NCBI GenBank assembly: GCA_022703765.1
Contig: JAKJHQ010000001.1
Span: 17,854 to 81,853 of the forward strand
DNA length: 64,000 bases
From: Candidatus Wallbacteria bacterium
GTDB taxonomy: Bacteria > Muiribacteriota > UBA9980
Direction: 5' to 3'
Under the pieces are notes generated by a model. That model saw only the letters and a list, made by a program, of their open reading frames with translations, did not search any database and had not been told where the DNA came from. Positions within the stretch are counted from its first letter, which is position 1. Each line of letters starts with the position of its first letter. Below are positions 1 through 64,000 of this stretch, piece by piece. The position numbers were made by a program, and so were the translations under genes.

Positions 1-2308
1 TAATAACCTTTTTTGCCTCGGCGCTTTCCGTATCGAAGTCATCAGGAAGATCTGAAATAAGCATCGATAAGGGAGGATAAAATTTAATGTCTTTTTTATT
101 TGGGAGCCATGGTTTTGATTTTAAAATTTTTAAAATTTCAGTTTCTTCTTTTGGATTTTTTGCCGTTGAGTAATAAAACGGATTTATGTTTCGCTTAAAA
201 GCATCGATTATAAATCTCCATAAAACGCAGGACTTAGAGATTGAAATGTTATCTAACAAATTATCAATACCTATAATAACAGGCTCTTTAAATATCGATT
301 TTTTATCGACCGGATTTGTTTTAAATCCAAGTTTATTTAATAAATCAATGTCATTGCTTTTAAAAATGTCCTCATATTCTTCAGATAAAAAGCAAATGTC
401 CGGATTTCCTTCAAAGAACTCTTCTAACATATCGTTACCAGAATACTTCAAAGGCAAAAACAATTCATCAGGCATAAAATAAGACAATTTTCCGGATAAT
501 TTATTCAAGCCGAGAAAGATCCTGGTTTCTTTAAGTTTTTGAATTAAAAGTTGTTTATTAGTAATATCTTTTCGAAAAATTTCAATTATTTTCTTTATAT
601 GGCATATGTTTTGGTCAACGGACGGCAAGACATCTGAATTGTATAAAGGCAAAATAAATTTAATTACTTCATCGATTTCATCAGGCTTTTTAATTCCGAT
701 AAGACTAAAGAAATCTTTCGTTAAATCACTTTCTGATATTCGCCTTTTAACCATCGAAAAATATGTATTGTTTTCATCAAATAAAAACACTTGAGGCCGT
801 TCATTTTCATCAAAAGGTTTAATATGGGAATCATTTTCAAGCCGGATAAATGGTTTATGCCTTAACAAGCCATCAGACGCGCAAGCGGCGGACTTTTTCT
901 GCCATAAAGAAATGCTTTTAGAAAGATAAAAATAAAAGTCAATAACCCATTCGTCGGATTGTTTTAATATAAAATCCATATCGAAAAGATCGGCGAATTT
1001 ATTGCCATCTATATTGTTTACTCGCAGTTTTTGCCTAAAATATAAAGCCAAATCTCTATATTTAAAAATATCCGGATGGATCATCCTGGCATTTATATTT
1101 TTAGTTAGTATATTTAAATTATTGTTTTGAGATAATAAATTTAATAATCTTGAGTTTTCAGCGTAATATGCGTTTTTATATTCGACATATCCCTCGTCAT
1201 CGTTTGGAATCAACTGTTCTTCTGACATAAGTTTTTCAAAAACTTTTTCATACGCGCTTCTAAATCTACTTTTTATAGGAAAATCAGATTCGTTGATAGG
1301 CAAAATATTTAAAAAATCCGGATTTAAAAAACCAAGTTTTTTGATTGATAAGATGCTATCGGATATCAATGTTGATATTTCACTGTTTAATTTTAAATTC
1401 CAAACATCGGCAGGCGGCACATTGTCTCTGGCTGGAGTTGTTTTATAGGGGCCTTGCACTAGAAATTTTAAACGCGTATCTATGTTAGTGGGAAAATAAA
1501 CTACAAGCTTTGAATCACTAATTTCTCTTATAGTTTCCGTTTTTGTTTTATCATCGAATTCAATTTTATAAGCAATTTCAACTTTCAAGTCAAGTTCATT
1601 ATTTTCTTCACTATTTACTTTTCTCTTAAAAACAAGCCATTTTTCGCCAATTTTTTTTGTAATATCCGAAACTATAACGATGCTGGACTGGTCATCGATA
1701 ATATTTACCTTCTTTTCGATTATACCTGCGGAACTTTGATTGATCCGCCATTCAAGTTTTTGAATATAATTTAAAAAAAGGATTGTCCTTACGTCGATTT
1801 CAATCAATTTCTTTTTAATTAAATCATATATTTCGTCTTTTGATCTTTTTTTATGCTCGAATTTGAAAACAAATTTTGTAATCTCCGAATTGTATTGAGT
1901 TTCGATAAGTTCAGGCAAAACTAAATTTTTTATATTAAAACTGTAGGTTTTGGAATAAATTTCTGGAGAATTTGTTATAGCATATACCGACTTAAAACCA
2001 ATTCCAAATTTGCCGATTTTATTGACGTCATCTTTTTTCGTGCTGTTACCGATGCTGGTAATCGAAGCGACGTCTTTAAACAAAAAACTAACACCGTCAT
2101 GAAAAAATTCAAGCCGGTCATCAAACAAAATAAAACTGACCGATTTAGCTTTTTGATCTTCCGCATTTTGAATTAATTCATAAATAAAATGAGAAGGATC
2201 GTCGTATAATCCGGAAAATATTTCTTCAAAATTGAAATTATTGTTAGGTCTTTTTAGAGCGTCAAGATATATTTTTCTATCATTAATCAGCTCATTAAAA
2301 TCATTCAT
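1..2308 (-). CDS. Large sacsin/MORC-like GHKL (Bergerat-fold) ATPase. The N-terminus lies in the window; the C-terminus runs past the window start, so more than 769 aa are present.
   Basis: An open minus-strand frame runs from ATG at 2306-2308 (GGAGG RBS at 2316-2320) to position 1 with no stop. The N-terminus carries Bergerat motifs: FIYELIQNAEDQKA (motif I, ExxxNxxD), HDGVSF (motif II) and GKFGIGFKSVY (motif III, GxxGxG). The six-frame track misses it because the stop lies outside the window. Confidence 0.6.
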   Translation of the reverse strand, partial: MNDFNELINDRKIYLDALKRPNNNFNFEEIFSGLYDDPSHFIYELIQNAEDQKAKSVSFILFDDRLEFFHDGVSFLFKDVASITSIGNSTKKDDVNKIGKFGIGFKSVYAITNSPEIYSKTYSFNIKNLVLPELIETQYNSEITKFVFKFEHKKRSKDEIYDLIKKKLIEIDVRTILFLNYIQKLEWRINQSSAGIIEKKVNIIDDQSSIVIVSDITKKIGEKWLVFKRKVNSEENNELDLKVEIAYKIEFDDKTKTETIREISDSKLVVYFPTNIDTRLKFLVQGPYKTTPARDNVPPADVWNLKLNSEISTLISDSILSIKKLGFLNPDFLNILPINESDFPIKSRFRSAYEKVFEKLMSEEQLIPNDDEGYVEYKNAYYAENSRLLNLLSQNNNLNILTKNINARMIHPDIFKYRDLALYFRQKLRVNNIDGNKFADLFDMDFILKQSDEWVIDFYFYLSKSISLWQKKSAACASDGLLRHKPFIRLENDSHIKPFDENERPQVFLFDENNTYFSMVKRRISESDLTKDFFSLIGIKKPDEIDEVIKFILPLYNSDVLPSVDQNICHIKKIIEIFRKDITNKQLLIQKLKETRIFLGLNKLSGKLSYFMPDELFLPLKYSGNDMLEEFFEGNPDICFLSEEYEDIFKSNDIDLLNKLGFKTNPVDKKSIFKEPVIIGIDNLLDNISISKSCVLWRFIIDAFKRNINPFYYSTAKNPKEETEILKILKSKPWLPNKKDIKFYPPLSMLISDLPDDFDTESAEAKKVI

Positions 2309-2363
2309 TAAAAACCTCCAAAACTTCTAATTTATAGTTAATTACATACGATGAACGGCGGTT

Positions 2364-3050
2364 TTATCTTCTAAACGGATTAATGTCATTGTTAGTGTGC
2401 AAAAAAACGTCGCCAATCGGTCTCACCTTTCTGTAATCTGTTTCATTATTATATCCTCCGAATCTGTTAACAAACATGCCATTTGAGAGCAAATACCACT
2501 TGTAACCGTGCTTCAACTTAGAAATTCCATGTTCTTTCATTAATTCAAGCAACGGTTTGACGCTATTGCTATTAAGATAATTATGTACAGTATTTAAAAC
2601 TTTTCTAATTTGAAGATCTGTTTCGTCAAATTGTTTTAAAAATTGGGATATTTCAACTTCTTCGCCTTCTATGACGTCTTCAATTTCACCATCTTCAACT
2701 TCGCCGTCTTCAATAAATTCATAGTCTAAATTTTTTCCTTCCCAAAAAGGTTGTATATCTCTGTTTGATCTTATAAATACATCGCCCAGTGAAGGAACTT
2801 GAGATACATGTCCCTGCTTTGAGCCATATCTGTTAACAAAATCGCCATTGACTTTTAAAAACCATTTTAAGGCGCCGTTTTCATTGTGATACAAGCAATC
2901 TACATTCATCTTCTCCATTAATTTAATAAGTTTGTGAACGCTTGTGCCTTTCAACTGACATGTGCTTCCGATCGGGACTAAAATTCCAAGATCAAGTAAT
3001 TTTTGAAATCCTATTTCGTGAAAAAATTCTATTGAATCGCGTTTATTCAT
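2364..3050 (-). CDS. Hypothetical protein made of two tandem copies of an unrecognised ~95-aa domain (W.L..G.FVNR[YF]GG ... GDVF...N.I[NQ]PF), joined by an acidic linker.
   Basis: ATG at 3050 with a GGGAGGG RBS. The halves are internally duplicated: KWFLKVNGDFVNRYGSKQGHVSQVPSLGDVFIRSNRDIQPF and KWYLLSNGMFVNRFGGYNNETDYRKVRPIGDVFLHTNNDINPF. The same domain opens the CDS at 6826..7941. Confidence 0.55.
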   Translation of the reverse strand: MNKRDSIEFFHEIGFQKLLDLGILVPIGSTCQLKGTSVHKLIKLMEKMNVDCLYHNENGALKWFLKVNGDFVNRYGSKQGHVSQVPSLGDVFIRSNRDIQPFWEGKNLDYEFIEDGEVEDGEIEDVIEGEEVEISQFLKQFDETDLQIRKVLNTVHNYLNSNSVKPLLELMKEHGISKLKHGYKWYLLSNGMFVNRFGGYNNETDYRKVRPIGDVFLHTNNDINPFRR

Positions 3051-3063
3051 TTCGTCCCTCCCT

Positions 3064-3405
3064 TTACATATTTATAATTTTCCATTGAGCGCTCTGACTG
3101 GGCCTGCCCTCTACATCTTTAACGCGACATTTAATTTTATGCAGGATGATTGGAAAAGTCGGCGTAGAACGACCCCTGGGCCATTTTCCGTTGCTTTCAG
3201 TATATGTCCCTTTTTCTTTATCAAAACAGTGGTCGCTTAACATTCTTCCTATATCAGCATTATATGAATCGCATACTGAAGTATCTTTATCTCTTAAATA
3301 TTGGCCTTTGATGGCAATTATAACGTCAATCGTATAAAATAAAGTCTTGCCTTCATCACGCCATTTTTTGATTAATTCTTCAATAAAAGTAACATGATCG
3401 AACAT
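3064..3405 (-). CDS. Small hypothetical protein of about 113 aa. The start was moved to an internal ATG that has a GAGGTG RBS.
   Basis: ORF 3064..3417. An ATG at 3403-3405 is preceded by GAGGTG. It sits 13 nt upstream of the next gene in the same orientation. No recognisable motif. Confidence 0.4.
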   Translation of the reverse strand: MFDHVTFIEELIKKWRDEGKTLFYTIDVIIAIKGQYLRDKDTSVCDSYNADIGRMLSDHCFDKEKGTYTESNGKWPRGRSTPTFPIILHKIKCRVKDVEGRPSQSAQWKIINM

Positions 3406-3504
3406 ATCGCACCTCACAATTCCGATTTTTATCTAATTTATTTACTCACATAACTAATAATTCTAACTTATTTTAAAATCAAAAAAATTATTAATTTTTT
3501 TAAT

Positions 3505-4803
3505 TTATAATGTTTCAATCTTCTTAAATTTCTCGATAATACTCTCGGTCACTGACTTTTCCGTTCTCGTTACAGCCTTCATTATATCGTCTTTAAGAAT
3601 GTGGTCACGCTCGATGTCATTCCGGTCGAAGGCGTCGAAGGCGGCTTCATCAACGATGTGCGCTATGTCTGCGCCGGAATAACCGTCAAGTGCGGCGGCT
3701 ATGTCTATCATTTCGGTTTCGCCGATCTGGCAGGCTTTGTCTTTAAGGTTGATTTTAAGGATTTTTAGGCGTTCTTCGGCGTTCGGCAGGCCTACATAAA
3801 ATTTCTTGTCGAAACGGCCGGGACGGAGGAAAGCTTTGTCGATTTTCTGCGGCTCGTTAGTGGCAGCTATAATGATTATCTGGCGGTCTTTTTCGTTGAA
3901 GAGCGTGCTTAATTGCGATAAAAGGACCGGCGTGATGCGCTCCATAACCGACGACGACTGGCCGTCGCGGGTCTTTAATATCCACTCGGCCTCATCCATG
4001 AATAGCACGGCGCGCGGCTGGCGTGCGATCTCGCTGAATAATTTTTCGAGGTTCTCCTCGGCCTCGCCGGGATAGCCTATTATGAATGAAGGGGTTATTT
4101 CGAAGAATTTCGCCTGTATCTCGCTGCTGATCGCGCGGGCAATAAGGGTCTTGCCCGTGCCGGGCGGACCGTAAAGGAGCATTCCGCCCCCGACGCGCAG
4201 TTTGAATTTGTCGGCGCGCTCAGGGTCCTTTGCGGGCGCGATGATGCGGCTTCGGATGAAGTTTTTGACCTGGTCGAGGCCGGCTACCTGATCGAGGTCG
4301 AAGCCGGCTTCTATTATCTGGCCGGGCAGGGCGGGCGGTTCGGCGTCGATCTCGAGGAATTCTTTGAGTTCGGGCGGCATGTCTTCGAGCGTGCCGTAGA
4401 ATAGTTTCAAGACTTTTTCGGTGATATCGGGGCCGTGAACCGGATATTGCGGGTATGAAAAGCATCCGAATTTCGCCAGTTTTAACTTGATTATTTTATC
4501 CAGGCGATCGAATGCGTTTTCTATGTATAAGATATTTGCGGTGACGGGGCGGACTTTGACATGAAGCGGATATTCGCCGCGGAACGCGCCCGGAACGAGA
4601 TTATAACCCGGCCGGTCTTCCGCCGCGAAAACGCCTATAAGATTTTGCCTTTCGGCATTATAAAGAAAGCCTATATGGCCTTTTTCAATGCTCTGCAGGT
4701 TGGCGTGATCGTATTTTACGCCGCCGAAGACGCCTTTTTCGATGCATTCGGCCTCCGTTTTGTTGTTGCAGATCCTGAAAAAGCACGGAACTTTTATCCT
4801 CAT
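3505..4803 (-). CDS. DCD-domain (PUA-like, EVE/YTH-related) protein fused to a classical AAA+ ATPase.
   Basis: The N-terminus has DCD motifs: FRICNNKTEAECIEKGVFGG, GFLYNAERQNLIGVFAA and PGAFRGEYPLHVKVRPV. The AAA module has Walker A GPPGTGKT, Walker B VLFMDEAE and second-region-of-homology ATNEPQKIDKAFLRPGRFD. The start was set at the second Met (AGGGGTGG RBS 5 nt upstream); the longest ORF begins at 4857. Confidence 0.75.
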   Translation of the reverse strand: MRIKVPCFFRICNNKTEAECIEKGVFGGVKYDHANLQSIEKGHIGFLYNAERQNLIGVFAAEDRPGYNLVPGAFRGEYPLHVKVRPVTANILYIENAFDRLDKIIKLKLAKFGCFSYPQYPVHGPDITEKVLKLFYGTLEDMPPELKEFLEIDAEPPALPGQIIEAGFDLDQVAGLDQVKNFIRSRIIAPAKDPERADKFKLRVGGGMLLYGPPGTGKTLIARAISSEIQAKFFEITPSFIIGYPGEAEENLEKLFSEIARQPRAVLFMDEAEWILKTRDGQSSSVMERITPVLLSQLSTLFNEKDRQIIIIAATNEPQKIDKAFLRPGRFDKKFYVGLPNAEERLKILKINLKDKACQIGETEMIDIAAALDGYSGADIAHIVDEAAFDAFDRNDIERDHILKDDIMKAVTRTEKSVTESIIEKFKKIETL

Positions 4804-4893
4804 AAAGACCACCCCTGTTAATGAATTAATTTTATCAATTATAAATTTATTTGTCAAATAATAGTTTAAGTAGATTTGATATTTTTTTATATG

Positions 4894-5283
4894 CTATCTG
4901 CCGTCTTCCTGACTTTCAATCCTCGCGATGCGTTTTCTTAATTCCATTAATAATTGGAACATGTTCATCTTCCGGAACAGCATTTCGCTTCTCATTTCGC
5001 TTAGCGCTCTTTCTCTTAGTTTCGCCTGCCGTCTTTCTTCTTTCTCAAGCTCAATCCGCTTCTGCTCTTCGTACTGACGTTTTAGCACGTCCAGTTTTTC
5101 TTTTTGCTTTGCCTGGATTTGCTGCCGGTATAACTTGACGTAAAGCGGTGCAAATCCAATTATAGGTCCAAGGATCGCGATATAGGGATTTTCTAAAGCA
5201 TAGTTGCCGCATATAAAGATGACGGCGATAATAAAAATCATCGATTTGACGTATACCCATATAAAATCAAACAGCGTTACCAT
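4894..5283 (-). CDS. Small membrane protein with two predicted TM helices and a charged coiled-coil C-terminus.
   Basis: GAGGAGGT RBS. Hydrophobic N-terminal segments IFIIAVIFICGNYAL and ILGPIIGFAPLYV, then a K/E/R-rich heptad region. Co-oriented within the cluster. Confidence 0.5.
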   Translation of the reverse strand: MVTLFDFIWVYVKSMIFIIAVIFICGNYALENPYIAILGPIIGFAPLYVKLYRQQIQAKQKEKLDVLKRQYEEQKRIELEKEERRQAKLRERALSEMRSEMLFRKMNMFQLLMELRKRIARIESQEDGR

Positions 5284-5378
5284 ATAAATACCTCCTCATC
5301 ATATTTGTAATAGCCGGAAATGGCAATAACATGAATACGAAAAGTTTGCGCTAATTCACTAAATTTGCCTTCATATGA

Positions 5379-6818
5379 TTAAATCGCTTCATCATCTGGT
5401 ATCTGTACATATTCGTTCCGTGACCTTTCGGCGAGGTCCGCCCGGCCGCATTTTTCGTAATATTCAATAGACAGACGGAAATGTTCTCGCGCGCCCCGCA
5501 TCGCGCCATAGGCGGCGAACTCGAGCCCGGCCGAATAGTGGAGCCGGCCCATGTAAAGCGCATTGGTAACGCCGCGCTCGCCGGCAGTTGCGATAGCACG
5601 GCAGTAAAGTTTTAGAGTAGTTTCATGATCGTCAAGCGCGTTTGAATACGCGTCGCAAATGCTCAATAAATCGCGCAGGGGCCTCACGTTATCATCGGAT
5701 ATCAGGCCCAGGTATAATTCGGCGGCGAGAGGCAGATAAGTTTCCGCCGCACCGGTTTCGCTAATGGCGATTGCGGCTTCGGCAATGCCTTTGTATGCAT
5801 CGGCAAGCAGAATGTCGCGGCCAGGCGAAGACGGCATATCCGCAAGCAGGCCGGACGCCGCGCTGAACGCTTCTAAGGCGCCGCGATAGTCGGTTACACA
5901 CATAAGTGAAGAGCCGCCGGTGTTTTCGATAGAAGCGAATACCTCGGGATCGTTAATGCCGCACTCTATCGTATGGCGCTTCAGATCGGCGTTATAAGAG
6001 ATCGCCATGCCGTACCAGCCCAGCTCGGCGCAGGCAAGAAAAGCGAGCTCATAGGCTTCGCGAAGATCGGCATATGGAAAAGAAACCGCCGAAAAGGGTT
6101 TTGGCGGAATATTGCCCGAATGCTCCACCGCCGCATAGCCGTGCTTTTCAATTAAGCCCTCATAAACGGATATCGCGCTGTTTAACTGGCGGAACGCTTC
6201 TTCATATCTGTCGGCCTCCAACAAATAACGGCCGTAGCAGCAATAATAATCGGCGACGGCCGGATCGTTGAGACCGCGCGCCTTCAATATCTCGATCAGC
6301 GCAAGACGCATGTCTTCGCACGCGCCGGCATATTCTTTAAGGGCGCAATGCGCGGCCGCGCGCTTTTTTAATATCATATATTTTTGAACGCTTTCGCTAC
6401 TATCCAGGTCGGACGCCGCGCCGGCTGCGTCACGCCACATTTCTGAGTCGTCGAGGGCCTTTAACGCTTCTTCGAAGCTCCCGTTCTCAATATGGATATA
6501 TGCCGCCGAGTAAAATGCGGTAGCAATGCCGGCTTTGTCCACCGCGCCGCCGCGCACGAAAGTTATGAGCGCCGATTCTATTAATTTAAGCGCCTGCTCG
6601 AAACGGCCGGCGTCATACTCACGCCAGGCTTCTTCGAGCAGCGCACGCGCTCGGTCGGCGCTCGAGCCGGCAAATTCGTCAATACGCGAGGCTGCAAGAG
6701 CAGAAAGTTCACTTATCGAAGGGACCGGTTCATCGGCGGGATCGTTTTGAGCGGCGCCCTCTCCGTGAGGGGTCTGAAAATATTCATCGAGCCTGTCTAA
6801 AAATTCTGAATCGCCCAT
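5379..6818 (-). CDS. TPR-repeat protein.
   Basis: Repeated helical motifs with A/L/Y/G spacing typical of TPR, for example FEQALKLIESAL, YEEAFRQLNSAISVYEGL and ALYMGRLHYSAGLEF. GC-rich gene, 7 nt downstream of the preceding gene. Confidence 0.65.
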   Translation of the reverse strand: MGDSEFLDRLDEYFQTPHGEGAAQNDPADEPVPSISELSALAASRIDEFAGSSADRARALLEEAWREYDAGRFEQALKLIESALITFVRGGAVDKAGIATAFYSAAYIHIENGSFEEALKALDDSEMWRDAAGAASDLDSSESVQKYMILKKRAAAHCALKEYAGACEDMRLALIEILKARGLNDPAVADYYCCYGRYLLEADRYEEAFRQLNSAISVYEGLIEKHGYAAVEHSGNIPPKPFSAVSFPYADLREAYELAFLACAELGWYGMAISYNADLKRHTIECGINDPEVFASIENTGGSSLMCVTDYRGALEAFSAASGLLADMPSSPGRDILLADAYKGIAEAAIAISETGAAETYLPLAAELYLGLISDDNVRPLRDLLSICDAYSNALDDHETTLKLYCRAIATAGERGVTNALYMGRLHYSAGLEFAAYGAMRGAREHFRLSIEYYEKCGRADLAERSRNEYVQIPDDEAI

Positions 6819-6825
6819 AATAACT

Positions 6826-7941
6826 TCACCTTCTTCCGCCCGCGGGCTTTCTTTTTAAATAAGCCTCCAGCGTGACCGCAAGCTGCGGGTTAGCGCAGGC
6901 GACCTTCAGCATCTCATAAAAATAATCGCCTTCGAGCTCCCGGTAGGCGTCAAGTATATCTTTCCAGCCGATAAGCCTTACCCGCGAAGGATTGCAGCCC
7001 GCCGGACGCAATCCTTCTTCATAGTCAGGCGCGCTTCCCTCGCCGCGGGGGGCGCCGGTTAATTCGGCCAGCAATCCGGCTTCAAATTCAGCCGTAGGAG
7101 AAAGAATAAGGCCGACATGCGCAAAGTTTTCGGGCGGCATGGCGTTGCGCTCCATGATAGTATTTATAACAGGCATCTGCCTGCGCATCTGGGCGGCGAG
7201 ATCGGACGCCGTCACGTAGTCGTACATCTTCGCCTCGACCACCACCAGGAATTTTTCGCCGCACGCCGCGCGCAGCAATATAACGATATCCGGCGTGTCG
7301 CGCTTTATATGCCATACTTCCCGCCAATCCAGGGCGGATTCTTTGAGCGAATATTCGGTGTAGAAACATATTTCAGAATTCGAATATTCAGTTTTGATAA
7401 ATTTATCCGGAACGCCGGCCATTTTAAGAAAAATATGCAGACGGCTGAAACGGCCGCCGCAGACTATATTCGGAAATACGCATGAAGTCCAGTAGCGTTC
7501 TTTCCTGTTAAGCGGCAGCGAGTTTATCATATCGTTCATTTCACCGGCGCGCTCGAGATCGGTTGCGCGAAAGGCGCGGGCTGCAGAGCCCGGGAGTTCG
7601 GGGCGCCCGGACGGGTTCAAGCCGCCAGGTTTCTTGCAGTAAAAGGGATTAATGCGCCTGTTGGCCCCTCTAAATACCTCACCCATAGAAGAAACCGATG
7701 TTAGCTTAACCGGTTCGTCATGGCCGCCATAACGGTTTACGAAAACGCCGCCGGACTCCAGCGACCAGTCTTCGCCGAATTCCAGCCCGGAAACGCCTTT
7801 CTGCTCCATAAAAGCCATAAGCGGCGCAACGCTCGCGCCAGTAAGAATAAGCTTTTCACCGTTGATTATCCCGAGCTTCATAAGCTTGCATAGCCCCGCA
7901 GACTCCAAAAATACGGTAATGTTTTCAACAACGCCTTGCAT
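6826..7941 (-). CDS. Fusion of the unrecognised ~95-aa domain (N-terminus) to a PD-(D/E)xK nuclease-fold domain (C-terminus).
   Basis: AAAGGGGTGA RBS. The N-terminal copy is DWSLESGGVFVNRYGGHDEPVKLTSVSSMGEVFRGANRRINPF. The C-terminal half has a textbook motif, TPDIVILLRAACGEKFLVVVEAKMYD (PD ... ExK), with an upstream acidic EICFYTEYS. Confidence 0.6.
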   Translation of the reverse strand: MQGVVENITVFLESAGLCKLMKLGIINGEKLILTGASVAPLMAFMEQKGVSGLEFGEDWSLESGGVFVNRYGGHDEPVKLTSVSSMGEVFRGANRRINPFYCKKPGGLNPSGRPELPGSAARAFRATDLERAGEMNDMINSLPLNRKERYWTSCVFPNIVCGGRFSRLHIFLKMAGVPDKFIKTEYSNSEICFYTEYSLKESALDWREVWHIKRDTPDIVILLRAACGEKFLVVVEAKMYDYVTASDLAAQMRRQMPVINTIMERNAMPPENFAHVGLILSPTAEFEAGLLAELTGAPRGEGSAPDYEEGLRPAGCNPSRVRLIGWKDILDAYRELEGDYFYEMLKVACANPQLAVTLEAYLKRKPAGGRR

Positions 7942-7973
7942 ATTATCACCCCTTTTTAAATTATAAAATAAGA

Positions 7974-8080
7974 CTCATTTTTATTTCATGCGGGCAGGTA
8001 TTAGTGAATAGTGTACAGTGAATAGTGAATAATGAATAGTTAAGGTTGGGGATCGCCCTGCGAGCTTTATATATAAAATA
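7974..8080 (+). repeat. Intergenic repeat family, head module (H), copy 1.
   Basis: tcatttcatgcgggcagg, then tandem agtgaatag-like units, then the ggggatcgccctgcgagc hairpin, then tttatatataaaatat. About 85% identical to 32538-32640. Inverted copies lie at 37420-37523 and 43291-43355. Confidence 0.8.
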
Positions 8081-8288
8081 TAAAAATATTCTACCTACTT
8101 TTAATTTTAGCAAAATATTATAAAAAAGTCAATAATATTCAAAAATATTTTTACCCTTTTTTAAATATTATTACCCCCTTCTGTTTTAAGTTGATTTATC
8201 AATGCATTCCTTTATACCCAAAAGCTCCCACATCAGGCGGCATAATTAAAACGCTTACCATAAAACCATAATTTCAATTTACTGAACG

Positions 8289-8606
8289 CCATAATTGCTG
8301 CGCAGACGCGAGCGAAGCGCGCGTCTGCAAAATAAAAAAACAGAGATGAGCGGAGTAGATTTGAGAAAAAGAAATAATAAATTAGAGCAGAGTAAAGTTG
8401 AGTAGAAATTTTATAGAAAAAGAGAGAAGAGAGAAAGAAAGGCTAAATAAAGTAAAACAAAAAAAAGAGAAAAGCAAACCGAATTAAAGCCGCGTCAGAA
8501 AAGCAGTCGCCGCAAGGCAATAAAGCGTCAGGCAGTTTAGGGGTTGGAAGGGATTTTAAGGGAAGGAAGGGGCCATCGGCACCTTGCCTTCCCTTATCAA
8601 AAAACA
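8289..8606 (+). repeat. Composite structured element, copy 1. It has a perfect 9-bp-stem hairpin, a purine-rich tract of about 180 nt and a long imperfect palindrome.
   Basis: ccataattgctgcgcagacgcgagcgaagcgcgcgtctgcaaaa at 8289-8332. An A/G-rich tract at 8333-8520. aaagcgtcaggc...aggggttggaagggattttaagggaaggaaggggccatcggcaccttgccttcccttatcaaaaaa at 8522-8606. The same modules occur in the same order at 23590-23820. Confidence 0.75.
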
Positions 8607-8633
8607 GGATATTTAAATGGAATAATCGGGGTT

Positions 8634-9281
8634 TTATTTTTCCAGCCATTCGGTCAGTATGGATTTGATATTATTTACGGCCCTGCGTTTTTCGGGGCTG
8701 CTTTTGCCTATATACTGCGTATCCAGAAGGAATTGAAAGGTTTTCACGGCCAGTTCGTCGGATATTTGGGTTTGTCTGCCCGAAGAAAATCCGGAGGCGG
8801 TTTCTTCGCCGGCCTCTACGGAGCGTTCCGCGGAGTCGGCCTGCGGAGCCGGGGCCGCATGGGTTTCGGCTGTTTTAAGAAGTTCGGTCACGCCTTCGCG
8901 GTCGCCTTTTTCGATCGGGCTTTCATCCACAATATGAAGCGCTTCGGCGGCGTCGATTTCGTTGAACATGACCGATTTAAAAAGTTTGGACTGTTCGCTG
9001 GAAAATTCGGCCCATTTCCTGTCATGGTAAAGAAATCTTGAAAATACGCCTATTTCGAGCGGCGATATGACGGCCGCGTCGGCGCCCGCTTCTTTGATGA
9101 GAAGCATATATATCTTGCTGTTATCGATATCGGTTATGAATATGCGTTTATTCCAGCGTGCGAATTTATTGTTGAAGAAATCCGCGGCGTCGAATATGTC
9201 TTTCGACCGTTTGCGGAAGTCGGCGTTCAGGCCCTTTTCTGAAGGCGTCTTGAGCGCCACTATTACTTTGAAAATTTTCAT
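8634..9281 (-). CDS. Hypothetical protein.
   Basis: 215-aa ORF with an AAGGCGG RBS and mixed, non-repetitive composition. The overlapping plus-strand ORF (8544..9041) is G/F-rich, consistent with an antisense artefact. Confidence 0.5.
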   Translation of the reverse strand: MKIFKVIVALKTPSEKGLNADFRKRSKDIFDAADFFNNKFARWNKRIFITDIDNSKIYMLLIKEAGADAAVISPLEIGVFSRFLYHDRKWAEFSSEQSKLFKSVMFNEIDAAEALHIVDESPIEKGDREGVTELLKTAETHAAPAPQADSAERSVEAGEETASGFSSGRQTQISDELAVKTFQFLLDTQYIGKSSPEKRRAVNNIKSILTEWLEK

Positions 9282-9304
9282 ATGACCGCCTTGCTTTTTG
9301 GAAA

Positions 9305-10399
9305 TTATTTGATTTTACCAGCCGTTAATTTTTCGAAAGTTTCGTTCATCAACGGGTATTTAACTATGCCGAGTTTATAATCGAAATGCCACCATTCGTC
9401 TTCGTAAACTGTAAAGCCGGCCTTGTTCATATAGCGTTCTAAAAGTTTTCTGTGCCAGCGGGCGTTAGAGGTAGCGCCTTCGAATTTAGGCGAAGCGCGT
9501 TCGCTGAATTCGTCGTAGCCGCTGCCCATTTCGATCAACTTTCCGGTTTTGAGATCGTAAAGGCCGACATCCACTGCCGTGCCGCGATTATGGCGCGAGC
9601 CTTTCGACGGGTCGGCCACGAAATTTTTCTGCGCGGCAGGCGTCGCGTCGTAAAACATTTTAGTGACGTACCAGGGTCTGTAAGCGTCGTAAACTATCAT
9701 GGCGAGTCCGTGGCGTTCGAGCGAGCGGGCGACATATAAAAGGCCGTAAGCCGCCGGTTTCTGTAAAAACGCGCCGGGCGAGTCATAAAATTTAGCGCCC
9801 ATGAAGTTATTTTCGGTGGCGTAGCGGATATCAAAGATCAGGTTACCGCCGAGGTTTTTAAGGTCCACGAGTTCAGATTCGCATGTGGCGTCGGCTTCGC
9901 GCGGCGGCCCGGCGGAAAGCGCGGCGCGTTTTAATTCGCCGATCGGTTTGAGGGGTTTTATTTTATAAGTCCCGCCGTTTTCGGAGCCGTAAACAAGCTG
10001 TTTATAGAGAGTTCCGTTAACTTCGCAATGGAACCGGGCGCTTCTGACGGGCGCGTAAAATTCAACGGAGCGGATCCCGCCGGGGAGTGAATCGCCGGCG
10101 GAATAACGCATGCCGTTAATTTTTGAAAGGTTATAATACTTGCCGTCGCGGAGTATTTTTAAAACTCCGGAGTCTTCGAGAGCGATAAAGGAATCGCGTG
10201 CGTCGTTAATATTTTCATACCTTCCGAGCAGCGCTTCGATATCGGCGGCGGGGCGGGGCGGCGCCTGGCCGAAAACCTCATTGAACGAGGGTTCCGGCTG
10301 AAAAGCCGGCAGCGAAGATACGTCAAAGCATATAGCCAGCGCGGCAAATATAAAAACTAAAAGGTTAAAAAACCTCGTTTTATTTTTCATTAAGATCAA
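9305..10399 (-). CDS. Secreted D-Ala-D-Ala dipeptidase family protein (VanX/DdpX-like, peptidase M15) with an N-terminal extension.
   Basis: Signal peptide MKNKTRFFNLLVFIFAALAICF. YDAYRP, SRHNRGTAVDVGLYD (the zinc-binding SxHxxGxAxD motif) and EDEWWHFDYK (EWWH[FY]). Confidence 0.6.
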   Translation of the reverse strand: MILMKNKTRFFNLLVFIFAALAICFDVSSLPAFQPEPSFNEVFGQAPPRPAADIEALLGRYENINDARDSFIALEDSGVLKILRDGKYYNLSKINGMRYSAGDSLPGGIRSVEFYAPVRSARFHCEVNGTLYKQLVYGSENGGTYKIKPLKPIGELKRAALSAGPPREADATCESELVDLKNLGGNLIFDIRYATENNFMGAKFYDSPGAFLQKPAAYGLLYVARSLERHGLAMIVYDAYRPWYVTKMFYDATPAAQKNFVADPSKGSRHNRGTAVDVGLYDLKTGKLIEMGSGYDEFSERASPKFEGATSNARWHRKLLERYMNKAGFTVYEDEWWHFDYKLGIVKYPLMNETFEKLTAGKIK

Positions 10400-10423
10400 C
10401 CTTTCTTTTAAAGCGGTGGTTTA

Positions 10424-11935
10424 TTAATATACCGGCTCGATATTCTGCTTCCAGTATTCAAGGAGTGTAAATTCCATGTTAGTTCTGGAGCCTTTTAAAT
10501 TGACGACCGGCATCTGAACCGCCAGGGGCAAAAACACGGGGTCTTCGGAAACGGGCGACAGAGCGGCGTCGGTTTCGCGCTGTATGTTGTATCTGTACGG
10601 GTCCATATTACCGAAGAAGTATTCTTTAAAAAGCTTCTTCTGGGTCGTGGTAGCGCCGTAGGAGCGGTCGATGATCTGGGCCACCGAAGTATCAACGGGC
10701 ACCCAGCCGTAGTTCGGAAGATAAAACTCCGCCCAGAAATGTGGGCCTGCGATTCCGGGGATCAGCTGATAACCGCCGGAGGATTTAGCGGGAATTCCGA
10801 CGGCGCGGCAGAGCGCCGCGAAATACATGCTCTGCGCGCCGCAGTCGCCGTAACCGCGCTGGTGCACGTAAACGGATTCGGGCATGCCGGTAACGCCGAG
10901 GGCCAGGTGGGGCATAAGGCTGTATTTTATATTGTCGAGGACGTAAAAATAAATTTTACGGGCGGCGAGGTACGGATTTTTTTCACCGGCGGTTATTTCG
11001 AGGGCTTTAGCTTTTATTTCGGGCGTAACGGCGGTATTTTTATTATCGCGCGTATATTTTTTATAAAGCGGGCTTTCGACGTCGTATTCGCCGCAATTAG
11101 CGGGATCGATAACGAAGCGCTGTTCATAGCGTTTGTACATGAATTTGATTTCGATATCGAGGTCTTCTTTGAGTTCGGCCAGAGGCACTTCGAAGTAGGC
11201 AAGGCTTATGTCGGTATCGGGTTTGGGCAGGGATTTCAAATATTTCTGCGGCGAGAAAGATATGAAGCGCACGTCGGCCTGCGCGGAGCTGAGTATGGGC
11301 ATCGGGAACCACATCTGCAGAAGGCCGGTTTTGGGGAGTTTACCGCGCGGCACTTTAAGGGTCTGGACGCCAAGATAATCTACGGGATTGATATTGGTTA
11401 TAGAAGGCGGGGTGCAGACGCTCTTGCCGCTGGGCCTGAATATGATATCATAAAGCGCTTCGCAGGGTTTGCTTTTGCTTTTATCGACTTTTTTATAAAT
11501 GTCGTCGTCGCGGAAAAGCACGTTGGCGATGAAATTCTGCTGATAATAGGGTTTGCCGTCGATAAGTATGAAGTCGTTTATTTTACCGGTTTTAAACCAC
11601 GATTCGCGCTCGCCGTCGCCAAACGCGCGAAACGATCTGGCGGCGAGTTTTTTAGCTTCGGCTTCGCCGTATGGGTAGGTAACGAATATTTTTTCGATTT
11701 GTTTTAATCTATGGTTGGACTTAACGAGTATATCATCGTTATTTTCGCGGCCGGCTTCTCTTGCGGCGCGTTCGTACATTTTAACGGCCTTGAAGTAAGA
11801 CGAGTTCTTTTCGAGCTCGCACGCTTTAGAAAAAGTATCGGCCGATGCCGCAAAAGCGGGGCATACCGTTGAAAGTAAAAAAGCTAAAAAAATAAAGAGC
11901 GTTGAAGCTCTTTTAAGCCTGGACGTTAACTTCAT
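10424..11935 (-). CDS. Secreted transglutaminase-like (TGc) cysteine protease-fold protein.
   Basis: Signal peptide with a GGAGG RBS. Cys-His-Asp core context: YGDCGAQSMYFAALCRAVGIPAKSSGGY ... GPHFWAEFYLPNYGWVPVDTS. Confidence 0.6.
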   Translation of the reverse strand: MKLTSRLKRASTLFIFLAFLLSTVCPAFAASADTFSKACELEKNSSYFKAVKMYERAAREAGRENNDDILVKSNHRLKQIEKIFVTYPYGEAEAKKLAARSFRAFGDGERESWFKTGKINDFILIDGKPYYQQNFIANVLFRDDDIYKKVDKSKSKPCEALYDIIFRPSGKSVCTPPSITNINPVDYLGVQTLKVPRGKLPKTGLLQMWFPMPILSSAQADVRFISFSPQKYLKSLPKPDTDISLAYFEVPLAELKEDLDIEIKFMYKRYEQRFVIDPANCGEYDVESPLYKKYTRDNKNTAVTPEIKAKALEITAGEKNPYLAARKIYFYVLDNIKYSLMPHLALGVTGMPESVYVHQRGYGDCGAQSMYFAALCRAVGIPAKSSGGYQLIPGIAGPHFWAEFYLPNYGWVPVDTSVAQIIDRSYGATTTQKKLFKEYFFGNMDPYRYNIQRETDAALSPVSEDPVFLPLAVQMPVVNLKGSRTNMEFTLLEYWKQNIEPVY

Positions 11936-12143
11936 AAAAACCTCCGGTATATTTTATACAAACGCGCGCGAGTCATAAACCTCGGGCGCATTATCATTAT
12001 ATACCAAACAAAGCGGAGGTGTCAATAAATTAAAAGCCATGCCGGTCATAAATAATTAAAAACAAAAAAGATTTTTTTTATCGATAATCGTTAATTTTTA
12101 TGTTATAATAATCCAAAAATTTTTAGAATAAGGAACTGCAAAA

Positions 12144-13607
12144 ATGAGCTCCAGACAGGTAGAAGAAAACGGCCTTTTCGAACTGGCCGACGCGCACCGT
12201 GAAAACATAGAAAACAATTCACTTTACAGTGAAGACCTCAAGCCGGTAAGCATAGAAGAGCGCACATGGAGCAAAAAGCATATAGCTTCGCTATGGGCGG
12301 GCATGAGCATATGCATACCCACATATACGCTTTCGTCCGGGCTTATCACCAGCGGAATGAGCTGGCAGCAGGCGATTTTAACTATATTTCTGGGCAACCT
12401 TATAGTTTTGATACCCATGATTTTAATCGCGGCGGCGGGCACAAAATACGGAATACCGTATCCCGTTTTCTGCCGCGCGTCTTTTGGAACGCGCGGGGCG
12501 CATCTGCCTTTGCTATTACGCGCGGGGGTCGCCTGCGGCTGGTTCGGGATCAACTGCTGGATAGGCGGCGAGTTCATGTACATGGCGTTTGCGGGCTTCT
12601 TTCCGGCGCTGGCGCTTTACCCGCAGGCTAAATTTATAATATTCCTGCTGTTTCTGGCGGCGAATCTGGCAATCGCGTACCGCGGCCATGAAGCGGTCAA
12701 GATGCTCGAAGTTTACTGCGTACCGATACTTATCGCCATAGGAGTCGCGATAGCCGCATGGGCGATTTACGTCGCCGGTTCGCTTTCGGCGCTGCTCAAC
12801 GCCGGCGAAAAGTTCGCGCCGCTGCGCGCCTCGGCCACGAAATCTTTCGGCGAGCTTTTTCTGCCGTCGCTGAACGCAATGATATCATACTGGGCGCCGC
12901 TCGCGCTCAATATTTCCGATTTCACAAGGTTCGCCCGCAGCCAGAAAGACCAGGCGCTGGGGCAGCTTATAGGGCTTCCGCCGGCCATGGCGTTCTTTTC
13001 GATGGTAGGGGTTTTCGGAACGCTCGGTTCGATGATCGCCTTTAATGAAATGATATGGAACCCGGTTTACACGGTGGTGGCGTTTAAAATGCCGTGGTTA
13101 AGCCTTTTAGGCGGCATACTGGTTTTTATAGCGATAATAACCACAAATATAGCGGCTAACGTGGTGGGGCCGTCGAATATCTTTTCAAACCTCAGCCCGC
13201 AAAACATTCCTTACAGGTACGGCGTTTTAATAACGGGCTTCATAGGGCTCATCATTATGCCATGGAAGCTTTACGCCGAGCCTACCGGCTATATTTTCAA
13301 CTGGCTGGGCACTTACGGCTCTTTTCTGGGGCCGCTTACCGGGCTTTATATCGCCGACTACTATATAATCAAAAAGCGTTATTTAAGCATTTACGATCTT
13401 TATTCTGACGATTCAAAACTTTACGGCTACAGCGGCGGCGTTAATTACGTGGCATATCTGGCCTACGCCGTCTCGGTAACCCCTTTCGTAATGGATCTGG
13501 TTTTCGGTTCGTTCGGCGGCGCAGTCGTAAATAATTCGTGGTTCATCGGGCTGGCGCTTTCTCTGGCCGTTTATACGTCGCTGATGAGAATTTTCTACGG
13601 CAAATAA
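12144..13607 (+). CDS. NCS1-family nucleobase:cation symporter (a cytosine/purine/hydantoin/allantoin-type permease).
   Basis: Twelve-TM profile. N-terminus EERTWSKKHIASLWAGMSICIPTYTLSSGL ... PYPVFCRASFGTRGAHLP is typical of NCS1. AAGGAA RBS. Confidence 0.8.
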   Translation: MSSRQVEENGLFELADAHRENIENNSLYSEDLKPVSIEERTWSKKHIASLWAGMSICIPTYTLSSGLITSGMSWQQAILTIFLGNLIVLIPMILIAAAGTKYGIPYPVFCRASFGTRGAHLPLLLRAGVACGWFGINCWIGGEFMYMAFAGFFPALALYPQAKFIIFLLFLAANLAIAYRGHEAVKMLEVYCVPILIAIGVAIAAWAIYVAGSLSALLNAGEKFAPLRASATKSFGELFLPSLNAMISYWAPLALNISDFTRFARSQKDQALGQLIGLPPAMAFFSMVGVFGTLGSMIAFNEMIWNPVYTVVAFKMPWLSLLGGILVFIAIITTNIAANVVGPSNIFSNLSPQNIPYRYGVLITGFIGLIIMPWKLYAEPTGYIFNWLGTYGSFLGPLTGLYIADYYIIKKRYLSIYDLYSDDSKLYGYSGGVNYVAYLAYAVSVTPFVMDLVFGSFGGAVVNNSWFIGLALSLAVYTSLMRIFYGK

Positions 13608-14117
13608 TTTCTAACATAATATAATTTTTTTCAGACTGGTTCGATTTCATGATTTTGACTATAAAAAATTTTTCGCGAAAGTCGAAAATTTTCTGCAGTT
13701 TAGCTTCGTGCAAAGGCGGCTGCATTCGTTTTTTTTCACGTTTCCGCCCGTCCTTATTTGTGAAAGCCCTAATTTTATTAAACATATTACACATTCAGAC
13801 GAATCAGTATTTTTCGACTCATCCGTCACGTTATTTTTGCAGATTACAGGGCTTAAAAAAATAAGCGCCGTATTGGGTTTTTCGTTGAAGTATTTTAAAT
13901 AAGCTTTCACCATAATCCGCCAACGCTCCTTTCTGTTTTTACTTACGCAAAAAATATACAAAAGCACCGGTTATATTTTTATAAGCTGTTATAAAAATAC
14001 AACAACATATGAACGTTAAAGCATAATACATGCCTTAAAAAATATATTATGTTTGAATAAGCGGGAAAAGCGGAGCGTTTATTAGCTTTTTATAACCATC
14101 GTTCACGGTTTAAAAGT

Positions 14118-16442
14118 TTAATCGGTAATATTGAATTTTTTCATGAGTCGCCAGAGAGTCACCCGGCTGATGTTAAGAGCTTTAGACGTTTTGATTTTGT
14201 TATATTTATATTTAACAAGATATTCCAGAAGCGTTTCTATTCCAATTTCACATTTTTTACATTTCGTTTCTACCTGGTTACATTTCGTTTCAGCAAAAAG
14301 CGATTCGCCTTTACAATTCGTTTCATCATAATTTGCAACTATAGAATCTACTTTTTCTTTAATTATTTTGTTATAAAAAGCAGAATATTCTTCAGGCAGA
14401 TCGCTAAGTTTAATTTTTCCATCCCTGCAGATTATATATGCGTATTCCAGCATATTATATAGCTGCCTTGCATTTCCAGGAAAATCATAAGTTAGAAGTA
14501 TCGTCCTTACTTCATCCGATAAAGAGTTAATATTTTTATTTTCCTTAATGTTAAGTCTATTTATGAAACTATAAGCAAGCAGTTCGATATCTTCCCTGCG
14601 CTCCCGAAGAGGCGGTATATTAAAATAAATCACGCGCAACCTGTAAAAAAGATCTTCTCTGAATTTTCCTTCCTCAACAAGTTTTTTTAAATTCCTGTTG
14701 GTAGCCGCTATCAATCTGAAATTAACTTTCACGGTTTTTGCCGACCCCAGCGGTTCGAAACTTTTTTCTTCAATCACCCTAAGTAATTTAACTTGCAGAT
14801 GCATAGGAACTTCTCCAATTTCGTCAAGAAATATAGTTCCTTTATCGGCGGCGGCGAATTTGCCTGGTTTGTCGGTTTTGGCGTCCGTAAAAGCGCCTCT
14901 GACATAACCAAAAAGTTCTGATTCCAGAAGTGTTTCAGGAATCGCCCCGCAGTTTATAACTACGAAAGGGCCGCCATGCCGTGGAGATAAATTATGAATA
15001 GTTCTGGCTATAAGGCTTTTTCCGGTTCCGGACGGGCCTTCTATCATTACGTTACCGCCGCATTCTGAAATGGAAGGCAGCGTTTCAAAAACAAATTTCA
15101 TATATTCGCTTTTTCCAACGACATCTCCAAGCGTATAATTTTTTAACGATTCTTTTTTTACAAGATCGATTTTTTGTTCAAGCTCGATTTTTTCAGTAAC
15201 ATCAGTTACCAGAGCAAGCCTTCCGGCGGCATTGCCCTCGCGGTCCGTTAAAGCAGACGCTGACACTTTGACATATATTTTTTTGCCGCTTTTATGCTTG
15301 AGCAATGCTTCATAATGCCTGGCGTTTCCTCGAGTTAATTTTGAATAAACGTCATAATAAGAATTAAGATTGTCCTGATAAATAAATTCACCGACGTTTT
15401 TCTTTTCTATTTCGGCAGCAGTATACCCAATTATATTAGCCATTTGCCGGTTCAAATATATCGTATTGCCATTGTTATCGATAACCCAGAATCCTTCGCT
15501 GGACATTTCAATAAGTTCATGATAACGTTTTTCGCTCTCTATAAAGGCGTTTTCAACGTTAACGCGCGCGCTTATATCACGAACTAAAGTAATTATCGCC
15601 GGAATTTTTTGAAATTCTGTCATACTGGCGCTTATCTCTACCGGAAATACAGTTCCGTCACTTGCGACATAATGGGATTCATAAAGAAATTTTCCATACT
15701 TTTCAATTTTTTTAAGCCGAAAATCTATCTCTAACCGATGAAATTGAGCGTTAATATCCGCGATAGTCAATCCAATCAATTGATGTTTTTCATATTTTAA
15801 TTTTTGGCAGGCGTGTTCATTAACTTCAAGTATTTTTCCGCTCAAATCGGTAATAATGATTGAGTCGCTGATGGAAGCGAATATTTTTTTCAACTTTAGT
15901 TCAGAGTCAATTATAACTATTTCAGCCTTTTTATACTCGTTTATATCACTTATAGTCATACGGCAGGTTTTTTCTTCGCCGCACCCTTTCGCAATTGAAG
16001 ATCGAATCAAAACCCATTTTTTTTTATCGCCGCAATTCAGCCTTATTTCACAGTTCTGCGGCTCGCAAATTTGAAAAAGTTTTTTACAATGCATATAAAA
16101 AATATCCTGGTCCTGATAGCATATAAAATTCGTAAAATTAGCATTAACAAGTGCATCTCTTTTAAGCCCTAAAAATTCGGCCGCGGTATAATTAGCTTCT
16201 ATAATCAGCCCGTTTTCAGAAATGGTACAGTACCCCACGGGTGCAAGATCATATAATTCAAAATATTTTGCCTTCGAAACGTTAAGTTCGGCGTGAATTC
16301 TGCACAACTCTTCGTTTTGCATCTCCAGCTCAATTTGATAAATGCGGAGGTTATGAAGAAGTTTTCGAGTTTCTTCGAGAGAAAGAGAATCAATATCTCC
16401 ACAGCCGGTTATATATTTACGATTAACGTTAAAATTGCTCAT
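14118..16442 (-). CDS. Sigma-54-dependent transcriptional activator with N-terminal coiled-coil and PAS domains and no receiver domain. Its GAFTGA loop reads GAFTDA.
   Basis: GPSGTGKSLIARTIH Walker A. ESELFGYVRGAFTDA. FLDEIGEVP Walker B. R-finger region REDLFYRLRVIYFNIPPLRERREDI. C-terminal Fis-type HTH SKALNISRVTLWRLMKK. Confidence 0.85.
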   Translation of the reverse strand: MSNFNVNRKYITGCGDIDSLSLEETRKLLHNLRIYQIELEMQNEELCRIHAELNVSKAKYFELYDLAPVGYCTISENGLIIEANYTAAEFLGLKRDALVNANFTNFICYQDQDIFYMHCKKLFQICEPQNCEIRLNCGDKKKWVLIRSSIAKGCGEEKTCRMTISDINEYKKAEIVIIDSELKLKKIFASISDSIIITDLSGKILEVNEHACQKLKYEKHQLIGLTIADINAQFHRLEIDFRLKKIEKYGKFLYESHYVASDGTVFPVEISASMTEFQKIPAIITLVRDISARVNVENAFIESEKRYHELIEMSSEGFWVIDNNGNTIYLNRQMANIIGYTAAEIEKKNVGEFIYQDNLNSYYDVYSKLTRGNARHYEALLKHKSGKKIYVKVSASALTDREGNAAGRLALVTDVTEKIELEQKIDLVKKESLKNYTLGDVVGKSEYMKFVFETLPSISECGGNVMIEGPSGTGKSLIARTIHNLSPRHGGPFVVINCGAIPETLLESELFGYVRGAFTDAKTDKPGKFAAADKGTIFLDEIGEVPMHLQVKLLRVIEEKSFEPLGSAKTVKVNFRLIAATNRNLKKLVEEGKFREDLFYRLRVIYFNIPPLRERREDIELLAYSFINRLNIKENKNINSLSDEVRTILLTYDFPGNARQLYNMLEYAYIICRDGKIKLSDLPEEYSAFYNKIIKEKVDSIVANYDETNCKGESLFAETKCNQVETKCKKCEIGIETLLEYLVKYKYNKIKTSKALNISRVTLWRLMKKFNITD

Positions 16443-16462
16443 TTGCTATCCTTTTTTCATTT

Positions 16463-17806
16463 TCAAACAGCAGTTTCTGGTTCTTTTAAGCTTTTCGAAG
16501 CTTTTTCTTTCATATCGAAAGGTATGGTTACGACAAAGCGGCTGCCTGAGCCCAACCGGCTTTCGACAAAAATTTTTCCGTTAAGCATTTCGACTATGCC
16601 TTTAACAATTGAAAGGCCCAGCCCGGTTCCGCCGTAACGCCTCGTGCTGGAATCATCGACCTGATAAAATCTTTCAAAAATTTCATCAACGTCATCGCTT
16701 GAAATTCCTATGCCGGTATCGGAAACCTCAATAGATACATTCGAAACATTTTCTTTTTTTTCAGATTCATAAATTTTAACTTTGACTTCGCCTTTAGAGG
16801 TAAATTTGATAGCGTTCGCAATCAGGTTTACGATAATCTGTTTAATCCTGAAAGGATCGCCGTACAATTTATAATTTATAGCGGGGTCTATTTCATAGCC
16901 AAGCTCGATTTTTTTCTTTTCAGCAAGTATAGACATCATTTTTACAGTTTTTTCGGCAATATCATTGATATCGAATATATTTTTTTCGAGCTTTAACTTT
17001 TTCGCTTCGATTTTTGAAAAATCCATTATATCATTGATAATTTCCAGCAGATTATTTGACGAATATTTGATCCAGCCAACAAGCTCGGCCTGCCTGTCGT
17101 CGATCCCGCTCATCGAAACCAGCTGTGAAAAACCGATTATGGCGTTTAAAGGCGTGCGCAGCTCATGAGTTACATTGGCCAGGAACCTGCTTTTAGCGAT
17201 ATTGGCGGCTTCGGCTTTTTCCCTGGCGGCGATCAGCGATTCTTCGATAGTTTTAAGGTAGTTTATGTCGCTGACGGCGGTACGGCAAACCATTGCCCCT
17301 TGCTCGTCGCAGGCGGTTAGCGATTCGAGCCTCGCCCAGAAGCATGAAGAATCTTTTCTTTTAAGCCTCAACTCACAATTTCCGGAGAAGGGTTTTTTGA
17401 AAAGGTTCTTCCTGTAATGGTAATAGATATCCTGGTCCTCCGAATATATATAATCGGTAAAATGTTTTTTGACAAGTTCGTTTCTCTGCAGGCCGAGAAG
17501 GTTTGCAAGGGTAAGGTTAGCCTGTGTAATGACCCCTTTTTCGTCTATGCTCAGATATCCGTTGGGGGCCAGATCGTAAAGTTCGAAGTAACGCGCCACG
17601 GACAGTTCCAGCTCGTGCCGCGTCCTTCGTAATTCATCGTTCTGCATTTCCAGCTCGATCTGGTGCACGCGCAGTTCGTGTACCAGACGGCGGGCGTCTT
17701 CAATCGAGAGATTCTGTTCCGCATTATTTTCTTCATTAAGCGATTTTTGCTCCGCAACCCATCGCAGCCTGGCTATTTCATCCATAGCAGCTTGATTACC
17801 GGCCAT
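16463..17806 (-). CDS. PAS-sensor histidine kinase.
   Basis: HisKA H-box ANVTHELRTPLNAIIGFSQLV. HATPase_c N/G boxes NLIANAIKFT and DTGIGI ... GGTGLGLSIV. The N-terminal coiled-coil plus PAS resembles that of the gene at 14118..16442. Confidence 0.9.
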   Translation of the reverse strand: MAGNQAAMDEIARLRWVAEQKSLNEENNAEQNLSIEDARRLVHELRVHQIELEMQNDELRRTRHELELSVARYFELYDLAPNGYLSIDEKGVITQANLTLANLLGLQRNELVKKHFTDYIYSEDQDIYYHYRKNLFKKPFSGNCELRLKRKDSSCFWARLESLTACDEQGAMVCRTAVSDINYLKTIEESLIAAREKAEAANIAKSRFLANVTHELRTPLNAIIGFSQLVSMSGIDDRQAELVGWIKYSSNNLLEIINDIMDFSKIEAKKLKLEKNIFDINDIAEKTVKMMSILAEKKKIELGYEIDPAINYKLYGDPFRIKQIIVNLIANAIKFTSKGEVKVKIYESEKKENVSNVSIEVSDTGIGISSDDVDEIFERFYQVDDSSTRRYGGTGLGLSIVKGIVEMLNGKIFVESRLGSGSRFVVTIPFDMKEKASKSLKEPETAV

Positions 17807-17834
17807 AAATTACCTCACGATCAAATCTAAATTT

Positions 17835-20528
17835 TCAAAGTAAACCTTTAATGCGCTTTATTTCGGTAATTTCCGAAAATGTTATAACCGCGCCTTCGAT
17901 AACGTTTTCCATCGTACGGTAAGGCTGAATGCGCATCTGATACCATTGGCCGTCGGGCGTCTGCACTTCGGACTCTTTCGGTATCAACGTATCCAGAACC
18001 GTCCGGGTATCGTAAACGAGATCGGCGTAACCTTTGATTTTGCAAACTATATCGCTAATGGGCCTTCCTATGTCGGCGGAAATAAGGTTAATGACGCGCC
18101 TGACGGCGGGCGTGAAACGACGCACGCGAAGCTGATGATCGAGAAAAAGCGTGCCTATATTAGTTCCGGCGAGCAGGTTATTCATATCGTTATTCACCCG
18201 GGAAAGATCGGCCACTTTCTGCTGCAGTTCAGTATTTACAGTGGAGAGTTCCTCGTTGACCGATTGAAGCTCCTCTTTTGACGTTTCGAGCTCCTCGTTG
18301 GCCGACTGCAGTTCTTCGTTGACCGATTGAAGCTCTTCGTTGGCGGATTTAAGCTCTTCGTTCGAAGTCTCCATTTCTTCGAGCGTAGAGCGCAAATATT
18401 CTTCCTTGGCCTTCAAACGAAGTTCCAGCTCGTTTATTTTCGCAAGTTCGCCGCCGTCCGGCGGCGAGCCGGCATCTTCTTTTTTTATATAATTTTCGAG
18501 AGCGGTTTCACCGCCGTCTTCTAAAATAATCATAAACAGAGCGGGTGATCCTTCGGCGCAGGGCAGCGGCAGCGGTCTAACTTTTAAATCGACGTTAGTG
18601 AAATTGCCGTTAGTTTTTACTTTAAGCCCCGGATAACTGACCGGGGCGTTATTGGCCGCGGCCTTGTGAAGCGCGCTGGTGAGCTCGTAGCGCAATCCTT
18701 CGCGGGCCATTTTTAATACGTTCACTCCGGCTTCGCCCGGCGACGGTTCAAGATACTTGCCCGTTCGCCCGTGTATATATAAAATATCTCCGCGTTCGTT
18801 AACGATAACGCACGGCGGAGCGTACTGTAAAAGAAGCTCACGCTCGGTCATTTCACGGATTGAAATTTTGGCGGCCGCGACATTTTCGCGGGAACGTTTG
18901 GCCGCGAAATCGCGTTCCGCCATTGGAGTCATAATACTGGCGCGTGCGTGGGCGCCGGAACACGCGGTAATATCTTTTCGCTGATAAAGCTTCCATTTTC
19001 TGTCTATCACCGAAAATAAATCGGCGAAATCTCCTATCGATTCTGAATTTCCCAGAAACAAATAGCCGGAAGCGTTTAAGGCGTAATGAAACATGGGTAT
19101 GATTTTTTTTTGAAGCTCGCCGTCCATATAAATTAAAAGATTGCGGCAGCTTATAATATCTATTTTCGAAAACGGCGGGTCTTTAATAAGGCTCTGCTCC
19201 GAAAATATGAGCATATCGCGTATGATCTTTTTAATGCGGAAAGTCCCGTCTTCGGGATTATGAGTAAAAAAACGCGACAACCTTTCAGGCGAAATATCCG
19301 CCGCGATTGAAGCCGGATATATTCCGGCGCGGGCGGCCTCTATGGCTCGCGCGTCGATATCGGTGGCGAAAATCTGTATCTGGCATGAGCCTTTTAGCCG
19401 TTCGAGATGTTCTTGAAAAATAATAGCTATGGAATAAGCTTCTTCGCCAGTAGAACAGCCGCTCACCCAGACGCGTAAAGCCGTTCCGGAAGGCTTTTTG
19501 CTTAAAACAGATTCGACGATATTTTTATCGAAATTTTCGAAAGCTTCGGCGTCGCGGAAAAAATTAGTTACGCCGATAAGCAGGTCGCGAAAGAGCGCTT
19601 CAACTTCTTCCGGTTTTTTTTGAATGTATTGAACGTAATTTTCGAGCGTTTCTATTTTATTGACCATCATGCGTCTTTCGACGCGGCGTGATATGGTATT
19701 GGATTTATAATGTGAAAAATCATGGCCCGTAAATGAGCGAAGTATAATAAATATTTTTTTAAGAGCGTTTTCCGCTTTAACTTCGGACGCCGCCGAAGGG
19801 ACCAGGCCTTTACCGAAAGCGTTTTTAACGTAAGCGATCAATTGTTCCGGCATCTGCTGGGGAGTTAATATATAATCCACAAGTCCGGTGGCAATGGCGC
19901 TTCTGGGCATTCCGTCGTATTCGGTCGAATCGGGGCTCTGCGCCATGACCATTCCGCCTTCGCCCTTTACCGCGCGGATCCCGTGCATGCCGTCGTTTCC
20001 GGTTCCGGAAAGGACTATGCAAATGGAACGTTCTCGCTGGTCCTGCGCAAGTGAGCGGAAGAAAAAGTCTATAGGCAGCCTCATTCCACGGGGCGAAGAC
20101 GGCTCCATCAAATGAAGCGTACCGTTTAAAAAGGCCATGTCTTTATTAGGCGGAATTATATAGGCGCAGTCGGGCTGGACCTTCATCGCATCCTCGACCT
20201 CAAAAACCTTCATTCGCGTATAGCGTTTAACGAGCTCGGCGAGGATGCTTTTGTGGTCGGGCGCAAGGTGCTGCACGAGTACGAAAGCCATTCCGGTTTC
20301 GACGCCGGGCGGCATGGCTGAAAAAAAAGCCTCGAAAGCGCCGAGCCCTCCGGCCGACGCGCCGATGCCCACTACCGCAAAATTTGAGTTATCGGCGTTT
20401 TTTTTATGATTATCGCCGGTAATAACGGGGCCGCGGCCCGCGACGGATATTGCGGAAATCTTATCATCCGGCGTTATTATCTTTTTCTTCTTTGTAATAG
20501 CACACCTTCTAATCGCTAAATATTTCAA
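17835..20528 (-). CDS. CheB methylesterase / CheR methyltransferase fusion protein with a C-terminal coiled-coil and PAS-like region.
   Basis: CheB core AVVGIGASAGGLGAFEAFFSAMPP ... VLVQHLAPDH ... GTGNDGMHG. CheR region FFRDAEAFENF ... RVWVSGCSTGEEAYSIAII. Heptad repeats EELQSVNEELQSANEEL. The start is uncertain: the ORF opens on TTG and no in-frame ATG occurs before the CheB core. Confidence 0.85.
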   Translation of the reverse strand: MKYLAIRRCAITKKKKIITPDDKISAISVAGRGPVITGDNHKKNADNSNFAVVGIGASAGGLGAFEAFFSAMPPGVETGMAFVLVQHLAPDHKSILAELVKRYTRMKVFEVEDAMKVQPDCAYIIPPNKDMAFLNGTLHLMEPSSPRGMRLPIDFFFRSLAQDQRERSICIVLSGTGNDGMHGIRAVKGEGGMVMAQSPDSTEYDGMPRSAIATGLVDYILTPQQMPEQLIAYVKNAFGKGLVPSAASEVKAENALKKIFIILRSFTGHDFSHYKSNTISRRVERRMMVNKIETLENYVQYIQKKPEEVEALFRDLLIGVTNFFRDAEAFENFDKNIVESVLSKKPSGTALRVWVSGCSTGEEAYSIAIIFQEHLERLKGSCQIQIFATDIDARAIEAARAGIYPASIAADISPERLSRFFTHNPEDGTFRIKKIIRDMLIFSEQSLIKDPPFSKIDIISCRNLLIYMDGELQKKIIPMFHYALNASGYLFLGNSESIGDFADLFSVIDRKWKLYQRKDITACSGAHARASIMTPMAERDFAAKRSRENVAAAKISIREMTERELLLQYAPPCVIVNERGDILYIHGRTGKYLEPSPGEAGVNVLKMAREGLRYELTSALHKAAANNAPVSYPGLKVKTNGNFTNVDLKVRPLPLPCAEGSPALFMIILEDGGETALENYIKKEDAGSPPDGGELAKINELELRLKAKEEYLRSTLEEMETSNEELKSANEELQSVNEELQSANEELETSKEELQSVNEELSTVNTELQQKVADLSRVNNDMNNLLAGTNIGTLFLDHQLRVRRFTPAVRRVINLISADIGRPISDIVCKIKGYADLVYDTRTVLDTLIPKESEVQTPDGQWYQMRIQPYRTMENVIEGAVITFSEITEIKRIKGLL

Positions 20529-20712
20529 AAACGTTCAACCGCGTATAGGCTCTAAAAAAGATTTTATGCCCGGGTTCATAATTTATTTAAATCTTACTCT
20601 TTAATCCGGCATTTGTCAACATAAAATATCAATGCGCATAAATCATTAATAATATTGAAATTATTTTAATTATATGCTATTATCGTTTTTATATTTTTTC
20701 ACGGAGGCGATT

Positions 20713-21258
20713 ATGCAAAGGGAAGAAGCTTTAAATCTGGTCAAAAAATACGTTAAAAACAATAATTTAATCAAGCACATGCTCGCGGCCGAAACCGTAA
20801 TGAAGCATTTCGCCGCGCGCTTCGGCGAAGACGGTTCAGATTGGGCCATAGCGGGTCTTGTCCACGACATAGACGTAGAGATGACTAAAGACTGTCCCGG
20901 GCTGCACGGCAAAAAAAGCGCCGAAATTCTTAAAGCGAACGGTTTTTCCGACAGAATAATAGAAGCGGTGGCCAACCATCCCAAGGACGAACCCATGGGC
21001 GATAATATGTCTAAAATGTTATATTCCGCTGACCAGGTAACCGGCCTGATAGTCGCGGGCGCGCTTATCCATCCGGATAAAAAGCTCGCCGCGATCAACG
21101 GCGATTTCATAATGAAGCGGTTCAATGAAAAGCGGTTCGCGGCGGGCGCCAACCGCGACCGGATAAAGGCCGTCGAAAAAATGGGAATACCGCTTTCGGA
21201 ATTCATAGACGAATCGCTCAAGGCGATGCAGGCGATACATTCGGAAATAGGGCTTTAA
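20713..21258 (+). CDS. HD-domain (HDIG-type) phosphohydrolase family protein.
   Basis: H ... HD metal motif: HMLAAETVMKHFA ... AIAGLVHDIDVE. Start set at ATG 20713, which has a GGAGG RBS; the longer ORF from 20674 lacks one. Confidence 0.75.
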   Translation: MQREEALNLVKKYVKNNNLIKHMLAAETVMKHFAARFGEDGSDWAIAGLVHDIDVEMTKDCPGLHGKKSAEILKANGFSDRIIEAVANHPKDEPMGDNMSKMLYSADQVTGLIVAGALIHPDKKLAAINGDFIMKRFNEKRFAAGANRDRIKAVEKMGIPLSEFIDESLKAMQAIHSEIGL

Positions 21259-21339
21259 GCGTATATTAGCGCGCATTCGATGGCGCCGGGCCATGATTTT
21301 AAAAAAAAGAACATCTAGTATATAAGGAATTGATGATAT

Positions 21340-22338
21340 ATGAAAATCCTGCTGGTATATTTTTCGGCGACCGGAAACACCGCTTTTTACGCCAGAAGTC
21401 TCGCTTCGGCTATCGCGGGGCGAGGCCATCGCTGCGATCTTTTAGACGTAGAAAAGCGTTTCGATTTAAGGGCCGTATGGCATGCGGCCCCCGTGGTGCC
21501 GCGTTATATGATAGAAGCGCAGGCGCGCATTCCGCTGGAGACTCCTGTCGGTTCGCTCGTTTCGAGCGAAAATGAAATAAAAAACGAGGCCTTGATAGAA
21601 GCTTTCGATAAATTCGACAGGTATATCGCCAATTTCGATATAATAGGCTTCGGCTCGCCCGTTTATTTTTTCGAACCGGCGGCGGTATTTTCGAGTTTCA
21701 TTAAACTCATCCCCGTCCAGACCGGAAAAAAGGCGTTCACATTCGCTACGCACATGGAAGGGCCGGTATGGTTCCGTAAAAACATCAGGGAAGCTCTCGA
21801 GGCGAGGGGTTTTCGCATAATAGGGCATGCCGACGATCACATAATTCATACAGAGCTGCTGCCGGTAATGCCTAAATTCATCGCCGGCGAGGGCGTTCAA
21901 AAAGCTTATTTAAGATACCGCCGTCCGAGGATAAATAAGAAAATAAAAGCGTTTTTGGATTCGGTGAATTTAGTAAAAGGCGCCGCTCCCGATCAAATCC
22001 AGCCGGCCGAAGCCGGGCCGGTCCCGCAGATGGACCAGCTCGTAGGCGGCCTGGTAGAAAAGGCGCTTTACGCCACTCTTAAATTTTCGATGGGCAGCCG
22101 CATCATAAAAGAAAAATGCGTCAAATGCGGCCTTTGCGCGAGCAGCTGTCCCATGAAAATGATCCGCATGGACGCCGATACGGGATATCCAGTCAGAACC
22201 AGCCACTGCATGTACTGTCTGCGCTGCATAAACATCTGCCCGGTCGAAGCGGTATCTTACGCGCCGTTAAGCGACGGCAGGGCGCGTTTCAGGGGATTCG
22301 AAAAGCTGGAGGCGGCAGGGCGCATTCCGGCGCGTTAA
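21340..22338 (+). CDS. Flavodoxin-like domain fused to a 2x[4Fe-4S] ferredoxin domain.
   Basis: N-terminus KILLVYFSATGNTAFYARSLA (flavodoxin-like). C-terminus CVKCGLCASSCP ... CMYCLRCINICP (two CxxCxxCxxxCP clusters). AAGGAA RBS. Confidence 0.7.
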   Translation: MKILLVYFSATGNTAFYARSLASAIAGRGHRCDLLDVEKRFDLRAVWHAAPVVPRYMIEAQARIPLETPVGSLVSSENEIKNEALIEAFDKFDRYIANFDIIGFGSPVYFFEPAAVFSSFIKLIPVQTGKKAFTFATHMEGPVWFRKNIREALEARGFRIIGHADDHIIHTELLPVMPKFIAGEGVQKAYLRYRRPRINKKIKAFLDSVNLVKGAAPDQIQPAEAGPVPQMDQLVGGLVEKALYATLKFSMGSRIIKEKCVKCGLCASSCPMKMIRMDADTGYPVRTSHCMYCLRCINICPVEAVSYAPLSDGRARFRGFEKLEAAGRIPAR

Positions 22339-23333
22339 AGATCGTCCCGTGCGCTGAGGCGTTTTTCGCCCTTTTCCAGATAATTCAAAACATAATCCTT
22401 CACGGCGTCTTCGAGCGAATACGTTTCGAGCGTGGCGCCGGCGGAGGCGTTTTCGAATTTAGACATTTCGGCTCTGGTGTAATATTGGTATTTGTCGCGG
22501 ATCTCGACCGGCATATCGATGTAGTTAATCTTCTTCTTCATTTTAAGCGCGCTGAAAATAGCGGACGCCAGCTGGTTCCATGTAGAAGCGGTCCCGCTGC
22601 CTATATTGAATATTCCGTTTTTATGGGGGTTTTCGATGAAAAATCTCACGCGGTCCACGGCATGTTTCACGTATATGAAATCGCGCATCTGTTCGCCGTC
22701 TTTATATTCGGGCATATGCGATTTGAAAAGGCTGATCGACGAGTTTTCTTTTATCTGGTAGTACGCTTTATTTACGAGGCTTCTCATATCTTTTTTATGG
22801 TATTCGTTGGGCCCGAAGACGTTAAAAAATTTAAGGCCGGTGATTTTATCGAGAAGGTTGTTAGAGCGCGCGTACAGATCGAAAAGCTGTTTGGAATAGC
22901 CGTACATATTAAGCGGGCGGAGTTTTTCCATGACGGCGTCATCGTCGGAAAATCCGTTTTCGCCGGCGCCGTATGTGGCCGCGCTGCTGGCATAAATGAA
23001 TCTGATGCCGTTATTAACGCAGTACCATGCGAGAGTTTTGGTATATTCGTAATTATTGTTAATTAAATAGCGGCAGTCGGCTTCGGTTGTAGAAGAGCAC
23101 GCCCCCATATGAATTATGCAATCTATTTTATCGTTTTTAAACGAGCCGTTCCTGATATACTCTATAAAAGCGTCTCTTTCAAGATAATCGCTGAAGGCGA
23201 GCCCGCGCAGGTTCATCCACTTGTTGGAACTGGCGAGGTTATCGACCGCTATTATATTCTTTTCACCCATGGAGTTGAGTTTCCATATTATGGCGCTTCC
23301 GATAAATCCCGCGCCGCCCGTAACTATAATCAT
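22335..23333 (-). CDS. hldD: ADP-L-glycero-D-manno-heptose-6-epimerase.
   Basis: MIIVTGGAGFIGS ... AVDNL ... HMGACSSTTE ... YASSAATYG ... NVFGPNE ... NIGSG matches HldD/RfaD (SDR family) across the whole length. Confidence 0.9.
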   Translation of the reverse strand: MIIVTGGAGFIGSAIIWKLNSMGEKNIIAVDNLASSNKWMNLRGLAFSDYLERDAFIEYIRNGSFKNDKIDCIIHMGACSSTTEADCRYLINNNYEYTKTLAWYCVNNGIRFIYASSAATYGAGENGFSDDDAVMEKLRPLNMYGYSKQLFDLYARSNNLLDKITGLKFFNVFGPNEYHKKDMRSLVNKAYYQIKENSSISLFKSHMPEYKDGEQMRDFIYVKHAVDRVRFFIENPHKNGIFNIGSGTASTWNQLASAIFSALKMKKKINYIDMPVEIRDKYQYYTRAEMSKFENASAGATLETYSLEDAVKDYVLNYLEKGEKRLSARDDL

Positions 23334-23448
23334 TTAACGACCTCTAATCATTGATATTTCATTTATAAATTAACCGCAATATTATGTAATCCATCGCTTA
23401 TTCTATCATATAAAAGCTATTTAATAAAGTTTTTTTTGGGTTCCCTTT

Positions 23449-23536
23449 CATTTTGTATGGGAAAGGGCATCAGTGAAGTGCAGAGTTGATAGTGCATAGT
23501 GGATAGTGAAGGCTGGGGCTCGCCCTGCGAGCTCTA
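23449..23536 (+). repeat. Intergenic repeat family, head module (H), a diverged copy.
   Basis: cagtgaagtgcagagttgatagtgcatagtggatagtgaagg, then ctggggctcgccctgcgagctctat. Compare 7974-8080 and 32538-32640. Confidence 0.7.
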
Positions 23537-23589
23537 TTTGATTAACCGAAAGGTAAATATAAAACCCTTAAGGTAACTAACCCGTAAGC

Positions 23590-23820
23590 CATTATTGCAG
23601 CGCAGACGCGAGCGAAGCGCGCGTCTGCAAAAAAAACATAAATAAAAAGCTGAGCATAAAAGAAATTATAGCAACATAAGAAAAGAGCCTAGCAGAATTA
23701 AAGCGCCGATAGAAAAGCTGGCACTTCACAAAAATAAAGCGTCAGGCTAATCAGGGGTTGGAAGGGATTTTAAGGGAAGGCAGGGGCCATTGGCCCCTGG
23801 CCTTCCCTTATCAAAAAAAG
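23590..23820 (+). repeat. Composite structured element, copy 2 (hairpin, purine-rich tract and palindrome in the same order as 8289-8606).
   Basis: ccattattgcagcgcagacgcgagcgaagcgcgcgtctgcaaaa. A purine-rich tract. aaagcgtcaggc...aggggttggaagggattttaagggaaggcaggggccattggcccctggccttcccttatcaaaaaaag. Confidence 0.75.
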
Positions 23821-23882
23821 AAATATCTTTTTCATCATAAAACCGATATTAATAATCTACAAAAATTGCCGATATGTAAAAC

Positions 23883-24212
23883 ATGAAAAGTTTAAAATTT
23901 AAACAATTGCATATCATTTACCTTTTTCTATCGGTTTCACTGGTCACTTTTGCGATGGCCGGCTGCAGCGGTTCCAGCGATTCTTCGTCGTCGGCGCCGA
24001 ATTATTTATTCACCGAGCGTTATAACGCGCCCGAAGTGATTTCATATATAGACAAGTACGGCAATGATTTTGAAAAAACCCAGGCTATCGAAGCCGGAAG
24101 GGTATATGAAACCATGACGTGGCGTTCGAAGGGCGTGGCCATAAAATACCTTTACGACACCGGCCAGATAGTCAAAGAGGACCATTTTTCAACATATTCC
24201 ACTCAGCGGTAA
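23883..24212 (+). CDS. Small putative lipoprotein.
   Basis: Signal peptide plus lipobox, LVTFAMAGCSGSS. 109 aa. No clear RBS. Confidence 0.45.
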   Translation: MKSLKFKQLHIIYLFLSVSLVTFAMAGCSGSSDSSSSAPNYLFTERYNAPEVISYIDKYGNDFEKTQAIEAGRVYETMTWRSKGVAIKYLYDTGQIVKEDHFSTYSTQR

Positions 24213-24373
24213 AAAGGTTTTTAAAAATTGAGCTTAGCAATGTAAAATAAAAATGAAAAGGGTTTTGAAGATCAAAGCCCTTTTTTTTATTTTAATTCAA
24301 GATAAAAAATAAATTTATTTAAAAAAATCGGGAATAAATTAAAACGCCGGCCGTTATATTACCGGGTGAAGCG

Positions 24374-24940
24374 ATGAACGATAAAATTTCCGGGGACGAC
24401 AAAATTAAATACGCTTATACATTGGACCGCGGTAAAGGTTTTGAAGAGCTTTACAATTTTTACTATTCGGACATTTATTATTTCTTATTGAATATGTCGG
24501 CGGACTGCGAGCTTGCGCTGGATTTAACGCACGACGTTTTTATAAAAGCTTATAATCAGTCCGGAATCGAAGAATTCAAAATAAAAGCCTGGCTTTTCAG
24601 AGTGGCGGCCAATTGTTTTTATGAATATAAGCGTTCGTATTACAGAAGGGTCAAATATTACATAAACAATATATACAGGCTGATAGACCCTCCCGAAGAC
24701 GCTGAAATCAAATTTATAGAGCGGGCGAGCGAGGCGTGCGATAAGACCAGGCTTCGCGAATCCCTTAAAAAGCTCGATGAAAAAGACCGTTTGATAATAA
24801 CGCTGAGGTATTACAACGGCTTTTCTTACGAAGAGATCGCGGAATCGGCAGGCATAGAGGCGGGAACGGTAATGTCGAGGCTCCACAGGGCGAAGGAAAG
24901 GTTGAAGGAAGTGATGAGCGATGAACCGGGACAACGATAA
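24374..24940 (+). CDS. ECF-type RNA polymerase sigma factor (sigma-70 family, regions 2 and 4).
   Basis: Region 2: DLTHDVFIKAY ... AWLFRVAANCF. Region 4: ITLRYYNGFSYEEIAESAGIEAGTVMSRLHRAKERLK. Confidence 0.85.
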   Translation: MNDKISGDDKIKYAYTLDRGKGFEELYNFYYSDIYYFLLNMSADCELALDLTHDVFIKAYNQSGIEEFKIKAWLFRVAANCFYEYKRSYYRRVKYYINNIYRLIDPPEDAEIKFIERASEACDKTRLRESLKKLDEKDRLIITLRYYNGFSYEEIAESAGIEAGTVMSRLHRAKERLKEVMSDEPGQR

Positions 24941-25421
24941 GGAACGCGGCGTGGCATACGGCGCAGATGGCGGGGAAGAAAAATTTGAAAGCGAAATCGG
25001 GAAACTGTTCGCAGCCCAGGCCGAAGCCGACAAAAAAGCGGAAATATCAAGCATAAGAAATATAGAATATTCCAGAATAACCGGCGCTCAGGGTTCGAGG
25101 GGAGTTTCATTCTATTACTTTCTGAGCGCGTTTTTGGTTTTGTTTATAATCTTCATGGCGTATAACATATCGCAGGTGGCGAATGAAAAATTATCTTCCG
25201 GCGGGCCGGGAGGATATTTCAACGCGCCTTACGAACCGGAAGGCGATGCGGGCGATAATTATTCGGCGGCGGGCAAATATCTCGACCCGTTGAGCGCTCT
25301 GGCGTTTTTTGCGCTCGAAGGCGCAGCCATATTCGTTTTAATAATAATTTTAAGGTTTTTATTAAGCTGCGTTTTCTTTAAATCAGGCGCGCTGAATAAA
25401 AAAATCAATATTTTATCGTGA
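24921..25421 (+). CDS. Putative anti-sigma factor with a single TM segment.
   Basis: It overlaps the sigma gene by 20 nt. A soluble N-terminus is followed by the TM segment FYYFLSAFLVLFIIFMAY. This layout is typical of ECF sigma/anti-sigma pairs. Confidence 0.5.
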   Translation: MNRDNDKERGVAYGADGGEEKFESEIGKLFAAQAEADKKAEISSIRNIEYSRITGAQGSRGVSFYYFLSAFLVLFIIFMAYNISQVANEKLSSGGPGGYFNAPYEPEGDAGDNYSAAGKYLDPLSALAFFALEGAAIFVLIIILRFLLSCVFFKSGALNKKINILS

Positions 25422-25507
25422 CGCTTTTAAAGGGCGGAAGAGCGGCCGGGCGGCGCTATCCGTTAAAGAGTTAAAAACAGCAGAAATAAGCGAGGGGGGA
25501 AAAGCAT

Positions 25508-26818
25508 ATGAAAATAAATAAAAACGGGGCATTCGTATTTTTACCGGCGGCGGGCAGAGTAAAAAATATCGTAATATTAACATGCGTCCTTCTCTTTCTG
25601 GCGTTTCAGAGCGTTTTGATTTACGCGGTTTTTTTGAGTTTCAACGTCTCTTACAGCGCGACGGCGCCAAAAATAATACTCGATAAAACCGAAGAAATTT
25701 ATATATCGAAGCTCGCCGGGATATTAGAAACCGGCGGCCGGCTCTTCAACGATAAAATAAAAGAAACGCATTTAAAAGACAATATGGACACCGTCGAAAA
25801 TTTATTCATCAAAGAGCTGGATTCGGCGGTCGGCGATACTCTGGAATCGGTGCTTCTTTCGAGCAGGATCATATTCAACCGCGGATATTCGCTTAAAAAT
25901 TTAAGGACGATCGCTCGCGTACTCGAGGATTACGCAAAAATAAAGATCAAAAATAACGAACCAAAAAAGGCCGCAGCGGCGATAAATTCAATTTTATCGA
26001 TGGCGATGACGCCTCAGACCGGCTTTGATTCCGAAAAACCTTTGATTTGCAACATCTTCACCTATTCATTCAAAGCCCGCGCCACAAAGCTTATAGAAGA
26101 GCTGTTGAATTCGGGCGTCAAAATCGAAACGCAAGACCTGAATAAGCTTTGCGTAAAACTTATAAGGTACGAAGCCGCGAGCGACGATTTCGCGAAGACG
26201 ATAAAGCATGAAAAAGAGGCCTGCTTGAGAATGATAGAAGCCAATTTCTACGGCATCAACCCCAAAGCGGAACGCCTGGAGCGCATTTTAACGATAATGT
26301 TCATAAAGGGGACGGAGCTTTACTACGGCGATATCGCCGCGCAGTACAAAAAAATCATGGACGATTTAATAGCGGCCGCGGGCCTTGAATACGGCAAGGC
26401 CGTAAAAAAATTCGAAGAGCTCAACGAAGCGGAGCGCGCCATAAATAAAGCGCGGATTTATATTCTGGCCGTGCTTCAGTCTAAGATCAACCCGCTGGTT
26501 TTATGGGTAACCCCTTCCTGCGCGGAATATTACAATAAATTTACTGCACAGAGAGCGTTTACGAGCGCCGCCGTAATTAAATTAGCCGCGCGCGCCATAA
26601 AAGACGGCGAAGGCGCGGATAAAATCCCCGTGAAAATAGAGGATTTTAAAAGAATTCCGGAAATAAAAAGCAAGGAATGGATATTAAACGATCCGTTCAC
26701 GGGCAAACCGTTAATCTACAAAAAAAGCGAGACCGGCGAAATAACGCTTTACAGCGCGGGGTATAACGCCATAGACGACGGCGGCAGTTTTAAAGACAGC
26801 CGGGACATTAAACTTTAA
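25508..26818 (+). CDS. Hypothetical membrane-anchored protein, the third gene of the ECF sigma operon.
   Basis: GAGGGGGGA RBS. N-terminal TM segment IVILTCVLLFLAFQSVLIYAVFL, then a large mostly helical domain. Confidence 0.55.
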   Translation: MKINKNGAFVFLPAAGRVKNIVILTCVLLFLAFQSVLIYAVFLSFNVSYSATAPKIILDKTEEIYISKLAGILETGGRLFNDKIKETHLKDNMDTVENLFIKELDSAVGDTLESVLLSSRIIFNRGYSLKNLRTIARVLEDYAKIKIKNNEPKKAAAAINSILSMAMTPQTGFDSEKPLICNIFTYSFKARATKLIEELLNSGVKIETQDLNKLCVKLIRYEAASDDFAKTIKHEKEACLRMIEANFYGINPKAERLERILTIMFIKGTELYYGDIAAQYKKIMDDLIAAAGLEYGKAVKKFEELNEAERAINKARIYILAVLQSKINPLVLWVTPSCAEYYNKFTAQRAFTSAAVIKLAARAIKDGEGADKIPVKIEDFKRIPEIKSKEWILNDPFTGKPLIYKKSETGEITLYSAGYNAIDDGGSFKDSRDIKL

Positions 26819-26830
26819 ACTAAAAACTTG

Positions 26831-28186
26831 TTATTTATTCTCTACTGTCTGTTTATGAACTTTTCCGCGCGCGAGCGAGCAGAACATACCGGCAAGGCAC
26901 AGGACGGCGAAAATTGTAAAAGCCGTTCGTGAGCAGGCGAGGAATTTATCCAGGTTAGCGGGGCCGATCTGTTGTTTACCGACGTAAAGGGCGATGAGCA
27001 TGCTTGAAATACCCATGCTCATGGCCTGGCCGGTAGAGCGCATGGTGGAAAGAATGCCGGAAGCGACGCCGTAGTATCTTTTTTCGACGGAGCTCATAAC
27101 CGCGTTGATATTCGGCGATGAAAACAGCGCGAACCCGAAGCCTATCATCAATAAATTCAAAACTATCATATTAAGCGAAGTATCGGCCGAAATAGCAGCG
27201 AATAAAAAAAGGCCAATTCCTGTGAGCCCGATTCCGGCGGAAGCCAGAAGCATGGGCTCTATTTTTTCGGAAAGCTTTCCGATCACGGGCGAGAAAACGG
27301 CCATCATAATCGGTTGGGCTATTAAAACGGCCCCGGCCTGGCGGGGCGCCATGCCTTTATTATACTGAAGATAGAGGCTAAGGAGAAAAGTGAGGCCGAA
27401 AGTCGCGCTGTAATGTATGAGCGCGGCAAGGTTCGACAGCGCGAACTGCCGGTTGCCTTTAAAAATGTTAACGTTCAAAACGGGGCTATCCACGACGGTT
27501 TCAATGCGTATAAAAACGAAGCCGGTCAGCATGCCGGCCGCGATTATATAAAATCCTGCCGGGGTGGGCAGTTTTGTAAAACCGTATAAAAGAAGGCACA
27601 TCGAAAGAGAGAAAACGGCTGAGCCTGCATAGTCGAAGCGTTCGCCGTGCGATTCGCTGCGCTCCGATTTTACTCCGTAATAAGTCAACAGGGCCGCCTG
27701 CAGGCTTACGGCGAAAGAAAACCAGAATATGCTGCGCCATCCGAAAGCCTGGGTCATGAACCCGCCGGCGAAAGGCCCCGCGGATAAACCGGTGTATGTG
27801 GAAGCGACGGTAAGGCCGAGCGCGCGGCCGCGGCCTTCTCCGGGGAAGGCGGACATTAAAATGGCCATAGAAGTGGAAAAAATCATCGACGAGCTTATGC
27901 CCTGAAAGGTGCGAAACGCTATTAAAGAATGGATGGACCCTGAAAACGCGCAAAACGCGTTCGACAGGGTAAACAAGGTTATTCCGGTAAGATATATTTT
28001 TTTGCGTCCGTAAATGTCGGCGAGCCTGCCGAAAGGCACCATTAAAACGGCCGAAACGAGAAGATACGACATGGCCACCCAGCTCATAAGAACGGCGTCG
28101 GCGGCAAATTCGCTTCCTATGGCCGGAAGCGCCACGTTAATGGCGGAACCCACGAAAGGGTTGATGAAGGCCGTAGATATCGCCAT
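26831..28186 (-). CDS. MFS transporter (drug:H+ antiporter-like, EmrB/QacA type).
   Basis: Multi-TM protein. VNVALPAIG ... GRLADIYGRKK (MFS motif A, GRLxDxxGRK) ... FRTFQGISSS. Confidence 0.8.
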   Translation of the reverse strand: MAISTAFINPFVGSAINVALPAIGSEFAADAVLMSWVAMSYLLVSAVLMVPFGRLADIYGRKKIYLTGITLFTLSNAFCAFSGSIHSLIAFRTFQGISSSMIFSTSMAILMSAFPGEGRGRALGLTVASTYTGLSAGPFAGGFMTQAFGWRSIFWFSFAVSLQAALLTYYGVKSERSESHGERFDYAGSAVFSLSMCLLLYGFTKLPTPAGFYIIAAGMLTGFVFIRIETVVDSPVLNVNIFKGNRQFALSNLAALIHYSATFGLTFLLSLYLQYNKGMAPRQAGAVLIAQPIMMAVFSPVIGKLSEKIEPMLLASAGIGLTGIGLFLFAAISADTSLNMIVLNLLMIGFGFALFSSPNINAVMSSVEKRYYGVASGILSTMRSTGQAMSMGISSMLIALYVGKQQIGPANLDKFLACSRTAFTIFAVLCLAGMFCSLARGKVHKQTVENK

Positions 28187-28426
28187 GATAAGAACGGCTT
28201 TTTTTTCGGAATCGGACGCCTGATAATTTTGTATAATATCTGTTTTGATAGCTATTGTCCTTTCGGCTAAAAATTAAAAAAACAAGAGGTTGTTAATCAT
28301 TTAATACGATAAATAAGTTGATGCCGATTATACTATAAAAGTAATGCGCAAGTCAAATCCGCTGGCCGCGCGCCGCGTAAAAAGTTTTAAAAAGCCTGTA
28401 ATACGGCATTTTTTTAATGTTCTTTA

Positions 28427-28451
28427 TTTTTGTTACGGTTTATGTTATAAT
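28427..28451 (+). promoter_or_regulatory. Candidate sigma-70 promoter for ssb, with an extended -10 (TGtTATAAT).
   Basis: tgttataat at 28443-28451, about 35 nt upstream of the ssb ATG. T-rich upstream. The -35 is weak. Confidence 0.3.
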
Positions 28452-28485
28452 AGCCTCACCTTAATAACTATATGGAGGACGAAAA

Positions 28486-28964
28486 TGGCATCATCATTAA
28501 ATAAAGTGCAGTTAATCGGGCGCCTGGGCAAAGACCCCGAAGTGCGTTCCACGCCGACGGGCCGCACGGTTACAACCATAACCCTCGCCACTTCCGAAAC
28601 TTTCGGAAAAGACGCCGACCGCAAAGAAAAAACCGAATGGCATAAGATCATATTATGGGACAAGCTCGGCCAGCTGGCGGGCAATTACCTTCGCAAAGGC
28701 CGCCAGGTCTTTATAGAAGGCCGCATTACCTACCGTGACTATATGGACCGCGACAATATCAAGCGTTACGTGACTGAAATAGTCGCCAACAGCATGGTAT
28801 TTCTGGGTTCCAAAGATGAATCGGCCGGCGGCGGGCGTTCTTTTTCCAACGAACCGAACGCCGATTACGCTCCGGAACCGGCGGCGGACTTTTCTTCGCA
28901 GGACATGGATAAATACGCGGCTTCCATGCAAAATCTCGGAAGCGACGACGAGGTACCGTTTTAA
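28486..28964 (+). CDS. ssb: Single-stranded DNA-binding protein.
   Basis: OB fold: VQLIGRLGKDPEVRSTPTGRTVTTITLATSE ... WHKIILWDKLGQLAGNYLRKGRQVFIEGRI. Acidic C-terminal tail SDDEVPF. GGAGG RBS at the ATG at 28486. Confidence 0.9.
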
Positions 28965-28966
28965 AG

Positions 28967-29311
28967 ATGGGATTACGCTCGATCGAAGACATAGAAAACC
29001 AGGTCGAGGACGAAATCCTCAGAAACGCCGAAGAGCGTTACAGGGATGAAAACGACCGCGAATACGTCCTGGTTTTAAAGGCCAAAGACCTTATAATGGC
29101 CGATATGGCCGAAGGGCTTTTAAACGACAACGATATCGAAGTGATCAAAAAATCCGACAGCGCGAAGGGCATCTTCGGAGTGAGCATGTTTCCTCCGGCG
29201 CTTTACGTGCCGGCCGAAGATTTTGAGCGCGCGTTCGATATCCTTTCCGGGTGCGGTTTTTTCGACGAAACGGAAAACGAGATAGAATCCGATGTCGATG
29301 AAAATAAATAA
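28967..29311 (+). CDS. Small acidic protein, possibly DUF2007-like.
   Basis: Starts 2 nt after the ssb stop. YVLVLKAKDLIMADMAEGLLNDNDIEV ... ALYVPAEDFERAFDIL fits a DUF2007-type pattern. The family assignment is uncertain. Confidence 0.4.
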   Translation: MGLRSIEDIENQVEDEILRNAEERYRDENDREYVLVLKAKDLIMADMAEGLLNDNDIEVIKKSDSAKGIFGVSMFPPALYVPAEDFERAFDILSGCGFFDETENEIESDVDENK

Positions 29312-29335
29312 GCGGTTTTTCGTAAAAACTCAAAG

Positions 29336-31429
29336 ATGAATTTTAAAAATATTTCCGGATTAAAGCATCTTATAATCATATTATACATGGCGGGTTTTTT
29401 TATACCCGCCATTTTTAATAACGCGGCGGCGGCGCCGATAAGTGAAAACACCCGCACGCTCGAGGTAAAGCTGCGCTATAAAGCGGTCGATGAAATAAAC
29501 ATATCGTCCGCTTTTTTAGAGGAAGACAGCCGTTCGGAGGCGGGCGGAAGCCTTTTTAAAAACTTTCGCAACAGCCGTGTAATAAACGATTTCACGCTCG
29601 ACGGGGGGCTTCTTGTAACGGCCGGCGATTTCGGCGCAGGCTTAACGCGCATGGCATTCGCGGGCGAAAGCGGCGGCGCGGGAAATTTATTCGAAGAGCG
29701 CAAATACGAAAACGCATTTAAAACATTAAACGGCGGCGGCTGTTTCGGCGCCGAGTTAAGCGCGGCGGCCTTCGACGGCGATAATTTTTATTTCGGCGCC
29801 AGGGGCGGAGATTTAATAGAATTAAACGACAGGTCAATCAGGCGCATTTCAATAATCAGCGCGGCGGGCCGTTTCGGCATCAACAAGCTTAAATCTCGGG
29901 GCGGCGCGCTTTTCATACTGACGGCCGGCGGCGGGCTTTATATTTACGTTAAAAACAGGATTTATAAAATATCAGACCGCTCTCACGGCCTTCCATCGAA
30001 CGACGTAAACGACATAGATATATTCGAAAAAGATAATATAACATATCTGGCGCTCGCCCTTTCCGGCGGGAGCGTTATTTTAAAAGTCAACAGCTTCGAA
30101 GCCAACGATTTAGAGCGGGTTTATTTACAGAAATCGGCTTCTTCGTTCGACGCGGCTTTTTACGCGGACGGCAGCGTTTATTTCGGCGGGGCTTCGGGCC
30201 TCGAACGGGTTGAAATGTGCGCCGTTAATTTTGAAAAAGCCCTCGTTTTAAAAGATATATTCGTGACTTCGATAACCGGCGCGGGCGGCGGAAAAACAGC
30301 TGCGGACGGAAACCCGGCCATAATCTTTTCCACCTACGCGTCGGGCGTATTCAGGCTCGACTGCCGCGGCGGCGCTCCTATAAAATTGATAACGCAATCC
30401 AGGCTCGCTTCGCTCAAGGCAGCCGAAGGCATCAAAAAGGTCGAAGCCGGCGGGGACGGCCTTTATCTTCTTTCAAAAAACGCATTATTCAAATACGGCG
30501 GTTCGCGGCTGCAAATAATCGAGGAAAACAGGCGCGGTTTTTCCGATAAAATAACCGCGCTTTGCGAATATGCCGGCTATTTGTTCTGCGCCACGTTCGA
30601 CGGCGGAGTTTTCGTTTACGACCGCGGGCGCGCGGCGGATTTCGGTTCGCTCTGCGCGCAGAAGCTTTCGGGCGCGCAGACCAACGCCCTGGCGGCATTC
30701 GGAAATTACCTTTTAATAGGCTCTACCAGCGGGCTGGACGTATTCGATTACTCTTCGCGCCGCCTGGTTCCGCTTAAAAATCAGCTGGAAAGCCCGCGCG
30801 TAAATGCCCTGCACGTTTCCTCCGACAGGGCGTTCATAGGCACTTCCGCCGGAATATCGGTTCTGAAGGCCGACATGAGCGTCGAAAATATAAGCCTGGA
30901 CCCGAATATAATAGATAAACGCGTTTACTGCGTTTATTACGACCGGGCGGCGGATATAATTTATTTCGGCACTTACAGGGGTTTCGGCGAAATGAAGTAT
31001 TCATCGCGGCAGCTCAAGACTTATTTTACGATCAATTCCGCGATAGCCGATAACTGGATAACGGCCATAGCGCCTTACGGCGCAGATAATTTACTCGCGG
31101 CCACCTATGATCGGGGCATATCGCTTTTCAACGTCAGGACTAAAAAATTTACGCCGTTCGGCGCGAAAAACACTCTGCCTTCAAAAATGGTAAACGCCAA
31201 CGCGCTTTTTAATCACGGCGATTTCATTTTCGCAGGAACGTATAACGGCGGGCTCGCCTTAATAGACCGAGGCCGCGGCGGCCGCTTTAGGCATTTCAAC
31301 TCCAGAAACGCGATCATGTCCAACATGGTCACCTCATTTGCCGTTTATAAGGACATGATAGCGGCGGGCACTTTTTCGGGCATTTCGTTCATAAGGCAAA
31401 AAGACCTGCAAAGCGCGTTCGAGTTTTAA
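29336..31429 (+). CDS. Secreted beta-propeller-like repeat protein (two-component-regulator-propeller-like repeats).
   Basis: Signal peptide LIIILYMAGFFIPAIFNNAAAA. Recurrent G.GLY ... GL.SN.VN blades, for example GGGLYIYVKNRIYKISDRSHGLPSNDVNDI. Confidence 0.45.
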   Translation: MNFKNISGLKHLIIILYMAGFFIPAIFNNAAAAPISENTRTLEVKLRYKAVDEINISSAFLEEDSRSEAGGSLFKNFRNSRVINDFTLDGGLLVTAGDFGAGLTRMAFAGESGGAGNLFEERKYENAFKTLNGGGCFGAELSAAAFDGDNFYFGARGGDLIELNDRSIRRISIISAAGRFGINKLKSRGGALFILTAGGGLYIYVKNRIYKISDRSHGLPSNDVNDIDIFEKDNITYLALALSGGSVILKVNSFEANDLERVYLQKSASSFDAAFYADGSVYFGGASGLERVEMCAVNFEKALVLKDIFVTSITGAGGGKTAADGNPAIIFSTYASGVFRLDCRGGAPIKLITQSRLASLKAAEGIKKVEAGGDGLYLLSKNALFKYGGSRLQIIEENRRGFSDKITALCEYAGYLFCATFDGGVFVYDRGRAADFGSLCAQKLSGAQTNALAAFGNYLLIGSTSGLDVFDYSSRRLVPLKNQLESPRVNALHVSSDRAFIGTSAGISVLKADMSVENISLDPNIIDKRVYCVYYDRAADIIYFGTYRGFGEMKYSSRQLKTYFTINSAIADNWITAIAPYGADNLLAATYDRGISLFNVRTKKFTPFGAKNTLPSKMVNANALFNHGDFIFAGTYNGGLALIDRGRGGRFRHFNSRNAIMSNMVTSFAVYKDMIAAGTFSGISFIRQKDLQSAFEF

Positions 31430-31483
31430 AGGCATTGCGGCTGATTTCCTGAAGGCTATTTTTAGTGTATAGGCAGGCCGGTT

Positions 31484-32536
31484 ATGAAAAAATATACCGA
31501 CGCAATATTATTTTTTTTATATATACGCCGGTTTGCGGTTCTATTAGCCGCAGCGGCTCTTTTAACGGCGTTCGATTCGCCGTTTTTCATCTTTTCCGCC
31601 CGGGCGGAAGGTCTTAAAAACAGCTTTTACCGCGGCGAGCTTTCGAGCGGCGAGATACAAATCTATAACCGCATGGCCGATAAGTTCGACAGTATGCGCG
31701 GCGGCAAATATTCAAAAAAAGAGATATTCGCGGCGGCGGTAAATATTAATACCGGCAAGGTCGTTTTCGCGAGCGACCGCGATTTTTTTTACGGGCGCAA
31801 GATCTCGCCGGGCTCGATTATTAAGATATTCGATTACGCGCTTATATTAAAGCATATCAAAAACGCTTCAAGCGTAAAGTTTTATTGCAAAGACGAAAGC
31901 GTCTCCGGCGGGCGGCGCTACAACTGCTCTCAAAAAGGCGGGCACGGAGAAGTAGATCTGGAGTCGGCCTTTTGCAATTCATGCAATTTATATTTCAAAA
32001 AATTCATGGGTCTTATACCTCGGCGCGAGTTCGCCGGCGCTTTAAAAAGGTGCGGTTTTATAGATGAAGCCGAAGAAAAAGCCCTTTTAAAAGCTTCGAG
32101 CGAGCGTTACCTGCAGGCCGCGATAGGCGACGGCCCCGTAAAAGTTACGCCGCAAAAATTAATCGAACTCGTAACGTTTCTCGCGGCTCCCGATTCGCCG
32201 GCCTCGGCCGATGCGGGCGGATACCGTCTGGTTTTCGACGGCGGCTGCGCCGAAAAAATCAACTTCGCGATGCGCGGCGTCGTAACCCGCGGCACTGCAT
32301 TTAACGCCATGGCCGGAACGGATTGCGCGGCCAAAACCGGTTCAGCGGGGATTTCAGCACGCATAGAAAAGGGGAAAAAGATTATAATAACCAGCGGCGT
32401 TTTTTTATGCTATACTCCGTATATAAATCCAGAATACGCGATCATGACTTTCTGCGAACCGGGGACGGGCGGAATAGAGGCCGCCGGGCTCGCGCGCGAA
32501 TTAATTTCCGCCATAGGCGAACCGCTTATCAAATAG
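31484..32536 (+). CDS. Serine beta-lactamase / penicillin-binding-protein (transpeptidase-fold) family protein.
   Basis: SxxK (SPGSIIK), SxN (CNSCN) and KTG (AAKTGSAG) in the canonical order and spacing. N-terminal hydrophobic segment. Confidence 0.6.
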   Translation: MKKYTDAILFFLYIRRFAVLLAAAALLTAFDSPFFIFSARAEGLKNSFYRGELSSGEIQIYNRMADKFDSMRGGKYSKKEIFAAAVNINTGKVVFASDRDFFYGRKISPGSIIKIFDYALILKHIKNASSVKFYCKDESVSGGRRYNCSQKGGHGEVDLESAFCNSCNLYFKKFMGLIPRREFAGALKRCGFIDEAEEKALLKASSERYLQAAIGDGPVKVTPQKLIELVTFLAAPDSPASADAGGYRLVFDGGCAEKINFAMRGVVTRGTAFNAMAGTDCAAKTGSAGISARIEKGKKIIITSGVFLCYTPYINPEYAIMTFCEPGTGGIEAAGLARELISAIGEPLIK

Positions 32537-32537
32537 G

Positions 32538-32735
32538 CTCTTATTCATTTCATGTGGGCAAGTTTATTAGTGAACAGTGTAGAGTGGATAGTGAATAGTT
32601 AAGGCCGGGGCTCGCCCTGCGAGCTTTATATATAAAATATTAAAAACGCCTTATAGAAATTTCCAAAAGTCCTTTAGTTCTCAACTCTCCACTCTAAACT
32701 CTTAATTTAATTTAAATATTTTACCCATACGAGAT
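32538..32735 (+). repeat. Intergenic repeat element with head (H) and tail (T) modules.
   Basis: ttcatttcatgtgggcaagtttattagtgaacagtgtagagtggatagtgaatagttaaggccggggctcgccctgcgagctttatatataaaatat ... ttagttctcaactctccactctaaactcttaatttaatttaaatattttacccatac. Its reverse complement recurs at 37325-37523. Confidence 0.85.
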
Positions 32736-32890
32736 GAAAAAGAACCATCAAATAGTATATTCAGTTTTAAATATATTCTATGTCTTTTTCTTTAAAAACG
32801 CTCAAAAGCGGGTTTGCATTTTGCGGCAGGATATTGTATAATATATCCATTAAATTTACGGCAGCATATATATCAAACGGGAGGTATGAA

Positions 32891-34330
32891 ATGAAAAGTG
32901 TTATCGAAGACGTGTTCAAGCGTCTTAAAAACGGCGGCGCCAGCTATTCGGACATCAGAATTATAAACATGACCGAAGAAGGGGTCGCTACAAATAACGT
33001 TAAAGTCGATAATTATAATATTTCCACCGACGAAGGCTTCGGAATACGGGTATTTTATAACGGCGCCATGGGCTTCGCCTCGTCTAATATAGTAAACGAG
33101 AACGAAATCAGGCGCGTGGCGGATTTCGCTTTTTCCATAGCTAAAGCTTCGGCCCTGACGGTAGATAAGCCGGCTAAACTCGCCCCGTGCGACCCCGTAA
33201 AAGACAAATACGCCACTCATATAGAAATCGATCCGTTTAAAGTGTCGCTCGATGAAAAGCTCGGCCTTTTATTCGACTGCGAAGACCTTATGAGAACGGT
33301 AAAAGGCGTTTCGCTCACCAAGGGATTTTTAAAATTCTGGAAAACCGATAAAAAATTCTATTCGTCCGACGGCGCAGATATAGAGCAAACCATATACGAA
33401 TCGGGCGGCGGCATCGAATGCTATTCGATCGCCAACGGCGACTTTCAGAAACGCTCTTTCCCCAATTCGTTCCGCGGCAACTACGGCACGGCCGGATACG
33501 AATATATCAAAAAGCTCGGCCTGAAAGAAAATTCCGAAAGAATAGCCCGCGAATGCGCCGCCCTCATAGACGCTCCCCAGATGCCTTCGGGCCTGGCCAC
33601 CCTTATAATCGGCGGCTCCCAGCTCGGCCTTCAGGTGCACGAATCATGCGGCCACGCGGTAGAACTCGACCGCGTGCTGGGCCTTGAAGCGAGCTACGCC
33701 GGCACTTCTTTTTTAACGCTGGACAAGCGCGGCACTTTCAAGTACGGCTCTAAAATAGTCAATCTGGTGGCCGACGGCACGATCCCGGGCGGCCTGGGCT
33801 CGTTCAAATACGACGACGAAGGCGTTCCGGCGCAGAGGATCGAAATAGTCAAAGACGGAATTTTCATGAATTATCTTTCTTCGCGCGACACGGCGGCCTG
33901 CCTGAACGAAGCATCCAACGGCACGGCGCGCGCCGACGGCTGGGCGAGGATCCCCATAGTCAGAATGACCAACATAAATCTGGAACCCGGAGAACCCTCG
34001 CTGGAAGAGTTAATCGCCGACACCAAAGACGGCTATTTCATAGACACCAACACTTCATGGTCTATAGACGATAAGCGCGTAAACTTTCAGTTCGGCTGCG
34101 AAATCGCGTGGGAAATAAAAGACGGAAAACTCGGAAAAATCTTTAAAAACCCCACATATTACGGCATCACTCCCGAATTCTGGGGCAATTGCGACGCCAT
34201 ATGCAATAAAGACCATCAGGTAATATGGGGAACTCCGAACTGCGGCAAGGGCGAGCCCGGGCAGGTAATGCACGTCGCGCACCGCACTTCTCCGGCCAGA
34301 TTCAGAAATGTAAGGGTAGGTGTTAAATAA
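32891..34330 (+). CDS. tldD: TldD-family metalloprotease.
   Basis: HExxxH motif HESCGHAVELDRV and the GTSFL region. Start set at ATG 32891, which has a GGGAGG RBS; the longer ORF from 32780 runs into the repeat. Confidence 0.8.
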   Translation: MKSVIEDVFKRLKNGGASYSDIRIINMTEEGVATNNVKVDNYNISTDEGFGIRVFYNGAMGFASSNIVNENEIRRVADFAFSIAKASALTVDKPAKLAPCDPVKDKYATHIEIDPFKVSLDEKLGLLFDCEDLMRTVKGVSLTKGFLKFWKTDKKFYSSDGADIEQTIYESGGGIECYSIANGDFQKRSFPNSFRGNYGTAGYEYIKKLGLKENSERIARECAALIDAPQMPSGLATLIIGGSQLGLQVHESCGHAVELDRVLGLEASYAGTSFLTLDKRGTFKYGSKIVNLVADGTIPGGLGSFKYDDEGVPAQRIEIVKDGIFMNYLSSRDTAACLNEASNGTARADGWARIPIVRMTNINLEPGEPSLEELIADTKDGYFIDTNTSWSIDDKRVNFQFGCEIAWEIKDGKLGKIFKNPTYYGITPEFWGNCDAICNKDHQVIWGTPNCGKGEPGQVMHVAHRTSPARFRNVRVGVK

Positions 34331-34332
34331 TT

Positions 34333-35682
34333 ATGATTTTCGGTGAAAAAGAATTCAATAAAATTTACGATTATATAAAAAGCAATTCAAAATTCGACAA
34401 ATTCGACGTGCTCATAAACGCGTTCGACAGCAAGCTCACGCGCTTCGCCAACTCCATAATACATCAGAACGTAGCGGAAAAGAACTTCTCGGTCCTTCTG
34501 CGCGGCGTCAAAAATAACCGCGTCGGAGTGGCTTCGGTCAATTCGAACGACAGCGCCAAACTCGGAGCGCTGATTAAAAACGTAGAAACCATAATTTCAT
34601 TGAAAAAAGAGGACGAAGACGCCTGCATAGTTGATAAATGGGAAGAAATGCCGTCCTACACGCAATTCTGGAACGAAAACACGGCCAAACACACTCCGGA
34701 GCAGATGGCCAGATCCGTTGACGTCATCCTTAAAAAAGCGAAAAGCAATAAAATAGACGCGTTCGGCGCGTTCGAAGTGAATTTATCGGAGCTGTTCTTC
34801 GCGAACTCCTTCGGGCTTAAAAGGTACAATCCCGTCACCATGGCTTCGGTCAACGTGACCGCCATGGGCGATCAATACACATACGCCGGGCTTTCGCTCG
34901 GGCGCAACTGCGACGTTTCAAAGCTCGATTTCGACGCTATCGGCGACGAAGCCTGCGGCATATGCCTTAGGGCCAAAAATCCCGTGGACGTAGAGCCGGG
35001 CCGCTACGACGTAATTTTGTCGCATCAGGCCGGCGAGCACCTTTTCGGCATGCTCAGCTATCTGGGGTTTTCGGCGCGCAGTTACCAGGAAGGCCGAAGC
35101 TTCCTCTGCGGAAAACTTGGAACTAAAATATGCGGCGAAAATATAACTCTGTGGGACGACGGCCTGGACGTAAACGGTCAGCCGATGCCCTTCGATTTCG
35201 AGGGCGTTAAAAAAGAAAAAGTGACGCTCATTGAAAACGGAGTGGCAAAAAATATAGTCTACGACACCAAAACCGCGAAAAAAGACAATAAAAAATCCAC
35301 CGGGCATGCGCTTCCGGCCAATTCTTCCTACGGCCCGCTGCCATGGAACCTTTTCGTCAAACCCGGCGACAAAACCAAAGAAGAAATGATCAAGTCCACT
35401 AAAAAAGGGCTTCTGATAACTTCGTTTCATTATGTAAATATAGTGAATCCGCGTGAAACCACGATAACCGGCATGACAAGAAACGGCACGTTCATGATAG
35501 AAGACGGAAAAGTGACCCGCCCCATCAAGAACCTGCGCTTTACCGAAAGCATCTGCACGGCGCTTTCTAACGTAGAGGCGCTCGGAAACGACCCGAAACT
35601 CATGGGCGATTCGTTCGGCGGCACCGTGCTTCCGACGATGAAAATAAAGGGCTTCAACTTCACTTCAAAAACGGAGTTTTAA
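34333..35682 (+). CDS. pmbA: PmbA/TldE-family protein, the partner of TldD.
   Basis: C-terminal TGMTRNGTFMIEDGKV is typical of the PmbA/TldD family. It starts 2 nt after the tldD stop. Confidence 0.8.
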   Translation: MIFGEKEFNKIYDYIKSNSKFDKFDVLINAFDSKLTRFANSIIHQNVAEKNFSVLLRGVKNNRVGVASVNSNDSAKLGALIKNVETIISLKKEDEDACIVDKWEEMPSYTQFWNENTAKHTPEQMARSVDVILKKAKSNKIDAFGAFEVNLSELFFANSFGLKRYNPVTMASVNVTAMGDQYTYAGLSLGRNCDVSKLDFDAIGDEACGICLRAKNPVDVEPGRYDVILSHQAGEHLFGMLSYLGFSARSYQEGRSFLCGKLGTKICGENITLWDDGLDVNGQPMPFDFEGVKKEKVTLIENGVAKNIVYDTKTAKKDNKKSTGHALPANSSYGPLPWNLFVKPGDKTKEEMIKSTKKGLLITSFHYVNIVNPRETTITGMTRNGTFMIEDGKVTRPIKNLRFTESICTALSNVEALGNDPKLMGDSFGGTVLPTMKIKGFNFTSKTEF

Positions 35683-35685
35683 AGC

Positions 35686-37239
35686 TTATAATATCCTGTA
35701 AATTTCCACAGGAGCTTCTTTGCCTTTAAGCAAGGTTTCACCCGCTTTTTCGAATTCAATATTCGCAGGAGCGGGTGAAATCTTTTTATAAACGTCTGAA
35801 GTTATGAGGATATCGGCCTTGTAATCTTTAGTTTTCGATTCTATGCGGGAAGCTATATTGACGGTATCGCCGATGACGGTATATTCAAGGCGCGACGAAG
35901 TGCCTATATTTCCGGCCACCAGCGTTCCGGTATGGATTCCGATCCCGAATTTAATTTCTCCGGCGGGCTTGACGCCGTTTTTATTGAACTCTTCGAGCGC
36001 GCCGCGCATTTTAACGGCCGACAGCACCGCGTCGCGCACGTGATCGGCGGAACCGAGAGAAGGCACATAAATCGCCATCACGGCGTCGCCTATAAATTTA
36101 TTTATGACGCCGTGATTTTCGATAATCGGCGCGGTTATGTAAGAAAAATAAGAATTGAGCATTTCGACGAGCTGCCTTGCGCTGATTTTTTCGGATATGC
36201 TCGTGAAATTCCTTATATCGCAAAACAAAACAGTGGCTTCTATCTCTTCGCCGCCGGGGTCCATTTTGCCGCTTTTCAAAAGTTCGCGCGCGACTTCTAT
36301 GGATACGTACTTGCCGAAAGTTTCGCGCAAAAGTTCGCGTTCGCGAAGCTGGGAGGTCATCACGTTAAAGTGAGACTTTATCCTGGCGATTTCATCGGTG
36401 AAATAAATCCTTGATTTAACGTTAAAATCTCCGGCGGCAAGCCTTTTCATTTTTTCCGAAAGGTCGTCGAGAGGTTTTTGAAGATTTTTAACGATAAATG
36501 CCACGCCGAGCGTCATCGGCGTGAAAGCTCCGACTAAAACCAGGTTCCAGAGAAAATCGGACTGGTCGCCGGAAACGGGAAACGAATTAACCGTAAAAAG
36601 ATAAATCAGCGTAAGCGGAATAACAGCGGTGGATATTACGAGCATTATTATTTTAGCGGCTATGGATATCTGATAGCCTTCTTTCATTCGGTACAGCTCT
36701 TCTTCTTCGTATAAAAAACCGATATAATCTCCCGCGCCGCCGAATAGAAGGGTGTCTAAAAATACGGCCGCGAAGCATAGCTGCACAATAACCGAAAGCG
36801 CCATTGCCGGAAGGTTATATTTAAAAAAATACGCCCAGACGATAAAATTTCTATAAATTACGATATGGGCGCAGACTTTAGCCACAAAGACCGATATGAA
36901 AATGCCGAATATGTCGCGGTATATAAAAGCGATTTTCCGGCGGGCGGCCGAGCGGTTTTCGGGCGTGGGATTTTTTGAAAAGCGCCATAGCGGGATAAAC
37001 CATAAGCCAAACATCACCAGCATAAAAGAAAAGCCGAAAGCTATCCAGTTGAATTTTACGCCGGAGCCGTAATCGATGACGGAGCGGATCTTCTCTTTAT
37101 CCCCGAGGCCCGTGACCGCCATATAAAAAAATATAGTGAAGATGGAATCTACGCCGAGAGTGTAAAACGGCGTTATCATTACCTGATAAAGGTTTCCAAG
37201 CGGAAGTTTTTTAGAATCCGGCTTTAATTCATCGTTCAT
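35686..37239 (-). CDS. Membrane class III adenylate/guanylate cyclase with a HAMP-like linker.
   Basis: N-terminal multi-TM region. CHD motifs ATVLFCDIRNFTSISE ... FIGDAVMAIY ... GIGIHTGTLVAGNIGT ... YTVIGDTVNIASRIE. Confidence 0.85.
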   Translation of the reverse strand: MNDELKPDSKKLPLGNLYQVMITPFYTLGVDSIFTIFFYMAVTGLGDKEKIRSVIDYGSGVKFNWIAFGFSFMLVMFGLWFIPLWRFSKNPTPENRSAARRKIAFIYRDIFGIFISVFVAKVCAHIVIYRNFIVWAYFFKYNLPAMALSVIVQLCFAAVFLDTLLFGGAGDYIGFLYEEEELYRMKEGYQISIAAKIIMLVISTAVIPLTLIYLFTVNSFPVSGDQSDFLWNLVLVGAFTPMTLGVAFIVKNLQKPLDDLSEKMKRLAAGDFNVKSRIYFTDEIARIKSHFNVMTSQLRERELLRETFGKYVSIEVARELLKSGKMDPGGEEIEATVLFCDIRNFTSISEKISARQLVEMLNSYFSYITAPIIENHGVINKFIGDAVMAIYVPSLGSADHVRDAVLSAVKMRGALEEFNKNGVKPAGEIKFGIGIHTGTLVAGNIGTSSRLEYTVIGDTVNIASRIESKTKDYKADILITSDVYKKISPAPANIEFEKAGETLLKGKEAPVEIYRIL

Positions 37240-37324
37240 TTTTTACCCTGCGCATAATATAAATTTCATGGTTTTATAATTTTACATCATCCGGCCGGAT
37301 AAATCAATAAATTTGGTTATTTTT

Positions 37325-37523
37325 CATATAGTATGGGTAAAATATTTAAATTAAGTTAAGAGTTCAGAGTGGAGAGTTGAGAACTAAAGGACTTTTGAAA
37401 ATTTCTATAAGGCGTTTTTAATATTTTATATATAAAGCTCGCAGGGCGAGCCCCAGCCTCAACTATTCACTATCCACTCTACACTATCCACTGATAAACT
37501 TACCCACATGAAATGAATAAGAG
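37325..37523 (-). repeat. Intergenic repeat element (T+H modules), an inverted copy of 32538-32735.
   Basis: The reverse complement is about 90% identical to 32538-32735 (agttcagagtggagagttgagaactaaagg ... gctcgcagggcgagccccagcctcaactattcactatccactctacactatccactgataaacttacccacatgaaatgaataagag). Confidence 0.85.
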
Positions 37524-37651
37524 TCATAAATTTATATATAATACCCTGCAAATCTTGACTTATGCGTCAAAAAATGTTATAAATGACATATGATAATTTT
37601 GCGATCGTTTTTTATCGTTAATTTAACGGCCGCGCTTTTTGAGGTGATATA

Positions 37652-38272
37652 GTGAAGAAAGTCAGCCTGGACAGCCTTGAAGCAGAAATGAAAATAGCAC
37701 AGACGATTACGATTCCGTTTACCGAAGTCACGCTGGTTGAATGCGGGACGATGCTCAACGAGCCGGCCGTTTTGCTGCTTAAAAGCATGGGAATAAACGA
37801 AGTCAGCGTTTACGAAGAAAGCGAGCTCAGGGAAATGGCCCTCGAAGCCGCCGCCGAAGCCGATAAAGGCCAGAAGGTCAGGCAGGTACTCATAGTTGAC
37901 GACGAGCGCGAGATATGCAATTATATCGGCGAAGTGGTCACCAGCCAGGGCTTCAAGCCAAGAGTCGCGCTGAGCGCGGCCGACGCATGGAACCGCCTGG
38001 CGAGCGATCCTTCTATAAACGATGTTTTTCTTGATATAATGATGCCGGAAATGAACGGGATCGAATTTCTCAATAAAGTAAGAAACGAACTCGGAAGAAA
38101 CGTGAACGTAGTGATGGTCACCGCCAAAAAAACCATAGAAGACGTAGTGGTGGCCAAAAAGCTCGGAATCGTAGATTATATAATGAAGCCTTTCACGCCC
38201 GACAGAATAGTAAAAGCTCTGCAGATGATGGCCGAAAAAAAAGGGAAGACGCTTCAGTCGCAGCAGAATTAA
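37652..38272 (+). CDS. Stand-alone response-regulator receiver protein with an N-terminal extension of about 80 aa.
   Basis: REC motifs VLIVDDE, DVFLDIMMPEMNG, VVMVTA and the Lys in IMKPF. GTG start with a GAGGTGA RBS. Confidence 0.75.
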   Translation: MKKVSLDSLEAEMKIAQTITIPFTEVTLVECGTMLNEPAVLLLKSMGINEVSVYEESELREMALEAAAEADKGQKVRQVLIVDDEREICNYIGEVVTSQGFKPRVALSAADAWNRLASDPSINDVFLDIMMPEMNGIEFLNKVRNELGRNVNVVMVTAKKTIEDVVVAKKLGIVDYIMKPFTPDRIVKALQMMAEKKGKTLQSQQN

Positions 38273-38349
38273 ATTCGAAGCGCGGTTTTCAAATACGCGG
38301 CGCCCGCAAATTATTACAGGGCGTCTTCGCGGCAAGGAGTCATTAAGCG

Positions 38350-38946
38350 ATGAATGAAAGCGGTAAAGAACCAAAATTATCTTTCGAGCTCAACGAATCC
38401 GAAAAAGACGAGTTATTAAAGCTCGCGCGGCGCGCGCTCGAAATGCATGTAAAAGAAAGAAAGACGCCTGATTTCAAAACGGAAAGCGGGATTTTGAATA
38501 CGAAATGCGGGGCGTTCGTAACGCTTCACAAAAACGGCGATTTACGCGGCTGCATCGGATATATAGAAGCTTACAAACCCCTTTATCAGACCATAATAGA
38601 AATGGCCCAGGCCGCATCCACCAAAGACAGCCGTTTCGAGCCGGTCACTCCCGGCGAGCTCGGCGAAATAGACATCGAGCTTTCGGTCCTGTCGCCGCTG
38701 GAAAAAATCACCGACTTTTCAAAAATAATAATAGGCGTGCACGGCCTTCTCGTCAGGCAGGGATATTATTCCGGGCTTCTTCTGCCGCAGGTCGCCGTAG
38801 AGTGGAACATGAGCGTGGAAGTTTTTTTAGAGGAGACCTGCCGCAAGGCCGGCCTTCCGCGAAACGCTTATAAGAACGGCGCTGACGTTTATTATTATTC
38901 CGCCCAGGTCTTCGGCGAAAAAACGCGAAACGGCCTTTCCGCCTGA
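38350..38946 (+). CDS. AMMECR1-domain protein.
   Basis: CGAFVTLHKNGDLRGCIGYIE ... AAST(K)DSRF ... HGLLV ... GLLLPQVA are hallmark AMMECR1 motifs. AAGGAG RBS. Confidence 0.85.
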   Translation: MNESGKEPKLSFELNESEKDELLKLARRALEMHVKERKTPDFKTESGILNTKCGAFVTLHKNGDLRGCIGYIEAYKPLYQTIIEMAQAASTKDSRFEPVTPGELGEIDIELSVLSPLEKITDFSKIIIGVHGLLVRQGYYSGLLLPQVAVEWNMSVEVFLEETCRKAGLPRNAYKNGADVYYYSAQVFGEKTRNGLSA

Positions 38947-39028
38947 AAATTCTCAAAATCCATGCGCTCTATTTTTAAAGCATTCAATATTCTTAATATA
39001 TTATACGTCCGCGCGGGCGTATAAAAAA

Positions 39029-39062
39029 AAGGCGCCGGTAAAAGGGCGCCCTTTTTTTTTAT
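39029..39062. terminator. Bidirectional rho-independent terminator between two convergent genes.
   Basis: aaaaaaaaGGCGCCggtaaaagGGCGCCCtttttttttt. A GC stem flanked by an A-tract and a T-tract. Confidence 0.55.
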
Positions 39063-39082
39063 TTAACTTTTCACGCCGTTTT

Positions 39083-41476
39083 CTAGCCGTTCATACGCAA
39101 AGAGGCTGTTTTGATTATGCGCGCGGCGGCGAGATGGCCGTTAAATTCGGCTATATAAGCCGCGGTTTTACCGTCGTTATCCTTAGCTTCGGCCGAAGCG
39201 CCGCAATTGATGAGGATTTTTATTATATCTTCGTTTCCGTTGTGGGCGGCCGCTATCAGGGGCGTTTTTCCTCCCGCGTCCGCCGCGTTGCAATCGGCTT
39301 TATTGTTAACGAGCAATTGTACGGCCTCAAAATTATTGGCTGCGGCGCTTTCTATAAGCGGGGTCCTTTCGTCGTTGTCCCTTTCGTTTACGTTTGCGCC
39401 GGAGCTTATAAGGGCTTTCATCGACTGAATGTAGCCTCCGCGCGCCGCTTCCATAAGCGCCGTGCGGCCCTTTACGTCGCGCGCGTTGACGTTCGCGCCG
39501 TGTTTAATGAGATTGAGGGCGATCTCGAAATTGCCGCGAAGGGCCGCTTCCATAAGCGGCGTCCTTTCGTTGTCGTCGGCCGCGTTCACGTCGGCGCCGG
39601 CCTCTATCAGCCTGTTGCAGAAAGAGGTCTTGCCGAGCAGCGCGGCGTCGTGCAGAGCGCTGCGGCCGTTGTCGTCGAGCGCCTTCACGTCGGCGTCGCT
39701 GGCTATAAGCGCTTTTACGATATCCATATTTTCGCCGTAAATCGACGCGGCGGCTTCGTGAAGGGGGGTTTTGCCGTTATCGTCTTTCAGGTTTACGGCC
39801 GCGTTTTTCTTTAAAACGGTCCTTATGAACTCCCAGTTGCCTCGAAGCACGGCGTCGTGCAGAGCGCTTCTTCCTTCGTCGTCGCGGGCGTTTATATCGG
39901 CGCCGTTTTCGACGAGAAGCGAAGTTATCAGAGCGCTGTTGGCAGAAAACGAAGCGGCGGCTTCATGCAGGGCGCTGCGCCCGCTGTCGTCGCGGCTGTT
40001 AATGTTTACGCCCTTTTCGATAAGCACTTTAACGGCCTCGGCGCCGTTTTTGCCCGAAGCGTAGATAAGCGCGGTGCGGCCTTTGTTGTCTTTCGCGTTT
40101 ACGTCGAGGCCTTTATCGATAAGCACTTTTAAAGTTTCTATATTGTTGAGGTTCTCCTGCGAAAATAAAACGGTTTTGCCGTCGTTATCGCGGTTATTCA
40201 CGTTTATTCCGCTTTCTACGAGCATTTTAAATATGGCGTCGTAGCCTTTTTCGCGGGCCAGGGCGAGCGCGGTTTTGCCGTCGTTGTTTTTAACGTCAAC
40301 GTCGGCGCCGGCGGTTATGAGGCCTCTTACCACGTCGTAATGGCCGTTTTCTACGCCCATTATGAGCGCGCTCCTGCCGAGGCGGTCTTTGGCGTCTATA
40401 TTGGCGCAGCGCGTCGCGAGAAGGTTAACCACGTTGGCATGGCCGGCTTCGGCGGCTTTCATGAGCGCCACGGAACGGCAGTTATCGCAAATGTTGGCGT
40501 CGGCGCCTTTTTCGACGAATAACCTCACTATGTCTATATGGCCCTTTTCGGCGGCGCTCATAAGGGCCGTGGCGCAATAATTGGTTTGCGCGTTTATGTC
40601 GGCGCCACGGTTGATAAGCAGTTCGGCGATTTCGGCATGCCCCTTTTCGGCGGCGTACATCAGCGCCGTCGTGCAGCATGTCGTCTTGGCGTTTATGTCG
40701 GCGCCGCTGTGAACGAGGAGCCGCGTTATTTCTTTATTTCCGTGATCGGCCGCGATCATGAGGGCGGTGATCATGGAAGACGAGTATTCGTTGACGTTCG
40801 CGCCGTTTTCCAGAAGCAGCTTTACGTTTTCGCAGTCGTTGCAATCTACGGCCTCCATCAGGGCCGTTCTTCCGTTTTCGTCCCTGAGGTTGACGTCGGC
40901 GTTAAGGTTGATAAGCAGTTTAGCCGTTTCCGTGCGGCCGCATTCGCAGGCGCGCATAAGCGGAGTGCGGCCCCTGGAATCCCTGGCGTTGACGTTGACT
41001 CCGTGATGGACAAGATACCTCACTATGGCGATCTGGCCGCACTCGGCCGTTTCGTTGATGGCCGTTTCCACCCATTTTCTCGCGGGATCGAATTCGTGTC
41101 CGTTTTTTATGAAAAGATCGGCCACGTTGTCGTAGCCGCGCCAGATGGCGAACATCAGAGAGTCCCAACCCTCGCGGTCTTTCATTGTAGAGTCCGCTCC
41201 GCTGGCTAAAAGCATTTCGCATATATCGTAATAACCGCGCCAGGCCGCGAACATAAGCGGGGTCCACCCGTCTTCCGTCGCCGCGTTAACGTTAGCCTCG
41301 TTATCTACGAGCAATTTTACGGTATCGAGATAACCCTTTTTAACGGCTTTATGCAGCGCCGTTTCGCCGTCGATTCCGCAGTAGTCGATATCGGCCTTTT
41401 TTAAAATTAAAACCCTTAATAATTCATTGTTTCCGCGTCTCGCCGCGTCGATTAAATTTTCATTTATCTTTTCCAT
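39083..41476 (-). CDS. Ankyrin-repeat protein with about 24 tandem ANK repeats.
   Basis: Repeated G.T(A/P)L(H/M).AA..G(H/Y)..(I/V)V..L(L/I)..GA(D/N)VNA units throughout. Start set at ATG 41476, which has an AGGAGG RBS; the ORF extends to 41563 without one. Confidence 0.85.
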   Translation of the reverse strand: MEKINENLIDAARRGNNELLRVLILKKADIDYCGIDGETALHKAVKKGYLDTVKLLVDNEANVNAATEDGWTPLMFAAWRGYYDICEMLLASGADSTMKDREGWDSLMFAIWRGYDNVADLFIKNGHEFDPARKWVETAINETAECGQIAIVRYLVHHGVNVNARDSRGRTPLMRACECGRTETAKLLINLNADVNLRDENGRTALMEAVDCNDCENVKLLLENGANVNEYSSSMITALMIAADHGNKEITRLLVHSGADINAKTTCCTTALMYAAEKGHAEIAELLINRGADINAQTNYCATALMSAAEKGHIDIVRLFVEKGADANICDNCRSVALMKAAEAGHANVVNLLATRCANIDAKDRLGRSALIMGVENGHYDVVRGLITAGADVDVKNNDGKTALALAREKGYDAIFKMLVESGINVNNRDNDGKTVLFSQENLNNIETLKVLIDKGLDVNAKDNKGRTALIYASGKNGAEAVKVLIEKGVNINSRDDSGRSALHEAAASFSANSALITSLLVENGADINARDDEGRSALHDAVLRGNWEFIRTVLKKNAAVNLKDDNGKTPLHEAAASIYGENMDIVKALIASDADVKALDDNGRSALHDAALLGKTSFCNRLIEAGADVNAADDNERTPLMEAALRGNFEIALNLIKHGANVNARDVKGRTALMEAARGGYIQSMKALISSGANVNERDNDERTPLIESAAANNFEAVQLLVNNKADCNAADAGGKTPLIAAAHNGNEDIIKILINCGASAEAKDNDGKTAAYIAEFNGHLAAARIIKTASLRMNG

Positions 41477-41970
41477 CTCGAGCCTCCTTTCGATTATAAT
41501 TTTCCGAACTGTTTTTAATAATATAATAAAGCCGGAATGCGCGCCGAAAAAACGCGCAATCAATAATTACGCCCGCGCAAATAAATTATGAAAAAGGAAT
41601 ATTGAGATTAGGCGATTCTTTAGGGGATAGACAATATATAAGCCGGCCGGGGCGGCACGCAATCAGACGATCTATAAAACCGAAGAGAAGCGCAATATTA
41701 CATTTTTTGAATATAACGCGCGGCCCGTTTATTAATTTTATGCCTGAAACGCTCATATATTTACCCCCTTTCCCGAAAAAGGAAAAGAAAGGGATTGTTA
41801 AAGAAAAAATCAATTCCCTATATTTATTGTATCAATAATTCCGGCATTTGTCAAAACAAAATCGATATTTTTTATTTTATTTTTTTTACTTACCTTTTTC
41901 AATGATTTTATGGTATAATGTCTTTAATCAATATTTAATTAAATTTCTTTATATAAGCAAAAGGTAATTT

Positions 41971-43308
41971 ATGAAAAAAAGATTCATGCTATATCTTTTC
42001 ATAACGATAGCTTTGACCTCCTCTATAATAACCGTCTTTATTGGCGCTTATTCAAAATCCGTCATATCCGAAAATCTTGAAAATATCAAAAACGACACTG
42101 CTCTGAGGCTGGAAAATCAATTTATCATATACGACAATTTTTTACTGATGATAGAAAGCGAGCTGAAACAAAAGGCTAAAAAAGCGCTTTTAAATTTGTC
42201 GTCCGGTTTTTCCACTTACGAATCCACCCAAAAACCTTCCGCTGAAGATTTAAAAATTCTCGCTGCCGCAAACGGAGTAGATGAAATATATTTCATTAAC
42301 AAGAGCGGCCTTGTCTACAATACATCCTTTAAAACCGACCTCAATTTAAATTTAATGGCCATTACCGATTTCGCGCCGTTTTTGACAAGCGTATTCCATA
42401 AAAACGAAGTCGTTTTTCACCGGCTTTCAAATTCGACGCTTACGGGGGCGATCAATCTTTATGGTTATTATTACCCGAAAGACCGCGAATACGCCATTGA
42501 AGTATCATTAAACGTAAACGATTATCTTAACAAAATTTCTCCTAATTTCTGGCAGAAGACCATTAAAAATATATTTCACAGCCAGTTGAAGTATGTTTCA
42601 TACTTAAAGCAAATCGATATTTACGCCATGAACGATAAAAAAATCTGGTCTTTCATTAACGAAGGCAAGGCTGTAACGCTTAATCAGGAAATGCTCGAAA
42701 GAATTTTTAAAGAAAAAGAAGTCAAGCTCGCTCACGAAAATTTTTTGACTGTCTATAAAGCGATTTCATTCGAAAACAAAGATAATTCATGGTCGCCGTC
42801 GCAGGTAATACTGGAAATGAACTTCGACTACGGGGCCATAGATAAGTTCGAAACGCAGGTAATTTTCTATTCGTTCATAGTCTGCATAGCGATAATACTT
42901 CTCTCTTTCCTGATATCGTCTAAAATACTAAACAATTATATAACAAAAAGGATCATAAATATCAACGATGCTCTAAAAGAAGTCGCCGGCGGTAATTATT
43001 CCATAGTTATTAAAGACGAAGGCGACGATGAAATAACCGAAATCACATCCAATGTCAACGAAATGAGCGCAACCATATTCAAGCATGTAAGCTCGCTCGA
43101 AGAGCTCATGCCCATTTGCGCTTCGTGCAAAAAGATACGCGACGACAAAGGCTACTGGGAACAGGTTGAAAGTTATTTCACCCGGCGTTCCGGAATCAAA
43201 TTTTCTCACGGAATGTGCCCGGATTGCACTAAAAAATACTATCCTGAATATTACAACAAAAAAATGGCCGCCGCCCAAAAAGATGAGAGAGGCGAGCCCC
43301 AGCATTAA
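41971..43308 (+). CDS. Membrane sensor protein with a periplasmic domain, a HAMP-like linker and a C-terminal Cys4 (CxxC-x29-CxxC) module.
   Basis: Two TM segments (LFITIALTSSIITVFIGAY; IVCIAIILLSFLISS). A HAMP-like linker (DALKEVAGGNYSIVIKDEGDDEITEITSNVNEMSATI). C-terminus PICASCKKIRDDKGYW ... FSHGMCPDC. The last ~6 codons and the stop lie inside a repeat fragment. Confidence 0.7.
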   Translation: MKKRFMLYLFITIALTSSIITVFIGAYSKSVISENLENIKNDTALRLENQFIIYDNFLLMIESELKQKAKKALLNLSSGFSTYESTQKPSAEDLKILAAANGVDEIYFINKSGLVYNTSFKTDLNLNLMAITDFAPFLTSVFHKNEVVFHRLSNSTLTGAINLYGYYYPKDREYAIEVSLNVNDYLNKISPNFWQKTIKNIFHSQLKYVSYLKQIDIYAMNDKKIWSFINEGKAVTLNQEMLERIFKEKEVKLAHENFLTVYKAISFENKDNSWSPSQVILEMNFDYGAIDKFETQVIFYSFIVCIAIILLSFLISSKILNNYITKRIININDALKEVAGGNYSIVIKDEGDDEITEITSNVNEMSATIFKHVSSLEELMPICASCKKIRDDKGYWEQVESYFTRRSGIKFSHGMCPDCTKKYYPEYYNKKMAAAQKDERGEPQH

Positions 43309-43355
43309 CCATTCACTATCCACTCTACACTATACACTGATACACATCCCACACG
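43291..43355 (-). repeat. Partial copy of the repeat head module, in inverted orientation.
   Basis: ggcgagccccagcattaaccattcactatccactctacactatacactgatacacatcccacacgaaa, compared with 37440-37520. Confidence 0.7.
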
Positions 43356-43441
43356 AAAAGAAAAAAAGCCTGTTTTTAAATCCCGCTTAAAAAAAAACAA
43401 AAATATCTTTTAAAAAAAATAAAATTATGATATAATTTTAA

Positions 43442-44884
<1,443 letters not shown>

Positions 44885-44899
44885 GGGAAGGTATCAGCT

Positions 44900-45208
44900 A
44901 TGCCCCCTAAATATAAATTCGAAATAGTGACAATGGATTCGCTGGTCTTCTCCGCCGAAGACGTCGAGTCGGTCATAATGCCGGCGGCAAAAGGCTATCT
45001 CGGAGTGCTGCAGGGCCACACGCCTTATATAACGCAGCTTTCCTCCGGCGACGTTACCATAAAAAAAGACGCAGCTTCGCCCGTTAACGATGCAGAATGG
45101 TCCGTCAGCGGAGGGTTCGCAAAAATACTCCCGGGTTCGGTAACTATATTCGCCGATAAAGTAGAAGAAAAGCGCGTCCACAAAGACGAAAAGCATACGC
45201 AGAAATAA
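44900..45208 (+). CDS. atpC: F-type ATP synthase epsilon subunit.
   Basis: FEIVTMDSLVFSAEDVESVIMPAAKGYLGVLQGHTPYITQL is an epsilon N-terminal beta-sandwich signature. It lies directly downstream of atpD. Confidence 0.85.
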   Translation: MPPKYKFEIVTMDSLVFSAEDVESVIMPAAKGYLGVLQGHTPYITQLSSGDVTIKKDAASPVNDAEWSVSGGFAKILPGSVTIFADKVEEKRVHKDEKHTQK

Positions 45209-45228
45209 ACGCAAAGTAAAATACGCTA

Positions 45229-45272
45229 AAAAAGCCGTCCGATTTAATTAAAATCAGGCGGCTTTTTTATTT
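45229..45272. terminator. Probable rho-independent terminator after atpC. It may be bidirectional, since convergent genes meet here.
   Basis: aaaaagccgtccgatttaattaaaatcaggcggcttttttattt. An imperfect stem (agccgtccgat / atcaggcggct) plus a T-run. Confidence 0.5.
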
Positions 45273-45314
45273 AATATCATTGGCCGCGGCAGGCGATTTT
45301 AAAAAATTATCCTG

Positions 45315-46259
45315 TTAAGATTTATTGCCGCCGTTTTCGATAATTTTTTTAATGGCTTCGATTTCCTTGAGCAGCGAAACGTTCGCCTCTTCGCGGTTTT
45401 TTAAATTTTCTTTTCTGAGGCGCTCTATGGCTTCGGTAAGCTGTTCGTTGGCGAGTTTTCGGTTGCTGGCGTTTTCCTTTCTGAAATTATGAAGCTCGGC
45501 CTGCATCGCGTCGAGCATTTTTTCTAGAGTCAGAGTATTATCCGAAGTCATTTCGTCAACGAATACTGCATTCGCTATGGACAGGCCCAGTATGCCGCCC
45601 ACGATCACCGCTATCATAAAGTAAATCCTTATGACGATGGCCGCCCCGGCGCTGGTCGTTGCCCGGGCCGCAATCTCGTCTGGAATGCCGTACCAGCCTT
45701 CTATGGTAAAGACCTTAAACATCGTATAGGCTGAAATCATAGGATTGGAGAAGTATTCAGGCGCAATCGACGCGAACAGGATAGTCGCTCCCATCGAAAA
45801 GATTATATTGAGCAGCAGAAGCGCCAGGAAAACGGCGATCGAAGCCTTGAGCGCGCGTTTTACGCCAAGCCAAATTTTCGGCCCGTCGGGTACGAAACGC
45901 AGCAATTTGAAAAAACGGGCGAGGCGACCCAGGCGCAATATCAAAACGGCCGAAAATATTTTAACGTCGAAAAAAGGTTCCAGCAGTGTAGGCGTGCTGG
46001 TTATAACCACGAAGAAATCGAAGCGGTTCCAGTTATTGTCCCAGTATTCTTCGCTGTCTAAATACATCATTTTCAGAACGGCTTCCACTATGAAATAAAT
46101 GACGCAGCAGTAATCCACCCATATCAGCCTGCCGGCCGTGGCCGCCGAAACGTCCGGAAAGGCGTCGAGAAACATGACGGCCGCGTTGAGCATGATAACG
46201 CTTATTACGGTTTTTTCGGATATGATAAAATTGACGATTTTACTTTCGATTGTTTTCAT
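45315..46259 (-). CDS. Voltage-gated ion channel family protein (6-TM, NaChBac-like) with a C-terminal coiled-coil.
   Basis: S4-like LILRLGRLARFFKLLRF. Pore-loop-like TMFKVFTIEGWYGIP. C-terminal heptad region. Confidence 0.7.
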   Translation of the reverse strand: MKTIESKIVNFIISEKTVISVIMLNAAVMFLDAFPDVSAATAGRLIWVDYCCVIYFIVEAVLKMMYLDSEEYWDNNWNRFDFFVVITSTPTLLEPFFDVKIFSAVLILRLGRLARFFKLLRFVPDGPKIWLGVKRALKASIAVFLALLLLNIIFSMGATILFASIAPEYFSNPMISAYTMFKVFTIEGWYGIPDEIAARATTSAGAAIVIRIYFMIAVIVGGILGLSIANAVFVDEMTSDNTLTLEKMLDAMQAELHNFRKENASNRKLANEQLTEAIERLRKENLKNREEANVSLLKEIEAIKKIIENGGNKS

Positions 46260-46283
46260 AACTGCATGATTTTAAATTATATT

Positions 46284-47522
46284 TTATAAGGAGTCAATCA
46301 ATTTTTCAAATTCATCTATATTTTTAAAGACGCGCGCCTTTTTTTCGATTTTTTCCAGATACGCCGAAGCGGCGCCGCCGGTATAGTCGAGCTCGTTAAA
46401 ATCCCTGCCTGCGCAAATAATATTAACGGCAGCGGGGAGCGCAAGGTCTTCGGCGAACTTAAGGTTAGCGAGATTTCCGGCGCCTATGGGAAAATCGCAT
46501 ACCACCACGGCCGAACTCGCTTTAATATATTCTAAATTTTTTATATAGTTTTCTTCGCTTATGGGCCTGTAAGGCTCTTCTTCGACCATCGGCACCGAAT
46601 TAGCCCGGCAGAAGCGCCAGTCGGAGTCGCCGGCGTTCAGCACACCGCAGCTGACGCTGAAATTGCGTTCGATGAGCCTCGCTATTATTTTTTCGCCGGA
46701 GCCGCCGCCGCAAATAACATGCACCCTGCCGCGGACCCCGCCGGAGCCGGGCCGGGCGTTCGAAAAACCCGCCGCGCCGAAAAAAACGGAGCCGAGCGTT
46801 CTGTAGTTGAGCACTTCGAACGGAGCGCCCTGTTTGAGTATCCGCCCGTCGTTTATGAGTATTATTTCACCGCAGTAATACGCCGCCATGTTTAAATCGT
46901 GCAAAATAGCGGCCACGGTAATGCCTCTTTCCGCGTGTTCTTTTTTTAAGATTTCAAAAAAGGCCTGCTGGTTTTTATAATCGAGATACGAAACCGGCTC
47001 GTCAAGAAGAAGGACGCGCGGCTTTCTAAGGAGCACAAAAACGAGCTGCACCAGGCGCGCTTCGCCGCCCGACATGGAGGCGATACTCCTGTTTTTTAAA
47101 TATGAAATATTCAATTTTTCTAATAATTCGTCTATTTCCGAGCAGCTTGTCTTGGAGGGGTCGGCGTTTGAAAGCTTTAAATACTCGTAAGCCGAAAGCC
47201 TGAGGCCGTCTTCGCTTTGCTGCGGGATATAGGCGCGTTCCCGGGCGAGTTCGCCCGCCGTGACTTTCGCGAGCTCCCGCCCGAAAAATTCGAGACTGCC
47301 CGCATATCCTTTTCTATAACCGAGCATGATATCGAGAAGGGTGGATTTTCCGGCGCCGTTAGGCCCTACTATGGCCGCGAAAGAGCCGGCTTCGATAGCG
47401 AAATTGATTCCGTTTATTATATTTTCGTCTTCTCCTTCGAAGCGATAGGTAAGAGCGGCCGCGCGAAATGCAGGCGGCGCGGCGTTACCGGCGTTACTGG
47501 AGCCTTTGTTATCCGTTCGCAC
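46284..47522 (-). CDS. ABC transporter ATP-binding protein (FecE/BtuD-like) with an extra C-terminal domain of about 160 aa.
   Basis: GPNGAGKSTLL Walker A, MSGGEARLVQL signature, LLLDEPVSYLD Walker B. Residues ~250-412 (VHVICGGGSGEKIIARL ... VVVCDFPIGAG) are not part of a standard ABC ATPase. Confidence 0.8.
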   Translation of the reverse strand: MRTDNKGSSNAGNAAPPAFRAAALTYRFEGEDENIINGINFAIEAGSFAAIVGPNGAGKSTLLDIMLGYRKGYAGSLEFFGRELAKVTAGELARERAYIPQQSEDGLRLSAYEYLKLSNADPSKTSCSEIDELLEKLNISYLKNRSIASMSGGEARLVQLVFVLLRKPRVLLLDEPVSYLDYKNQQAFFEILKKEHAERGITVAAILHDLNMAAYYCGEIILINDGRILKQGAPFEVLNYRTLGSVFFGAAGFSNARPGSGGVRGRVHVICGGGSGEKIIARLIERNFSVSCGVLNAGDSDWRFCRANSVPMVEEEPYRPISEENYIKNLEYIKASSAVVVCDFPIGAGNLANLKFAEDLALPAAVNIICAGRDFNELDYTGGAASAYLEKIEKKARVFKNIDEFEKLIDSL

Positions 47523-48519
47523 GCGCGCCCGCCTTCCGCTGCCCGGCTAAAAGAAATATGAAAAAAGGCGCTCCTACGAGGCTCGTGATAATGCCTATCG
47601 GAAAATTTATGGAATCGGCGGCGGTGCGCGAAATCAGATCGCAATATATGAGCATGGTGCCGCCGAGAACGAACGAAAATGGAAGCAGAATCCTGTGGGA
47701 ATCGCCCACCATTATCCTGGCCGCGTGAGGCACGATAAGGCCTACAAAACCTATAATTCCGGTCTGTGAAACGATAAGGGCGCATATCAGCGAGGCTATA
47801 ACTAAAAATTTTATCTTATAATAGTTCTGGTCCACTCCGATCGAAAACACCGTCTTTTCGTTTATCCTTAAAAGGTCAAGTATATGCGAATATTTTAATA
47901 TATAGCAGGCGGCGCCAACGACGAATAAATACGTATAAATTATCTGATCGGCGTACCTGACGTCCAGCGAACCCATAAGCCAGAAAAAAATATTCTGCAT
48001 GTCTTTCGAAAGGTACATGACCACCGTTAAAAAACTTGAAAAAAAACTGTTCAGGGCTATTCCGGTAAGTATTAAATTATAGCTGGAAAACTTGCGCGCG
48101 TAAGATATGGCCATGACCGCGCCTACCGACAATATAGCGCCGGTAAAAGCGAAAGCCGATATAGCGAGCGAAGAATGGAACTTCATGGTTATCGCGAGCG
48201 CCGAAAACAGTGCCGCGCCCGCGGAAATTCCTAGCATGAAAGGGTCCGCCAGATAATTTTTTAGCGACGACTGATACACCACGCCCGCGAAAGCGAGGCC
48301 CGCGCCCGTTATAAAAGCCGCGGCCATCCTGAGCACGCGCATCTTTAAAATGGCGTGATACCGGCCGTCCGCCTGGCTTTTAAGCATAAGAAAACCGGCG
48401 ATCTCGCCCGGCGGGATCGCGGCCTGGCCGAGGGAAAAAGAAAGCGCCGCGCCCGCGACGCAAAGCGATAACGCGGTTATAAAATAGAAATACGGTTTAA
48501 AACGGATATCGGTCGTCAT
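47509..48519 (-). CDS. ABC transporter permease of the FecCD/BtuC family.
   Basis: Nine to ten TM segments. The C-terminal GIITSLVGAPFFIFLL region is typical of FecCD. It overlaps the ATPase gene by 14 nt. Confidence 0.85.
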   Translation of the reverse strand: MTTDIRFKPYFYFITALSLCVAGAALSFSLGQAAIPPGEIAGFLMLKSQADGRYHAILKMRVLRMAAAFITGAGLAFAGVVYQSSLKNYLADPFMLGISAGAALFSALAITMKFHSSLAISAFAFTGAILSVGAVMAISYARKFSSYNLILTGIALNSFFSSFLTVVMYLSKDMQNIFFWLMGSLDVRYADQIIYTYLFVVGAACYILKYSHILDLLRINEKTVFSIGVDQNYYKIKFLVIASLICALIVSQTGIIGFVGLIVPHAARIMVGDSHRILLPFSFVLGGTMLIYCDLISRTAADSINFPIGIITSLVGAPFFIFLLAGQRKAGARANG

Positions 48520-48531
48520 AATTTTTACGGC

Positions 48532-49455
48532 TCACTCGGCGGGAGTTATTTCTTCCGCTTCGATCCGGCCTTCTGGATAAAGCCTGTTGTAAAGATCGAG
48601 CACGGCTTCTATCACGCGCGGGCCCGGCCTGACGTATATGTTGTAATCTATTTTAATTATATTGGAGTCTTTCACGGCGATCAAATTAGAAAATCCCGGC
48701 CGCAGGGCTATTTCTTCGGTTTTAGCGTCGTAGGCCGCCACGATGAACTCCGGATTGTTTTCGATGACCTTTTCAAGGCTCACCGAAAGATTGTCGAGAT
48801 TGACTTCGTTAAATATATTTACGCCCTGAGCCGCGTTAATGATCTGGTTAATGAACGAAGCGCCGCCTACCGTCATGGGCGGATCGCCCCATATTTCAAA
48901 ATATACCGAGCGCACTATATTTTTTTGTTTTTTGCGTATCAGCGACGAGAGGTTTTTCATCTTTTTTCTAAGCTGAGAGCTGTTTTTCGGCGCCTTAAGA
49001 AGCCCGGCCGCCTTATCTATGGAATCGAATATGCTTTCGATGGAGCTCAAATCAAGGCTCACGGTTTTAACGCCGAACGAATTTAATATTTCCTCCTCGT
49101 TGGCGCGCAGCCCCTTCATTGAAAAAACCGCGTCCGGCTTAATTTCGAGGAGCTTTTCGTAGTTGATATTAAGGTCGCCTATTTTCTGGATATCTTTAGC
49201 TTCCTGAGGATAATCGCATAACGTCGTAACGCCCTTTACCATAGAGCCCGCGCCTATATAAAATAAAATTTCCGTCACCGCCGGCGAACTGGATACTATG
49301 CATACTGGCCTGGTTTCAAACGAGATAGCGCTTTCGGCCGCGCCCGAAAGCGCTTCGCCTTCGCCCTGCGCGAAAGCCGGATAAAAAAACCCGCTCAAAG
49401 CCAATAACGCCAGAACGGCGCGCCACGTTTTTTTTAAAATACTCGAATTCTTCAT
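48532..49455 (-). CDS. Periplasmic substrate-binding protein (Fe3+-siderophore / cobalamin type, BtuF/FecB-like).
   Basis: Signal peptide. PVCIVSSSPAVTEILFYIGAG ... PDAVFSM matches the PBP type III pattern. AAAGGTGAA RBS. Confidence 0.75.
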   Translation of the reverse strand: MKNSSILKKTWRAVLALLALSGFFYPAFAQGEGEALSGAAESAISFETRPVCIVSSSPAVTEILFYIGAGSMVKGVTTLCDYPQEAKDIQKIGDLNINYEKLLEIKPDAVFSMKGLRANEEEILNSFGVKTVSLDLSSIESIFDSIDKAAGLLKAPKNSSQLRKKMKNLSSLIRKKQKNIVRSVYFEIWGDPPMTVGGASFINQIINAAQGVNIFNEVNLDNLSVSLEKVIENNPEFIVAAYDAKTEEIALRPGFSNLIAVKDSNIIKIDYNIYVRPGPRVIEAVLDLYNRLYPEGRIEAEEITPAE

Positions 49456-49503
49456 CGATTCACCTTTTCTAATTTTATTACGTTATTTTATGAATTTTGC
49501 AAT

Positions 49504-50127
49504 CTATAATATTTGCGTTACCGACATTCCGTCTTCGTAACCGAAAAAATAATTTCGGACCGCTCCTTTCATTTCAAGCTCTTTTAAATAATCCAGATAA
49601 CGGCGAAGCCCTTCGACTATGCTTTTATGCCGCCCTAGAGTTTTTTCGGGCTCCAGCACTCCCTGAAAATAAATATCGTCCGAAAAAACCACCGCCCCCT
49701 TTTTGAGAAACGGCAAAAAAGATTCCAGAATTTCACGGTACTGCCTTTTCATGGCGTCTATGAATAAAAAATCCACTGCGGAAAAAGACGCCGCGGATTC
49801 TTTCAGGCGTTCCACCGCGTCGCCCGATATAACCTCTAATACGCCGTTTGCGATAAAAGGCGCCATATTCTGGCTTATCATTTCAAAACGGCGGGCGTCT
49901 TTTTCAAAGGCCGTAACCCGCCCGTTGTTTCTGACGGCGGCGTTGACCAGATAACCCGTAGCGTAACCGTTGGCGCAGCCCACTTCGACAATATTCCTGG
50001 CGCCGGTAAGGCATGCGAGCATTTCCAGAAACTTTCCGGTGGAAGGCGAAACGGAAGGAATCGACTCCCTGGCCGATTCCTCTCTGATCAAATTAAACAG
50101 CTTCTCGCCGCATATTTTTAAATCCAT
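49504..50127 (-). CDS. Class I SAM-dependent O-methyltransferase (family 3, caffeoyl-CoA OMT-like).
   Basis: Motif I VEVGCANGYATGYL and DFLFIDA (post-I acidic). Length and order fit O-MTase family 3. Confidence 0.75.
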   Translation of the reverse strand: MDLKICGEKLFNLIREESARESIPSVSPSTGKFLEMLACLTGARNIVEVGCANGYATGYLVNAAVRNNGRVTAFEKDARRFEMISQNMAPFIANGVLEVISGDAVERLKESAASFSAVDFLFIDAMKRQYREILESFLPFLKKGAVVFSDDIYFQGVLEPEKTLGRHKSIVEGLRRYLDYLKELEMKGAVRNYFFGYEDGMSVTQIL

Positions 50128-50192
50128 ACAAGCTTTAATCTCCGTATAAAATTAAGCGGGCCGCGGCCGCAAAAAAACTCGCGCATTCGGGT

Positions 50193-52019
50193 TTATAGTT
50201 TTTCGACGCTTTTGATTATATCTGAAGCGTCTATCTTATAAACTCTTCCGTCCAGCGTTCCGCAAATCACGAATTTATCCGAATAAGTGACCGAAAAGCA
50301 GCCGCCGATCGACGCTATCGGAAAAAATCCGTAAACCTTGGAGTTATTGTCACCCCACATCCTGATTATAGCGAAAAGATCTTCGCCGTTGACGGCGAAC
50401 ATTAAATTATCGTTATATCTTACCGCGTCGATGGCATAAACGCACTTCAGCTTTTCAGAAGAATTATAACGGTCGTATTTTTCGGTTTTTTTATCGTATC
50501 TGATAAGTTCGTAAGGTTCCTTTTCGCGGCGTTCGAACGAAAACCACACGCTGGCCGGTTCGTCGTAAACGAAAGCCGGGTGATCTCTGAGCAGATCGCG
50601 ATTGAATATCTTCTTTAAAATTTTCGGCCTGGCCTGCGCGCTGTCGTATTTGAACGCGGCCGGATCGAAGGAAGGCATTTTATCGGTTATAACGCCGCAG
50701 TCGCTTGTTACGAGCATGTAATTAAGGCCCAGCGAAACCGGCTGTTGATAAACTATAAGGCTCTGCAGCCTGCACTTTTTAACTCCGGCGAATTTTTCGT
50801 AAGGAACGGTGAACCATCTTGCGAGTTTGATGTCGTAATAAAAAATCGCCTCGAAATTGGCGAGGTAAAGTTTTTCGCCGTAATAGCAAATTGAATACCA
50901 CATGCTGTTTTCAAAAAGCTCGTCGATGCCGATATCGGTGGCCAGCGGCCCGGAAAGATCGATCATATAAACCGTAGAAGGCGTCCCCACGAATAAAAAC
51001 TCGCCGTCGCCCGCCATGGCTATAATATCGCACGGCTGGATATATTCGTGCATGAATTTTTCGAGCCGCGGTTTCTTTTCTTTCTCTTTTTCTTTTTCGC
51101 CTTCTTTTATTTCATAGGCCTCGCCGGATGGCATAAAGTAAAGGCCGGCATTAGTGGCTATATAAAGTTTGTCTTTATATTTATAAAGAAATTTAACGGC
51201 AAGCTCGCCAGTTTTGACGTTTATTTCGCCCGTTTTCGACGCGGCTTCCGCCCCTGTGCCCGCCGCGTCAGGCGAAGCCTGCGAATCGGGGCCGGAAGAA
51301 TATCCGAGCGCTACTTCGTCCGTTTTGACCGCCAGGTGGTACTCGCCGCTTTCCCCGGTTTTTTCGACGGGTTCCAGTTTCATAGCGTTAATGAGCCTGA
51401 GCATGGCGATTTCCCTGTTAGTGTCTTTTGCGAGCCTGTAATCGTAAAGCTCGACGCCGAGCGAATCTATATCGGAAAACATAAGCGAGCTCATACGCTC
51501 CGCGAAAGTCAGGGCCGGTTCGACTTCGTTCGAATCTCCGGGAGCGGGTTTCGTAAGAGCGGCCTCGTCCGTTTTTTTCACTTCCGCAAGCGGGCGCTTC
51601 GCCTGCTGAACCGTTTCGGTTTTAAGCGCGGCGGGCTGCTTTACGGGCGGCTGTTTGACCGAAGGCGTAATTACCTTTTTAAATTGCGCGGGGGTCTCGC
51701 TGACTATGGAAGTAGCGAGCCTCGTCCGGCCCGATTTCGGCCCCGAATCGATCGCGCCCACTTTAGGCGGTTCTTTTTTGGCGAGCAGATTTTTTTCGAG
51801 TTTAGAACGCTCTTCCATGGTTCTTTTACGGGCCGCCTCCGCCTCTTCCTGCTTGCGCCGCTCCTCGAGCTGCCTGGCAAGAAATTTAGAGTCCTGGGTT
51901 TTTCGTATGGAACTGCCGAGGCCGAAAGACGCCAGCATCAAGATATTGATTATTATAAAGCAGGCGATATCGGCGCCGCCGATAAAAAATCCCCTGTCGT
52001 TTCTGTCGCTGAATTTCAT
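50193..52019 (-). CDS. Hypothetical membrane-anchored protein with a charged coiled-coil region and a C-terminal beta-rich (propeller-like) domain.
   Basis: N-terminal TM segment IACFIIINILMLASFGLG, then a K/E/R-rich stretch, then a C-terminal region with repeated aromatic beta-strand motifs. Confidence 0.5.
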   Translation of the reverse strand: MKFSDRNDRGFFIGGADIACFIIINILMLASFGLGSSIRKTQDSKFLARQLEERRKQEEAEAARKRTMEERSKLEKNLLAKKEPPKVGAIDSGPKSGRTRLATSIVSETPAQFKKVITPSVKQPPVKQPAALKTETVQQAKRPLAEVKKTDEAALTKPAPGDSNEVEPALTFAERMSSLMFSDIDSLGVELYDYRLAKDTNREIAMLRLINAMKLEPVEKTGESGEYHLAVKTDEVALGYSSGPDSQASPDAAGTGAEAASKTGEINVKTGELAVKFLYKYKDKLYIATNAGLYFMPSGEAYEIKEGEKEKEKEKKPRLEKFMHEYIQPCDIIAMAGDGEFLFVGTPSTVYMIDLSGPLATDIGIDELFENSMWYSICYYGEKLYLANFEAIFYYDIKLARWFTVPYEKFAGVKKCRLQSLIVYQQPVSLGLNYMLVTSDCGVITDKMPSFDPAAFKYDSAQARPKILKKIFNRDLLRDHPAFVYDEPASVWFSFERREKEPYELIRYDKKTEKYDRYNSSEKLKCVYAIDAVRYNDNLMFAVNGEDLFAIIRMWGDNNSKVYGFFPIASIGGCFSVTYSDKFVICGTLDGRVYKIDASDIIKSVEKL

Positions 52020-52058
52020 AAATCATTCACTATCCACGCAAAGCCGCAAGCGGTCATT

Positions 52059-54044
52059 TTAGTTAAGCCCCGTCACTTCAAAAATTTCAACGGGCTCGCG
52101 TTTGCCTTTGACCATTATAGCGTCCAGAGTTTTAACCTGCACGCGGTCTTTAACCAGCTCGTAAGTGGCCCTGGATATAAGCACCTGGCCGGCCCCCGCG
52201 TTGGCTTCGATGCGCGCGGCGGTATTGACCGCGTCGCCTATGGCTGTGTAGTTCATCATCTTCGTCGATCCTACCATGCCCACTACCACGTCGCCGGTGT
52301 TGATTCCTATTCCCACGTTGACAGCCGTTTTTCCTTCGCGGATAAGCTGTTCGCGTATTTTAGCGCATTCGTTTTTGATGGCTATGGCCGCGGCGATGGT
52401 GTTATACGCGTCGTCTTCCACTTTCGTGCTCATCGGAGCGCCGAAAAGGGCCATGAGCGCGTCGCCTATATATTTATCGATAGTCCCGCCGTTGGCGAGA
52501 ATTATATCGGTCATAGCGGAGTGGAAGCGGTTGACTATATCTAAAACGACTTCCGGATTTCCGGCAAGCGTTTCGCTCATAGAAGTGAATCCTCTAATAT
52601 CGGCGAAAAACATCGTGATGGCCCTTCTTTTTCCGCCGAGAGAAAGGCTCGCGGGATTGTTCATTATTTCTTCTATGACCTTCGGGGAAACGAATTTATC
52701 GAATATGCTCCTGATCTTCTTTTTCTCTTCGCGTTCTTTGTCGGAAAGCTGCTTTATGTTCTGCAGGTCGCGTTTGGAAAGTTCAAGGTCTCCGGCATTT
52801 TTAAGCGCCCATGCCGCGACGTCGGCGATCAGTTTTATTAATTTTTTGGTTTCGTCGTTTAATTCGAAAGTGTCGAAAACTTCTTCGCAGTTGATGACGC
52901 CTATGATTTTATTGCCGGCGTCCATCGATACGCTGAATTCGCTTTTGATGTCGAATTCTTTCGAAAACGGCTCGTACTCGGATATTTTTCTGAGCTCTTC
53001 GCCCGTATAAAACCCGCCCTCGCGCGAAACCTTGGTTATTATGGTTTCCTCTTCGAGCGGGATGTTCATATTCATATATCTCTGAGGGTCGATATGCTTT
53101 TCGGAACATCCGAGAGGGTATATCGAATGAAATTTGGGATTCGAGACCCACACCGAAACCGATTTCGCTCCGATCTGGCGGGCGAAAAGCTTAGTGACGC
53201 GCTCTATAATTTCATCGGTTTTTTGATTGGATATTAGTTCGTGTATCTGAATAAGTGTTTCACCCAGGCGGCGCGACTTGACGTTCAGGTCGTTTTTCAT
53301 CTTAGTTATGACGTCCATGTCTTTCTGGGCCTCGTCGAAATCTTTGCGCTTGTCTATAAGCTTTTTAAGCTGCATTATTTGCGATTTTAAGTCTTCGATG
53401 ACTGAACGGGAATTTATATTTTTTTCGCGAAGGTCGGTCGCCACGATTGAAATGTAAGAGCCTATAAGCGTAAAAATGGCCATCAGCAAAAACGTGGGGC
53501 GGAAATTGACTATGAGCCCCATGGCGTAAAAGAGCATCGCTATAAGGCATATCGCTAAAATAGCCGGGATCGCGATTTGTTTATCGTAATAAAGGGAAAC
53601 GGTTATAATAAGCGCAAGATACGCCGAAAAAAAGAAAAAAGCCGGAACCGCCGGAGAAAACAGGCCGAGTATCGCAATAACACCCAGAGGCGCCACTACG
53701 TATTTCACGAAATCCGCGTCGAAAATTTTCTGGAATATATCTCCGCCGGCCGACGCGCCGCCCGATACCGGGACGACCGCCGCCTGTTTTACCTGCTGGG
53801 CGGCGTGGCCGTGGGAATTATCGGAAGGCTGGCCCGCGGCCGCCGCGGCGTCGGAAAAGTTTTTCTTGAGGTAAGACGAAGCGAGAAGTTTTATGGCGGT
53901 GCTCTTATCGCGCGCCAGCGTTTCCAGTATCTTTTTAGCGCGCGGCTCGTTAGAGTCGGCTAGCTCGGCCAGCGCCGCGCGCTTTGCGGCGTCGGCCGAA
54001 GCGCCCGAAATATTTTTTTCTAATTTATCGAAATCGATTGCCAT
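52059..54044 (-). CDS. Class III adenylate/guanylate cyclase with N-terminal TM helices and a GAF-like domain.
   Basis: CHD motifs MFFADIRGFTSMSE ... YIGDALMALFGAP ... GIGINTGDVVVGMVGS ... YTAIGDAVNTAARIE. The upstream region is GAF-like. Confidence 0.85.
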   Translation of the reverse strand: MAIDFDKLEKNISGASADAAKRAALAELADSNEPRAKKILETLARDKSTAIKLLASSYLKKNFSDAAAAAGQPSDNSHGHAAQQVKQAAVVPVSGGASAGGDIFQKIFDADFVKYVVAPLGVIAILGLFSPAVPAFFFFSAYLALIITVSLYYDKQIAIPAILAICLIAMLFYAMGLIVNFRPTFLLMAIFTLIGSYISIVATDLREKNINSRSVIEDLKSQIMQLKKLIDKRKDFDEAQKDMDVITKMKNDLNVKSRRLGETLIQIHELISNQKTDEIIERVTKLFARQIGAKSVSVWVSNPKFHSIYPLGCSEKHIDPQRYMNMNIPLEEETIITKVSREGGFYTGEELRKISEYEPFSKEFDIKSEFSVSMDAGNKIIGVINCEEVFDTFELNDETKKLIKLIADVAAWALKNAGDLELSKRDLQNIKQLSDKEREEKKKIRSIFDKFVSPKVIEEIMNNPASLSLGGKRRAITMFFADIRGFTSMSETLAGNPEVVLDIVNRFHSAMTDIILANGGTIDKYIGDALMALFGAPMSTKVEDDAYNTIAAAIAIKNECAKIREQLIREGKTAVNVGIGINTGDVVVGMVGSTKMMNYTAIGDAVNTAARIEANAGAGQVLISRATYELVKDRVQVKTLDAIMVKGKREPVEIFEVTGLN

Positions 54045-54065
54045 TTTATTCCAAAACTTTTGAAT

Positions 54066-54116
54066 TAAAAAAGCCGCATAATATCCCTGAATTCATTGTC
54101 GGAAAAACATGCGGCC
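54066..54116 (-). terminator. Possible terminator after the minus-strand gene at 54136..54921.
   Basis: On the minus strand: aaggccgcatg, a loop of about 30 nt, then atgcggc followed by tttttt. Confidence 0.35.
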
Positions 54117-54135
54117 TTGATTTTTAGATTTATAA

Positions 54136-54921
54136 TTACTTTACGAGTTCCATTTTAGTCTTGAGATTGACCGTCGTTTTAACTTTTTTAACGGCCGGTC
54201 CGAGGTTGGGCGAGTCGTTTTCGATTTCCTGGTCCATCTTCATATCGTTTTGAGTTTCTACCCTTACTATATGGCCTTTTTCGATATCGAAATATATCTT
54301 GCCCGAGCCTTTAGCGTCGATCGTTTTAACTTCGGGGCCGACGCTGATGTTCTGGTCTATGACGGCGCATTTGCGGCCGGCTATCTGCCTGACTTCTTTC
54401 AAGTGGTATTCGATTTTCATCGGAATGGGCTGTTTAACGTCGGTCGACCATTTTTTACCGACTTCGACCATTCCTTCGGGAAAGCTTATAGAAACCGAAA
54501 TAGGATCGTAATTTGAATCGTAGGAAGTCGCGCCCAAAAGTTCGCCGCGTTTGGTTATGGTCATATATACGGTGTTCCCGACGTTTTTAAGATCTTCATA
54601 TGCGCCGGTGGCGTTTTTAGCTTTACCGGACAGTATCTTAGTTTGAATGTCTATATTGGAGTTTTTATTGTTGACGTATAAAACGCTCTGCTCTACCTGC
54701 ATTTTAACATCGACAGGCGCTTCGCCTTTATTGCCGGCGGTTTCCATAACGGTAGTGCCGTTCATGGTTATATCGTATTTGAATTTATCGCCCGGTTTGT
54801 ATTTGTATTCGAGGCTGACTTTTTCAGCCGCGAAAGCGCCGCCGCTCAACACGAGCGTGAAAATAAAAATGATAACCGCGATTGAATGACTTTTAAAAGC
54901 TTTCGATTTTAATAAAAACAT
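54136..54921 (-). CDS. Hypothetical secreted or periplasmic protein.
   Basis: AGGAGGG RBS. Signal peptide IAVIIFIFTLVLSGGAFAAEK. Predicted to be beta-rich. No diagnostic motif. Confidence 0.55.
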   Translation of the reverse strand: MFLLKSKAFKSHSIAVIIFIFTLVLSGGAFAAEKVSLEYKYKPGDKFKYDITMNGTTVMETAGNKGEAPVDVKMQVEQSVLYVNNKNSNIDIQTKILSGKAKNATGAYEDLKNVGNTVYMTITKRGELLGATSYDSNYDPISVSISFPEGMVEVGKKWSTDVKQPIPMKIEYHLKEVRQIAGRKCAVIDQNISVGPEVKTIDAKGSGKIYFDIEKGHIVRVETQNDMKMDQEIENDSPNLGPAVKKVKTTVNLKTKMELVK

Positions 54922-55089
54922 TTTGCCCTCCTGATATAATAATCATGTCTATTATAGATAAATAATCAGCTTTTGTCAATAAAAAATAATCAGCCGACCT
55001 GAAAATAAATATTTTTAAAAAATTTTTATTGACATTCAACCGCTTTTGATGTATAATAAAATCTTTCACAAAATAAATGGAGGTAAGTA

Positions 55090-55623
55090 ATGAAAAAATA
55101 TTTTTCACTTCTCACTATCGTGATATTCCTTCTCGCTAACTTCGCGGCAGCTTCGGCCGCCGATAATAAAGGCGCCAAAAAGCCTAAACCGAAACCGTCC
55201 GCGCAGTCCACTCAGACGAACAACAACAACGGAAATAACAACGACAACGGCGGCGGAAATTCAAACGGAAACTGCTCTGGCGAAAATCACGGCAACTGCA
55301 ATTCCGGCAATGGTTCCAATAACGGAAACTGCAATCATTCAAATAACGGCTCAAACGGAAACTGCAACCAGTCTAACCATCAGAGCCACCCCGCTTCAAA
55401 CGCTTCATCCGGCAACGCTTCCGTTCCCGATAACGGCGATAACGCTTCGTCAAACGGTTCAAATTCAGGCCCCGACAGCTATGACGACGGCGGCGACCCT
55501 TACACCGGCTCTTCTTCTAACGACGACGGTCCGGATTCCACCGGCGGATACTCCGGCTGCGGCGATTCATGGAGCGGCTCCAACAGCGGCGGCTTCGACG
55601 GCTCCGGATCGGTATCGTTTTAA
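55090..55623 (+). CDS. Secreted low-complexity Asn/Gly/Ser-rich protein with periodic Cys in GNC units.
   Basis: GGAGGT RBS. Signal peptide LLTIVIFLLANFAAASAA. Repeats NGNCSGENHGNC NSGNGSNNGNC NHSNNGSNGNC NQSNH. Confidence 0.5.
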   Translation: MKKYFSLLTIVIFLLANFAAASAADNKGAKKPKPKPSAQSTQTNNNNGNNNDNGGGNSNGNCSGENHGNCNSGNGSNNGNCNHSNNGSNGNCNQSNHQSHPASNASSGNASVPDNGDNASSNGSNSGPDSYDDGGDPYTGSSSNDDGPDSTGGYSGCGDSWSGSNSGGFDGSGSVSF

Positions 55624-55773
55624 TCCCCTTAATCTCATTACAAATTTAAAATACAGGCTATTTTTTAATAATTAAATATAAGCGGACGGTATTAGATAAC
55701 GTGATTATAAATTATAAGCTCATGTTAAAAAATTACCGGCCGCTTTTGTTTTATGGAGCGGCCGGCATGTTTA

Positions 55774-56583
55774 TCAGCTTTTATCGAGCCTGCTTTTAAC
55801 GTATTCGATTTCCATAACAAGGCTGTTATCGGATTGGATTTCCAGCAGCTTTTTATAATAATACAGCGATTCGTTGAACTGGCCGAGCTTTCTATAAAGC
55901 TTCGCAAGCGCGGAAATAATGACCGGATCGTCCGGGGCTATAGAATAAGCTTTTAAATAGCATATAAGCGAGCGTTCGGTATCGCCGACGTTCAATAACA
56001 CTTTAGCCCTGTCTTTGAGCAAATCGGGGTCTACAGGGTCCAGTTCGAGTGCTTTATCGATGCATTTAAGCGATTCCACGAATTTATGTTTTATAGTCGA
56101 AATAAGCCCCTGCTCGGCGAGAACCAGGCCCTTAAAATACCATGCCGTTTTTTCGAGCGGGTTTAATTCCAGGGATTTGTCGAAATAAGTTAAAGCTTCT
56201 TTGTAGTTTCCGTATATCTGGTAAATGTGTCCGATTTTAAGATAAGCCCGGCTGTTGTCAGGCTCTATTTCCAGCAGGCGGTTATAGCATTTAAGGGCCT
56301 CTTCGTAACGGTTGACGTCTATAAGCGCTATGCCCTTGCGCTCCAGCACGCCCGTATCCGAAGGATCTATGTCGAGTAGCATATCGTAACAGCACAGCGC
56401 TTCGTCGTAGCGCTTAAGGCTCACAAGCGCCACGCCTTTATAAAACATCGCGCAGGTGAAGCTTTCGTCTAAAAACAGGGCCTGGTTATAACAGGCTATG
56501 GCTTCATCGAGTGCGCCGGACTCCAGAAGCGCGTTGCCGTTAATATATATTTTATCAACATAATTATCGAATTGTTCAAACAT
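55774..56583 (-). CDS. TPR-repeat protein.
   Basis: About seven tandem 34-aa TPR units, for example AIACYNQALFLDESFTCAMFYKGVALVSLKRYDEAL. Confidence 0.8.
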   Translation of the reverse strand: MFEQFDNYVDKIYINGNALLESGALDEAIACYNQALFLDESFTCAMFYKGVALVSLKRYDEALCCYDMLLDIDPSDTGVLERKGIALIDVNRYEEALKCYNRLLEIEPDNSRAYLKIGHIYQIYGNYKEALTYFDKSLELNPLEKTAWYFKGLVLAEQGLISTIKHKFVESLKCIDKALELDPVDPDLLKDRAKVLLNVGDTERSLICYLKAYSIAPDDPVIISALAKLYRKLGQFNESLYYYKKLLEIQSDNSLVMEIEYVKSRLDKS

Positions 56584-56613
56584 TTTAAAACTTCTTCGTT
56601 CACGGTCAAAATA

Positions 56614-58953
56614 TCATGACTCTTTTACTTTAAGTTTTAGCGTTCTGCGGATTTCATCTTCGAAGCGCCTTATTTCGGCCCTTAACTCATTTATAGAGGC
56701 GCTTTCGACCGCCGCGCCCCTTTTCATAATGTCTTCGAGCGCCGCAAGCAGCCTTCCCAGTTTTACGGCCGAAATATTAAAAGCTTCGGCCTTGAATTTA
56801 TTTATAATTAATTTCATAAAACCGTTATCGCCGGAGCGCCTGGCTTCATCGATTAAATTAATATATCCGCCGGCGGTATCCATAAATTCACTGACGGCTT
56901 TTATAGATTTTTCATCGAAAGCGGAAAATTTTTGGGCGAAGCGTTCGTAATCAAAAACTTCGCGCTTGACTGCGCCCTTAACGTCTTCTGTTTCATTATG
57001 TTTTTCAGACGGAGCTTTTTTATATTTGCGGCTTTTATAAACCAGGCATAATGTTTTGGTAAGATCGGGCAGCACTATCGGTTTTGAAAGGTAAGCGTTC
57101 ATTCCGCATTCGAAGCAATATTCGACGTCCGATTTAAGCGCGCTGGCCGTCAGCGCTATTATCGGCGTATCTATATTTTTCTGCCTGAGAATAGTCGTAG
57201 TTTCATAGCCGTCCATCAACGGCATGCACACGTCCATCAAAATGAGGTCGAATTGTTCGCTCATGGCTTTTTCAATGGCCTCCGGGCCGTCCGCCGCTTG
57301 AGAAACCGTGCAGCCGAGCATTTTAAGCATTTTAACTCCGAGGTTCAGGTTCATTTCGCTATCGTCGACTATCAGAATTTTAAGCTTAAGCCTTTTGAGC
57401 TCGGCAGCCCAGTCTATACGTTCTTCTCCGGCGCGTGATTCGGACGACGGCTGCGCCTTCAAAAACGGCAGGACGAAACTAAAACAGCTGCCTTCGTTAA
57501 CGGCGCTCATGACTTTTATGCCGCCGCCTCCCATAAGCCTTACAAGCTTTTCAGAGATTACGAGCCCCAGGCCGGTTCCGCCGAATTTGCGGGTATGCGA
57601 CGCGTCGGCCTGGATGAAAGAAGAAAACAGTTTTTTCTGATTTTCTTCGGAAATTCCTATGCCTTCGTCGATAACTGAAATTTTGATGTCGCAGCTGACC
57701 TCTGTTTCGTTTTCGAGCGAGGCGATCAGTTTAATCGTTTTATTTTCAGGCGTGAATTTTATAGCGTTATTTACAAGGTTTAAAACGACCTGTTTTAACC
57801 TGACTATATCGCCAAGTAAAGGCATATCGCAGATTCCGGCAAATTCCGTCGATATATTTTGAGATCTTCTGCCCGCCTCGAACTTTACTATAGTTATAAC
57901 ATCGAGCAGCGCCTGTTTCAAAATAAATTCCGAAGATTCTATCTCGACCTTTTCCGCTTCGATCTTTGAAAAATCGAGAATGTCGTTAATTAAATTCAAA
58001 AGCGTGCCCGCGCATGTTTTTACATTGTTTAAATACTGGCTCTGCTGATGGTCTACGCTGGTCCTGAAAAGCAATTCTGAAAATCCGATTATTCCGTTGA
58101 GCGGGGTTCTTATCTCATGGCTCATATTGGCTATAAAACGGCTTTTGGCTATATTGGATTTTTCCGCCTGCGCCCTTGCTTCGTTCAGGCCGTCTTCCAT
58201 CGCATAGCGGTCCGTTTCGTCTATGGCATAAAATAGATAAACGTCTTCATGTATATGTTTAATAAAAATATTCCATATTTTAGAAGAGAAAGAAGCCTTT
58301 TTAATAAGCCCGGTATCGTTCTGGCTGTCGAATTCGAATAAATAACGCGAGCCGCCGCATTGAAATTCTAAAGCGTTTTTTTCGTTATCGCCGCTTGCGC
58401 GTTCGAAAGATTTAATAATATTGAGCATAGAATGCCCTATTTCGTTGAAGAAACGGTTATGATTCACGAAAGAAGAGTTGGCCCGGCGCACTTTTCGGCC
58501 CGATGAAAATAAGGCGACCGGATAAGGAAGGCTTTCAAGGATAAGTTCGTTGAAGTATATTTCGGTCTGGAGGTCTTTTTCGCTTTCTTTGCGATATGTG
58601 ACGTCGGAGAGTGTGAGTATTATATTTTCTTTGCAGGCGGAAGCGGACAATCTTACCCAAACCTGCCGGCCGTTAGAGTTATCGCCGGCCTCGATATTTA
58701 GCGGCGCGCCGCCTTTTGGTATAGAATCGAGCTTGCCGCTTAATTCGGCGTCGAAAAAAAGCTTAATCTGCCCTTCTGGAGAGGCGTGCTTTGTATAAGT
58801 TAAATTCACTTTATCCATTAACTTAAAAGCGGCTTGATTTGAAATCAGCGCCTCAAATCCGCCTTCGACGCACTTACGCAGGATGACGATGCCGTCGGAA
58901 GAATTATTTAATATATGGTCAAGCAACTCATGCCTTAATTCTGGATTGTTCAT
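56614..58953 (-). CDS. Hybrid sensor histidine kinase: PAS, HisKA, HATPase_c and REC domains, plus a C-terminal Hpt-like helical domain.
   Basis: ANMSHEIRTPLNGIIGFSELL. HATPase N/G boxes. REC region KILIVDDSEMNLN ... DLILMDVCMPLMDG ... KP. The C-terminal helical region lacks an obvious phospho-His. Confidence 0.9.
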   Translation of the reverse strand: MNNPELRHELLDHILNNSSDGIVILRKCVEGGFEALISNQAAFKLMDKVNLTYTKHASPEGQIKLFFDAELSGKLDSIPKGGAPLNIEAGDNSNGRQVWVRLSASACKENIILTLSDVTYRKESEKDLQTEIYFNELILESLPYPVALFSSGRKVRRANSSFVNHNRFFNEIGHSMLNIIKSFERASGDNEKNALEFQCGGSRYLFEFDSQNDTGLIKKASFSSKIWNIFIKHIHEDVYLFYAIDETDRYAMEDGLNEARAQAEKSNIAKSRFIANMSHEIRTPLNGIIGFSELLFRTSVDHQQSQYLNNVKTCAGTLLNLINDILDFSKIEAEKVEIESSEFILKQALLDVITIVKFEAGRRSQNISTEFAGICDMPLLGDIVRLKQVVLNLVNNAIKFTPENKTIKLIASLENETEVSCDIKISVIDEGIGISEENQKKLFSSFIQADASHTRKFGGTGLGLVISEKLVRLMGGGGIKVMSAVNEGSCFSFVLPFLKAQPSSESRAGEERIDWAAELKRLKLKILIVDDSEMNLNLGVKMLKMLGCTVSQAADGPEAIEKAMSEQFDLILMDVCMPLMDGYETTTILRQKNIDTPIIALTASALKSDVEYCFECGMNAYLSKPIVLPDLTKTLCLVYKSRKYKKAPSEKHNETEDVKGAVKREVFDYERFAQKFSAFDEKSIKAVSEFMDTAGGYINLIDEARRSGDNGFMKLIINKFKAEAFNISAVKLGRLLAALEDIMKRGAAVESASINELRAEIRRFEDEIRRTLKLKVKES

Positions 58954-59027
58954 TCAGGCACCATTTAATATGAATTAGTCAATAACGCAATAAAAATCCG
59001 GATGATAAAAAGTCTTTATTAAATCAA

Positions 59028-59471
59028 CTAATTATTGAGTTTGTTGAATATTTTATCTAAATCAATTTTTTCGGCCTGAGGCGCGGGTTTCATTTCCTCG
59101 TTGACTCCTTTTTTGTAATTGAGTTCATTCATTTTTCTGATGAAGTCTCTCATTGAAAAAGGTTTCTGAATATAGTCGTTCATGCCGGCCGCCAGGCATT
59201 TTTCTTTTTCGAAATAAGCCGTAAGCGCTACTATTAATCCTGAATACCCCGCGATTCTTAGCGTTCTGGTGGCTTCGATGCCGTCCATTACAGGCATCTG
59301 GACGTCCATAAAAACTATGTCGTAAGTTTCTTTAAGCGCGGCTTCAACGGCTATGGCGCCATTTTCTACCCACTTGATTTCATAAATCGAATTCGACGAT
59401 AAAATTTCATAAATAAGTGATGCCGTCTTTAAATCGTCTTCTACTAAAAGGATTTTAACTTTTTCTAACAT
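59028..59471 (-). CDS. Single-domain response regulator (CheY-like receiver).
   Basis: GGAGGGTG RBS. KILLVEDD ... DIVFMDVQMPVMDG ... LTAY ... KP. Confidence 0.85.
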   Translation of the reverse strand: MLEKVKILLVEDDLKTASLIYEILSSNSIYEIKWVENGAIAVEAALKETYDIVFMDVQMPVMDGIEATRTLRIAGYSGLIVALTAYFEKEKCLAAGMNDYIQKPFSMRDFIRKMNELNYKKGVNEEMKPAPQAEKIDLDKIFNKLNN

Positions 59472-59633
59472 ACTGCACCCTCCGAACCGTTAAAACTCCA
59501 ATAATACATTTCCCGATATTTTTCAGGTTACAATAATTATACTACAAAATTTCAAATTTGTCATATTATTTTTTTAGTAAATTACAGTCATTTACAACTA
59601 TTTTGGTATAGTATGACCACGATCGCATCCTGG

Positions 59634-61505
59634 CTATTCTTTCCGTCCGGCTTCGCCCGTAATTTCAAAAACTTCTTGGAGGCGGCTTTTGCCGCGCAAT
59701 ATGATAGGCTCGAGGCGCCTGTATTTTATCCTGTCTCCCACGGATTTCAAAACGCTTTCAGAGATAAGTATCTGGCCTTTTTTCGCCTGGCTTTCAAGGC
59801 GCGCCGCCGTATTTACGGTATCCCCGAGCGCGCTGTATTCCTTATGCCTTTCAGTGCCGAGATTTCCTATAAAAGCTTCGCCTGCGTTGATGCCTATTCC
59901 TATTTCGAGCGTCTGATCGGCCTTTTCGCTCCACTTGAGTCTCATTTTCTTCAATTCCTCCATCATCTCCATGGCCGTCTTGACCGCCTTATACGGCGCA
60001 TCCTCTATTTCGATAGGGGCCCCGAAGAGGACCATTATGGCGTCTCCGATAAATTTATCTATGGTGCCGCCGTTTTTAAAAATTATCGCCGTCATTTTAT
60101 TGAAATATTCATTAAGAAGTTTGCTGATATCTTTCGGGTCCATATTTTCCGACATAGCCGTGAAACCCCTTATATCGGCGAACATGACGGTTATATTTTT
60201 TTTGATGCCGCTGTTGGACTGCTCTATTTCGAGCCTGGTTATGTGCCTTGCCACTTCGGGCGAAACATATTTGTTCAATACGGACATCAATATTTTACTC
60301 TCGCGGCTTATAAGGTAATATTTATTGAGCGACATCGCGGCGAAAAGGATAAAAACGGCCGTGATGGCAAGAAAGCAGTTGAGCAGCAGGCCGTAATTTA
60401 CGAAAAATACGAAGCACAAAAAAAGTATGGCGATTGAGGCGGCGAGAAAAACAAACAGGCCGGCTATCGGGCTGACGCATGAAAAGATAAAAGCCGGGCC
60501 GATAGTCACAAAATAGCCGGCGGCAAATTCTTTAAAGGGCGAAGGGCGTTTTATGGAAGACCCTCGCAGAAGCGAGTCGGCTATATTCGCCAGAATGACG
60601 ACGCCATATTCCTGCTTCTGGCGTTTAAAAAGGTTGAAAGAAAGCGCCGGCACGTCCTGATAGTCCCTGTGGACAGGCGAAACCGAGCCGACGACGACCG
60701 CTTTGTCTTTTAAAAGCCGCTGATAGACTTTTTTTTGTGCGGCACCCGCATCCATAAGGTCAGCCAGCGATATTATATGAAAGTTATTATGGGATCCGGC
60801 ATAGTGTATATAAGAAGCCTGACCGTCCGTTTCGATATAGGAGTGAAGCGCGCGGGAAGGTTTTTCCAGAAATTCTATCACGGCGCCGGATTCGGGAATC
60901 GAAATATCGTATAAAGCGCTCATCATAGCAAGCGGAAGCGAGTTATAAATGGTTTTCCCGTCTTTTATTACGGGCCTGTATTTTCTTTTCACGCCGTCGT
61001 GGTCGGTATTTATACCCCTGAAAATATTGACGAATCCGTATATCAAATTAGAAGGCGCGTTTTTAGTTTCAAGCGGTTCCACGTAAACATCGACCGGCCT
61101 CGAAAAATCGAATTCGGTCTTAAAGTATGAGCTGAGCACGACATTTCGGTTAAACCGCCCTATGGATTCAAGAAGGCGCGTTTCTTCGCTGGACCCGCTT
61201 TTTAATTCGAATATGACGTCGAAAGCGAGAACCGACGGCGAATAATAAGCCATCTCGTCTATAAGGCTGGAATAAACCGGTTTCGGTATGACTCCGGTCT
61301 TGTTTTTATCGTATCTGGCGAGCGCCGCGTCGTCGATGCCTATTATTACCACCTTATCCGATTTTTTTTCCGGGCTTCTCAAGTTTGTAAACGCGTCATA
61401 GGAAAAGTTCAGCAAATATACGCTTATATTCGAAAAGTATAAAACCGAATATACCAATAGCGATATCAGCAATACCAGAACCGTATTTTTTTCAAGTAAC
61501 TTCAT
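59634..61505 (-). CDS. Adenylate/guanylate cyclase with a CHASE2 sensor domain.
   Basis: N-terminal TM, CHASE2-like periplasmic region (VVIIGIDDAAL ... VLAFDVIFE), several TM helices, and CHD motifs VMFADIRGFTAMSE ... FIGDAIMVLFGAP ... GIGINAGEAFIGNLG ... YSALGDTVNTAARLE. Confidence 0.9.
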   Translation of the reverse strand: MKLLEKNTVLVLLISLLVYSVLYFSNISVYLLNFSYDAFTNLRSPEKKSDKVVIIGIDDAALARYDKNKTGVIPKPVYSSLIDEMAYYSPSVLAFDVIFELKSGSSEETRLLESIGRFNRNVVLSSYFKTEFDFSRPVDVYVEPLETKNAPSNLIYGFVNIFRGINTDHDGVKRKYRPVIKDGKTIYNSLPLAMMSALYDISIPESGAVIEFLEKPSRALHSYIETDGQASYIHYAGSHNNFHIISLADLMDAGAAQKKVYQRLLKDKAVVVGSVSPVHRDYQDVPALSFNLFKRQKQEYGVVILANIADSLLRGSSIKRPSPFKEFAAGYFVTIGPAFIFSCVSPIAGLFVFLAASIAILFLCFVFFVNYGLLLNCFLAITAVFILFAAMSLNKYYLISRESKILMSVLNKYVSPEVARHITRLEIEQSNSGIKKNITVMFADIRGFTAMSENMDPKDISKLLNEYFNKMTAIIFKNGGTIDKFIGDAIMVLFGAPIEIEDAPYKAVKTAMEMMEELKKMRLKWSEKADQTLEIGIGINAGEAFIGNLGTERHKEYSALGDTVNTAARLESQAKKGQILISESVLKSVGDRIKYRRLEPIILRGKSRLQEVFEITGEAGRKE

Positions 61506-61528
61506 AACCGGGCCTTTTGAAATAAAAT

Positions 61529-62194
61529 TTATTTATCGTTGACAACGGGGTTGTTATCGACTTTGCCTTTGTAGTAATATTCCTGTTCGGTTTTATCGTA
61601 AAAATCGTAAGGCTTAACCTCTATTTTTTTAGCGCCGGCCTTATCGTAGAAAAGCTGCTGTCCGGCCGCCACTTCGGTGTCGGCGCCTTTATAGTTGACG
61701 TTCACTTTTCCGTTTACCAGTGCCACTTTCAGCTGCGACGGATCGTTTTCGACCTTTCCCTTGGTCTGGCGTATTGAAACCACCGCGTCGTCGGCGGTTA
61801 TTTCAAGTGTGCTGGTGCGCTGGTCGGCGGGAGGGACGAAGAAAGTGAGTATGCCGTTAATAAGGTTTATAACGAAAGTTTTGCTTTCGCTTTTAAGCGG
61901 TTTTATCTCGCATCTGGCGTTTTCTTTAGAGGTTTTCGAAGCGAAAAGCATGAGCTCGTAGTTGTCCTGCTTATATTTTATGAGTGCGTACGAATCCGGG
62001 CCCACTTCGACGATATCGCCGGCTTTAAGCGAATCGCCGGTTTTGGCCGGTTTTGAATTGACGCTGAAAGTCCCTGAAGATTCGGCTATCGAGGCCAGAA
62101 CGCCGTCGGAAGAAGCTCCGCCGCCCTGCCTGAAAGCGAAAAAACATCCCGCGGCGGCCGCGACGATAACTATTAAAATCAAAACGTTTTTGTT
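61529..62194 (-). CDS. FecR-domain-like protein, secreted or membrane-anchored.
   Basis: Start at the second Met, which has a GGGAGAG RBS. N-terminal hydrophobic LILIVIVAAAAGCFF. Beta-rich region; V.LI.G.L is FecR-like. It lies directly upstream of the CHASE2 cyclase, a recurring gene pairing. Confidence 0.5.
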   Translation of the reverse strand, partial: NKNVLILIVIVAAAAGCFFAFRQGGGASSDGVLASIAESSGTFSVNSKPAKTGDSLKAGDIVEVGPDSYALIKYKQDNYELMLFASKTSKENARCEIKPLKSESKTFVINLINGILTFFVPPADQRTSTLEITADDAVVSIRQTKGKVENDPSQLKVALVNGKVNVNYKGADTEVAAGQQLFYDKAGAKKIEVKPYDFYDKTEQEYYYKGKVDNNPVVNDK

Positions 62195-62256
62195 CATAAA
62201 ATCTCTCCCTTTCATAATTCGGTATTTTTAGTTTATTTTTATTTTTGGTTCTTTCT

Positions 62257-62320
62257 CATATCGTATGGGTAAAATATTTAAATTAAGTTAAAAGTTCAGA
62301 GCGGAGAGTTGAGAACTAAA
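62257..62320 (-). repeat. Partial copy of the repeat tail module (T).
   Basis: catatcgtatgggtaaaatatttaaattaagttaaaagttcagagcggagagttgagaactaaagg, compared with 37325-37390. Confidence 0.75.
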
Positions 62321-62329
62321 GGCGGCCGC

Positions 62330-64000
62330 TCAGCGGTCGCGCTGCCCGACATATTCCTTGATTCTGGCCGCGTTGAGGCCGTCGCCGTATCTCGCCCTGA
62401 GCATGTTATATTCTTCTTCGCTTATGCCGTATTTATTACGCAAAAACTCGTCGCGGCTCACTCCGTCATTAGAAGCGACCGCCAGGTCGCGGTTAAATTC
62501 AAGATTGAACATGATATCTTCGTTACTCAGCAGCGCTTTAAGGTTTCCGGAAATATTCATGTTAATGGCAAGAGTCATTACTTCCAGAGTGGAATCCAGG
62601 TTGGTCAGTATGCGGTTTATGTCCCAGAAATATTTTATCTTATTGGCCACCACGCGGTATTTGCTATTGATAAGATCGTCTATCAGGTCGTTTTTGGCGA
62701 GTTCGGACTTTAAATAAGCCGATCCGGCGTCGAATTTATCGGGGCCGTACCTGCGGGCCTCGATAAGTTTGATGTTGTCCTGGGTATTTTTAAATTCGGT
62801 ATTGACGTATCCGCTCTGCGGGATGTGGGCTGTTATCTGGTTCACTTCGTTAAAAGCCGACATTTCCCTCACTAAATTGTGCAGCTCGCGCGGCGCGGCG
62901 GTATCGTAATTTTTAGCCGCGAGATCGTTGAGCTTTTCGAGCGCGCCTTTTATTCCGCCGAAGGTAAAGTGCGCCGGCAGCTGTTTTACTTCGAGCCTTA
63001 TTATATCCATCATGCTTTTATCTTTATAGTCGAGAAATTCATCGTAGCGGTTGCCGAGAAAACTGGCAAGCATAACCGAAACGGTGTCCTGCGTGCCTTT
63101 TTGAAGAAAATCGCAGACCTCCCCGAGCGGGATCTGTATCTGATCGGCCGTCTGAAGCGCCAGCTGGGCTTTTTTTCGGTAAATAGAAATGACGCTCGTT
63201 AATTTATCCGCGGCGCTCAGGTCAGGATCCGCCGCGGCGTCGGTTATGGCGTCGGCCCATTCGGACTGCAGGCAGTTATTGAAATCGAAAACATATATTA
63301 TGAAATAAACCGATCTGAAAAATTCCTCAGCCTTTTTTTTGTATTCCGGCTCGAGTTTTTTTGCGTTCAGCGCATAATAATTAAACATCAAGGGCGGAGG
63401 GGTTTTGGCGCAAAGCCAGTCGAAAACTGCGTCGACGTTATTTGAAATAGCCGTTTCGGAACCGTTTAAAAGGTCTTTCATATTGCGCACGAACTCGCGC
63501 CGGCTGTTTTCGAAAAGTTTTTCCTGAAACTCGCTGTAAACCTCGGATGATAGGCTTTCCTGAGGGCACATAACTTTCGTGGACAATAAAAACGGATGTT
63601 CGTCGGACGGGCCGCCGTATTTGATTTTAATATCGATATTTTTTAAAATGCCATGAAGGCTGTTTTCGCTTTCATCGGCGATCGAAAGGTCGAAACTGTA
63701 TTTTTGAAGGTCTTCGACGTTTAAAAAGGCTTTTGAAACGCCGGGTTTATCTTCCTGCGAAAGCAGCGCGCCTATATTTTCGACTTTAAAAAGCCCGAAA
63801 TAATAGCAAGTTTTATCTGAAGAATTTTTTGCGTAAGCTATGACCGGAAAGTCGGTAACAGTAAAGGAATAATCTTTTCCGCCAAGCGCGTCTGAAAGGT
63901 TTTCGTCTTTATTTATAAAATAAACTCCGTCGGAGTTTTTAACGACAGCGTTATTGATATTTTTTAAAAAATAAGGGTTTACCTGAAGCTGGTCTTTGAT
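62330..64000 (-). CDS. Large hypothetical protein whose N-terminus lies beyond the window end.
   Basis: The minus-strand frame is open from 64000 down to the stop at 62330. The ORF track starts at a TTG at 63586 only because no ATG/GTG/TTG occurs in-frame between 63587 and 64000. No recognisable domain. Confidence 0.6.
   Translation of the reverse strand: MKDQLQVNPYFLKNINNAVVKNSDGVYFINKDENLSDALGGKDYSFTVTDFPVIAYAKNSSDKTCYYFGLFKVENIGALLSQEDKPGVSKAFLNVEDLQKYSFDLSIADESENSLHGILKNIDIKIKYGGPSDEHPFLLSTKVMCPQESLSSEVYSEFQEKLFENSRREFVRNMKDLLNGSETAISNNVDAVFDWLCAKTPPPLMFNYYALNAKKLEPEYKKKAEEFFRSVYFIIYVFDFNNCLQSEWADAITDAAADPDLSAADKLTSVISIYRKKAQLALQTADQIQIPLGEVCDFLQKGTQDTVSVMLASFLGNRYDEFLDYKDKSMMDIIRLEVKQLPAHFTFGGIKGALEKLNDLAAKNYDTAAPRELHNLVREMSAFNEVNQITAHIPQSGYVNTEFKNTQDNIKLIEARRYGPDKFDAGSAYLKSELAKNDLIDDLINSKYRVVANKIKYFWDINRILTNLDSTLEVMTLAINMNISGNLKALLSNEDIMFNLEFNRDLAVASNDGVSRDEFLRNKYGISEEEYNMLRARYGDGLNAARIKEYVGQRDR

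What the first reader, a model, noticed from the sequence alone, without database searches (positions are those of the whole stretch)
1..7941. Co-directional seven-gene cluster that looks like an undescribed multi-component defence or modified-DNA-sensing system
Seven minus-strand genes sit 7-95 nt apart, with the upstream boundary at the repeat element at 7974. From the 5' end they encode: an unrecognised ~95-aa domain fused to a PD-(D/E)xK nuclease fold; a TPR protein; a two-TM coiled-coil protein; a DCD (PUA-like) domain fused to an AAA+ ATPase; a ~113-aa protein; a protein made of two more copies of the same ~95-aa domain; and a sacsin/MORC-like GHKL ATPase larger than 769 aa. A nuclease, a PUA-like putative modified-base reader, NTPases and TPR scaffolds together are what anti-phage islands typically contain; McrBC and Type IV restriction systems are the closest analogues. 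However, this domain combination, and the ~95-aa domain itself, match no named system that I recognise.
Basis: partly seen in the sequence, partly recalled or inferred. Interest (0 to 1): 0.85.

Follow-up and report, generated by a model that had tools for sequence, protein, structure and literature searches.

The report
Defence island: Tiamat plus new nuclease module
The seven genes are real and form part of a larger anti-phage gene island that combines a known defence gene (Tiamat, TmtA) with an undescribed nuclease/TPR/ATPase module, and both halves carry a previously unannotated ~100-residue domain that probably recognises foreign DNA.

Summary
The cluster is larger than stated. A near-identical contig (L001, 99.9%) shows gene 7 is a 1056-aa sacsin-type GHKL ATPase with a C-terminal NOV_C/DUF3883 nuclease. 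An overlapping SF1 (MkoA-like) helicase gene follows it. Upstream, a 215-aa gene (g0, 8634-9281) accompanies every close g1 homologue.

Gene 7 matches PADLOC TmtA (Tiamat, E 5e-78), so part of the cluster is a named system. The g0-g1-TPR-2TM-DCD/AAA+ part matches nothing in PADLOC.

A Candidatus Wallbacteria genome carries g0-TPR-g1-x-DCD/AAA+ followed by a TmtA::helicase fusion. Other genomes pair g0-g1-TPR with a VIT-VWA protein and a PolIII-alpha-like protein instead.

The shared ~95-aa domain is real: 207 cluster representatives among 1.84 billion proteins, no Pfam family, no PDB fold match. It is fused to McrB-type GTPase (with McrC next door), GmrSD, HNH, NucS-like, SIR2, TIR, kinase and STAND modules. 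It therefore sits where Type IV restriction specificity domains sit.

Best reading: a composite defence island built around nucleic-acid readers, with two modules that are possibly coupled. No function was tested.

The parts
8634..9281 (-). g0: 215-aa protein of unknown fold, not part of the original finding. It is a conserved upstream partner of g1.
   Evidence: No hit in Pfam, PADLOC, PHROGs or PDB. Homologues (44-65% identity) sit directly upstream of every domain-A-type g1 homologue that has upstream sequence (L004, L005, L006, L012, L013, L014), although the farther flanks differ.
7942..8633 (.). AT-rich 692-nt spacer between g0 and g1. It holds short GTGAATAGT-like direct repeats at 7995-8036 and promoter-like sites at 7960-7989 and 8104-8132 (minus strand).
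   Evidence: Promoter-like matches are not more frequent than in shuffled sequence, so they are leads only.
6826..7941 (-). g1: domain A (aa 1-105; 7627-7941) fused to a PD-(D/E)xK nuclease (aa ~135-365). Catalytic residues are D218, E236 and K238.
5379..6818 (-). g2: 479-aa TPR protein, a constant partner of g1.
   Evidence: TPR_12 E 1.9e-8. A g2 homologue (25-53% identity) is adjacent to g1 in L004, L006, L007, L012 and L013. In L014 a TPR protein lies just upstream of g1.
4894..5283 (-). g3: 129-aa protein with two transmembrane segments and a charged helical tail.
   Evidence: Hydropathy profile. A homologue lies between g1 and g2 in L007 (29% identity, E 5e-10). KwaA-like and S_4TM matches are only sub-threshold.
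4829..4857 (-). Promoter-like site (TTGACA-17-TAAAAT with TG) just upstream of the g4 ATG.
   Evidence: 11 of 12 consensus matches. Consensus match only.
3505..4803 (-). g4: DCD (PUA-like) domain (about 4537-4773) fused to a classical-clade AAA+ ATPase (core 3790-4182, lid 3619-3705).
   Evidence: Dev_Cell_Death E 3.7e-13, AAA E 1.3e-33, AAA_lid_3. Closest solved relatives are Cdc48/p97 (E 6e-83). The IetA models hit the AAA part only. A 61%-identical full-length homologue lies next to g1 in L014. By my reading of the sequence, Walker A GPPGTGKT, Walker B DEAE and the RPGRFD arginines are intact.
3064..3405 (-). g5: 113-aa protein, unknown.
   Evidence: No hit in any library or in the PDB. Conserved only in close relatives, always g5-g6-TmtA.
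2364..3050 (-). g6: two tandem copies of domain A (2733-3050 and 2370-2660) joined by an acidic linker.
   Evidence: HMM i-Evalues 2e-35 and 3e-39. BLASTP to g1-family N-termini E 1e-15. A single-copy relative (44% identity) lies directly upstream of a TmtA-like gene in L073.
1..2308 (-). g7: first 769 aa of a 1056-aa TmtA (Tiamat) homologue, a sacsin-type GHKL ATPase. Its C-terminal NOV_C/DUF3883 nuclease and the next gene (g8, an SF1 helicase) lie beyond the window edge.
   Evidence: PADLOC TmtA E 7e-66 for the window part and 4.8e-78 for the full protein. SACS and NOV_C domains. L001 is 99.9% identical to window 1-8295. g8 has AAA_11/AAA_12 domains and is MkoA-like, E 2.6e-59.

Best explanation
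This is the right-hand part of a horizontally mobile anti-phage/anti-plasmid island in an uncultured bacterium (an unclassified MAG; relatives come from activated-sludge metagenomes). It is built from two gene modules that share a reader domain.

Module II (g5-g6-g7-g8) is a Tiamat-type system. TmtA is a sacsin/paraMORC-type GHKL ATPase with a C-terminal PD-(D/E)xK (NOV_C) nuclease. It is followed by an SF1 helicase and preceded by a small protein made of two copies of 'domain A'.

Module I (g0-g1-g2-g3-g4) is undescribed. It has a domain-A-PD-(D/E)xK nuclease, a TPR scaffold, a small membrane protein, an unknown 215-aa protein, and a Cdc48-like AAA+ ATPase whose N-domain is a DCD (PUA-like) reader.

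Domain A is an unannotated ~100-aa fold that occupies the position of target-specificity domains in Type IV restriction enzymes.

Inferred mechanism:
1. Domain A and DCD bind a non-self nucleic-acid feature, most likely a base modification or a nucleotide derived from one.
2. In module I this licenses the g1 nuclease. The TPR protein and the AAA+ hexamer act as assembly and gating factors, functionally like McrB/McrC but with an unfoldase-type ATPase.
3. In module II, g6 supplies recognition in trans to the TmtA-helicase pair, which uses ATP to load on or loop DNA and cuts it with the NOV_C nuclease.

Shown: gene content, domain identities, conserved catalytic residues, synteny, and the fusion repertoire of domain A.
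Inferred: ligand, protein contacts, activation order, and any coupling of the two modules.
For: - g7 is TmtA. Tiamat is listed as a single-gene PD-(D/E)xK defence system (bioRxiv 10.1101/2024.10.26.620412).
- GHKL + RE-nuclease + helicase is the paraMORC3 theme (PMC2292703). TmtA homologues on plasmids also sit next to helicase or NERD genes and a Qat system.
- In relative L008 the cluster abuts Zorya I.
- g0-g1-TPR is conserved in six or more lineages with different outer flanks, so the module is mobile.
- g4 travels with g0/g1 in Ca. Wallbacteria (61% identity), directly followed by a TmtA::helicase fusion. A g4 remnant is present in L013.
- Domain A fusions: NucS_C x13, HNH x6, AAA_15/21 x7, GmrSD_N, AAA_5, SIR2, TIR, kinases, nSTAND3, KAP, N6_Mtase.
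- In L084 domain A replaces the N-terminal specificity domain of a true McrB (AAA_5 + McrB_lid), with McrC as the overlapping next gene. [quoted passage not shown]
- g1-family nucleases that lack domain A carry a different ~80-aa C-terminal domain and are solitary genes with no conserved neighbours, like solo restriction enzymes.
- DCD is a PUA-like domain predicted to read modified bases (PMC7641849).
Against: - No experiment exists. No ligand or DNA binding is shown for domain A or for this DCD.
- Domain A net charge is not consistently basic (median pI about 8, bimodal).
- Classical-clade AAA+ proteins usually act on proteins, not DNA.
- A two-copy domain-A gene also occurs alone between UDG and RecG in a housekeeping-like context.
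- Linkage of modules I and II outside the window's own lineage rests on a single genome (L014).
- The roles of g0, g3 and g5 are unknown.
- The island's variable presence among close strains could not be tested.
Confidence: 0.55

Rival explanations
1. One integrated nine- to ten-gene machine. g0-g8 assemble into a single complex in which DCD-AAA+, TPR and TmtA-helicase jointly control two nucleases.
For: - The genes are co-directional and tightly spaced.
- L014 keeps g0, TPR, g1, g4 and TmtA::helicase together at only 29-61% identity, with a changed gene order and a gene fusion.
- Domain A is present in both halves.
- The same sharp GC drop occurs at the g4|TmtA junction in both lineages.
Against: - g0-g1-g2 occurs with VIT-VWA + PolIII-alpha-like genes and without g4-g8 in L004, L006, L007 and L012.
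- TmtA is recorded as a single-gene defence system.
- On the 4.05-kb contig L073 a lone-domain-A gene and a TmtA-like gene are the only genes, though the contig is too short to exclude neighbours.
- A promoter-like site precedes g4.
- g5 and g6 are absent from L014.
Confidence: 0.25
2. Domain A is a homotypic adaptor (the logic of Death-like or effector-associated domains), not a reader. g6 would bridge the g1 nuclease to the TmtA-helicase complex through A-A contacts.
For: - Domain A is found on effectors (nucleases, SIR2, TIR), on NTPases (STAND, KAP, AAA_5, ABC-type), alone, and in tandem arrays.
- In this window two separate proteins of one cluster carry it.
Against: - In every other locus examined only one gene carries domain A: L004, L006, L007, L012-L014, L073, L075-L078 and L084.
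- In L084 it sits exactly where McrB carries its DNA-specificity domain.
Confidence: 0.15
3. An abortive-infection or toxin-type system. On a trigger, the AAA+ unfoldase removes an inhibitor (g0 or domain A) from the g1 nuclease and/or activates the 2TM protein g3 to damage the membrane, killing the cell rather than cutting invader DNA selectively.
For: - The AAA+ is the protein-remodelling Cdc48/FtsH type, with the pore-loop aromatic retained (and my reading of the sequence).
- g3 has two TM segments and weak KwaA-like/S_4TM similarity.
- IetA-type AAA+ proteins occur in known defence systems.
Against: - The g3 matches are far below curated cut-offs.
- g3 is missing from L004, L006, L012 and L014.
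- No evidence for an inhibitor role of g0.
Confidence: 0.12
4. Not defence. The genes serve DNA repair or another housekeeping process.
For: - A two-copy domain-A gene lies between UDG and RecG in one genome.
- NucS-type nucleases and GHKL ATPases (MutL) also act in repair.
- The window to the right of the cluster is housekeeping.
Against: - The family is extremely rare and patchy: 62 of 185,579 species genomes for the nuclease.
- Flanks are variable and GC content is atypical.
- There is a TmtA match, Zorya adjacency, and fusions to typical defence effectors.
Confidence: 0.04

Closest known systems
Tiamat (TmtA), a single-gene anti-phage system in PADLOC/DefenseFinder
   Same: g7 matches TmtA models (E 4.8e-78 for the full protein). 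It has the sacsin-type GHKL ATPase N-terminus and a C-terminal PD-(D/E)xK (NOV_C/DUF3883) domain.
   Different: Here TmtA is 1056 aa, shorter than the 1063-1782-position models. The main stretch matches profile positions 30-654 of 1302, with a second matched stretch. It is embedded in a conserved g5-g6-TmtA-helicase unit, and in Wallbacteria it is fused to the helicase. Tiamat as defined needs only TmtA.
paraMORC3-type GHKL ATPases of restriction-modification-like operons (Iyer, Abhiman and Aravind 2008, PMC2292703)
   Same: GHKL ATPase with a C-terminal RE-fold nuclease (E-D-ExK), linked with helicases. The proposed role is DNA looping and remodelling coupled to cleavage.
   Different: That paper stresses SF2 helicases and methylases. 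Here the helicase is SF1 (Upf1/MkoA-like), no methylase is present, and a domain-A protein accompanies the ATPase. Sequence membership in paraMORC3 was not tested.
McrBC and other Type IV (modification-dependent) restriction systems
   Same: The logic is the same: a small reader domain on an AAA+ NTPase plus a PD-(D/E)xK nuclease encoded nearby. Domain A itself occurs on a genuine McrB with McrC next door. DCD is fused to McrB-like proteins elsewhere (PMC7641849).
   Different: The g4 ATPase is of the Cdc48/FtsH classical clade, not the McrB GTPase clade. g1 lacks the McrC DUF2357 domain. TPR, 2TM and g0 partners have no counterpart in McrBC.
Ietas (IetA AAA+ ATPase + IetS protease)
   Same: The g4 AAA+ module scores E 4.5e-30 against IetA models.
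   Different: The match covers only the generic AAA+ region. No IetS-like protease is present, and IetA has no DCD domain.
Mokosh (MkoA helicase/ATPase + PLD nuclease)
   Same: The g8 helicase matches the helicase part of MkoA (E 2.6e-59).
   Different: Only the C-terminal helicase region of MkoA is matched. No PLD nuclease is present.
Effector-associated/Death-like adaptor domains of NTPase conflict systems (Kaur, Burroughs, Iyer and Aravind 2020/2021; recalled from my own knowledge, not read here)
   Same: Domain A shows the same 'one small domain on many effectors and NTPases' distribution.
   Different: Other loci have only one domain-A gene, and no Pfam EAD or Death-like model matches it.

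Membership tests
Tiamat (TmtA) | Protein matches the TmtA profile HMMs used by PADLOC | tested here: met
   PDLC03972 E 7.3e-66 for the window part and 4.8e-78 for the full protein from L001.
Tiamat (TmtA) | N-terminal GHKL/sacsin-type ATPase with Bergerat-fold motifs | tested here: met
   Pfam SACS E 2.7e-18. NCBIfam sacsin ATP-binding domain E 2.5e-26, above cut-off. PDB sacsin hits E 8e-8. The ELIQNAED and GKFGIGF motifs are visible in the sequence.
Tiamat (TmtA) | PD-(D/E)xK nuclease domain in the same protein | tested here: met
   NOV_C E 3.6e-7, above cut-off, at aa 956-1023 of the full protein. This lies outside the window and is read from the 99.9%-identical L001.
Tiamat (TmtA) | Confers phage resistance as a single gene | not testable with these tools
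   Requires cloning and phage challenge.
McrBC / Type IV restriction | McrB-clade AAA+ GTPase (AAA_5/COG1401 with NxxD signature) | tested here: not met
   g4 matches PF00004 and Cdc48/FtsH/PAN models. AAA_5 is only marginal at E 8.8e-5.
McrBC / Type IV restriction | McrC with DUF2357 N-domain plus PD-(D/E)xK nuclease | tested here: not met
McrBC / Type IV restriction | Dedicated modified-DNA specificity domain | tested here: inconclusive
   DCD is present. Domain A occupies the specificity position on a real McrB elsewhere. Binding was not tested.
Ietas | IetA ATPase paired with IetS protease | tested here: not met
   The IetA models match the AAA region only. No protease is present in the window or in L001/L008.
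Mokosh | MkoA-type helicase together with a PLD-family nuclease | tested here: not met
   g8 matches only the helicase part of MkoA. There is no PLD domain in the neighbourhood.
Kiwa | KwaA membrane protein (NCBIfam cut-off 100 bits) with KwaB | tested here: not met
   g3 scores 16-17 bits. No KwaB is present.
Homotypic adaptor (EAD/Death-like logic) | The same domain occurs on two or more different proteins of one locus, as a rule | tested here: not met
   This holds only in the window's own lineage. All other loci examined have a single domain-A gene.

The most novel reading that the evidence does not exclude
Domain A is a new family of nucleic-acid (modified-base) reader domains that defence systems of many types have recruited. 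g0-g1-TPR-(2TM)-DCD/AAA+ is a new kind of NTP-dependent restriction system in which a Cdc48-like unfoldase carrying a PUA-like reader, rather than a McrB-type GTPase, gates a nuclease. This module is physically coupled to a Tiamat GHKL-helicase motor, giving a two-nuclease, three-reader machine.
Probability: 0.3. Interest if true: 0.75.

Novelty: new variant of a known kind. Interest (0 to 1): 0.6.

Why it matters
If confirmed, it would add three things:
1. A named reader or specificity domain for about 200 protein families that are currently 'hypothetical'. This would improve annotation of McrBC, Septu-like, GmrSD, SIR2, TIR and STAND defence proteins.
2. A new candidate defence module (g0-nuclease-TPR, with either DCD-AAA+ or VWA/PolIII-alpha-like partners) that is absent from PADLOC.
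3. Accessory genes (a domain-A protein and an SF1 helicase) for Tiamat, whose mechanism is unknown.

The fusion of a DCD domain to a Cdc48-type ATPase is also of interest. DCD proteins are linked to plant cell death, and their ligand is still unknown.

Tried and rejected
- Domain A versus the C-terminal ~80-aa domain of distant g1-family nucleases: hhalign found no relation.
The nuclease-family alignment was used instead.
- Metagenome scan with the DCD region: only two short activated-sludge contigs.
- Homologue search with the DCD region alone: nothing returned, so the search was wasted. How widespread the DCD-AAA+ fusion is remains unknown.
- g6 homologue search: only two near-identical hits, owing to the word-index limit.
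- tblastn of g6 against plasmids and phages: no match.
- g1 family in viral contigs: none.
- PHROGs for g0, g1, g3, g5 and g6: none.
- PDB sequence search for g0 and g5: none.
- The afdb50 fold library was unavailable.
- Rfam and tRNA scans of the window: nothing.
- The first literature search for Tiamat/TmtA was too loose.
- The 'mobile repeat element' reading of 7974 was rejected. Only short direct repeats are there.
- DUF8426 (a precomputed Pfam hit on P0041) was considered as a possible name for domain A and rejected, because g1, g6, P0047 and P0104 carry no such precomputed hit.

Full report
**1. Observation**

The seven minus-strand ORFs are present as described. Spacers are 7-99 nt.

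Library scans confirm each domain call:
- g2 is a TPR protein.
- g4 is Dev_Cell_Death (E 3.7e-13) plus AAA (E 1.3e-33).
- g7 has the sacsin ATP-binding domain.
- g1, g5 and g6 hit nothing in Pfam, NCBIfam or PADLOC.

g3 has two hydrophobic segments and a charged helix.

g6 contains two copies of the g1 N-terminal ~100 residues.

GC content falls from 53-55% (g1, g2) through 50% (g4) to 30-37% (g5-g7).

**2. True extent**

Contig L001 (GCA_029557635.1) is 99.9% identical to window 1-8295 and extends 2.2 kb further left. From it:
- g7 is 1056 aa with a C-terminal NOV_C/DUF3883 PD-(D/E)xK domain.
- g7 is overlapped by 8 nt by g8, an SF1 helicase (AAA_11/AAA_12). g8 is 579 aa in relative L008 and MkoA-like at E 2.6e-59.

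In L008 (about 90% identical) the unit g4-g5-g6-TmtA-helicase is followed by a 206-aa gene and a convergent type I Zorya operon.

Upstream, the 215-aa gene g0 (8634-9281) has homologues directly upstream of every domain-A-type g1 homologue for which upstream sequence exists, although the outer flanks differ. The 'repeat element at 7974' is a few GTGAATAGT-like direct repeats and does not bound the cluster.

To the right of g0 the window is housekeeping: VanX-like peptidase, transglutaminase, permease, sigma-54 activator, histidine kinase, CheB/R.

**3. What is known and what is not**

g7 is a TmtA (Tiamat) homologue (E 7e-66 for the window part, 4.8e-78 for the full protein). Tiamat is catalogued as a single-gene PD-(D/E)xK system. 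Its architecture equals the paraMORC3 theme of GHKL + RE nuclease + helicase. Plasmid TmtA homologues also sit beside helicase or NERD genes and a Qat system.

g0, g1, g2, g5 and g6 match no PADLOC model. g4 matches IetA models only through its generic AAA+ region. g3 gives only sub-threshold KwaA-like similarity.

**4. Synteny**

The g1 nuclease family is rare: 37 cluster hits in 5.8 billion proteins and 62 loci in 185,579 species genomes.

Members with domain A always have g0 and a TPR partner. Beyond that, two versions exist.

(a) L004, L006 and L012 (and L007, which lacks the VWA gene): g0-g1-TPR-VIT/VWA-95 aa-'DNA_pol3_alpha'-like 373-420 aa.

(b) The window lineage and Ca. Wallbacteria L014: g0-TPR-g1-95 aa-g4 (61% identity over its full length), then a protein of at least 2650 aa that is TmtA-like at its N-terminus (E 1.4e-67) and an SF1 helicase at its C-terminus. 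L013 retains a g4 fragment.

Nuclease-family members without domain A carry an unrelated ~80-aa C-terminal domain and have no conserved neighbours in 47 loci. They behave like solitary restriction enzymes.

In both the window and L014 the TmtA-like gene is far more AT-rich than its neighbours: 30% against 50-55%, and 19-22% against 40-44%.

**5. Domain A**

A profile of 14 copies finds 207 cluster representatives (E<=1e-3) among 1.84 billion. About half are stand-alone ~100-aa proteins. Others hold two or three tandem copies or carry the domain as an N-terminal fusion.

Fusion partners:
- NucS_C x13
- AAA_15/AAA_21 x7
- HNH x6
- FRG x5
- protein kinase x3 (one with FGE-sulfatase)
- Schlafen AlbA_2, TIR_2, SIR2_2, nSTAND3, KAP NTPase, GmrSD_N, AAA_5, N6_Mtase

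Contexts:
- A lone copy lies directly upstream of a SACS+NOV_C protein that is 30% identical to g7 (L073).
- A + AAA_15/21 is followed by an HNH protein, which is Septu-like, near DndB (L078).
- 3xA-nSTAND3 lies beside a NERD-UvrD helicase (L077).
- A-AAA_5-McrB_lid is followed by an overlapping McrC gene (L084).
- One two-copy gene lies between UDG and RecG (L075).

Apart from the window's own lineage, each locus has a single domain-A gene.

Because canonical McrB N-termini are small modular DNA-specificity domains (PMC11090510), I read domain A as a target-recognition module rather than a homotypic adaptor. Its pI distribution is mixed, so DNA binding is not certain.

**6. Mechanism (inference)**

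Readers (domain A on g1, domain A x2 in g6, DCD on g4) detect a non-self nucleic-acid feature.

In module I the TPR protein and the DCD-AAA+ hexamer license the g1 nuclease. The hexamer is Cdc48-like, its Walker A/B motifs and arginine fingers are intact, and it keeps a Y-P-G pore loop (and my reading of the sequence). g0 and g3 are accessory and of unknown role.

In module II, g6 presents the target to TmtA and the helicase, which remodel DNA and cut it with NOV_C.

My estimates:
- about 0.8 that this is a defence island combining a Tiamat-type unit with a new nuclease module
- about 0.55 that domain A is a nucleic-acid or ligand reader
- about 0.3 that both modules form one machine

**7. Comparison and novelty**

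It works like a Type IV/McrBC-style system but fails two McrBC membership tests: the ATPase clade and the McrC N-domain. g7 passes the testable Tiamat criteria. Ietas, Mokosh and Kiwa memberships fail.

Bell et al. 2020 list prokaryotic DCD fusions to McrB-like proteins, PD-(D/E)xK nucleases and methyltransferases, but none to a classical AAA+.

Overall this is a new variant of a known kind. The components and logic are familiar. The new elements are the shared domain, the g0-g1-TPR module, the DCD-Cdc48-like fusion and the Tiamat accessory genes. Nothing functional was tested.

Noticed in passing
window 1-3417; L014:13096-21047: TmtA-like genes are far more AT-rich than the adjacent g4 and g1 genes in two distant lineages: 30% against 50-55% GC here, and 19-22% against 40-44% in Ca. 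Wallbacteria. The break falls at the same gene junction in both.
   Followed up: partly
L004:12906-16818; L006:13004-16623; L012:12675-15942; L007:3394-5007: An alternative partner set for g0-g1-TPR. It consists of a VIT-VWA protein, a conserved 95-aa Asn/Gly-rich protein, and a 373-420-aa protein whose only hit is the DNA_pol3_alpha palm (NTase) domain. None of the three is in PADLOC.
   Followed up: partly
P0016-P0037 (alignment A1 columns ~515-625): Distant g1-family nucleases carry an unannotated ~80-aa C-terminal domain (motif mGR.gG..G..L..D..tG.W....YE....N.NWF), duplicated in P0024 and P0026. These genes are solitary, with no conserved neighbours.
   Followed up: partly
L013:5704-6687: In one genome g1 is split into a separate domain-A ORF (106 aa) and a nuclease ORF (209 aa), and only a fragment of g4 remains downstream. 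This may be a decaying copy or a genuine two-gene version.
   Followed up: no
P0010 / L006:10001-11224: One g1 homologue has a GGYASGGA x5 low-complexity insert in the linker between domain A and the nuclease.
   Followed up: no
window 7995-8036: Three or four GTGAATAGT-like direct repeats lie about 55-95 nt upstream of the g1 start, inside a 692-nt AT-rich spacer. They could be an operator. Conservation in relatives was not examined.
   Followed up: no
L008:7328-12147: In the 90%-identical relative the helicase gene is followed by a 206-aa gene of 26% GC and a convergent type I Zorya operon (ZorA, an OmpA-type ZorB, and an EH_Signature ZorC).
   Followed up: partly
window 14001-18000: A second low-GC stretch (36-41%) covers a PAS/sigma-54 activator and a PAS histidine kinase next to a CheB-CheR-PAS fusion. 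It is not defence-related by Pfam.
   Followed up: no
L077:2611-5961 (P0041): The precomputed annotation lists PF28530 (DUF8426) on the 3xA-nSTAND3 protein. That family is absent from the Pfam copy I could scan. It probably covers the N-terminal 260 aa rather than domain A.
   Followed up: no

What the first reader, a model, noticed from the sequence alone, without database searches (positions are those of the whole stretch)
1..2308. Large sacsin/MORC-like GHKL ATPase at the 3' end of the cluster, not reported by the ORF track
A frame open for 2308 nt runs off the window start. Its N-terminus carries the Bergerat-fold motifs (ELIQNAEDxxA, HDG, GKFGIGFKS) characteristic of the sacsin/HATPase_c_3 clade. 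Prokaryotic members of this clade recur in restriction-modification and defence contexts. The missing C-terminus, upstream of position 1, may hold further effector or DNA-binding domains such as a DUF3883-type region.
Basis: partly seen in the sequence, partly recalled or inferred. Interest (0 to 1): 0.55.

Follow-up and report, generated by a model that had tools for sequence, protein, structure and literature searches.

The report
Tiamat-type defence ATPase-nuclease, helicase-coupled
The open frame at the window's left edge is a real, intact gene for a Tiamat-family anti-phage protein (an Hsp90/sacsin-type ATPase joined to a DNA-cutting domain). It is a known kind of defence gene, unusual here only in being translationally coupled to a helicase.

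Summary
Confirmed. On the minus strand an ATG at 2308, preceded by a GGAGG ribosome-binding site, opens a frame that runs stop-free for 769 codons to the window edge (chance about 5e-30).

Four public contigs are nucleotide-identical over window 1-2308. They show a 1056-aa protein, OQA79405.1 from bacterium ADurb.Bin243, a Candidatus Wallbacteria-like digester MAG.

- **N-terminus:** a sacsin/Hsp90-type GHKL ATPase with intact motifs.
- **Family:** the protein matches PADLOC's TmtA (Tiamat) models at 4.8e-78. It belongs to a large family of more than 5,000 clusters at 50% identity, found in at least 516 species genomes.

What is not standard is the next gene. Its stop codon overlaps the start of a 583-aa SF1 (DNA2/Upf1-like) helicase. 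That pairing recurs in three diverged lineages, which share a distinct NOV_C subtype. Two other lineages carry GHKL-SF1 helicase fusions.

A DCD(EVE-like)-AAA+ ATPase and proteins sharing an unnamed ~100-aa domain recur nearby, but their linkage is unproven.

Verdict: a new, helicase-coupled variant of a known kind, of moderate interest.

The parts
1..2308 (-). First 769 codons of a 1056-codon gene for a TmtA (Tiamat)-family protein, identical to OQA79405.1 / BWY32_01658 of bacterium ADurb.Bin243. Residue i occupies 2308-3(i-1) down to 2306-3(i-1). Residues 770-1056 (end of middle region, disordered linker, NOV_C nuclease) lie off the window.
2315..2319 (-). GGAGG ribosome-binding site, 6 nt upstream of the ATG at 2308
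   Evidence: read directly from the sequence
1769..2230 (-). GHKL (Bergerat-fold) ATP-binding domain of the sacsin/Hsp90 type, residues ~27-180
   Evidence: Pfam SACS, NCBIfam P_loop_sacsin, PDB profile hits to sacsin SR1 and Hsp90, and Foldseek hits to sacsin SR1 and HtpG
2156..2179 (-). GHKL motif I, E44-LIQNAE-D51. By GHKL precedent E44 is the general base and N48 the Mg ligand.
   Evidence: E44, Q47, N48, A49 and D51 are invariant
2093..2101 (-). GHKL motif II in a family-specific form, H70-D71-G72. The family consensus is H-N-G-x-x-F, which lacks the second Gly of the canonical DxGxG.
1988..2014 (-). GHKL motif III (ATP lid), G99-KFGIGFK-S107
   Evidence: G99, F101, G102, G104, F105, K106 and S107 are invariant
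1409..1768 (-). Beta-rich second domain, residues ~181-300, in the position of the S5-like transducer. It ends in the invariant T290-T291-P-A-R294 (R294 = 1427-1429), a candidate phosphate-sensing basic residue.
   Evidence: AF2 model pLDDT ~85-95 here; 350-490-column structural alignments to topo II ATPase, MutL N40 and MORC2; invariant columns
2..1408 (-). Family-specific alpha/beta middle region, residues 301-769 (continues to ~815 off-window). It is conserved across the whole TmtA-like family and has no named domain.
2364..3050 (-). Upstream gene p228 (OQA79404.1): two tandem copies of an unnamed ~100-aa domain separated by an acidic linker. A 329-aa homologue (33% identity) sits two genes upstream of the TmtA-like gene in L162. 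Possible partner, unproven.
3064..3405 (-). Upstream gene p113 (OQA79403.1), no known domain, under purifying selection (dN/dS 0.18). Possible partner, unproven.
3505..4803 (-). DCD (EVE-like, PF10539) + classical AAA+ ATPase, 432 aa (OQA79402.1). Homologues at 48% identity flank the TmtA-like/helicase pair in L162 and L163, but homologues at 43-49% identity stand alone elsewhere. Recurrent neighbour; linkage uncertain.

Best explanation
Window 1-2308 encodes the N-terminal 73% of a 1056-aa TmtA (Tiamat)-family anti-phage protein.

Shown:
- It joins a sacsin/Hsp90-type GHKL ATPase and a transducer-like second domain to a large family-specific middle region. A disordered linker then leads to a C-terminal NOV_C/DUF3883 PD-(D/E)xK nuclease domain.
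- All catalytic motifs are intact.
- The gene is under purifying selection.
- It sits in a defence island.
- Its stop codon overlaps the start of an SF1 (DNA2/Upf1-like) helicase gene. That coupling recurs in three diverged lineages.

Inferred mechanism:
1. As in MutL, topoisomerase VI, MORC/paraMORC and the GHKL-Shedu protein VcSduA, ATP binding dimerises the GHKL heads. This closes a clamp on foreign DNA or on a phage-made trigger.
2. Clamp closure licenses the tethered NOV_C domain to nick or cut.
3. The co-translated helicase then loads at the nick and unwinds or translocates, so that damage to the invader becomes irreversible.

In short, it is a two-gene, helicase-assisted variant of the single-gene Tiamat system.
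For: Identity:
- PADLOC TmtA models score 7.3e-66 for the window part and 4.8e-78 for the full length. All nine TmtA models hit.
- Pfam SACS plus NOV_C; NCBIfam sacsin N-terminal domain; PDB sacsin SR1 at 1e-16.
- AF2 model pLDDT 79. Foldseek hits sacsin SR1, HtpG, topo II ATPase, MutL and MORC2.

Active sites:
- GHKL motifs are invariant.
- NOV_C residues E913, D969, E982 and K984 align with the conserved G-x-G-x-D ... E-V-K of relatives.
- In HmaA the NOV_C domain is a nickase, and its D/E/K residues are essential for T4 defence (PMC11232893).

The gene is functional:
- Identical in four contigs.
- dN/dS is 0.15 for this gene and 0.10 for the helicase.

Defence context:
- ZorB at 3.2e-61 and a ZorC-like gene lie next door.
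- Relatives sit in R-M and DISARM islands.

Helicase coupling:
- The stop/start overlap is 8 nt in the window lineage and its 90% relative, and 4 nt in L162 and L163.
- Between those lineages the helicases are 60-69% identical and the TmtA-like N-terminal parts about 40% identical.
- Their NOV_C domains are 55-62% identical to each other, against 28-37% to stand-alone Tiamat-type relatives.
- Two independent GHKL-SF1 helicase fusion proteins exist, P0008 and L182.
- Another clade of the family sits directly after, and in many loci overlaps, a DrmD-type SNF2 helicase gene in 34 of 80 loci. A GHKL-helicase partnership is therefore a recurring theme, as described for MORC/paraMORC (PMC2292703).
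- VcSduA shows that a GHKL ATPase and a fused PD-(D/E)xK nuclease are both required for defence (PMC12137116).
Against: - No experiment exists for this protein. Reviews list the mechanism of Tiamat itself as unknown.
- The TmtA profile match covers mainly profile positions 30-654 of 1302. PADLOC's TmtA models are 1063-1782 positions long, so this is a short, divergent member.
- The nearest other 50%-identity cluster representative is only 43% identical.
- None of the 80 best genome loci and none of the 13 viral loci carries an ortholog of this stand-alone helicase next to the TmtA relative.
- A helicase ortholog at 48% identity stands alone. The pairing is therefore confined to a small subgroup, and only three lineages were seen, two of them from one metagenome.
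- Motif II deviates from the canonical DxGxG.
- The NOV_C Pfam score is modest, and the C-terminal part of the model gave no significant structural match.
- The clamp-then-cut-then-unwind order is inference by analogy.
Confidence: 0.65

Rival explanations
1. Ordinary stand-alone Tiamat. The protein acts alone, as TmtA is scored in PADLOC. The helicase, the DCD-AAA ATPase and the small genes are separate defence genes that merely share an island or insertion hotspot.
For: - PADLOC scores Tiamat as one gene, and a census preprint lists it among single-gene PD-(D/E)xK systems.
- NOV_C-type relatives such as L004, L009, L012 and L015 have no conserved neighbour.
- None of 80 genome loci has the helicase.
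- A helicase ortholog at 48% identity is solitary.
- G+C differs between the genes: 0.31 for the TmtA-like gene, 0.41-0.43 for the helicase, 0.50 for DCD-AAA.
Against: - Stop/start overlaps of 4-8 nt are conserved in three lineages while the proteins diverged to 40-60% identity.
- The helicase-linked proteins share a distinct NOV_C subtype.
- GHKL-SF1 helicase fusions exist.
- The same rank order of G+C per gene recurs in L162 and L006. It therefore looks gene-specific rather than a sign of separate origin.
Confidence: 0.2
2. One larger multi-gene system. The TmtA-like nuclease and the helicase would be effector modules. They would work with the DCD(EVE-like)-AAA+ ATPase, the TPR protein, the p228-type domain proteins and the 371-aa putative nuclease (window 2364-7941). 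The DCD reader would detect modified phage DNA, in the manner of a type IV restriction system.
For: - DCD-AAA homologues (48% identity) lie next to the TmtA-like/helicase pair in L162 and L163, in a different gene order.
- A p228 homologue lies upstream of the TmtA-like gene in L162.
- The p228-type domain also forms the N-terminus of the 371-aa protein. That protein carries a PD-(D/E)xK-like motif and, with a TPR protein, accompanies DCD-AAA in the window and in L169.
- Prokaryotic DCD domains are predicted modified-base readers in restriction contexts (PMC7641849).
- All these genes are on one strand with short gaps.
Against: - DCD-AAA homologues at 49% and 43% identity sit alone among housekeeping genes.
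- L162 and L163 come from one metagenome. Their DCD-AAA genes are 98.6% identical while their helicases are only 69% identical, which fits cargo swapping beside a resident gene.
- The 371-aa, TPR, 129-aa and DCD-AAA proteins have more close relatives in Wallbacteria MAGs than the TmtA-side genes have.
- No PADLOC model covers such a system.
Confidence: 0.2
3. Not immunity. The protein would be a housekeeping DNA-repair, chromosome-maintenance or chaperone factor: an Hsp90/sacsin-like or MutL-like ATPase working with a helicase.
For: - The nearest solved relatives are chaperone domains, sacsin SR1 and Hsp90.
- The GHKL + nuclease + helicase trio also describes MutL-UvrD mismatch repair.
Against: - The distribution is patchy and points to horizontal transfer.
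- G+C is far below the host level, 0.30 against about 0.49.
- The gene sits beside Zorya genes, and relatives sit inside R-M and DISARM loci.
- Family profiles come from an experimentally validated defence system.
- No MutS-like partner is present.
Confidence: 0.06
4. A decaying pseudogene, or a spurious open frame in AT-rich DNA.
For: Only that the frame is cut by the window edge and that G+C is low.
Against: - Chance of the open frame is 5e-30.
- The full 1056-aa frame is intact and identical in four contigs from different samples.
- dN/dS is 0.15.
- All catalytic motifs are kept.
Confidence: 0.01

Closest known systems
Tiamat defence system, protein TmtA (named by Millman et al. 2022; PADLOC models PDLC03964-03972)
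   Same: - Significant matches to all nine TmtA profiles, best 4.8e-78.
- Same architecture: a sacsin-type GHKL ATPase at the N-terminus and a DUF3883/NOV_C PD-(D/E)xK domain at the C-terminus.
- Defence-island setting.
   Different: - Short for the family (1056 aa against profiles of 1063-1782 positions) and divergent: 43% identity or less to any other cluster representative, and 30-33% to NOV_C-type relatives.
- Translationally coupled to an SF1 helicase, whereas Tiamat is scored as a single gene.
- Its NOV_C domain belongs to a subtype shared only with the other helicase-linked members.
GHKL-Shedu / paraMORC3 (e.g. Vibrio cholerae VcSduA)
   Same: One polypeptide with an N-terminal GHKL ATPase, a clamp-like middle part and a C-terminal PD-(D/E)xK nuclease. 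In VcSduA both the ATPase (E27A) and the nuclease (K557A) are needed for defence (PMC12137116). This is the best experimental analogue for how the protein may work.
   Different: - A different GHKL clade (HATPase_c/paraMORC against sacsin/Hsp90-like).
- A different nuclease family (DUF4263 against NOV_C).
- No helicase partner.
- No sequence-level membership: no Shedu/SduA model appears among the PADLOC hits for this protein at E <= 0.01.
HmaA of the Hma system (Snf2 helicase fused to NOV_C)
   Same: - The same nuclease domain family (NOV_C, PF13020), working with a helicase in phage defence.
- Nickase activity has been shown, and the catalytic D/E/K residues are essential (PMC11232893).
   Different: In HmaA the helicase is SNF2 (SF2) and is fused to the nuclease, and there is no GHKL ATPase. 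Here the nuclease is fused to a GHKL ATPase and the helicase is SF1 and encoded separately.
TmtA-like proteins next to DrmD in DISARM class-1-like loci
   Same: They are among the closest relatives of the N-terminal ~770 residues (31-38% identity in the first protein search). They are also paired with a helicase gene, in many loci with overlapping reading frames (34 of 80 genome loci).
   Different: - The C-terminus is a Cys4 (CxxC...CxxC) module instead of NOV_C.
- The partner is an upstream SNF2 helicase (PADLOC DrmD, 1.9e-116), sometimes with an HEPN_Swt1 N-terminus, rather than a downstream SF1 helicase.
Sacsin SR1 / Hsp90 N-terminal domain
   Same: The nucleotide-binding fold and motifs. 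These are the nearest solved structures (5v44-5v47 at 1e-16 by profile; Foldseek E about 1e-6).
   Different: They are eukaryotic chaperone modules with no nuclease, no helicase partner and no role in nucleic-acid defence. The similarity is limited to residues ~30-240.
MORC/paraMORC and MutL systems combining a GHKL ATPase, a nuclease and a helicase (Iyer, Abhiman & Aravind 2008)
   Same: The same functional triad and the same proposed logic: an ATP-driven clamp or looping engine, a nuclease, and a helicase that unwinds from the nick.
   Different: Those families pair mostly with SF2 helicases and methylases, and they use MORC- or MutL-type GHKL domains. No methylase is linked here.

Membership tests
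Tiamat / TmtA | Significant match to the TmtA profile HMMs | tested here: met
   PDLC03972 scores 7.3e-66 for the window part and 4.8e-78 for the full length; all nine TmtA models hit. The scores fall within the range of other family subgroups, 1e-50 to 1e-90. PADLOC's own coverage cut-offs were not available.
Tiamat / TmtA | N-terminal sacsin-type GHKL ATPase with intact nucleotide-binding motifs | tested here: met
   Pfam SACS at 67 bits (cut-off 32.8) and NCBIfam NF047352 at 91.9 bits (cut-off 50). Motifs I and III are invariant in alignments.
Tiamat / TmtA | C-terminal DUF3883/NOV_C PD-(D/E)xK domain.
   PF13020 scores 30.6 bits (cut-off 22.1) at residues 956-1023 of the full-length protein, which lies off-window. 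E913, D969, E982 and K984 are aligned and conserved.
Tiamat / TmtA | Acts as a single-gene system | tested here: inconclusive
   The gene overlaps a helicase gene by 8 nt, and the pairing is conserved in three lineages. Dependence on the helicase cannot be judged from sequence.
Tiamat / TmtA | Confers resistance to phage | not testable with these tools
   Needs plaque assays.
GHKL ATPase superfamily | Bergerat-fold motifs: I (ExxxNxxD), II (DxGxG), III (GxxGxG) and IV (conserved Thr) | tested here: met
   Motif I is E44-N48-D51, motif III is G99-G102-G104, and T144 is invariant. Motif II is a family variant, H-D/N-G-x-x-F, without the second Gly. The fold is supported by Foldseek hits at probability 1.00.
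GHKL ATPase superfamily (GHL/MORC type) | A second, S5-like transducer domain that supplies a basic residue to the ATP site | tested here: inconclusive
   The predicted structure aligns over 350-490 columns with topo II ATPase, MutL N40 and MORC2, and R294 is invariant. This rests on a model, and the role of R294 is inferred.
MORC family proper | MORC-type GHKL domain (Pfam HATPase_c_3) and the MORC-specific motif | tested here: not met
   HATPase_c_3 is absent from this protein's Pfam hits at E <= 0.01. In relatives it stays below the 25-bit cut-off, at 23 and 21.6 bits. Sacsin and Hsp90 score far better than MORC. The MORC-specific motif was not examined separately.
Shedu (SduA) | DUF4263 nuclease domain | tested here: not met
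   No DUF4263 hit in Pfam and no Shedu/SduA hit in PADLOC at E <= 0.01. The nuclease domain is NOV_C.
SF1 DNA2/NAM7(Upf1)-like helicases (the partner gene, off-window) | AAA_11 + AAA_12 core with Walker A/B and the helicase motifs | tested here: met
   PF13086 at 1.2e-26 and PF13087 at 3.8e-35. GPPGTGKT, DE, GGDPxQLPP, QGQE and VALSRA are invariant in 30 orthologs.

The most novel reading that the evidence does not exclude
The TmtA-like nuclease and its overlapping SF1 helicase are two parts of a larger, undescribed multi-gene immune system. It would span at least window 1-7941 plus the helicase. The other parts would be a DCD(EVE-like)-AAA+ ATPase, a TPR protein, and proteins built from an unnamed ~100-aa domain, one of them fused to a PD-(D/E)xK-like nuclease. 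The DCD reader-motor would recognise modified phage DNA and hand it to the GHKL-nuclease/helicase effector. That would amount to a type IV-restriction-like form of Tiamat and would give Tiamat a sensing mechanism.
Probability: 0.2. Interest if true: 0.6.

Novelty: new variant of a known kind. Interest (0 to 1): 0.4.

Why it matters
Tiamat is one of the defence systems validated in 2022 whose mechanism is still listed as unknown.

A natural variant in which the GHKL-nuclease is translationally coupled to a helicase, or in other lineages fused to one, suggests DNA as the target. It suggests a clamp, nick and unwind logic like MutL-UvrD or MORC-helicase restriction systems. It also offers a simple experimental handle: compare one gene against two genes, with point mutants in three active sites.

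The survey shows three further things:
- The TmtA-like family is large, with more than 5,000 clusters at 50% identity.
- The family swaps C-terminal effectors, NOV_C against a Cys4 module.
- The family swaps helicase partners: DrmD-type SNF2, SF1 in trans, or SF1 fused. This is useful when annotating "Tiamat" hits.

For the window itself the practical result is modest. The unreported frame is a real defence gene at the edge of a defence island in a Candidatus Wallbacteria-like MAG.

Tried and rejected
- Megablast of window 1-5000 against E. coli genomes: no match.
- Scan of metagenome contigs with the helicase alignment: the back-translated patterns (WGPPGTGK, GGDPxQLPP) were generic. They returned only unrelated SF1 helicases at 33% identity or less, none with a TmtA-like neighbour.
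- tblastn against plasmids: one weak helicase hit and six partial TmtA-like hits, nothing informative.
- Viral contigs: 13 relatives, none with the stand-alone helicase, but one new fusion, L182.
- AF2 of p228 from a single sequence: pLDDT 31, unusable. The shallow alignment A4 of its repeats was not used.
- Literature: the published Millman 2022 paper is not held, and its preprint text does not contain the name Tiamat. The statements that Tiamat is single-gene, PD-(D/E)xK-containing and of unknown mechanism therefore rest on secondary papers and on my own recollection.
- Rfam, tRNA and repeat scans of the region: nothing except the internal repeat of p228.
- Promoter and terminator scans: not above the shuffled expectation.
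- Using the low G+C of the TmtA gene as proof of a separate origin from DCD-AAA: rejected, because the same per-gene rank order of G+C recurs in L162 and L006.
- In some searches some minus-strand references (those I cut down to leave out the stop codon) were shifted by one codon, so they lost the start codon and kept the stop. This explains the "not in the collection" results. One search corrected it, and the domain hits are unaffected.
Full report
**The observation**

On the minus strand, the ATG at 2308-2306 opens a frame that stays open for 769 codons to the window edge. The other five frames of the same stretch hold 24-110 stops. With the local composition (30% G+C, stop probability 0.084 per codon) the chance of such a run is about 5e-30. 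A GGAGG lies 6 nt upstream of the ATG.

The ORF lister leaves the frame out only because it runs off the end of the window.

**Extending the gene**

The exact product of the upstream 228-aa ORF, and later of the full-length protein itself, was found on several public contigs. L001, L002, L003 and L008 are identical to window 1-2308 at every nucleotide. In all four the frame continues to a single stop after 1056 codons.

The protein is OQA79405.1 (BWY32_01658) of "bacterium ADurb.Bin243", from a 209,853-bp contig. Neighbouring proteins have 90%-level relatives in Candidatus Wallbacteria MAGs. A 90%-identical allele (P0001, L006) gives dN/dS = 0.15.

**What the protein is**

| Test | Result |
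|---|---|
| Pfam SACS (PF25794), N-terminus | 67 bits, cut-off 32.8 |
| NCBIfam sacsin N-terminal ATP-binding domain | 2.5e-26 |
| Family profile against PDB, human and lizard sacsin SR1 | 1e-16 |
| Family profile against PDB, Hsp90 N-domains | about 1e-4 |
| Pfam NOV_C (= DUF3883, PF13020), residues 956-1023 | 3.6e-7 |

An AlphaFold2 model was built from the 90% allele with a 43-sequence alignment (mean pLDDT 79, pTM 0.58). It is confident for residues 1-815, disordered for 815-906, and moderately confident for 907-1040. Foldseek against the PDB returns sacsin SR1, HtpG/GRP94 N-domains, topoisomerase II ATPase regions, MutL N40 and MORC2. The alignments to the two-domain ATPases span 350-490 columns. 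This supports a GHKL domain followed by a transducer-like domain.

E44, Q47, N48, A49, D51, G99, G102, G104, T144 and R294 are invariant in 33-43 relatives, and G72 is invariant in the first set and nearly so in the second. Motif II is a family-specific H-(D/N)-G-x-x-F.

In the off-window NOV_C domain, E913 (GFRGE), D969 (GRD) and E982-V-K984 align with the conserved G-x-G-x-D ... E-V-K pattern. "MORC-like" is less apt, because the MORC-type Pfam model does not reach threshold here.

**It already has a name**

All nine PADLOC TmtA (Tiamat) models match, the best at 7.3e-66 for the window part and 4.8e-78 for the full length.

In the held literature:
- Tiamat is reported by PADLOC as a one-gene system.
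- A census preprint lists it among single-gene PD-(D/E)xK systems.
- Reviews list its mechanism as unknown.

No mechanistic paper was found.

The family is large. There are 5,472 clusters at 50% identity with E <= 1e-3 and 1,614 with E <= 1e-30. The nearest other cluster representative is 43% identical. At least 516 species genomes carry relatives.

**Surroundings**

The gene has 0.30-0.31 G+C, against about 0.49-0.55 for nearby host-like genes.

Just beyond the window edge, L008 shows:
- a 583-aa SF1 helicase whose ATG lies 8 nt before the TmtA stop;
- an acidic Zn-ribbon ORF;
- convergent ZorB (PADLOC 3.2e-61) and a short ZorC-like gene.

This is a defence island. Upstream in the window, on the same strand, lie p228, p113 and a DCD + AAA+ ATPase. 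The rest of the window encodes ordinary signalling and transport genes.

**Is the helicase a partner?**

Against:
- None of the 80 best genome loci and none of the 13 viral loci has this stand-alone helicase beside the TmtA relative.
- A helicase ortholog at 48% identity is solitary.

For:
- Helicase orthologs at 60-61% identity (L162, L163) again start 4 nt before the stop of a SACS+NOV_C gene.
- The NOV_C domains of these helicase-linked proteins are 55-62% identical to ours, against 28-37% for stand-alone NOV_C relatives. The N-terminal 770 residues are about 36-40% identical to all of them.
- Two separate proteins fuse the TmtA-like N-terminal region to an SF1 helicase: P0008 (1630 aa) and L182 (1423 aa).
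- In 34 of the 80 genome loci a different clade, with a Cys4 C-terminus instead of NOV_C, sits directly after, and in many loci overlaps, a DrmD-type SNF2 helicase. L005 shows the full DISARM-like context.
- The helicase is under purifying selection (dN/dS 0.10), and its motifs are invariant in 30 orthologs.

Pairing of a GHKL ATPase with a helicase is thus a recurrent theme in this family, as Iyer et al. described for MORC and paraMORC. I put the probability that the helicase is a functional partner at about 0.7.

**Is the DCD-AAA block part of it?**

DCD-AAA homologues (48% identity) lie next to the TmtA-like/helicase pair in L162 and L163, in a different order. A 329-aa homologue of p228 lies upstream of the TmtA-like gene in L162.

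The ~100-aa p228-type domain also forms the N-terminus of the window's 371-aa protein (6826-7941). Its C-terminus reads like a PD-(D/E)xK site (TPDIV...VVVEAKMYD). Its 40%-identical ortholog accompanies a TPR protein and DCD-AAA in L169.

Against a single system:
- DCD-AAA homologues at 49% and 43% identity are alone among housekeeping genes.
- L162 and L163, from one metagenome, share a 98.6%-identical DCD-AAA but helicases only 69% identical. This fits cargo exchange beside a resident gene.

Linkage is therefore open, at about 0.2. Bell et al. predicted that prokaryotic DCD domains read modified bases in restriction contexts. That prediction is the basis of the more novel reading.

**Mechanism**

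Shown: the domain content, the intact active sites, selection, and gene coupling.

Known from relatives:
- The NOV_C domain of HmaA is a nickase, and its D/E/K residues are essential for T4 defence.
- In the GHKL-Shedu protein VcSduA both the ATPase and the nuclease are required.
- GHKL+S5 modules work as ATP-driven dimerising clamps.

Inferred: ATP-dependent clamp closure on invading DNA licenses the tethered NOV_C nuclease, and the co-translated SF1 helicase extends the damage from the nick.

**Verdict**

The object is a divergent member of the known Tiamat family. It belongs to a small helicase-coupled subgroup that current single-gene definitions do not describe. Interest is moderate.

Noticed in passing
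window 6826-7941 (-), with 5379-6818 (-), 4894-5283 (-) and 3505-4803 (-): A 371-aa protein has no Pfam or PADLOC hit. It combines the unnamed ~100-aa domain of p228 with a C-terminal PD-(D/E)xK-like motif (TPDIVILL...LVVVEAKMYD). It is followed by a TPR protein, a 129-aa ORF and the DCD-AAA+ ATPase. A 40%-identical ortholog has the same company in L169. This may be an undescribed reader-motor-nuclease module, in the manner of a type IV restriction system.
   Followed up: partly
window 2364-3050 (-); DNA repeat 2462-2483 / 2828-2849: p228 consists of two tandem copies of an unnamed domain (...W.L..NG.FVNR.GG....G.VF...N..INPF) joined by an acidic linker. Homologues with one to three copies occur in L162 (329 aa), L169 (355 aa) and the window's 371-aa protein. 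Single-sequence structure prediction failed.
   Followed up: partly
L008:5579-8179, just beyond window position 1: An acidic 161-176-aa protein with an N-terminal CPxCG...CPxCG zinc ribbon lies here. It is followed by convergent ZorB (PADLOC 3.2e-61) and a short 403-aa protein with only a weak EH-signature (ZorC-like). No ZorD-like gene follows ZorC, which would make this an atypical Zorya.
   Followed up: partly
L013, L016-L019, L023-L045 and others (34 of 80 genome loci); L005: A clade of TmtA-like proteins has a Cys4 (CQIC...C..C) C-terminus instead of NOV_C. It is encoded directly after, in many loci overlapping, a DrmD-type SNF2 helicase (PADLOC 1.9e-116). Some of these helicases carry an N-terminal HEPN_Swt1 domain. 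In L005 the context is a DUF1156/PLD-SNF2 DISARM-like locus. PADLOC TmtA profiles hit these equally well, so automated 'Tiamat' calls may mix distinct systems.
   Followed up: partly
P0008 (L007:50-4942) and L182:3884-8155: Single polypeptides of 1630 and 1423 aa fuse the TmtA-like GHKL and middle region to an SF1 AAA_11/AAA_12 helicase. The L182 gene overlaps an upstream 1198-aa RecD-like helicase gene on an IMG/VR viral contig.
   Followed up: partly
L162 and L163 (same metagenome, 3300002988): Two contigs share a 98.6%-identical DCD-AAA gene and a 95%-identical downstream segment. The adjacent helicases are only 69% identical, and the TmtA-like C-terminal segments, the only part of that gene L163 retains, 66%. 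This suggests cassette exchange next to a conserved gene. ParE/Phd toxin-antitoxin pairs follow in both contigs.
   Followed up: no
window 39083-41563 (-): An 826-aa protein made almost entirely of ankyrin repeats (Pfam Ank_2, 6e-181), which I regard as uncommon in bacteria.
   Followed up: no
window 14118-20528 (-): A lower-G+C stretch (0.36-0.42) encodes a PAS/sigma-54 activator, a PAS histidine kinase and a fused CheB-CheR-PAS protein. These are signalling genes, not defence genes.
   Followed up: no

What the first reader, a model, noticed from the sequence alone, without database searches (positions are those of the whole stretch)
2364..7941. An unrecognised ~95-aa domain present three times in two genes, once fused to a PD-(D/E)xK nuclease
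Three copies share the pattern (K/D)W.L...G.FVNR(Y/F)GG(6-8)V...G(D/E)VF...N..I(N/Q)PF after a helical segment L..LG(I/L)...(L/T)....SV..L..LME(K/Q).G(V/I). They are residues ~20-102 and ~140-228 of CDS 2364..3050, and residues ~1-100 of CDS 6826..7941. I cannot assign it to any family I know. It recurs in both the GC-rich and AT-rich halves of the cluster, which points to a functional role within the system, perhaps a sensing or partner-recognition module. It may be a new domain family.
Basis: seen in the sequence. Interest (0 to 1): 0.75.

Follow-up and report, generated by a model that had tools for sequence, protein, structure and literature searches.

The report
Unannotated domain decorating antiviral defence proteins
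A compact ~100-residue protein domain that no public family library recognises and that matches no solved structure occurs three times here, in two neighbouring antiviral defence gene sets; elsewhere it is attached to many different defence enzymes, so it is probably a portable recognition or recruitment module.

Summary
The three copies (A residues 2-105 and 131-228; B residues 1-104) are 37-39% identical, with pairwise E-values of 3e-14 to 2e-21. No other copy lies in the window.

Elsewhere the domain stands alone, is repeated in tandem, or is tethered, mostly N-terminally, to NucS_C-like and B-type nucleases, HNH, TIR, SIR2, FRG, Septu PtuA, Menshen NsnA, McrB-like GTPases, a kinase and a type I methylase. 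It also occurs next to EVE and Mrr_N.

The "cluster" is two separable modules:
- Module i: 215-aa protein, B, TPR, TM.
- Module ii: DCD-AAA, 113-aa protein, A, a Tiamat-like SACS-NOV_C protein, and an SF1 helicase.

The A-like repeat protein followed by a SACS protein recurs in two other metagenomic loci. B with TPR recurs without A.

My verdict is a real, new, non-catalytic defence-associated domain family. Its most likely role is a tethered recognition module, but the mechanism is inferred, not shown.

The parts
7630..7941 (-). Domain copy B1: residues 1-104 of the 371-aa protein B
   Evidence: BLASTP to the A copies gives E 6e-17 and 2e-21. The family HMM scores E 1.8e-28. The AlphaFold2 model of exactly this segment has pLDDT 95.3 and pTM 0.87.
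6826..7554 (-). C-terminal core of B after a ~25-aa linker: a putative PD-(D/E)xK-like nuclease (LPLNRKERYWT ... TEYSLKES ... TPDIVIL ... VEAKMY)
   Evidence: Across 21 homologues E63, E68, P84, D85, E103 and K105 of the core are invariant. There is no Pfam, PADLOC or PDB match. hhalign against the NucS_C-like set aligns only the D..ExK strands, at E 0.1. This is a motif-level assignment only.
2736..3047 (-). Domain copy A1: residues 2-105 of the 228-aa protein A
   Evidence: HMM i-E-value 6e-27. Its nearest relatives are the three copies in P0039, which is also encoded upstream of a SACS gene.
2367..2660 (-). Domain copy A2: residues 131-228 of A, after an acidic ~25-aa linker
   Evidence: HMM i-E-value 1.4e-30.
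8634..9281 (-). 215-aa protein of unknown function, the conserved first gene of the B module
   Evidence: It is 62-67% identical to the 225/240-aa genes upstream of the B homologues in L001 and L004. No family hit.
5379..6818 (-). 479-aa TPR protein, the conserved partner of B
   Evidence: Pfam TPR_12 at E 1.9e-8. It is 35-53% identical to the TPR genes that follow the B homologues in L001 and L068.
4894..5283 (-). 129-aa small membrane protein of the B module
   Evidence: It is 29% identical (E 1.5e-10) to the 98-aa gene between B and TPR in L068. It has weak, sub-threshold KwaA and S_4TM hits.
3505..4803 (-). DCD (EVE-like) + AAA+ ATPase, 432 aa from the ATG at 4803. The mechanical ORF starts at a TTG at 4857.
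   Evidence: Pfam Dev_Cell_Death at E 3.7e-13 and AAA at E 1.3e-33; PADLOC IetA-like at E 4.5e-30. It is 48% identical to the DCD-AAA gene in the SACS module of L072. The start follows the gene call in L073.
3064..3405 (-). 113-aa protein of unknown function, immediately upstream of A
   Evidence: It is called as a gene in L073, L074 and L075. No family or PDB hit.
1..2308 (-). N-terminal 769 aa of a 1056-aa sacsin-like GHKL ATPase + NOV_C (DUF3883) protein, Tiamat TmtA-like. The gene runs off the window start.
   Evidence: Open frame from the ATG at 2308. Pfam SACS at E 2.7e-18. The full-length copy in L073 has SACS + NOV_C and PADLOC TmtA at E 4.8e-78. L073 is 99.9% identical to window 1-8295.

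Best explanation
The repeat is a previously unannotated, independently folding alpha/beta domain of about 100 residues. Its order of elements is beta-alpha-alpha-(beta)-alpha-beta4 plus two short helices. It has no catalytic signature. It is a portable accessory module of prokaryotic defence and restriction-type proteins.

It hangs on flexible linkers, usually at the N-terminus, and is attached to effectors or NTPases that are complete without it. I infer that it is a recognition or recruitment module. On this reading a pocket or surface built from the nearly invariant W59, N69, F90, N94, N98, P99 and the aromatic pair 100/101 binds one conserved cue. That binding delivers or licenses whichever effector is attached.

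My best guess for the cue is a nucleic-acid feature such as a modified, flipped or damaged base (about 0.35-0.4). A protein partner comes next.

In this window the domain marks two adjacent but separable defence modules:
- In module i (215-aa protein, B, TPR, small membrane protein) it would target the putative nuclease B.
- In module ii (DCD-AAA ATPase, 113-aa protein, A, Tiamat-like SACS-NOV_C protein, SF1 helicase) the effector-less two-copy protein A would serve as the bivalent recognition subunit for the downstream GHKL-ATPase/nuclease and helicase.

Shown: the domain, the family, the confident fold prediction, the lack of any annotation, the fusion partners, and the two conserved gene pairings. 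Inferred: non-catalytic binding, the nature of the ligand, and the roles of A and B.
For: - Real family: 192 representative proteins at E<=1e-3; three copies at 37-39% identity.
- Autonomous fold: pLDDT 95.3 for residues 1-104 alone. Roughly 40% of family members are stand-alone proteins of ~100 aa. Examples in long contigs include L078 and L036, L030 and L006.
- No annotation. No structural match.
- Non-catalytic profile: the invariant positions are hydrophobic, aromatic, Asn and Pro, with no conserved Asp, Glu, His, Cys, Lys or Arg.
- Add-on to complete defence proteins: P0114 is N-domain + dom + full Septu PtuA (model positions 2-476 of 479, E 4e-99). P0072 is dom + Menshen NsnA (E 3e-113).
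- Other partners: NucS_C-like nuclease (largest class), HNH, FRG/PDC-S15, TIR with Mrr_N, SIR2, Schlafen AlbA_2, KAP NTPase, Pkinase + FGE-sulfatase, type I MTase-S + HATPase_c.
- McrB-type AAA_5 GTPases have the domain where McrB carries its DNA-binding domain.
- Nucleic-acid lean: most partners act on DNA. The domain is fused next to an EVE domain (P0135, E 7e-10) and next to Mrr_N. DCD-AAA is a neighbour both here and in L072.
- Tethering: low-complexity or acidic linkers follow the domain in B, in its homologues and in A.
- Module structure.
Against: - No binding or functional data exist.
- I could not inspect the model coordinates, so it is not shown that the invariant residues cluster.
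- Net charge is about neutral (median +1, pI 7.9) and no conserved basic residue is present. This is weak for a DNA binder.
- In P0135, P0167 and, by eye, P0114 the domain sits beside another reader-like domain.
- Kinase, STAND-like/KAP, TIR and SIR2 fusions fit an adaptor or protein sensor equally well.
- In Dehalococcoidia the domain + NucS_C-like gene lies among housekeeping genes, not in defence islands.
Confidence: 0.55

Rival explanations
1. Homotypic coupling adaptor, following the logic of the effector-associated domains (EADs) and Death-like domains of bacterial conflict systems. Domain copies would bind each other, so the two-copy protein A would scaffold or gate domain-bearing effectors such as nuclease B. 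That would physically couple the two neighbouring modules.
For: - Two genes 3.6 kb apart carry a domain found in only ~192 of 1.84e9 representative proteins.
- The domain is small, non-enzymatic, terminal and flexibly tethered. It is fused both to NTPase cores (PtuA, McrB-like, KAP) and to effectors (nucleases, TIR, SIR2). That matches the EAD description in PMC7159879.
- Tandem 2-3 copy proteins exist.
- L090 has a domain-only gene directly upstream of a domain + Zn-ribbon gene.
- One Chloroflexota genome (OY759972.1) has a two-copy protein (L060) and a domain-nuclease gene (L058) at separate loci.
- A2 and B1 are fairly close: B1 ranks 4th for A2.
Against: - Among roughly 65 loci examined, only the window and L090 have two domain genes together. 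L001, L004, L068, L069, L071, L072, L076, L077, L078 and 37 genome loci have one.
- B homologues occur without A, and A-like genes without B.
- A1, A2 and B1 are not each other's nearest relatives, unlike the adjacent EAD copies described in PMC7159879.
- Near-invariance of three Asn, a Trp and a Phe across distant lineages is unusual for co-evolving homotypic surfaces.
- No Pfam EAD model matches.
Confidence: 0.2
2. Sensor of a small-molecule or nucleotide signal, analogous to SAVED, CARF, SLOG or STING. Ligand binding would allosterically activate or oligomerise the attached effector. Stand-alone and tandem forms would buffer or relay the signal.
For: The effector repertoire (PD-(D/E)xK, HNH, TIR, SIR2, a membrane protein nearby) resembles that of signal-activated effectors. 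The invariant Asn and aromatic residues suit a nucleotide pocket.
Against: No cyclase, TIR signal generator or other signal-producing enzyme sits in the window modules or in the ~65 loci examined. Many carriers are solitary genes among housekeeping genes. The flexible linkers argue against tight allosteric coupling. Fusion to whole multi-domain NTPases (PtuA, NsnA, McrB-like) is atypical for such sensors.
Confidence: 0.1
3. Primarily a housekeeping DNA-repair accessory. It would be a dimerisation and DNA-binding surrogate of the NucS/EndoMS N-terminal domain in a NucS_C-type nuclease of Chloroflexota. The defence fusions would be secondary captures.
For: Domain + NucS_C-like is the most common architecture: 17 representative clusters and about 28 of ~55 true genome and metagenome loci. 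In Dehalococcoidia the gene is syntenic between thrS and a DUF255 thioredoxin gene, or near recG, relA and hisS. From general knowledge, EndoMS holds flipped bases with Tyr, Asn and Trp residues, which resembles the invariant set here.
Against: No structural similarity to NucS_N or any other solved structure was found. Most other architectures match defence proteins. The window context is a defence island. Synteny within one class may reflect only vertical inheritance.
Confidence: 0.1

Closest known systems
Effector-associated domains (EAD1-11, bDLD) of NTP-dependent bacterial conflict systems (Kaur, Burroughs, Iyer, Aravind 2020, PMC7159879)
   Same: It is small, non-enzymatic and terminally placed. 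It is fused both to NTPase cores and to many different effectors, and sometimes occurs in two genes of one locus. Some EADs are also mixed alpha+beta.
   Different: No Pfam EAD model matches. Pairing of two copies in one locus is the exception (2 of ~65 loci). Adjacent copies are not each other's closest relatives. The core systems differ: Septu, Menshen, McrB-like and Tiamat-like here, rather than vWA-MoxR or GAP1 ternary systems.
N-terminal specificity (reader) domains of type IV restriction and related enzymes: McrB-N, EVE/DCD/YTH, SRA, Mrr_N (Bell, Wolf, Koonin 2020, PMC7641849)
   Same: It has the same position and the same partner spectrum: McrB-like GTPase, PD-(D/E)xK, HNH, GmrSD/DUF262-type, methylase. 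It co-occurs with EVE, DCD and Mrr_N.
NucS/EndoMS (N-terminal DNA-binding/dimerisation domain + C-terminal RecB-like nuclease)
   Same: The commonest architecture is this domain followed by a Pfam NucS_C-type nuclease (P0053, E 7e-9).
   Different: The N-terminal domain is unrelated in sequence and in predicted structure to NucS_N. B's own nuclease-like core is not detectably NucS_C.
Tiamat defence system (TmtA; PADLOC/DefenseFinder single-gene system)
   Same: The gene downstream of A matches TmtA models (E 4.8e-78) and carries SACS/GHKL + NOV_C.
   Different: The protein is shorter (1056 aa against model lengths of 1302-1782) and aligns only to about the first half of the model. It is embedded in a conserved multigene set (domain-repeat protein, small ORF, SF1 MkoA-like helicase, DCD-AAA) seen in the window and L072. 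L071 holds only the pairing of the repeat protein with SACS. Tiamat is described as a single gene (bioRxiv 10.1101/2024.10.26.620412).

Membership tests
Any described protein family (Pfam-A, NCBIfam, PHROGs, PADLOC) | Significant HMM match of the ~100-aa segment | tested here: not met
   A and B give no family at E<=1 apart from sub-threshold noise (MMM1 at 0.014, YaaA at 0.066). On-record Pfam hits for A, B, P0039, P0041 and P0186 list no family over the repeat: none at all for A, B, P0041 and P0186, and only ankyrin repeats for P0039.
Effector-associated domains (EAD principle, PMC7159879) | One copy on a core component and a second copy on an effector, often in the adjacent gene or operon | tested here: inconclusive
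   Seen in the window (A plus B, although in two separable modules) and in L090. Absent from ~63 other loci. Same-genome pairs exist in OY759972.1 and OZ242009.1.
Effector-associated domains (EAD principle, PMC7159879) | Copies in adjacent genes are closer to each other than to other family members | tested here: not met
   A1's nearest relatives are the P0039 copies. B1's nearest are its orthologues, then P0051 and P0046. A2 and B1 rank 4th and 16th for each other.
Effector-associated domains (EAD principle, PMC7159879) | Homotypic domain-domain binding | not testable with these tools
   No multimer prediction or experiment was available.
PD-(D/E)xK nuclease superfamily (C-terminal part of B) | Conserved acidic/lysine motif E ... 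(P)D ... (D/E)xK | tested here: met
   E63, E68, P84-D85 and E103-A-K105 of the core are invariant in 21 homologues.
PD-(D/E)xK nuclease superfamily (C-terminal part of B) | Significant profile or structural similarity to a recognised member | tested here: not met
   No Pfam, PADLOC or PDB hit. hhalign against the NucS_C-like set gives E 0.1 and aligns only the motif strands.
PUA-like modified-base readers (EVE/DCD/YTH) and winged-helix readers (Mrr_N) | Beta-barrel PUA-like fold or wHTH topology; HMM match | tested here: not met
Tiamat (TmtA), for the gene downstream of A | Match to TmtA models; GHKL/sacsin ATPase plus NOV_C/DUF3883 nuclease-like domain | tested here: met
   PADLOC TmtA at E 4.8e-78, covering model positions 30-654 of 1302. 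Pfam SACS at E 8e-18 and NOV_C at E 3.6e-7. Defence activity was not tested.

The most novel reading that the evidence does not exclude
The domain is a new fold that forms a Death-domain-like homotypic coupling network in prokaryotic immunity. On this reading the two-copy protein A would physically wire a Tiamat-like GHKL-ATPase/helicase system to the neighbouring nuclease-TPR system. More generally, stand-alone and tandem copies would recruit domain-tagged effectors (nucleases, TIR, SIR2, PtuA, McrB-like) encoded anywhere in the genome. That would be cross-talk between separate defence systems through a shared docking domain.
Probability: 0.15. Interest if true: 0.85.

Novelty: new variant of a known kind. 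Interest (0 to 1): 0.68.

Why it matters
Promiscuous accessory domains are how defence systems acquire triggers and partners. Each newly defined one, such as SAVED, CARF, the EADs and EVE, has opened a set of systems to mechanistic study.

This domain is absent from every library searched here and has a confidently predicted fold with no solved counterpart. It tags at least 15 different effector or NTPase types, including Septu, Menshen, Tiamat-like and McrBC-like proteins.

- Defining it would improve annotation of a few hundred 'hypothetical' proteins.
- It gives a handle on what Tiamat-like systems use as accessory subunits.
- It offers one small, tractable protein, with carriers in cultured Paenibacillus ihuae and Vulcanibacillus modesticaldus, whose ligand could reveal a shared infection cue.
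- If the copies bind each other, it would be a rare example of physical cross-talk between neighbouring defence systems.

Tried and rejected
1. Known-family assignment. Four HMM libraries and PDB sequence searches with single proteins and with a 106-sequence profile found nothing.
3. Structure prediction of A without an alignment gave pLDDT 31 and was useless.
4. Word-indexed homologue searches with the domain alignments returned 0 and 4 proteins. Only exhaustive HMMER found the family.
I used degenerate DNA patterns instead.
6. AFDB Foldseek was unavailable.
7. Phage or plasmid origin. tblastn of A against the phage and plasmid collections found nothing. Two pattern scans of IMG/VR gave no true copy.
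9. Homology between the domain and the C-terminal ~85-aa module of distant B homologues: hhalign E 0.21, rejected.
10. Homology between B's core and NucS_C-like nucleases: only the motif aligns, not significant.
11. A PIP-box or clamp-binding reading of QNxxINPYY. The spacing is off by one and the motif lies inside the folded core. Rejected.
12. One transcription unit. The promoter and terminator scan is not above shuffles (20 against 13.5 +/- 3.7) and is uninformative.
13. Literature searches for Tiamat accessory genes and for DUF8426 found nothing relevant.

Full report
**1. The observation**

The two ORFs are present on the minus strand at the stated coordinates: A at 2364..3050 (228 aa) and B at 6826..7941 (371 aa). 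Formal pairwise BLASTP of the three segments gives 37-39% identity over 72-97 residues, with E-values of 3e-14 (A1-A2), 6e-17 (A1-B1) and 2e-21 (A2-B1). A three-way alignment has 24 invariant columns. With a family HMM the copies span A residues about 2-105 and 131-226 and B residues about 6-103. A filter-free six-frame scan of all 64 kb finds no fourth copy; the next hit has E 1.2. The only correction is that the first copy in A begins near residue 2, and the 'helical segment' belongs to the same fold.

**2. Is it a known family?**

It is not, in anything I could search.
- Pfam-A, NCBIfam, PHROGs and PADLOC give no hit for A or B at E<=1 apart from sub-threshold noise.
- PDB sequences give nothing for either protein or for a 106-sequence profile. 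The best profile hit is phage Tad3 at E 0.38, which is not significant and is not recovered structurally.
- All public copies of A and B are named 'hypothetical protein'. They come from bacterium ADurb.Bin243 / Candidatus Wallbacteria (OQA79404.1, OQA79399.1).

**3. Is it a real domain family?**

An exhaustive HMMER search with the three-copy profile against 1.84 billion representative proteins finds 192 at E<=1e-3 and 94 at E<=1e-10.

Of the 160 sequences I could analyse:
- about 62 are stand-alone proteins of ~100 aa;
- about 70 have the domain at the N-terminus of a longer protein;
- about 20 have it internal or C-terminal;
- 9 have two or three tandem copies.

AlphaFold2 on a 106-sequence alignment, with B residues 1-104 as the target, gives mean pLDDT 95.3 and pTM 0.87. 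The order of elements is beta1, alpha1, alpha2, a short beta, alpha3, four beta strands and two short helices.

The column profile shows near-invariant F11, L33, S37, L41, M45, W59, N69, F90, N94, N98 and P99, with aromatic residues at 100/101. It shows no conserved acidic, His, Cys, Lys or Arg residue. Net charge is about neutral. This looks non-catalytic.

**4. What is it attached to?**

I clustered the non-domain parts and scanned representatives. Partners found:
- a NucS_C-type nuclease, the largest class;
- the B-type core;
- HNH;
- FRG (PADLOC PDC-S15);
- Mrr_N + TIR;
- SIR2 (ThsA/LmuA-like);
- Schlafen AlbA_2;
- KAP NTPase;
- Pkinase + FGE-sulfatase;
- type I methylase with specificity-subunit-like region and HATPase_c;
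- ankyrin repeats;
- AAA_5 proteins with McrB-type motifs, read by eye;
- a complete Septu PtuA (model positions 2-476 of 479, E 4e-99) preceded by an extra N-domain and this domain;
- Menshen NsnA (model positions 31-381 of 385, E 3e-113) preceded by this domain;
- an EVE + domain + unknown architecture (EVE E 7e-10).

The domain is thus an add-on to proteins that are complete without it. It is usually joined by low-complexity linkers, as seen in B, its homologues and A.

**5. Genomic contexts**

A degenerate DNA pattern for the [VI]F..QN..INP[YFH][YF] motif retrieved 62 genome loci, 37 of them true. A gapped pattern retrieved 20 metagenome loci, 18 of them true.

Carriers are mainly Dehalococcoidia and other Chloroflexota. 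Scattered carriers include Bradymonadales, Cloacimonadota, Binatia, Desulfoluna, Mesorhizobium, Paenibacillus ihuae (a domain-PtuA-type protein) and Vulcanibacillus modesticaldus (a stand-alone copy). The patterns bias this sample.

About 28 loci encode domain + NucS_C-like. In Dehalococcoidia this gene is syntenic between thrS and a DUF255 thioredoxin gene, or lies near recG, relA and hisS. A stand-alone copy lies between riboflavin genes and prfA. No copy was found in the phage or plasmid collections or in IMG/VR.

**6. The window locus is two modules**

Translating past A shows a long open frame from 2308 to the window edge. It encodes a sacsin-type GHKL ATPase (Pfam SACS, E 2.7e-18).

An NCBI contig, L073, is 99.9% identical to window 1-8295 and gives the full gene order:
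- B (371 aa)
- TPR (479 aa)
- TM (129 aa)
- DCD-AAA (432 aa)
- 113-aa protein
- A (228 aa)
- SACS + NOV_C (1056 aa; PADLOC TmtA, E 4.8e-78)
- an SF1 helicase, MkoA-like

A-like repeat proteins precede SACS proteins in two other metagenomic loci:
- L071 has Ank + three domain copies, followed by a SACS protein 48% identical to the window's.
- L072 has three domain copies, a 97-aa ORF, SACS-NOV_C, an SF1 helicase, a 230-aa protein and a DCD-AAA that is 48% identical to the window's.

Neither of those loci contains a B-like gene or a second domain gene.

Conversely, B homologues in L001, L004 and L068 keep other parts of the window's set. L001 and L004 keep the upstream 215-aa gene (62-67% identical). 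L001 and L068 keep the TPR gene (35-53% identical). L068 keeps the small membrane protein (29% identical). All three lack A, SACS and DCD-AAA.

I therefore read the region as:
- module i: 9281..4894;
- module ii: 4803..<1, continuing off the window.

The GC break at about 3500 falls inside module ii and is unexplained.

**7. B's C-terminal part**

Thirty-seven homologues exist in 5.8 billion clusters. Twenty-one aligned cores share invariant LPLNRKERY, TEYSLKES, TPD and ExK motifs, which fits the PD-(D/E)xK pattern. No profile or PDB match supports it. hhalign against the NucS_C-like set aligns only the D..ExK strands, at E 0.1. 'Nuclease' is therefore a motif-level inference.

Distant homologues (P0016-P0037) lack the N-terminal domain. 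Many of them (15 modules in 13 of these proteins by motif search) instead carry one or two C-terminal ~85-aa modules of another unannotated type, unrelated by hhalign.

**8. How it most likely works**

These points are shown:
- the fold is autonomous;
- no catalytic residues are conserved;
- the domain is flexibly tethered;
- it is attached to many self-sufficient defence proteins;
- tandem effector-less forms pair with a SACS-NOV_C gene.

From these I infer a recognition or recruitment module that binds one conserved cue through the invariant Trp, Asn, Phe and aromatic set.

I favour a nucleic-acid cue, at about 0.35-0.4. Most partners act on DNA. The domain takes the place of the DNA-binding domain in McrB-type proteins. 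It also keeps company with EVE, Mrr_N and DCD readers.

Against this, no conserved basic residues are present, and in several proteins another reader sits beside the domain. It could therefore be a connector.

The main rival is homotypic coupling of the EAD type (PMC7159879). It would neatly explain A plus B in one island, the pair in L090 and the same-genome pairs. But cis pairing occurs in only 2 of ~65 loci. The neighbouring copies are not each other's closest relatives. The strong cross-lineage invariance of polar residues also fits a fixed ligand better.

A small-molecule sensor is less likely because no signal-generating enzyme is nearby. A housekeeping NucS-like role may apply to the Chloroflexota subfamily.

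**9. Novelty and verdict**

This is a real domain family that appears undescribed, with a confidently predicted fold that has no solved counterpart. It decorates known kinds of defence proteins. I class it as a new variant of a known kind: a promiscuous accessory domain of defence systems.

A secondary finding is a conserved multigene, Tiamat-like module that uses a tandem-domain protein.

Interest is moderately high at 0.68. The existence and context of the domain are solid. The mechanism is open.

Noticed in passing
window 1-2308 (-), continuing off the window; full gene in L073 5988-9158: A large sacsin-like GHKL ATPase + NOV_C (DUF3883) protein lies directly downstream of A. It matches PADLOC TmtA (Tiamat) at E 4.8e-78 and is followed by an SF1 MkoA-like helicase. 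The set of domain-repeat protein, small ORF, SACS-NOV_C, helicase and DCD-AAA recurs in L072, and the pairing of the repeat protein with SACS recurs in L071. This suggests a multigene Tiamat-like system.
   Followed up: partly
window 3505-4857 (-): An AAA+ ATPase (IetA/CDC48-like) carries an N-terminal DCD (EVE-like, modified-base reader) domain. The true start is probably the ATG at 4803 (432 aa), not the TTG at 4857. A 48%-identical copy sits in the SACS module of L072.
   Followed up: partly
window ~3420-3505 and 1-3500: There is a sharp composition break. GC is 0.30-0.34 for the 113-aa gene, A and the SACS gene, against 0.42-0.55 for DCD-AAA and the B module. An AT-rich 87-bp spacer follows the DCD-AAA stop. 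The break lies inside what gene-order conservation says is one module.
   Followed up: no
window 8634-9281 (-) and 7942-8633: A 215-aa protein with no family hit is conserved (62-67% identity) upstream of B homologues in L001 and L004. It is separated from B by a ~690-bp AT-rich gap (GC 0.31) that carries the best promoter-like sites on the minus strand.
   Followed up: partly
proteins P0018-P0037 (distant homologues of B): Many of them (15 modules in 13 proteins by motif search) lack the N-terminal domain and instead carry one or two C-terminal ~85-aa modules with the motif MGRxGGLxGxxLxxDIxxGxWRxxxYEV...NxNWF. Pfam has no match in the members scanned, and hhalign finds no relation to the domain studied here. 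This may be another new domain.
   Followed up: partly
L014, L029, L032, L055, L065, L028, L078 (Dehalococcoidia/Chloroflexota): The domain + NucS_C-like gene (~245 aa) is syntenic between threonyl-tRNA synthetase and a DUF255 thioredoxin-like gene. Other copies lie near recG, relA/spoT and hisS. This looks vertically inherited rather than island-borne.
   Followed up: partly
L090 156-1347 (-): Two adjacent genes both carry the domain: a domain-only protein, followed by a protein with the domain, a low-complexity region and a C-terminal Zn-ribbon. Apart from the window, this is the only cis pair found.
   Followed up: partly
L076 2611-5961 (protein P0040): This 1116-aa McrB-like protein has three domain copies and carries an on-record Pfam hit, PF28530 (DUF8426). 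That model is absent from the Pfam copy I could scan, so I could not tell whether it covers the N-terminal 259 aa or the domain copies. Other strong family members have no such hit on record.
   Followed up: no
L001 15697-16818, L004 15502-16623, L068 3745-5007: B + TPR loci repeatedly contain a 373-420-aa protein with a weak match to the DNA_pol3_alpha NTPase domain. L001 and L004 also contain a VIT-VWA protein. These may be variable downstream components of the B module and are absent from the window.
   Followed up: no
L077 1-12532: P0102 (domain + Ser/Thr kinase + FGE-sulfatase) is the last of an array of five paralogous kinase genes. Their N-termini (Zn-ribbon or this domain) and C-termini (LRR or FGE-sulfatase) vary.
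   Followed up: no
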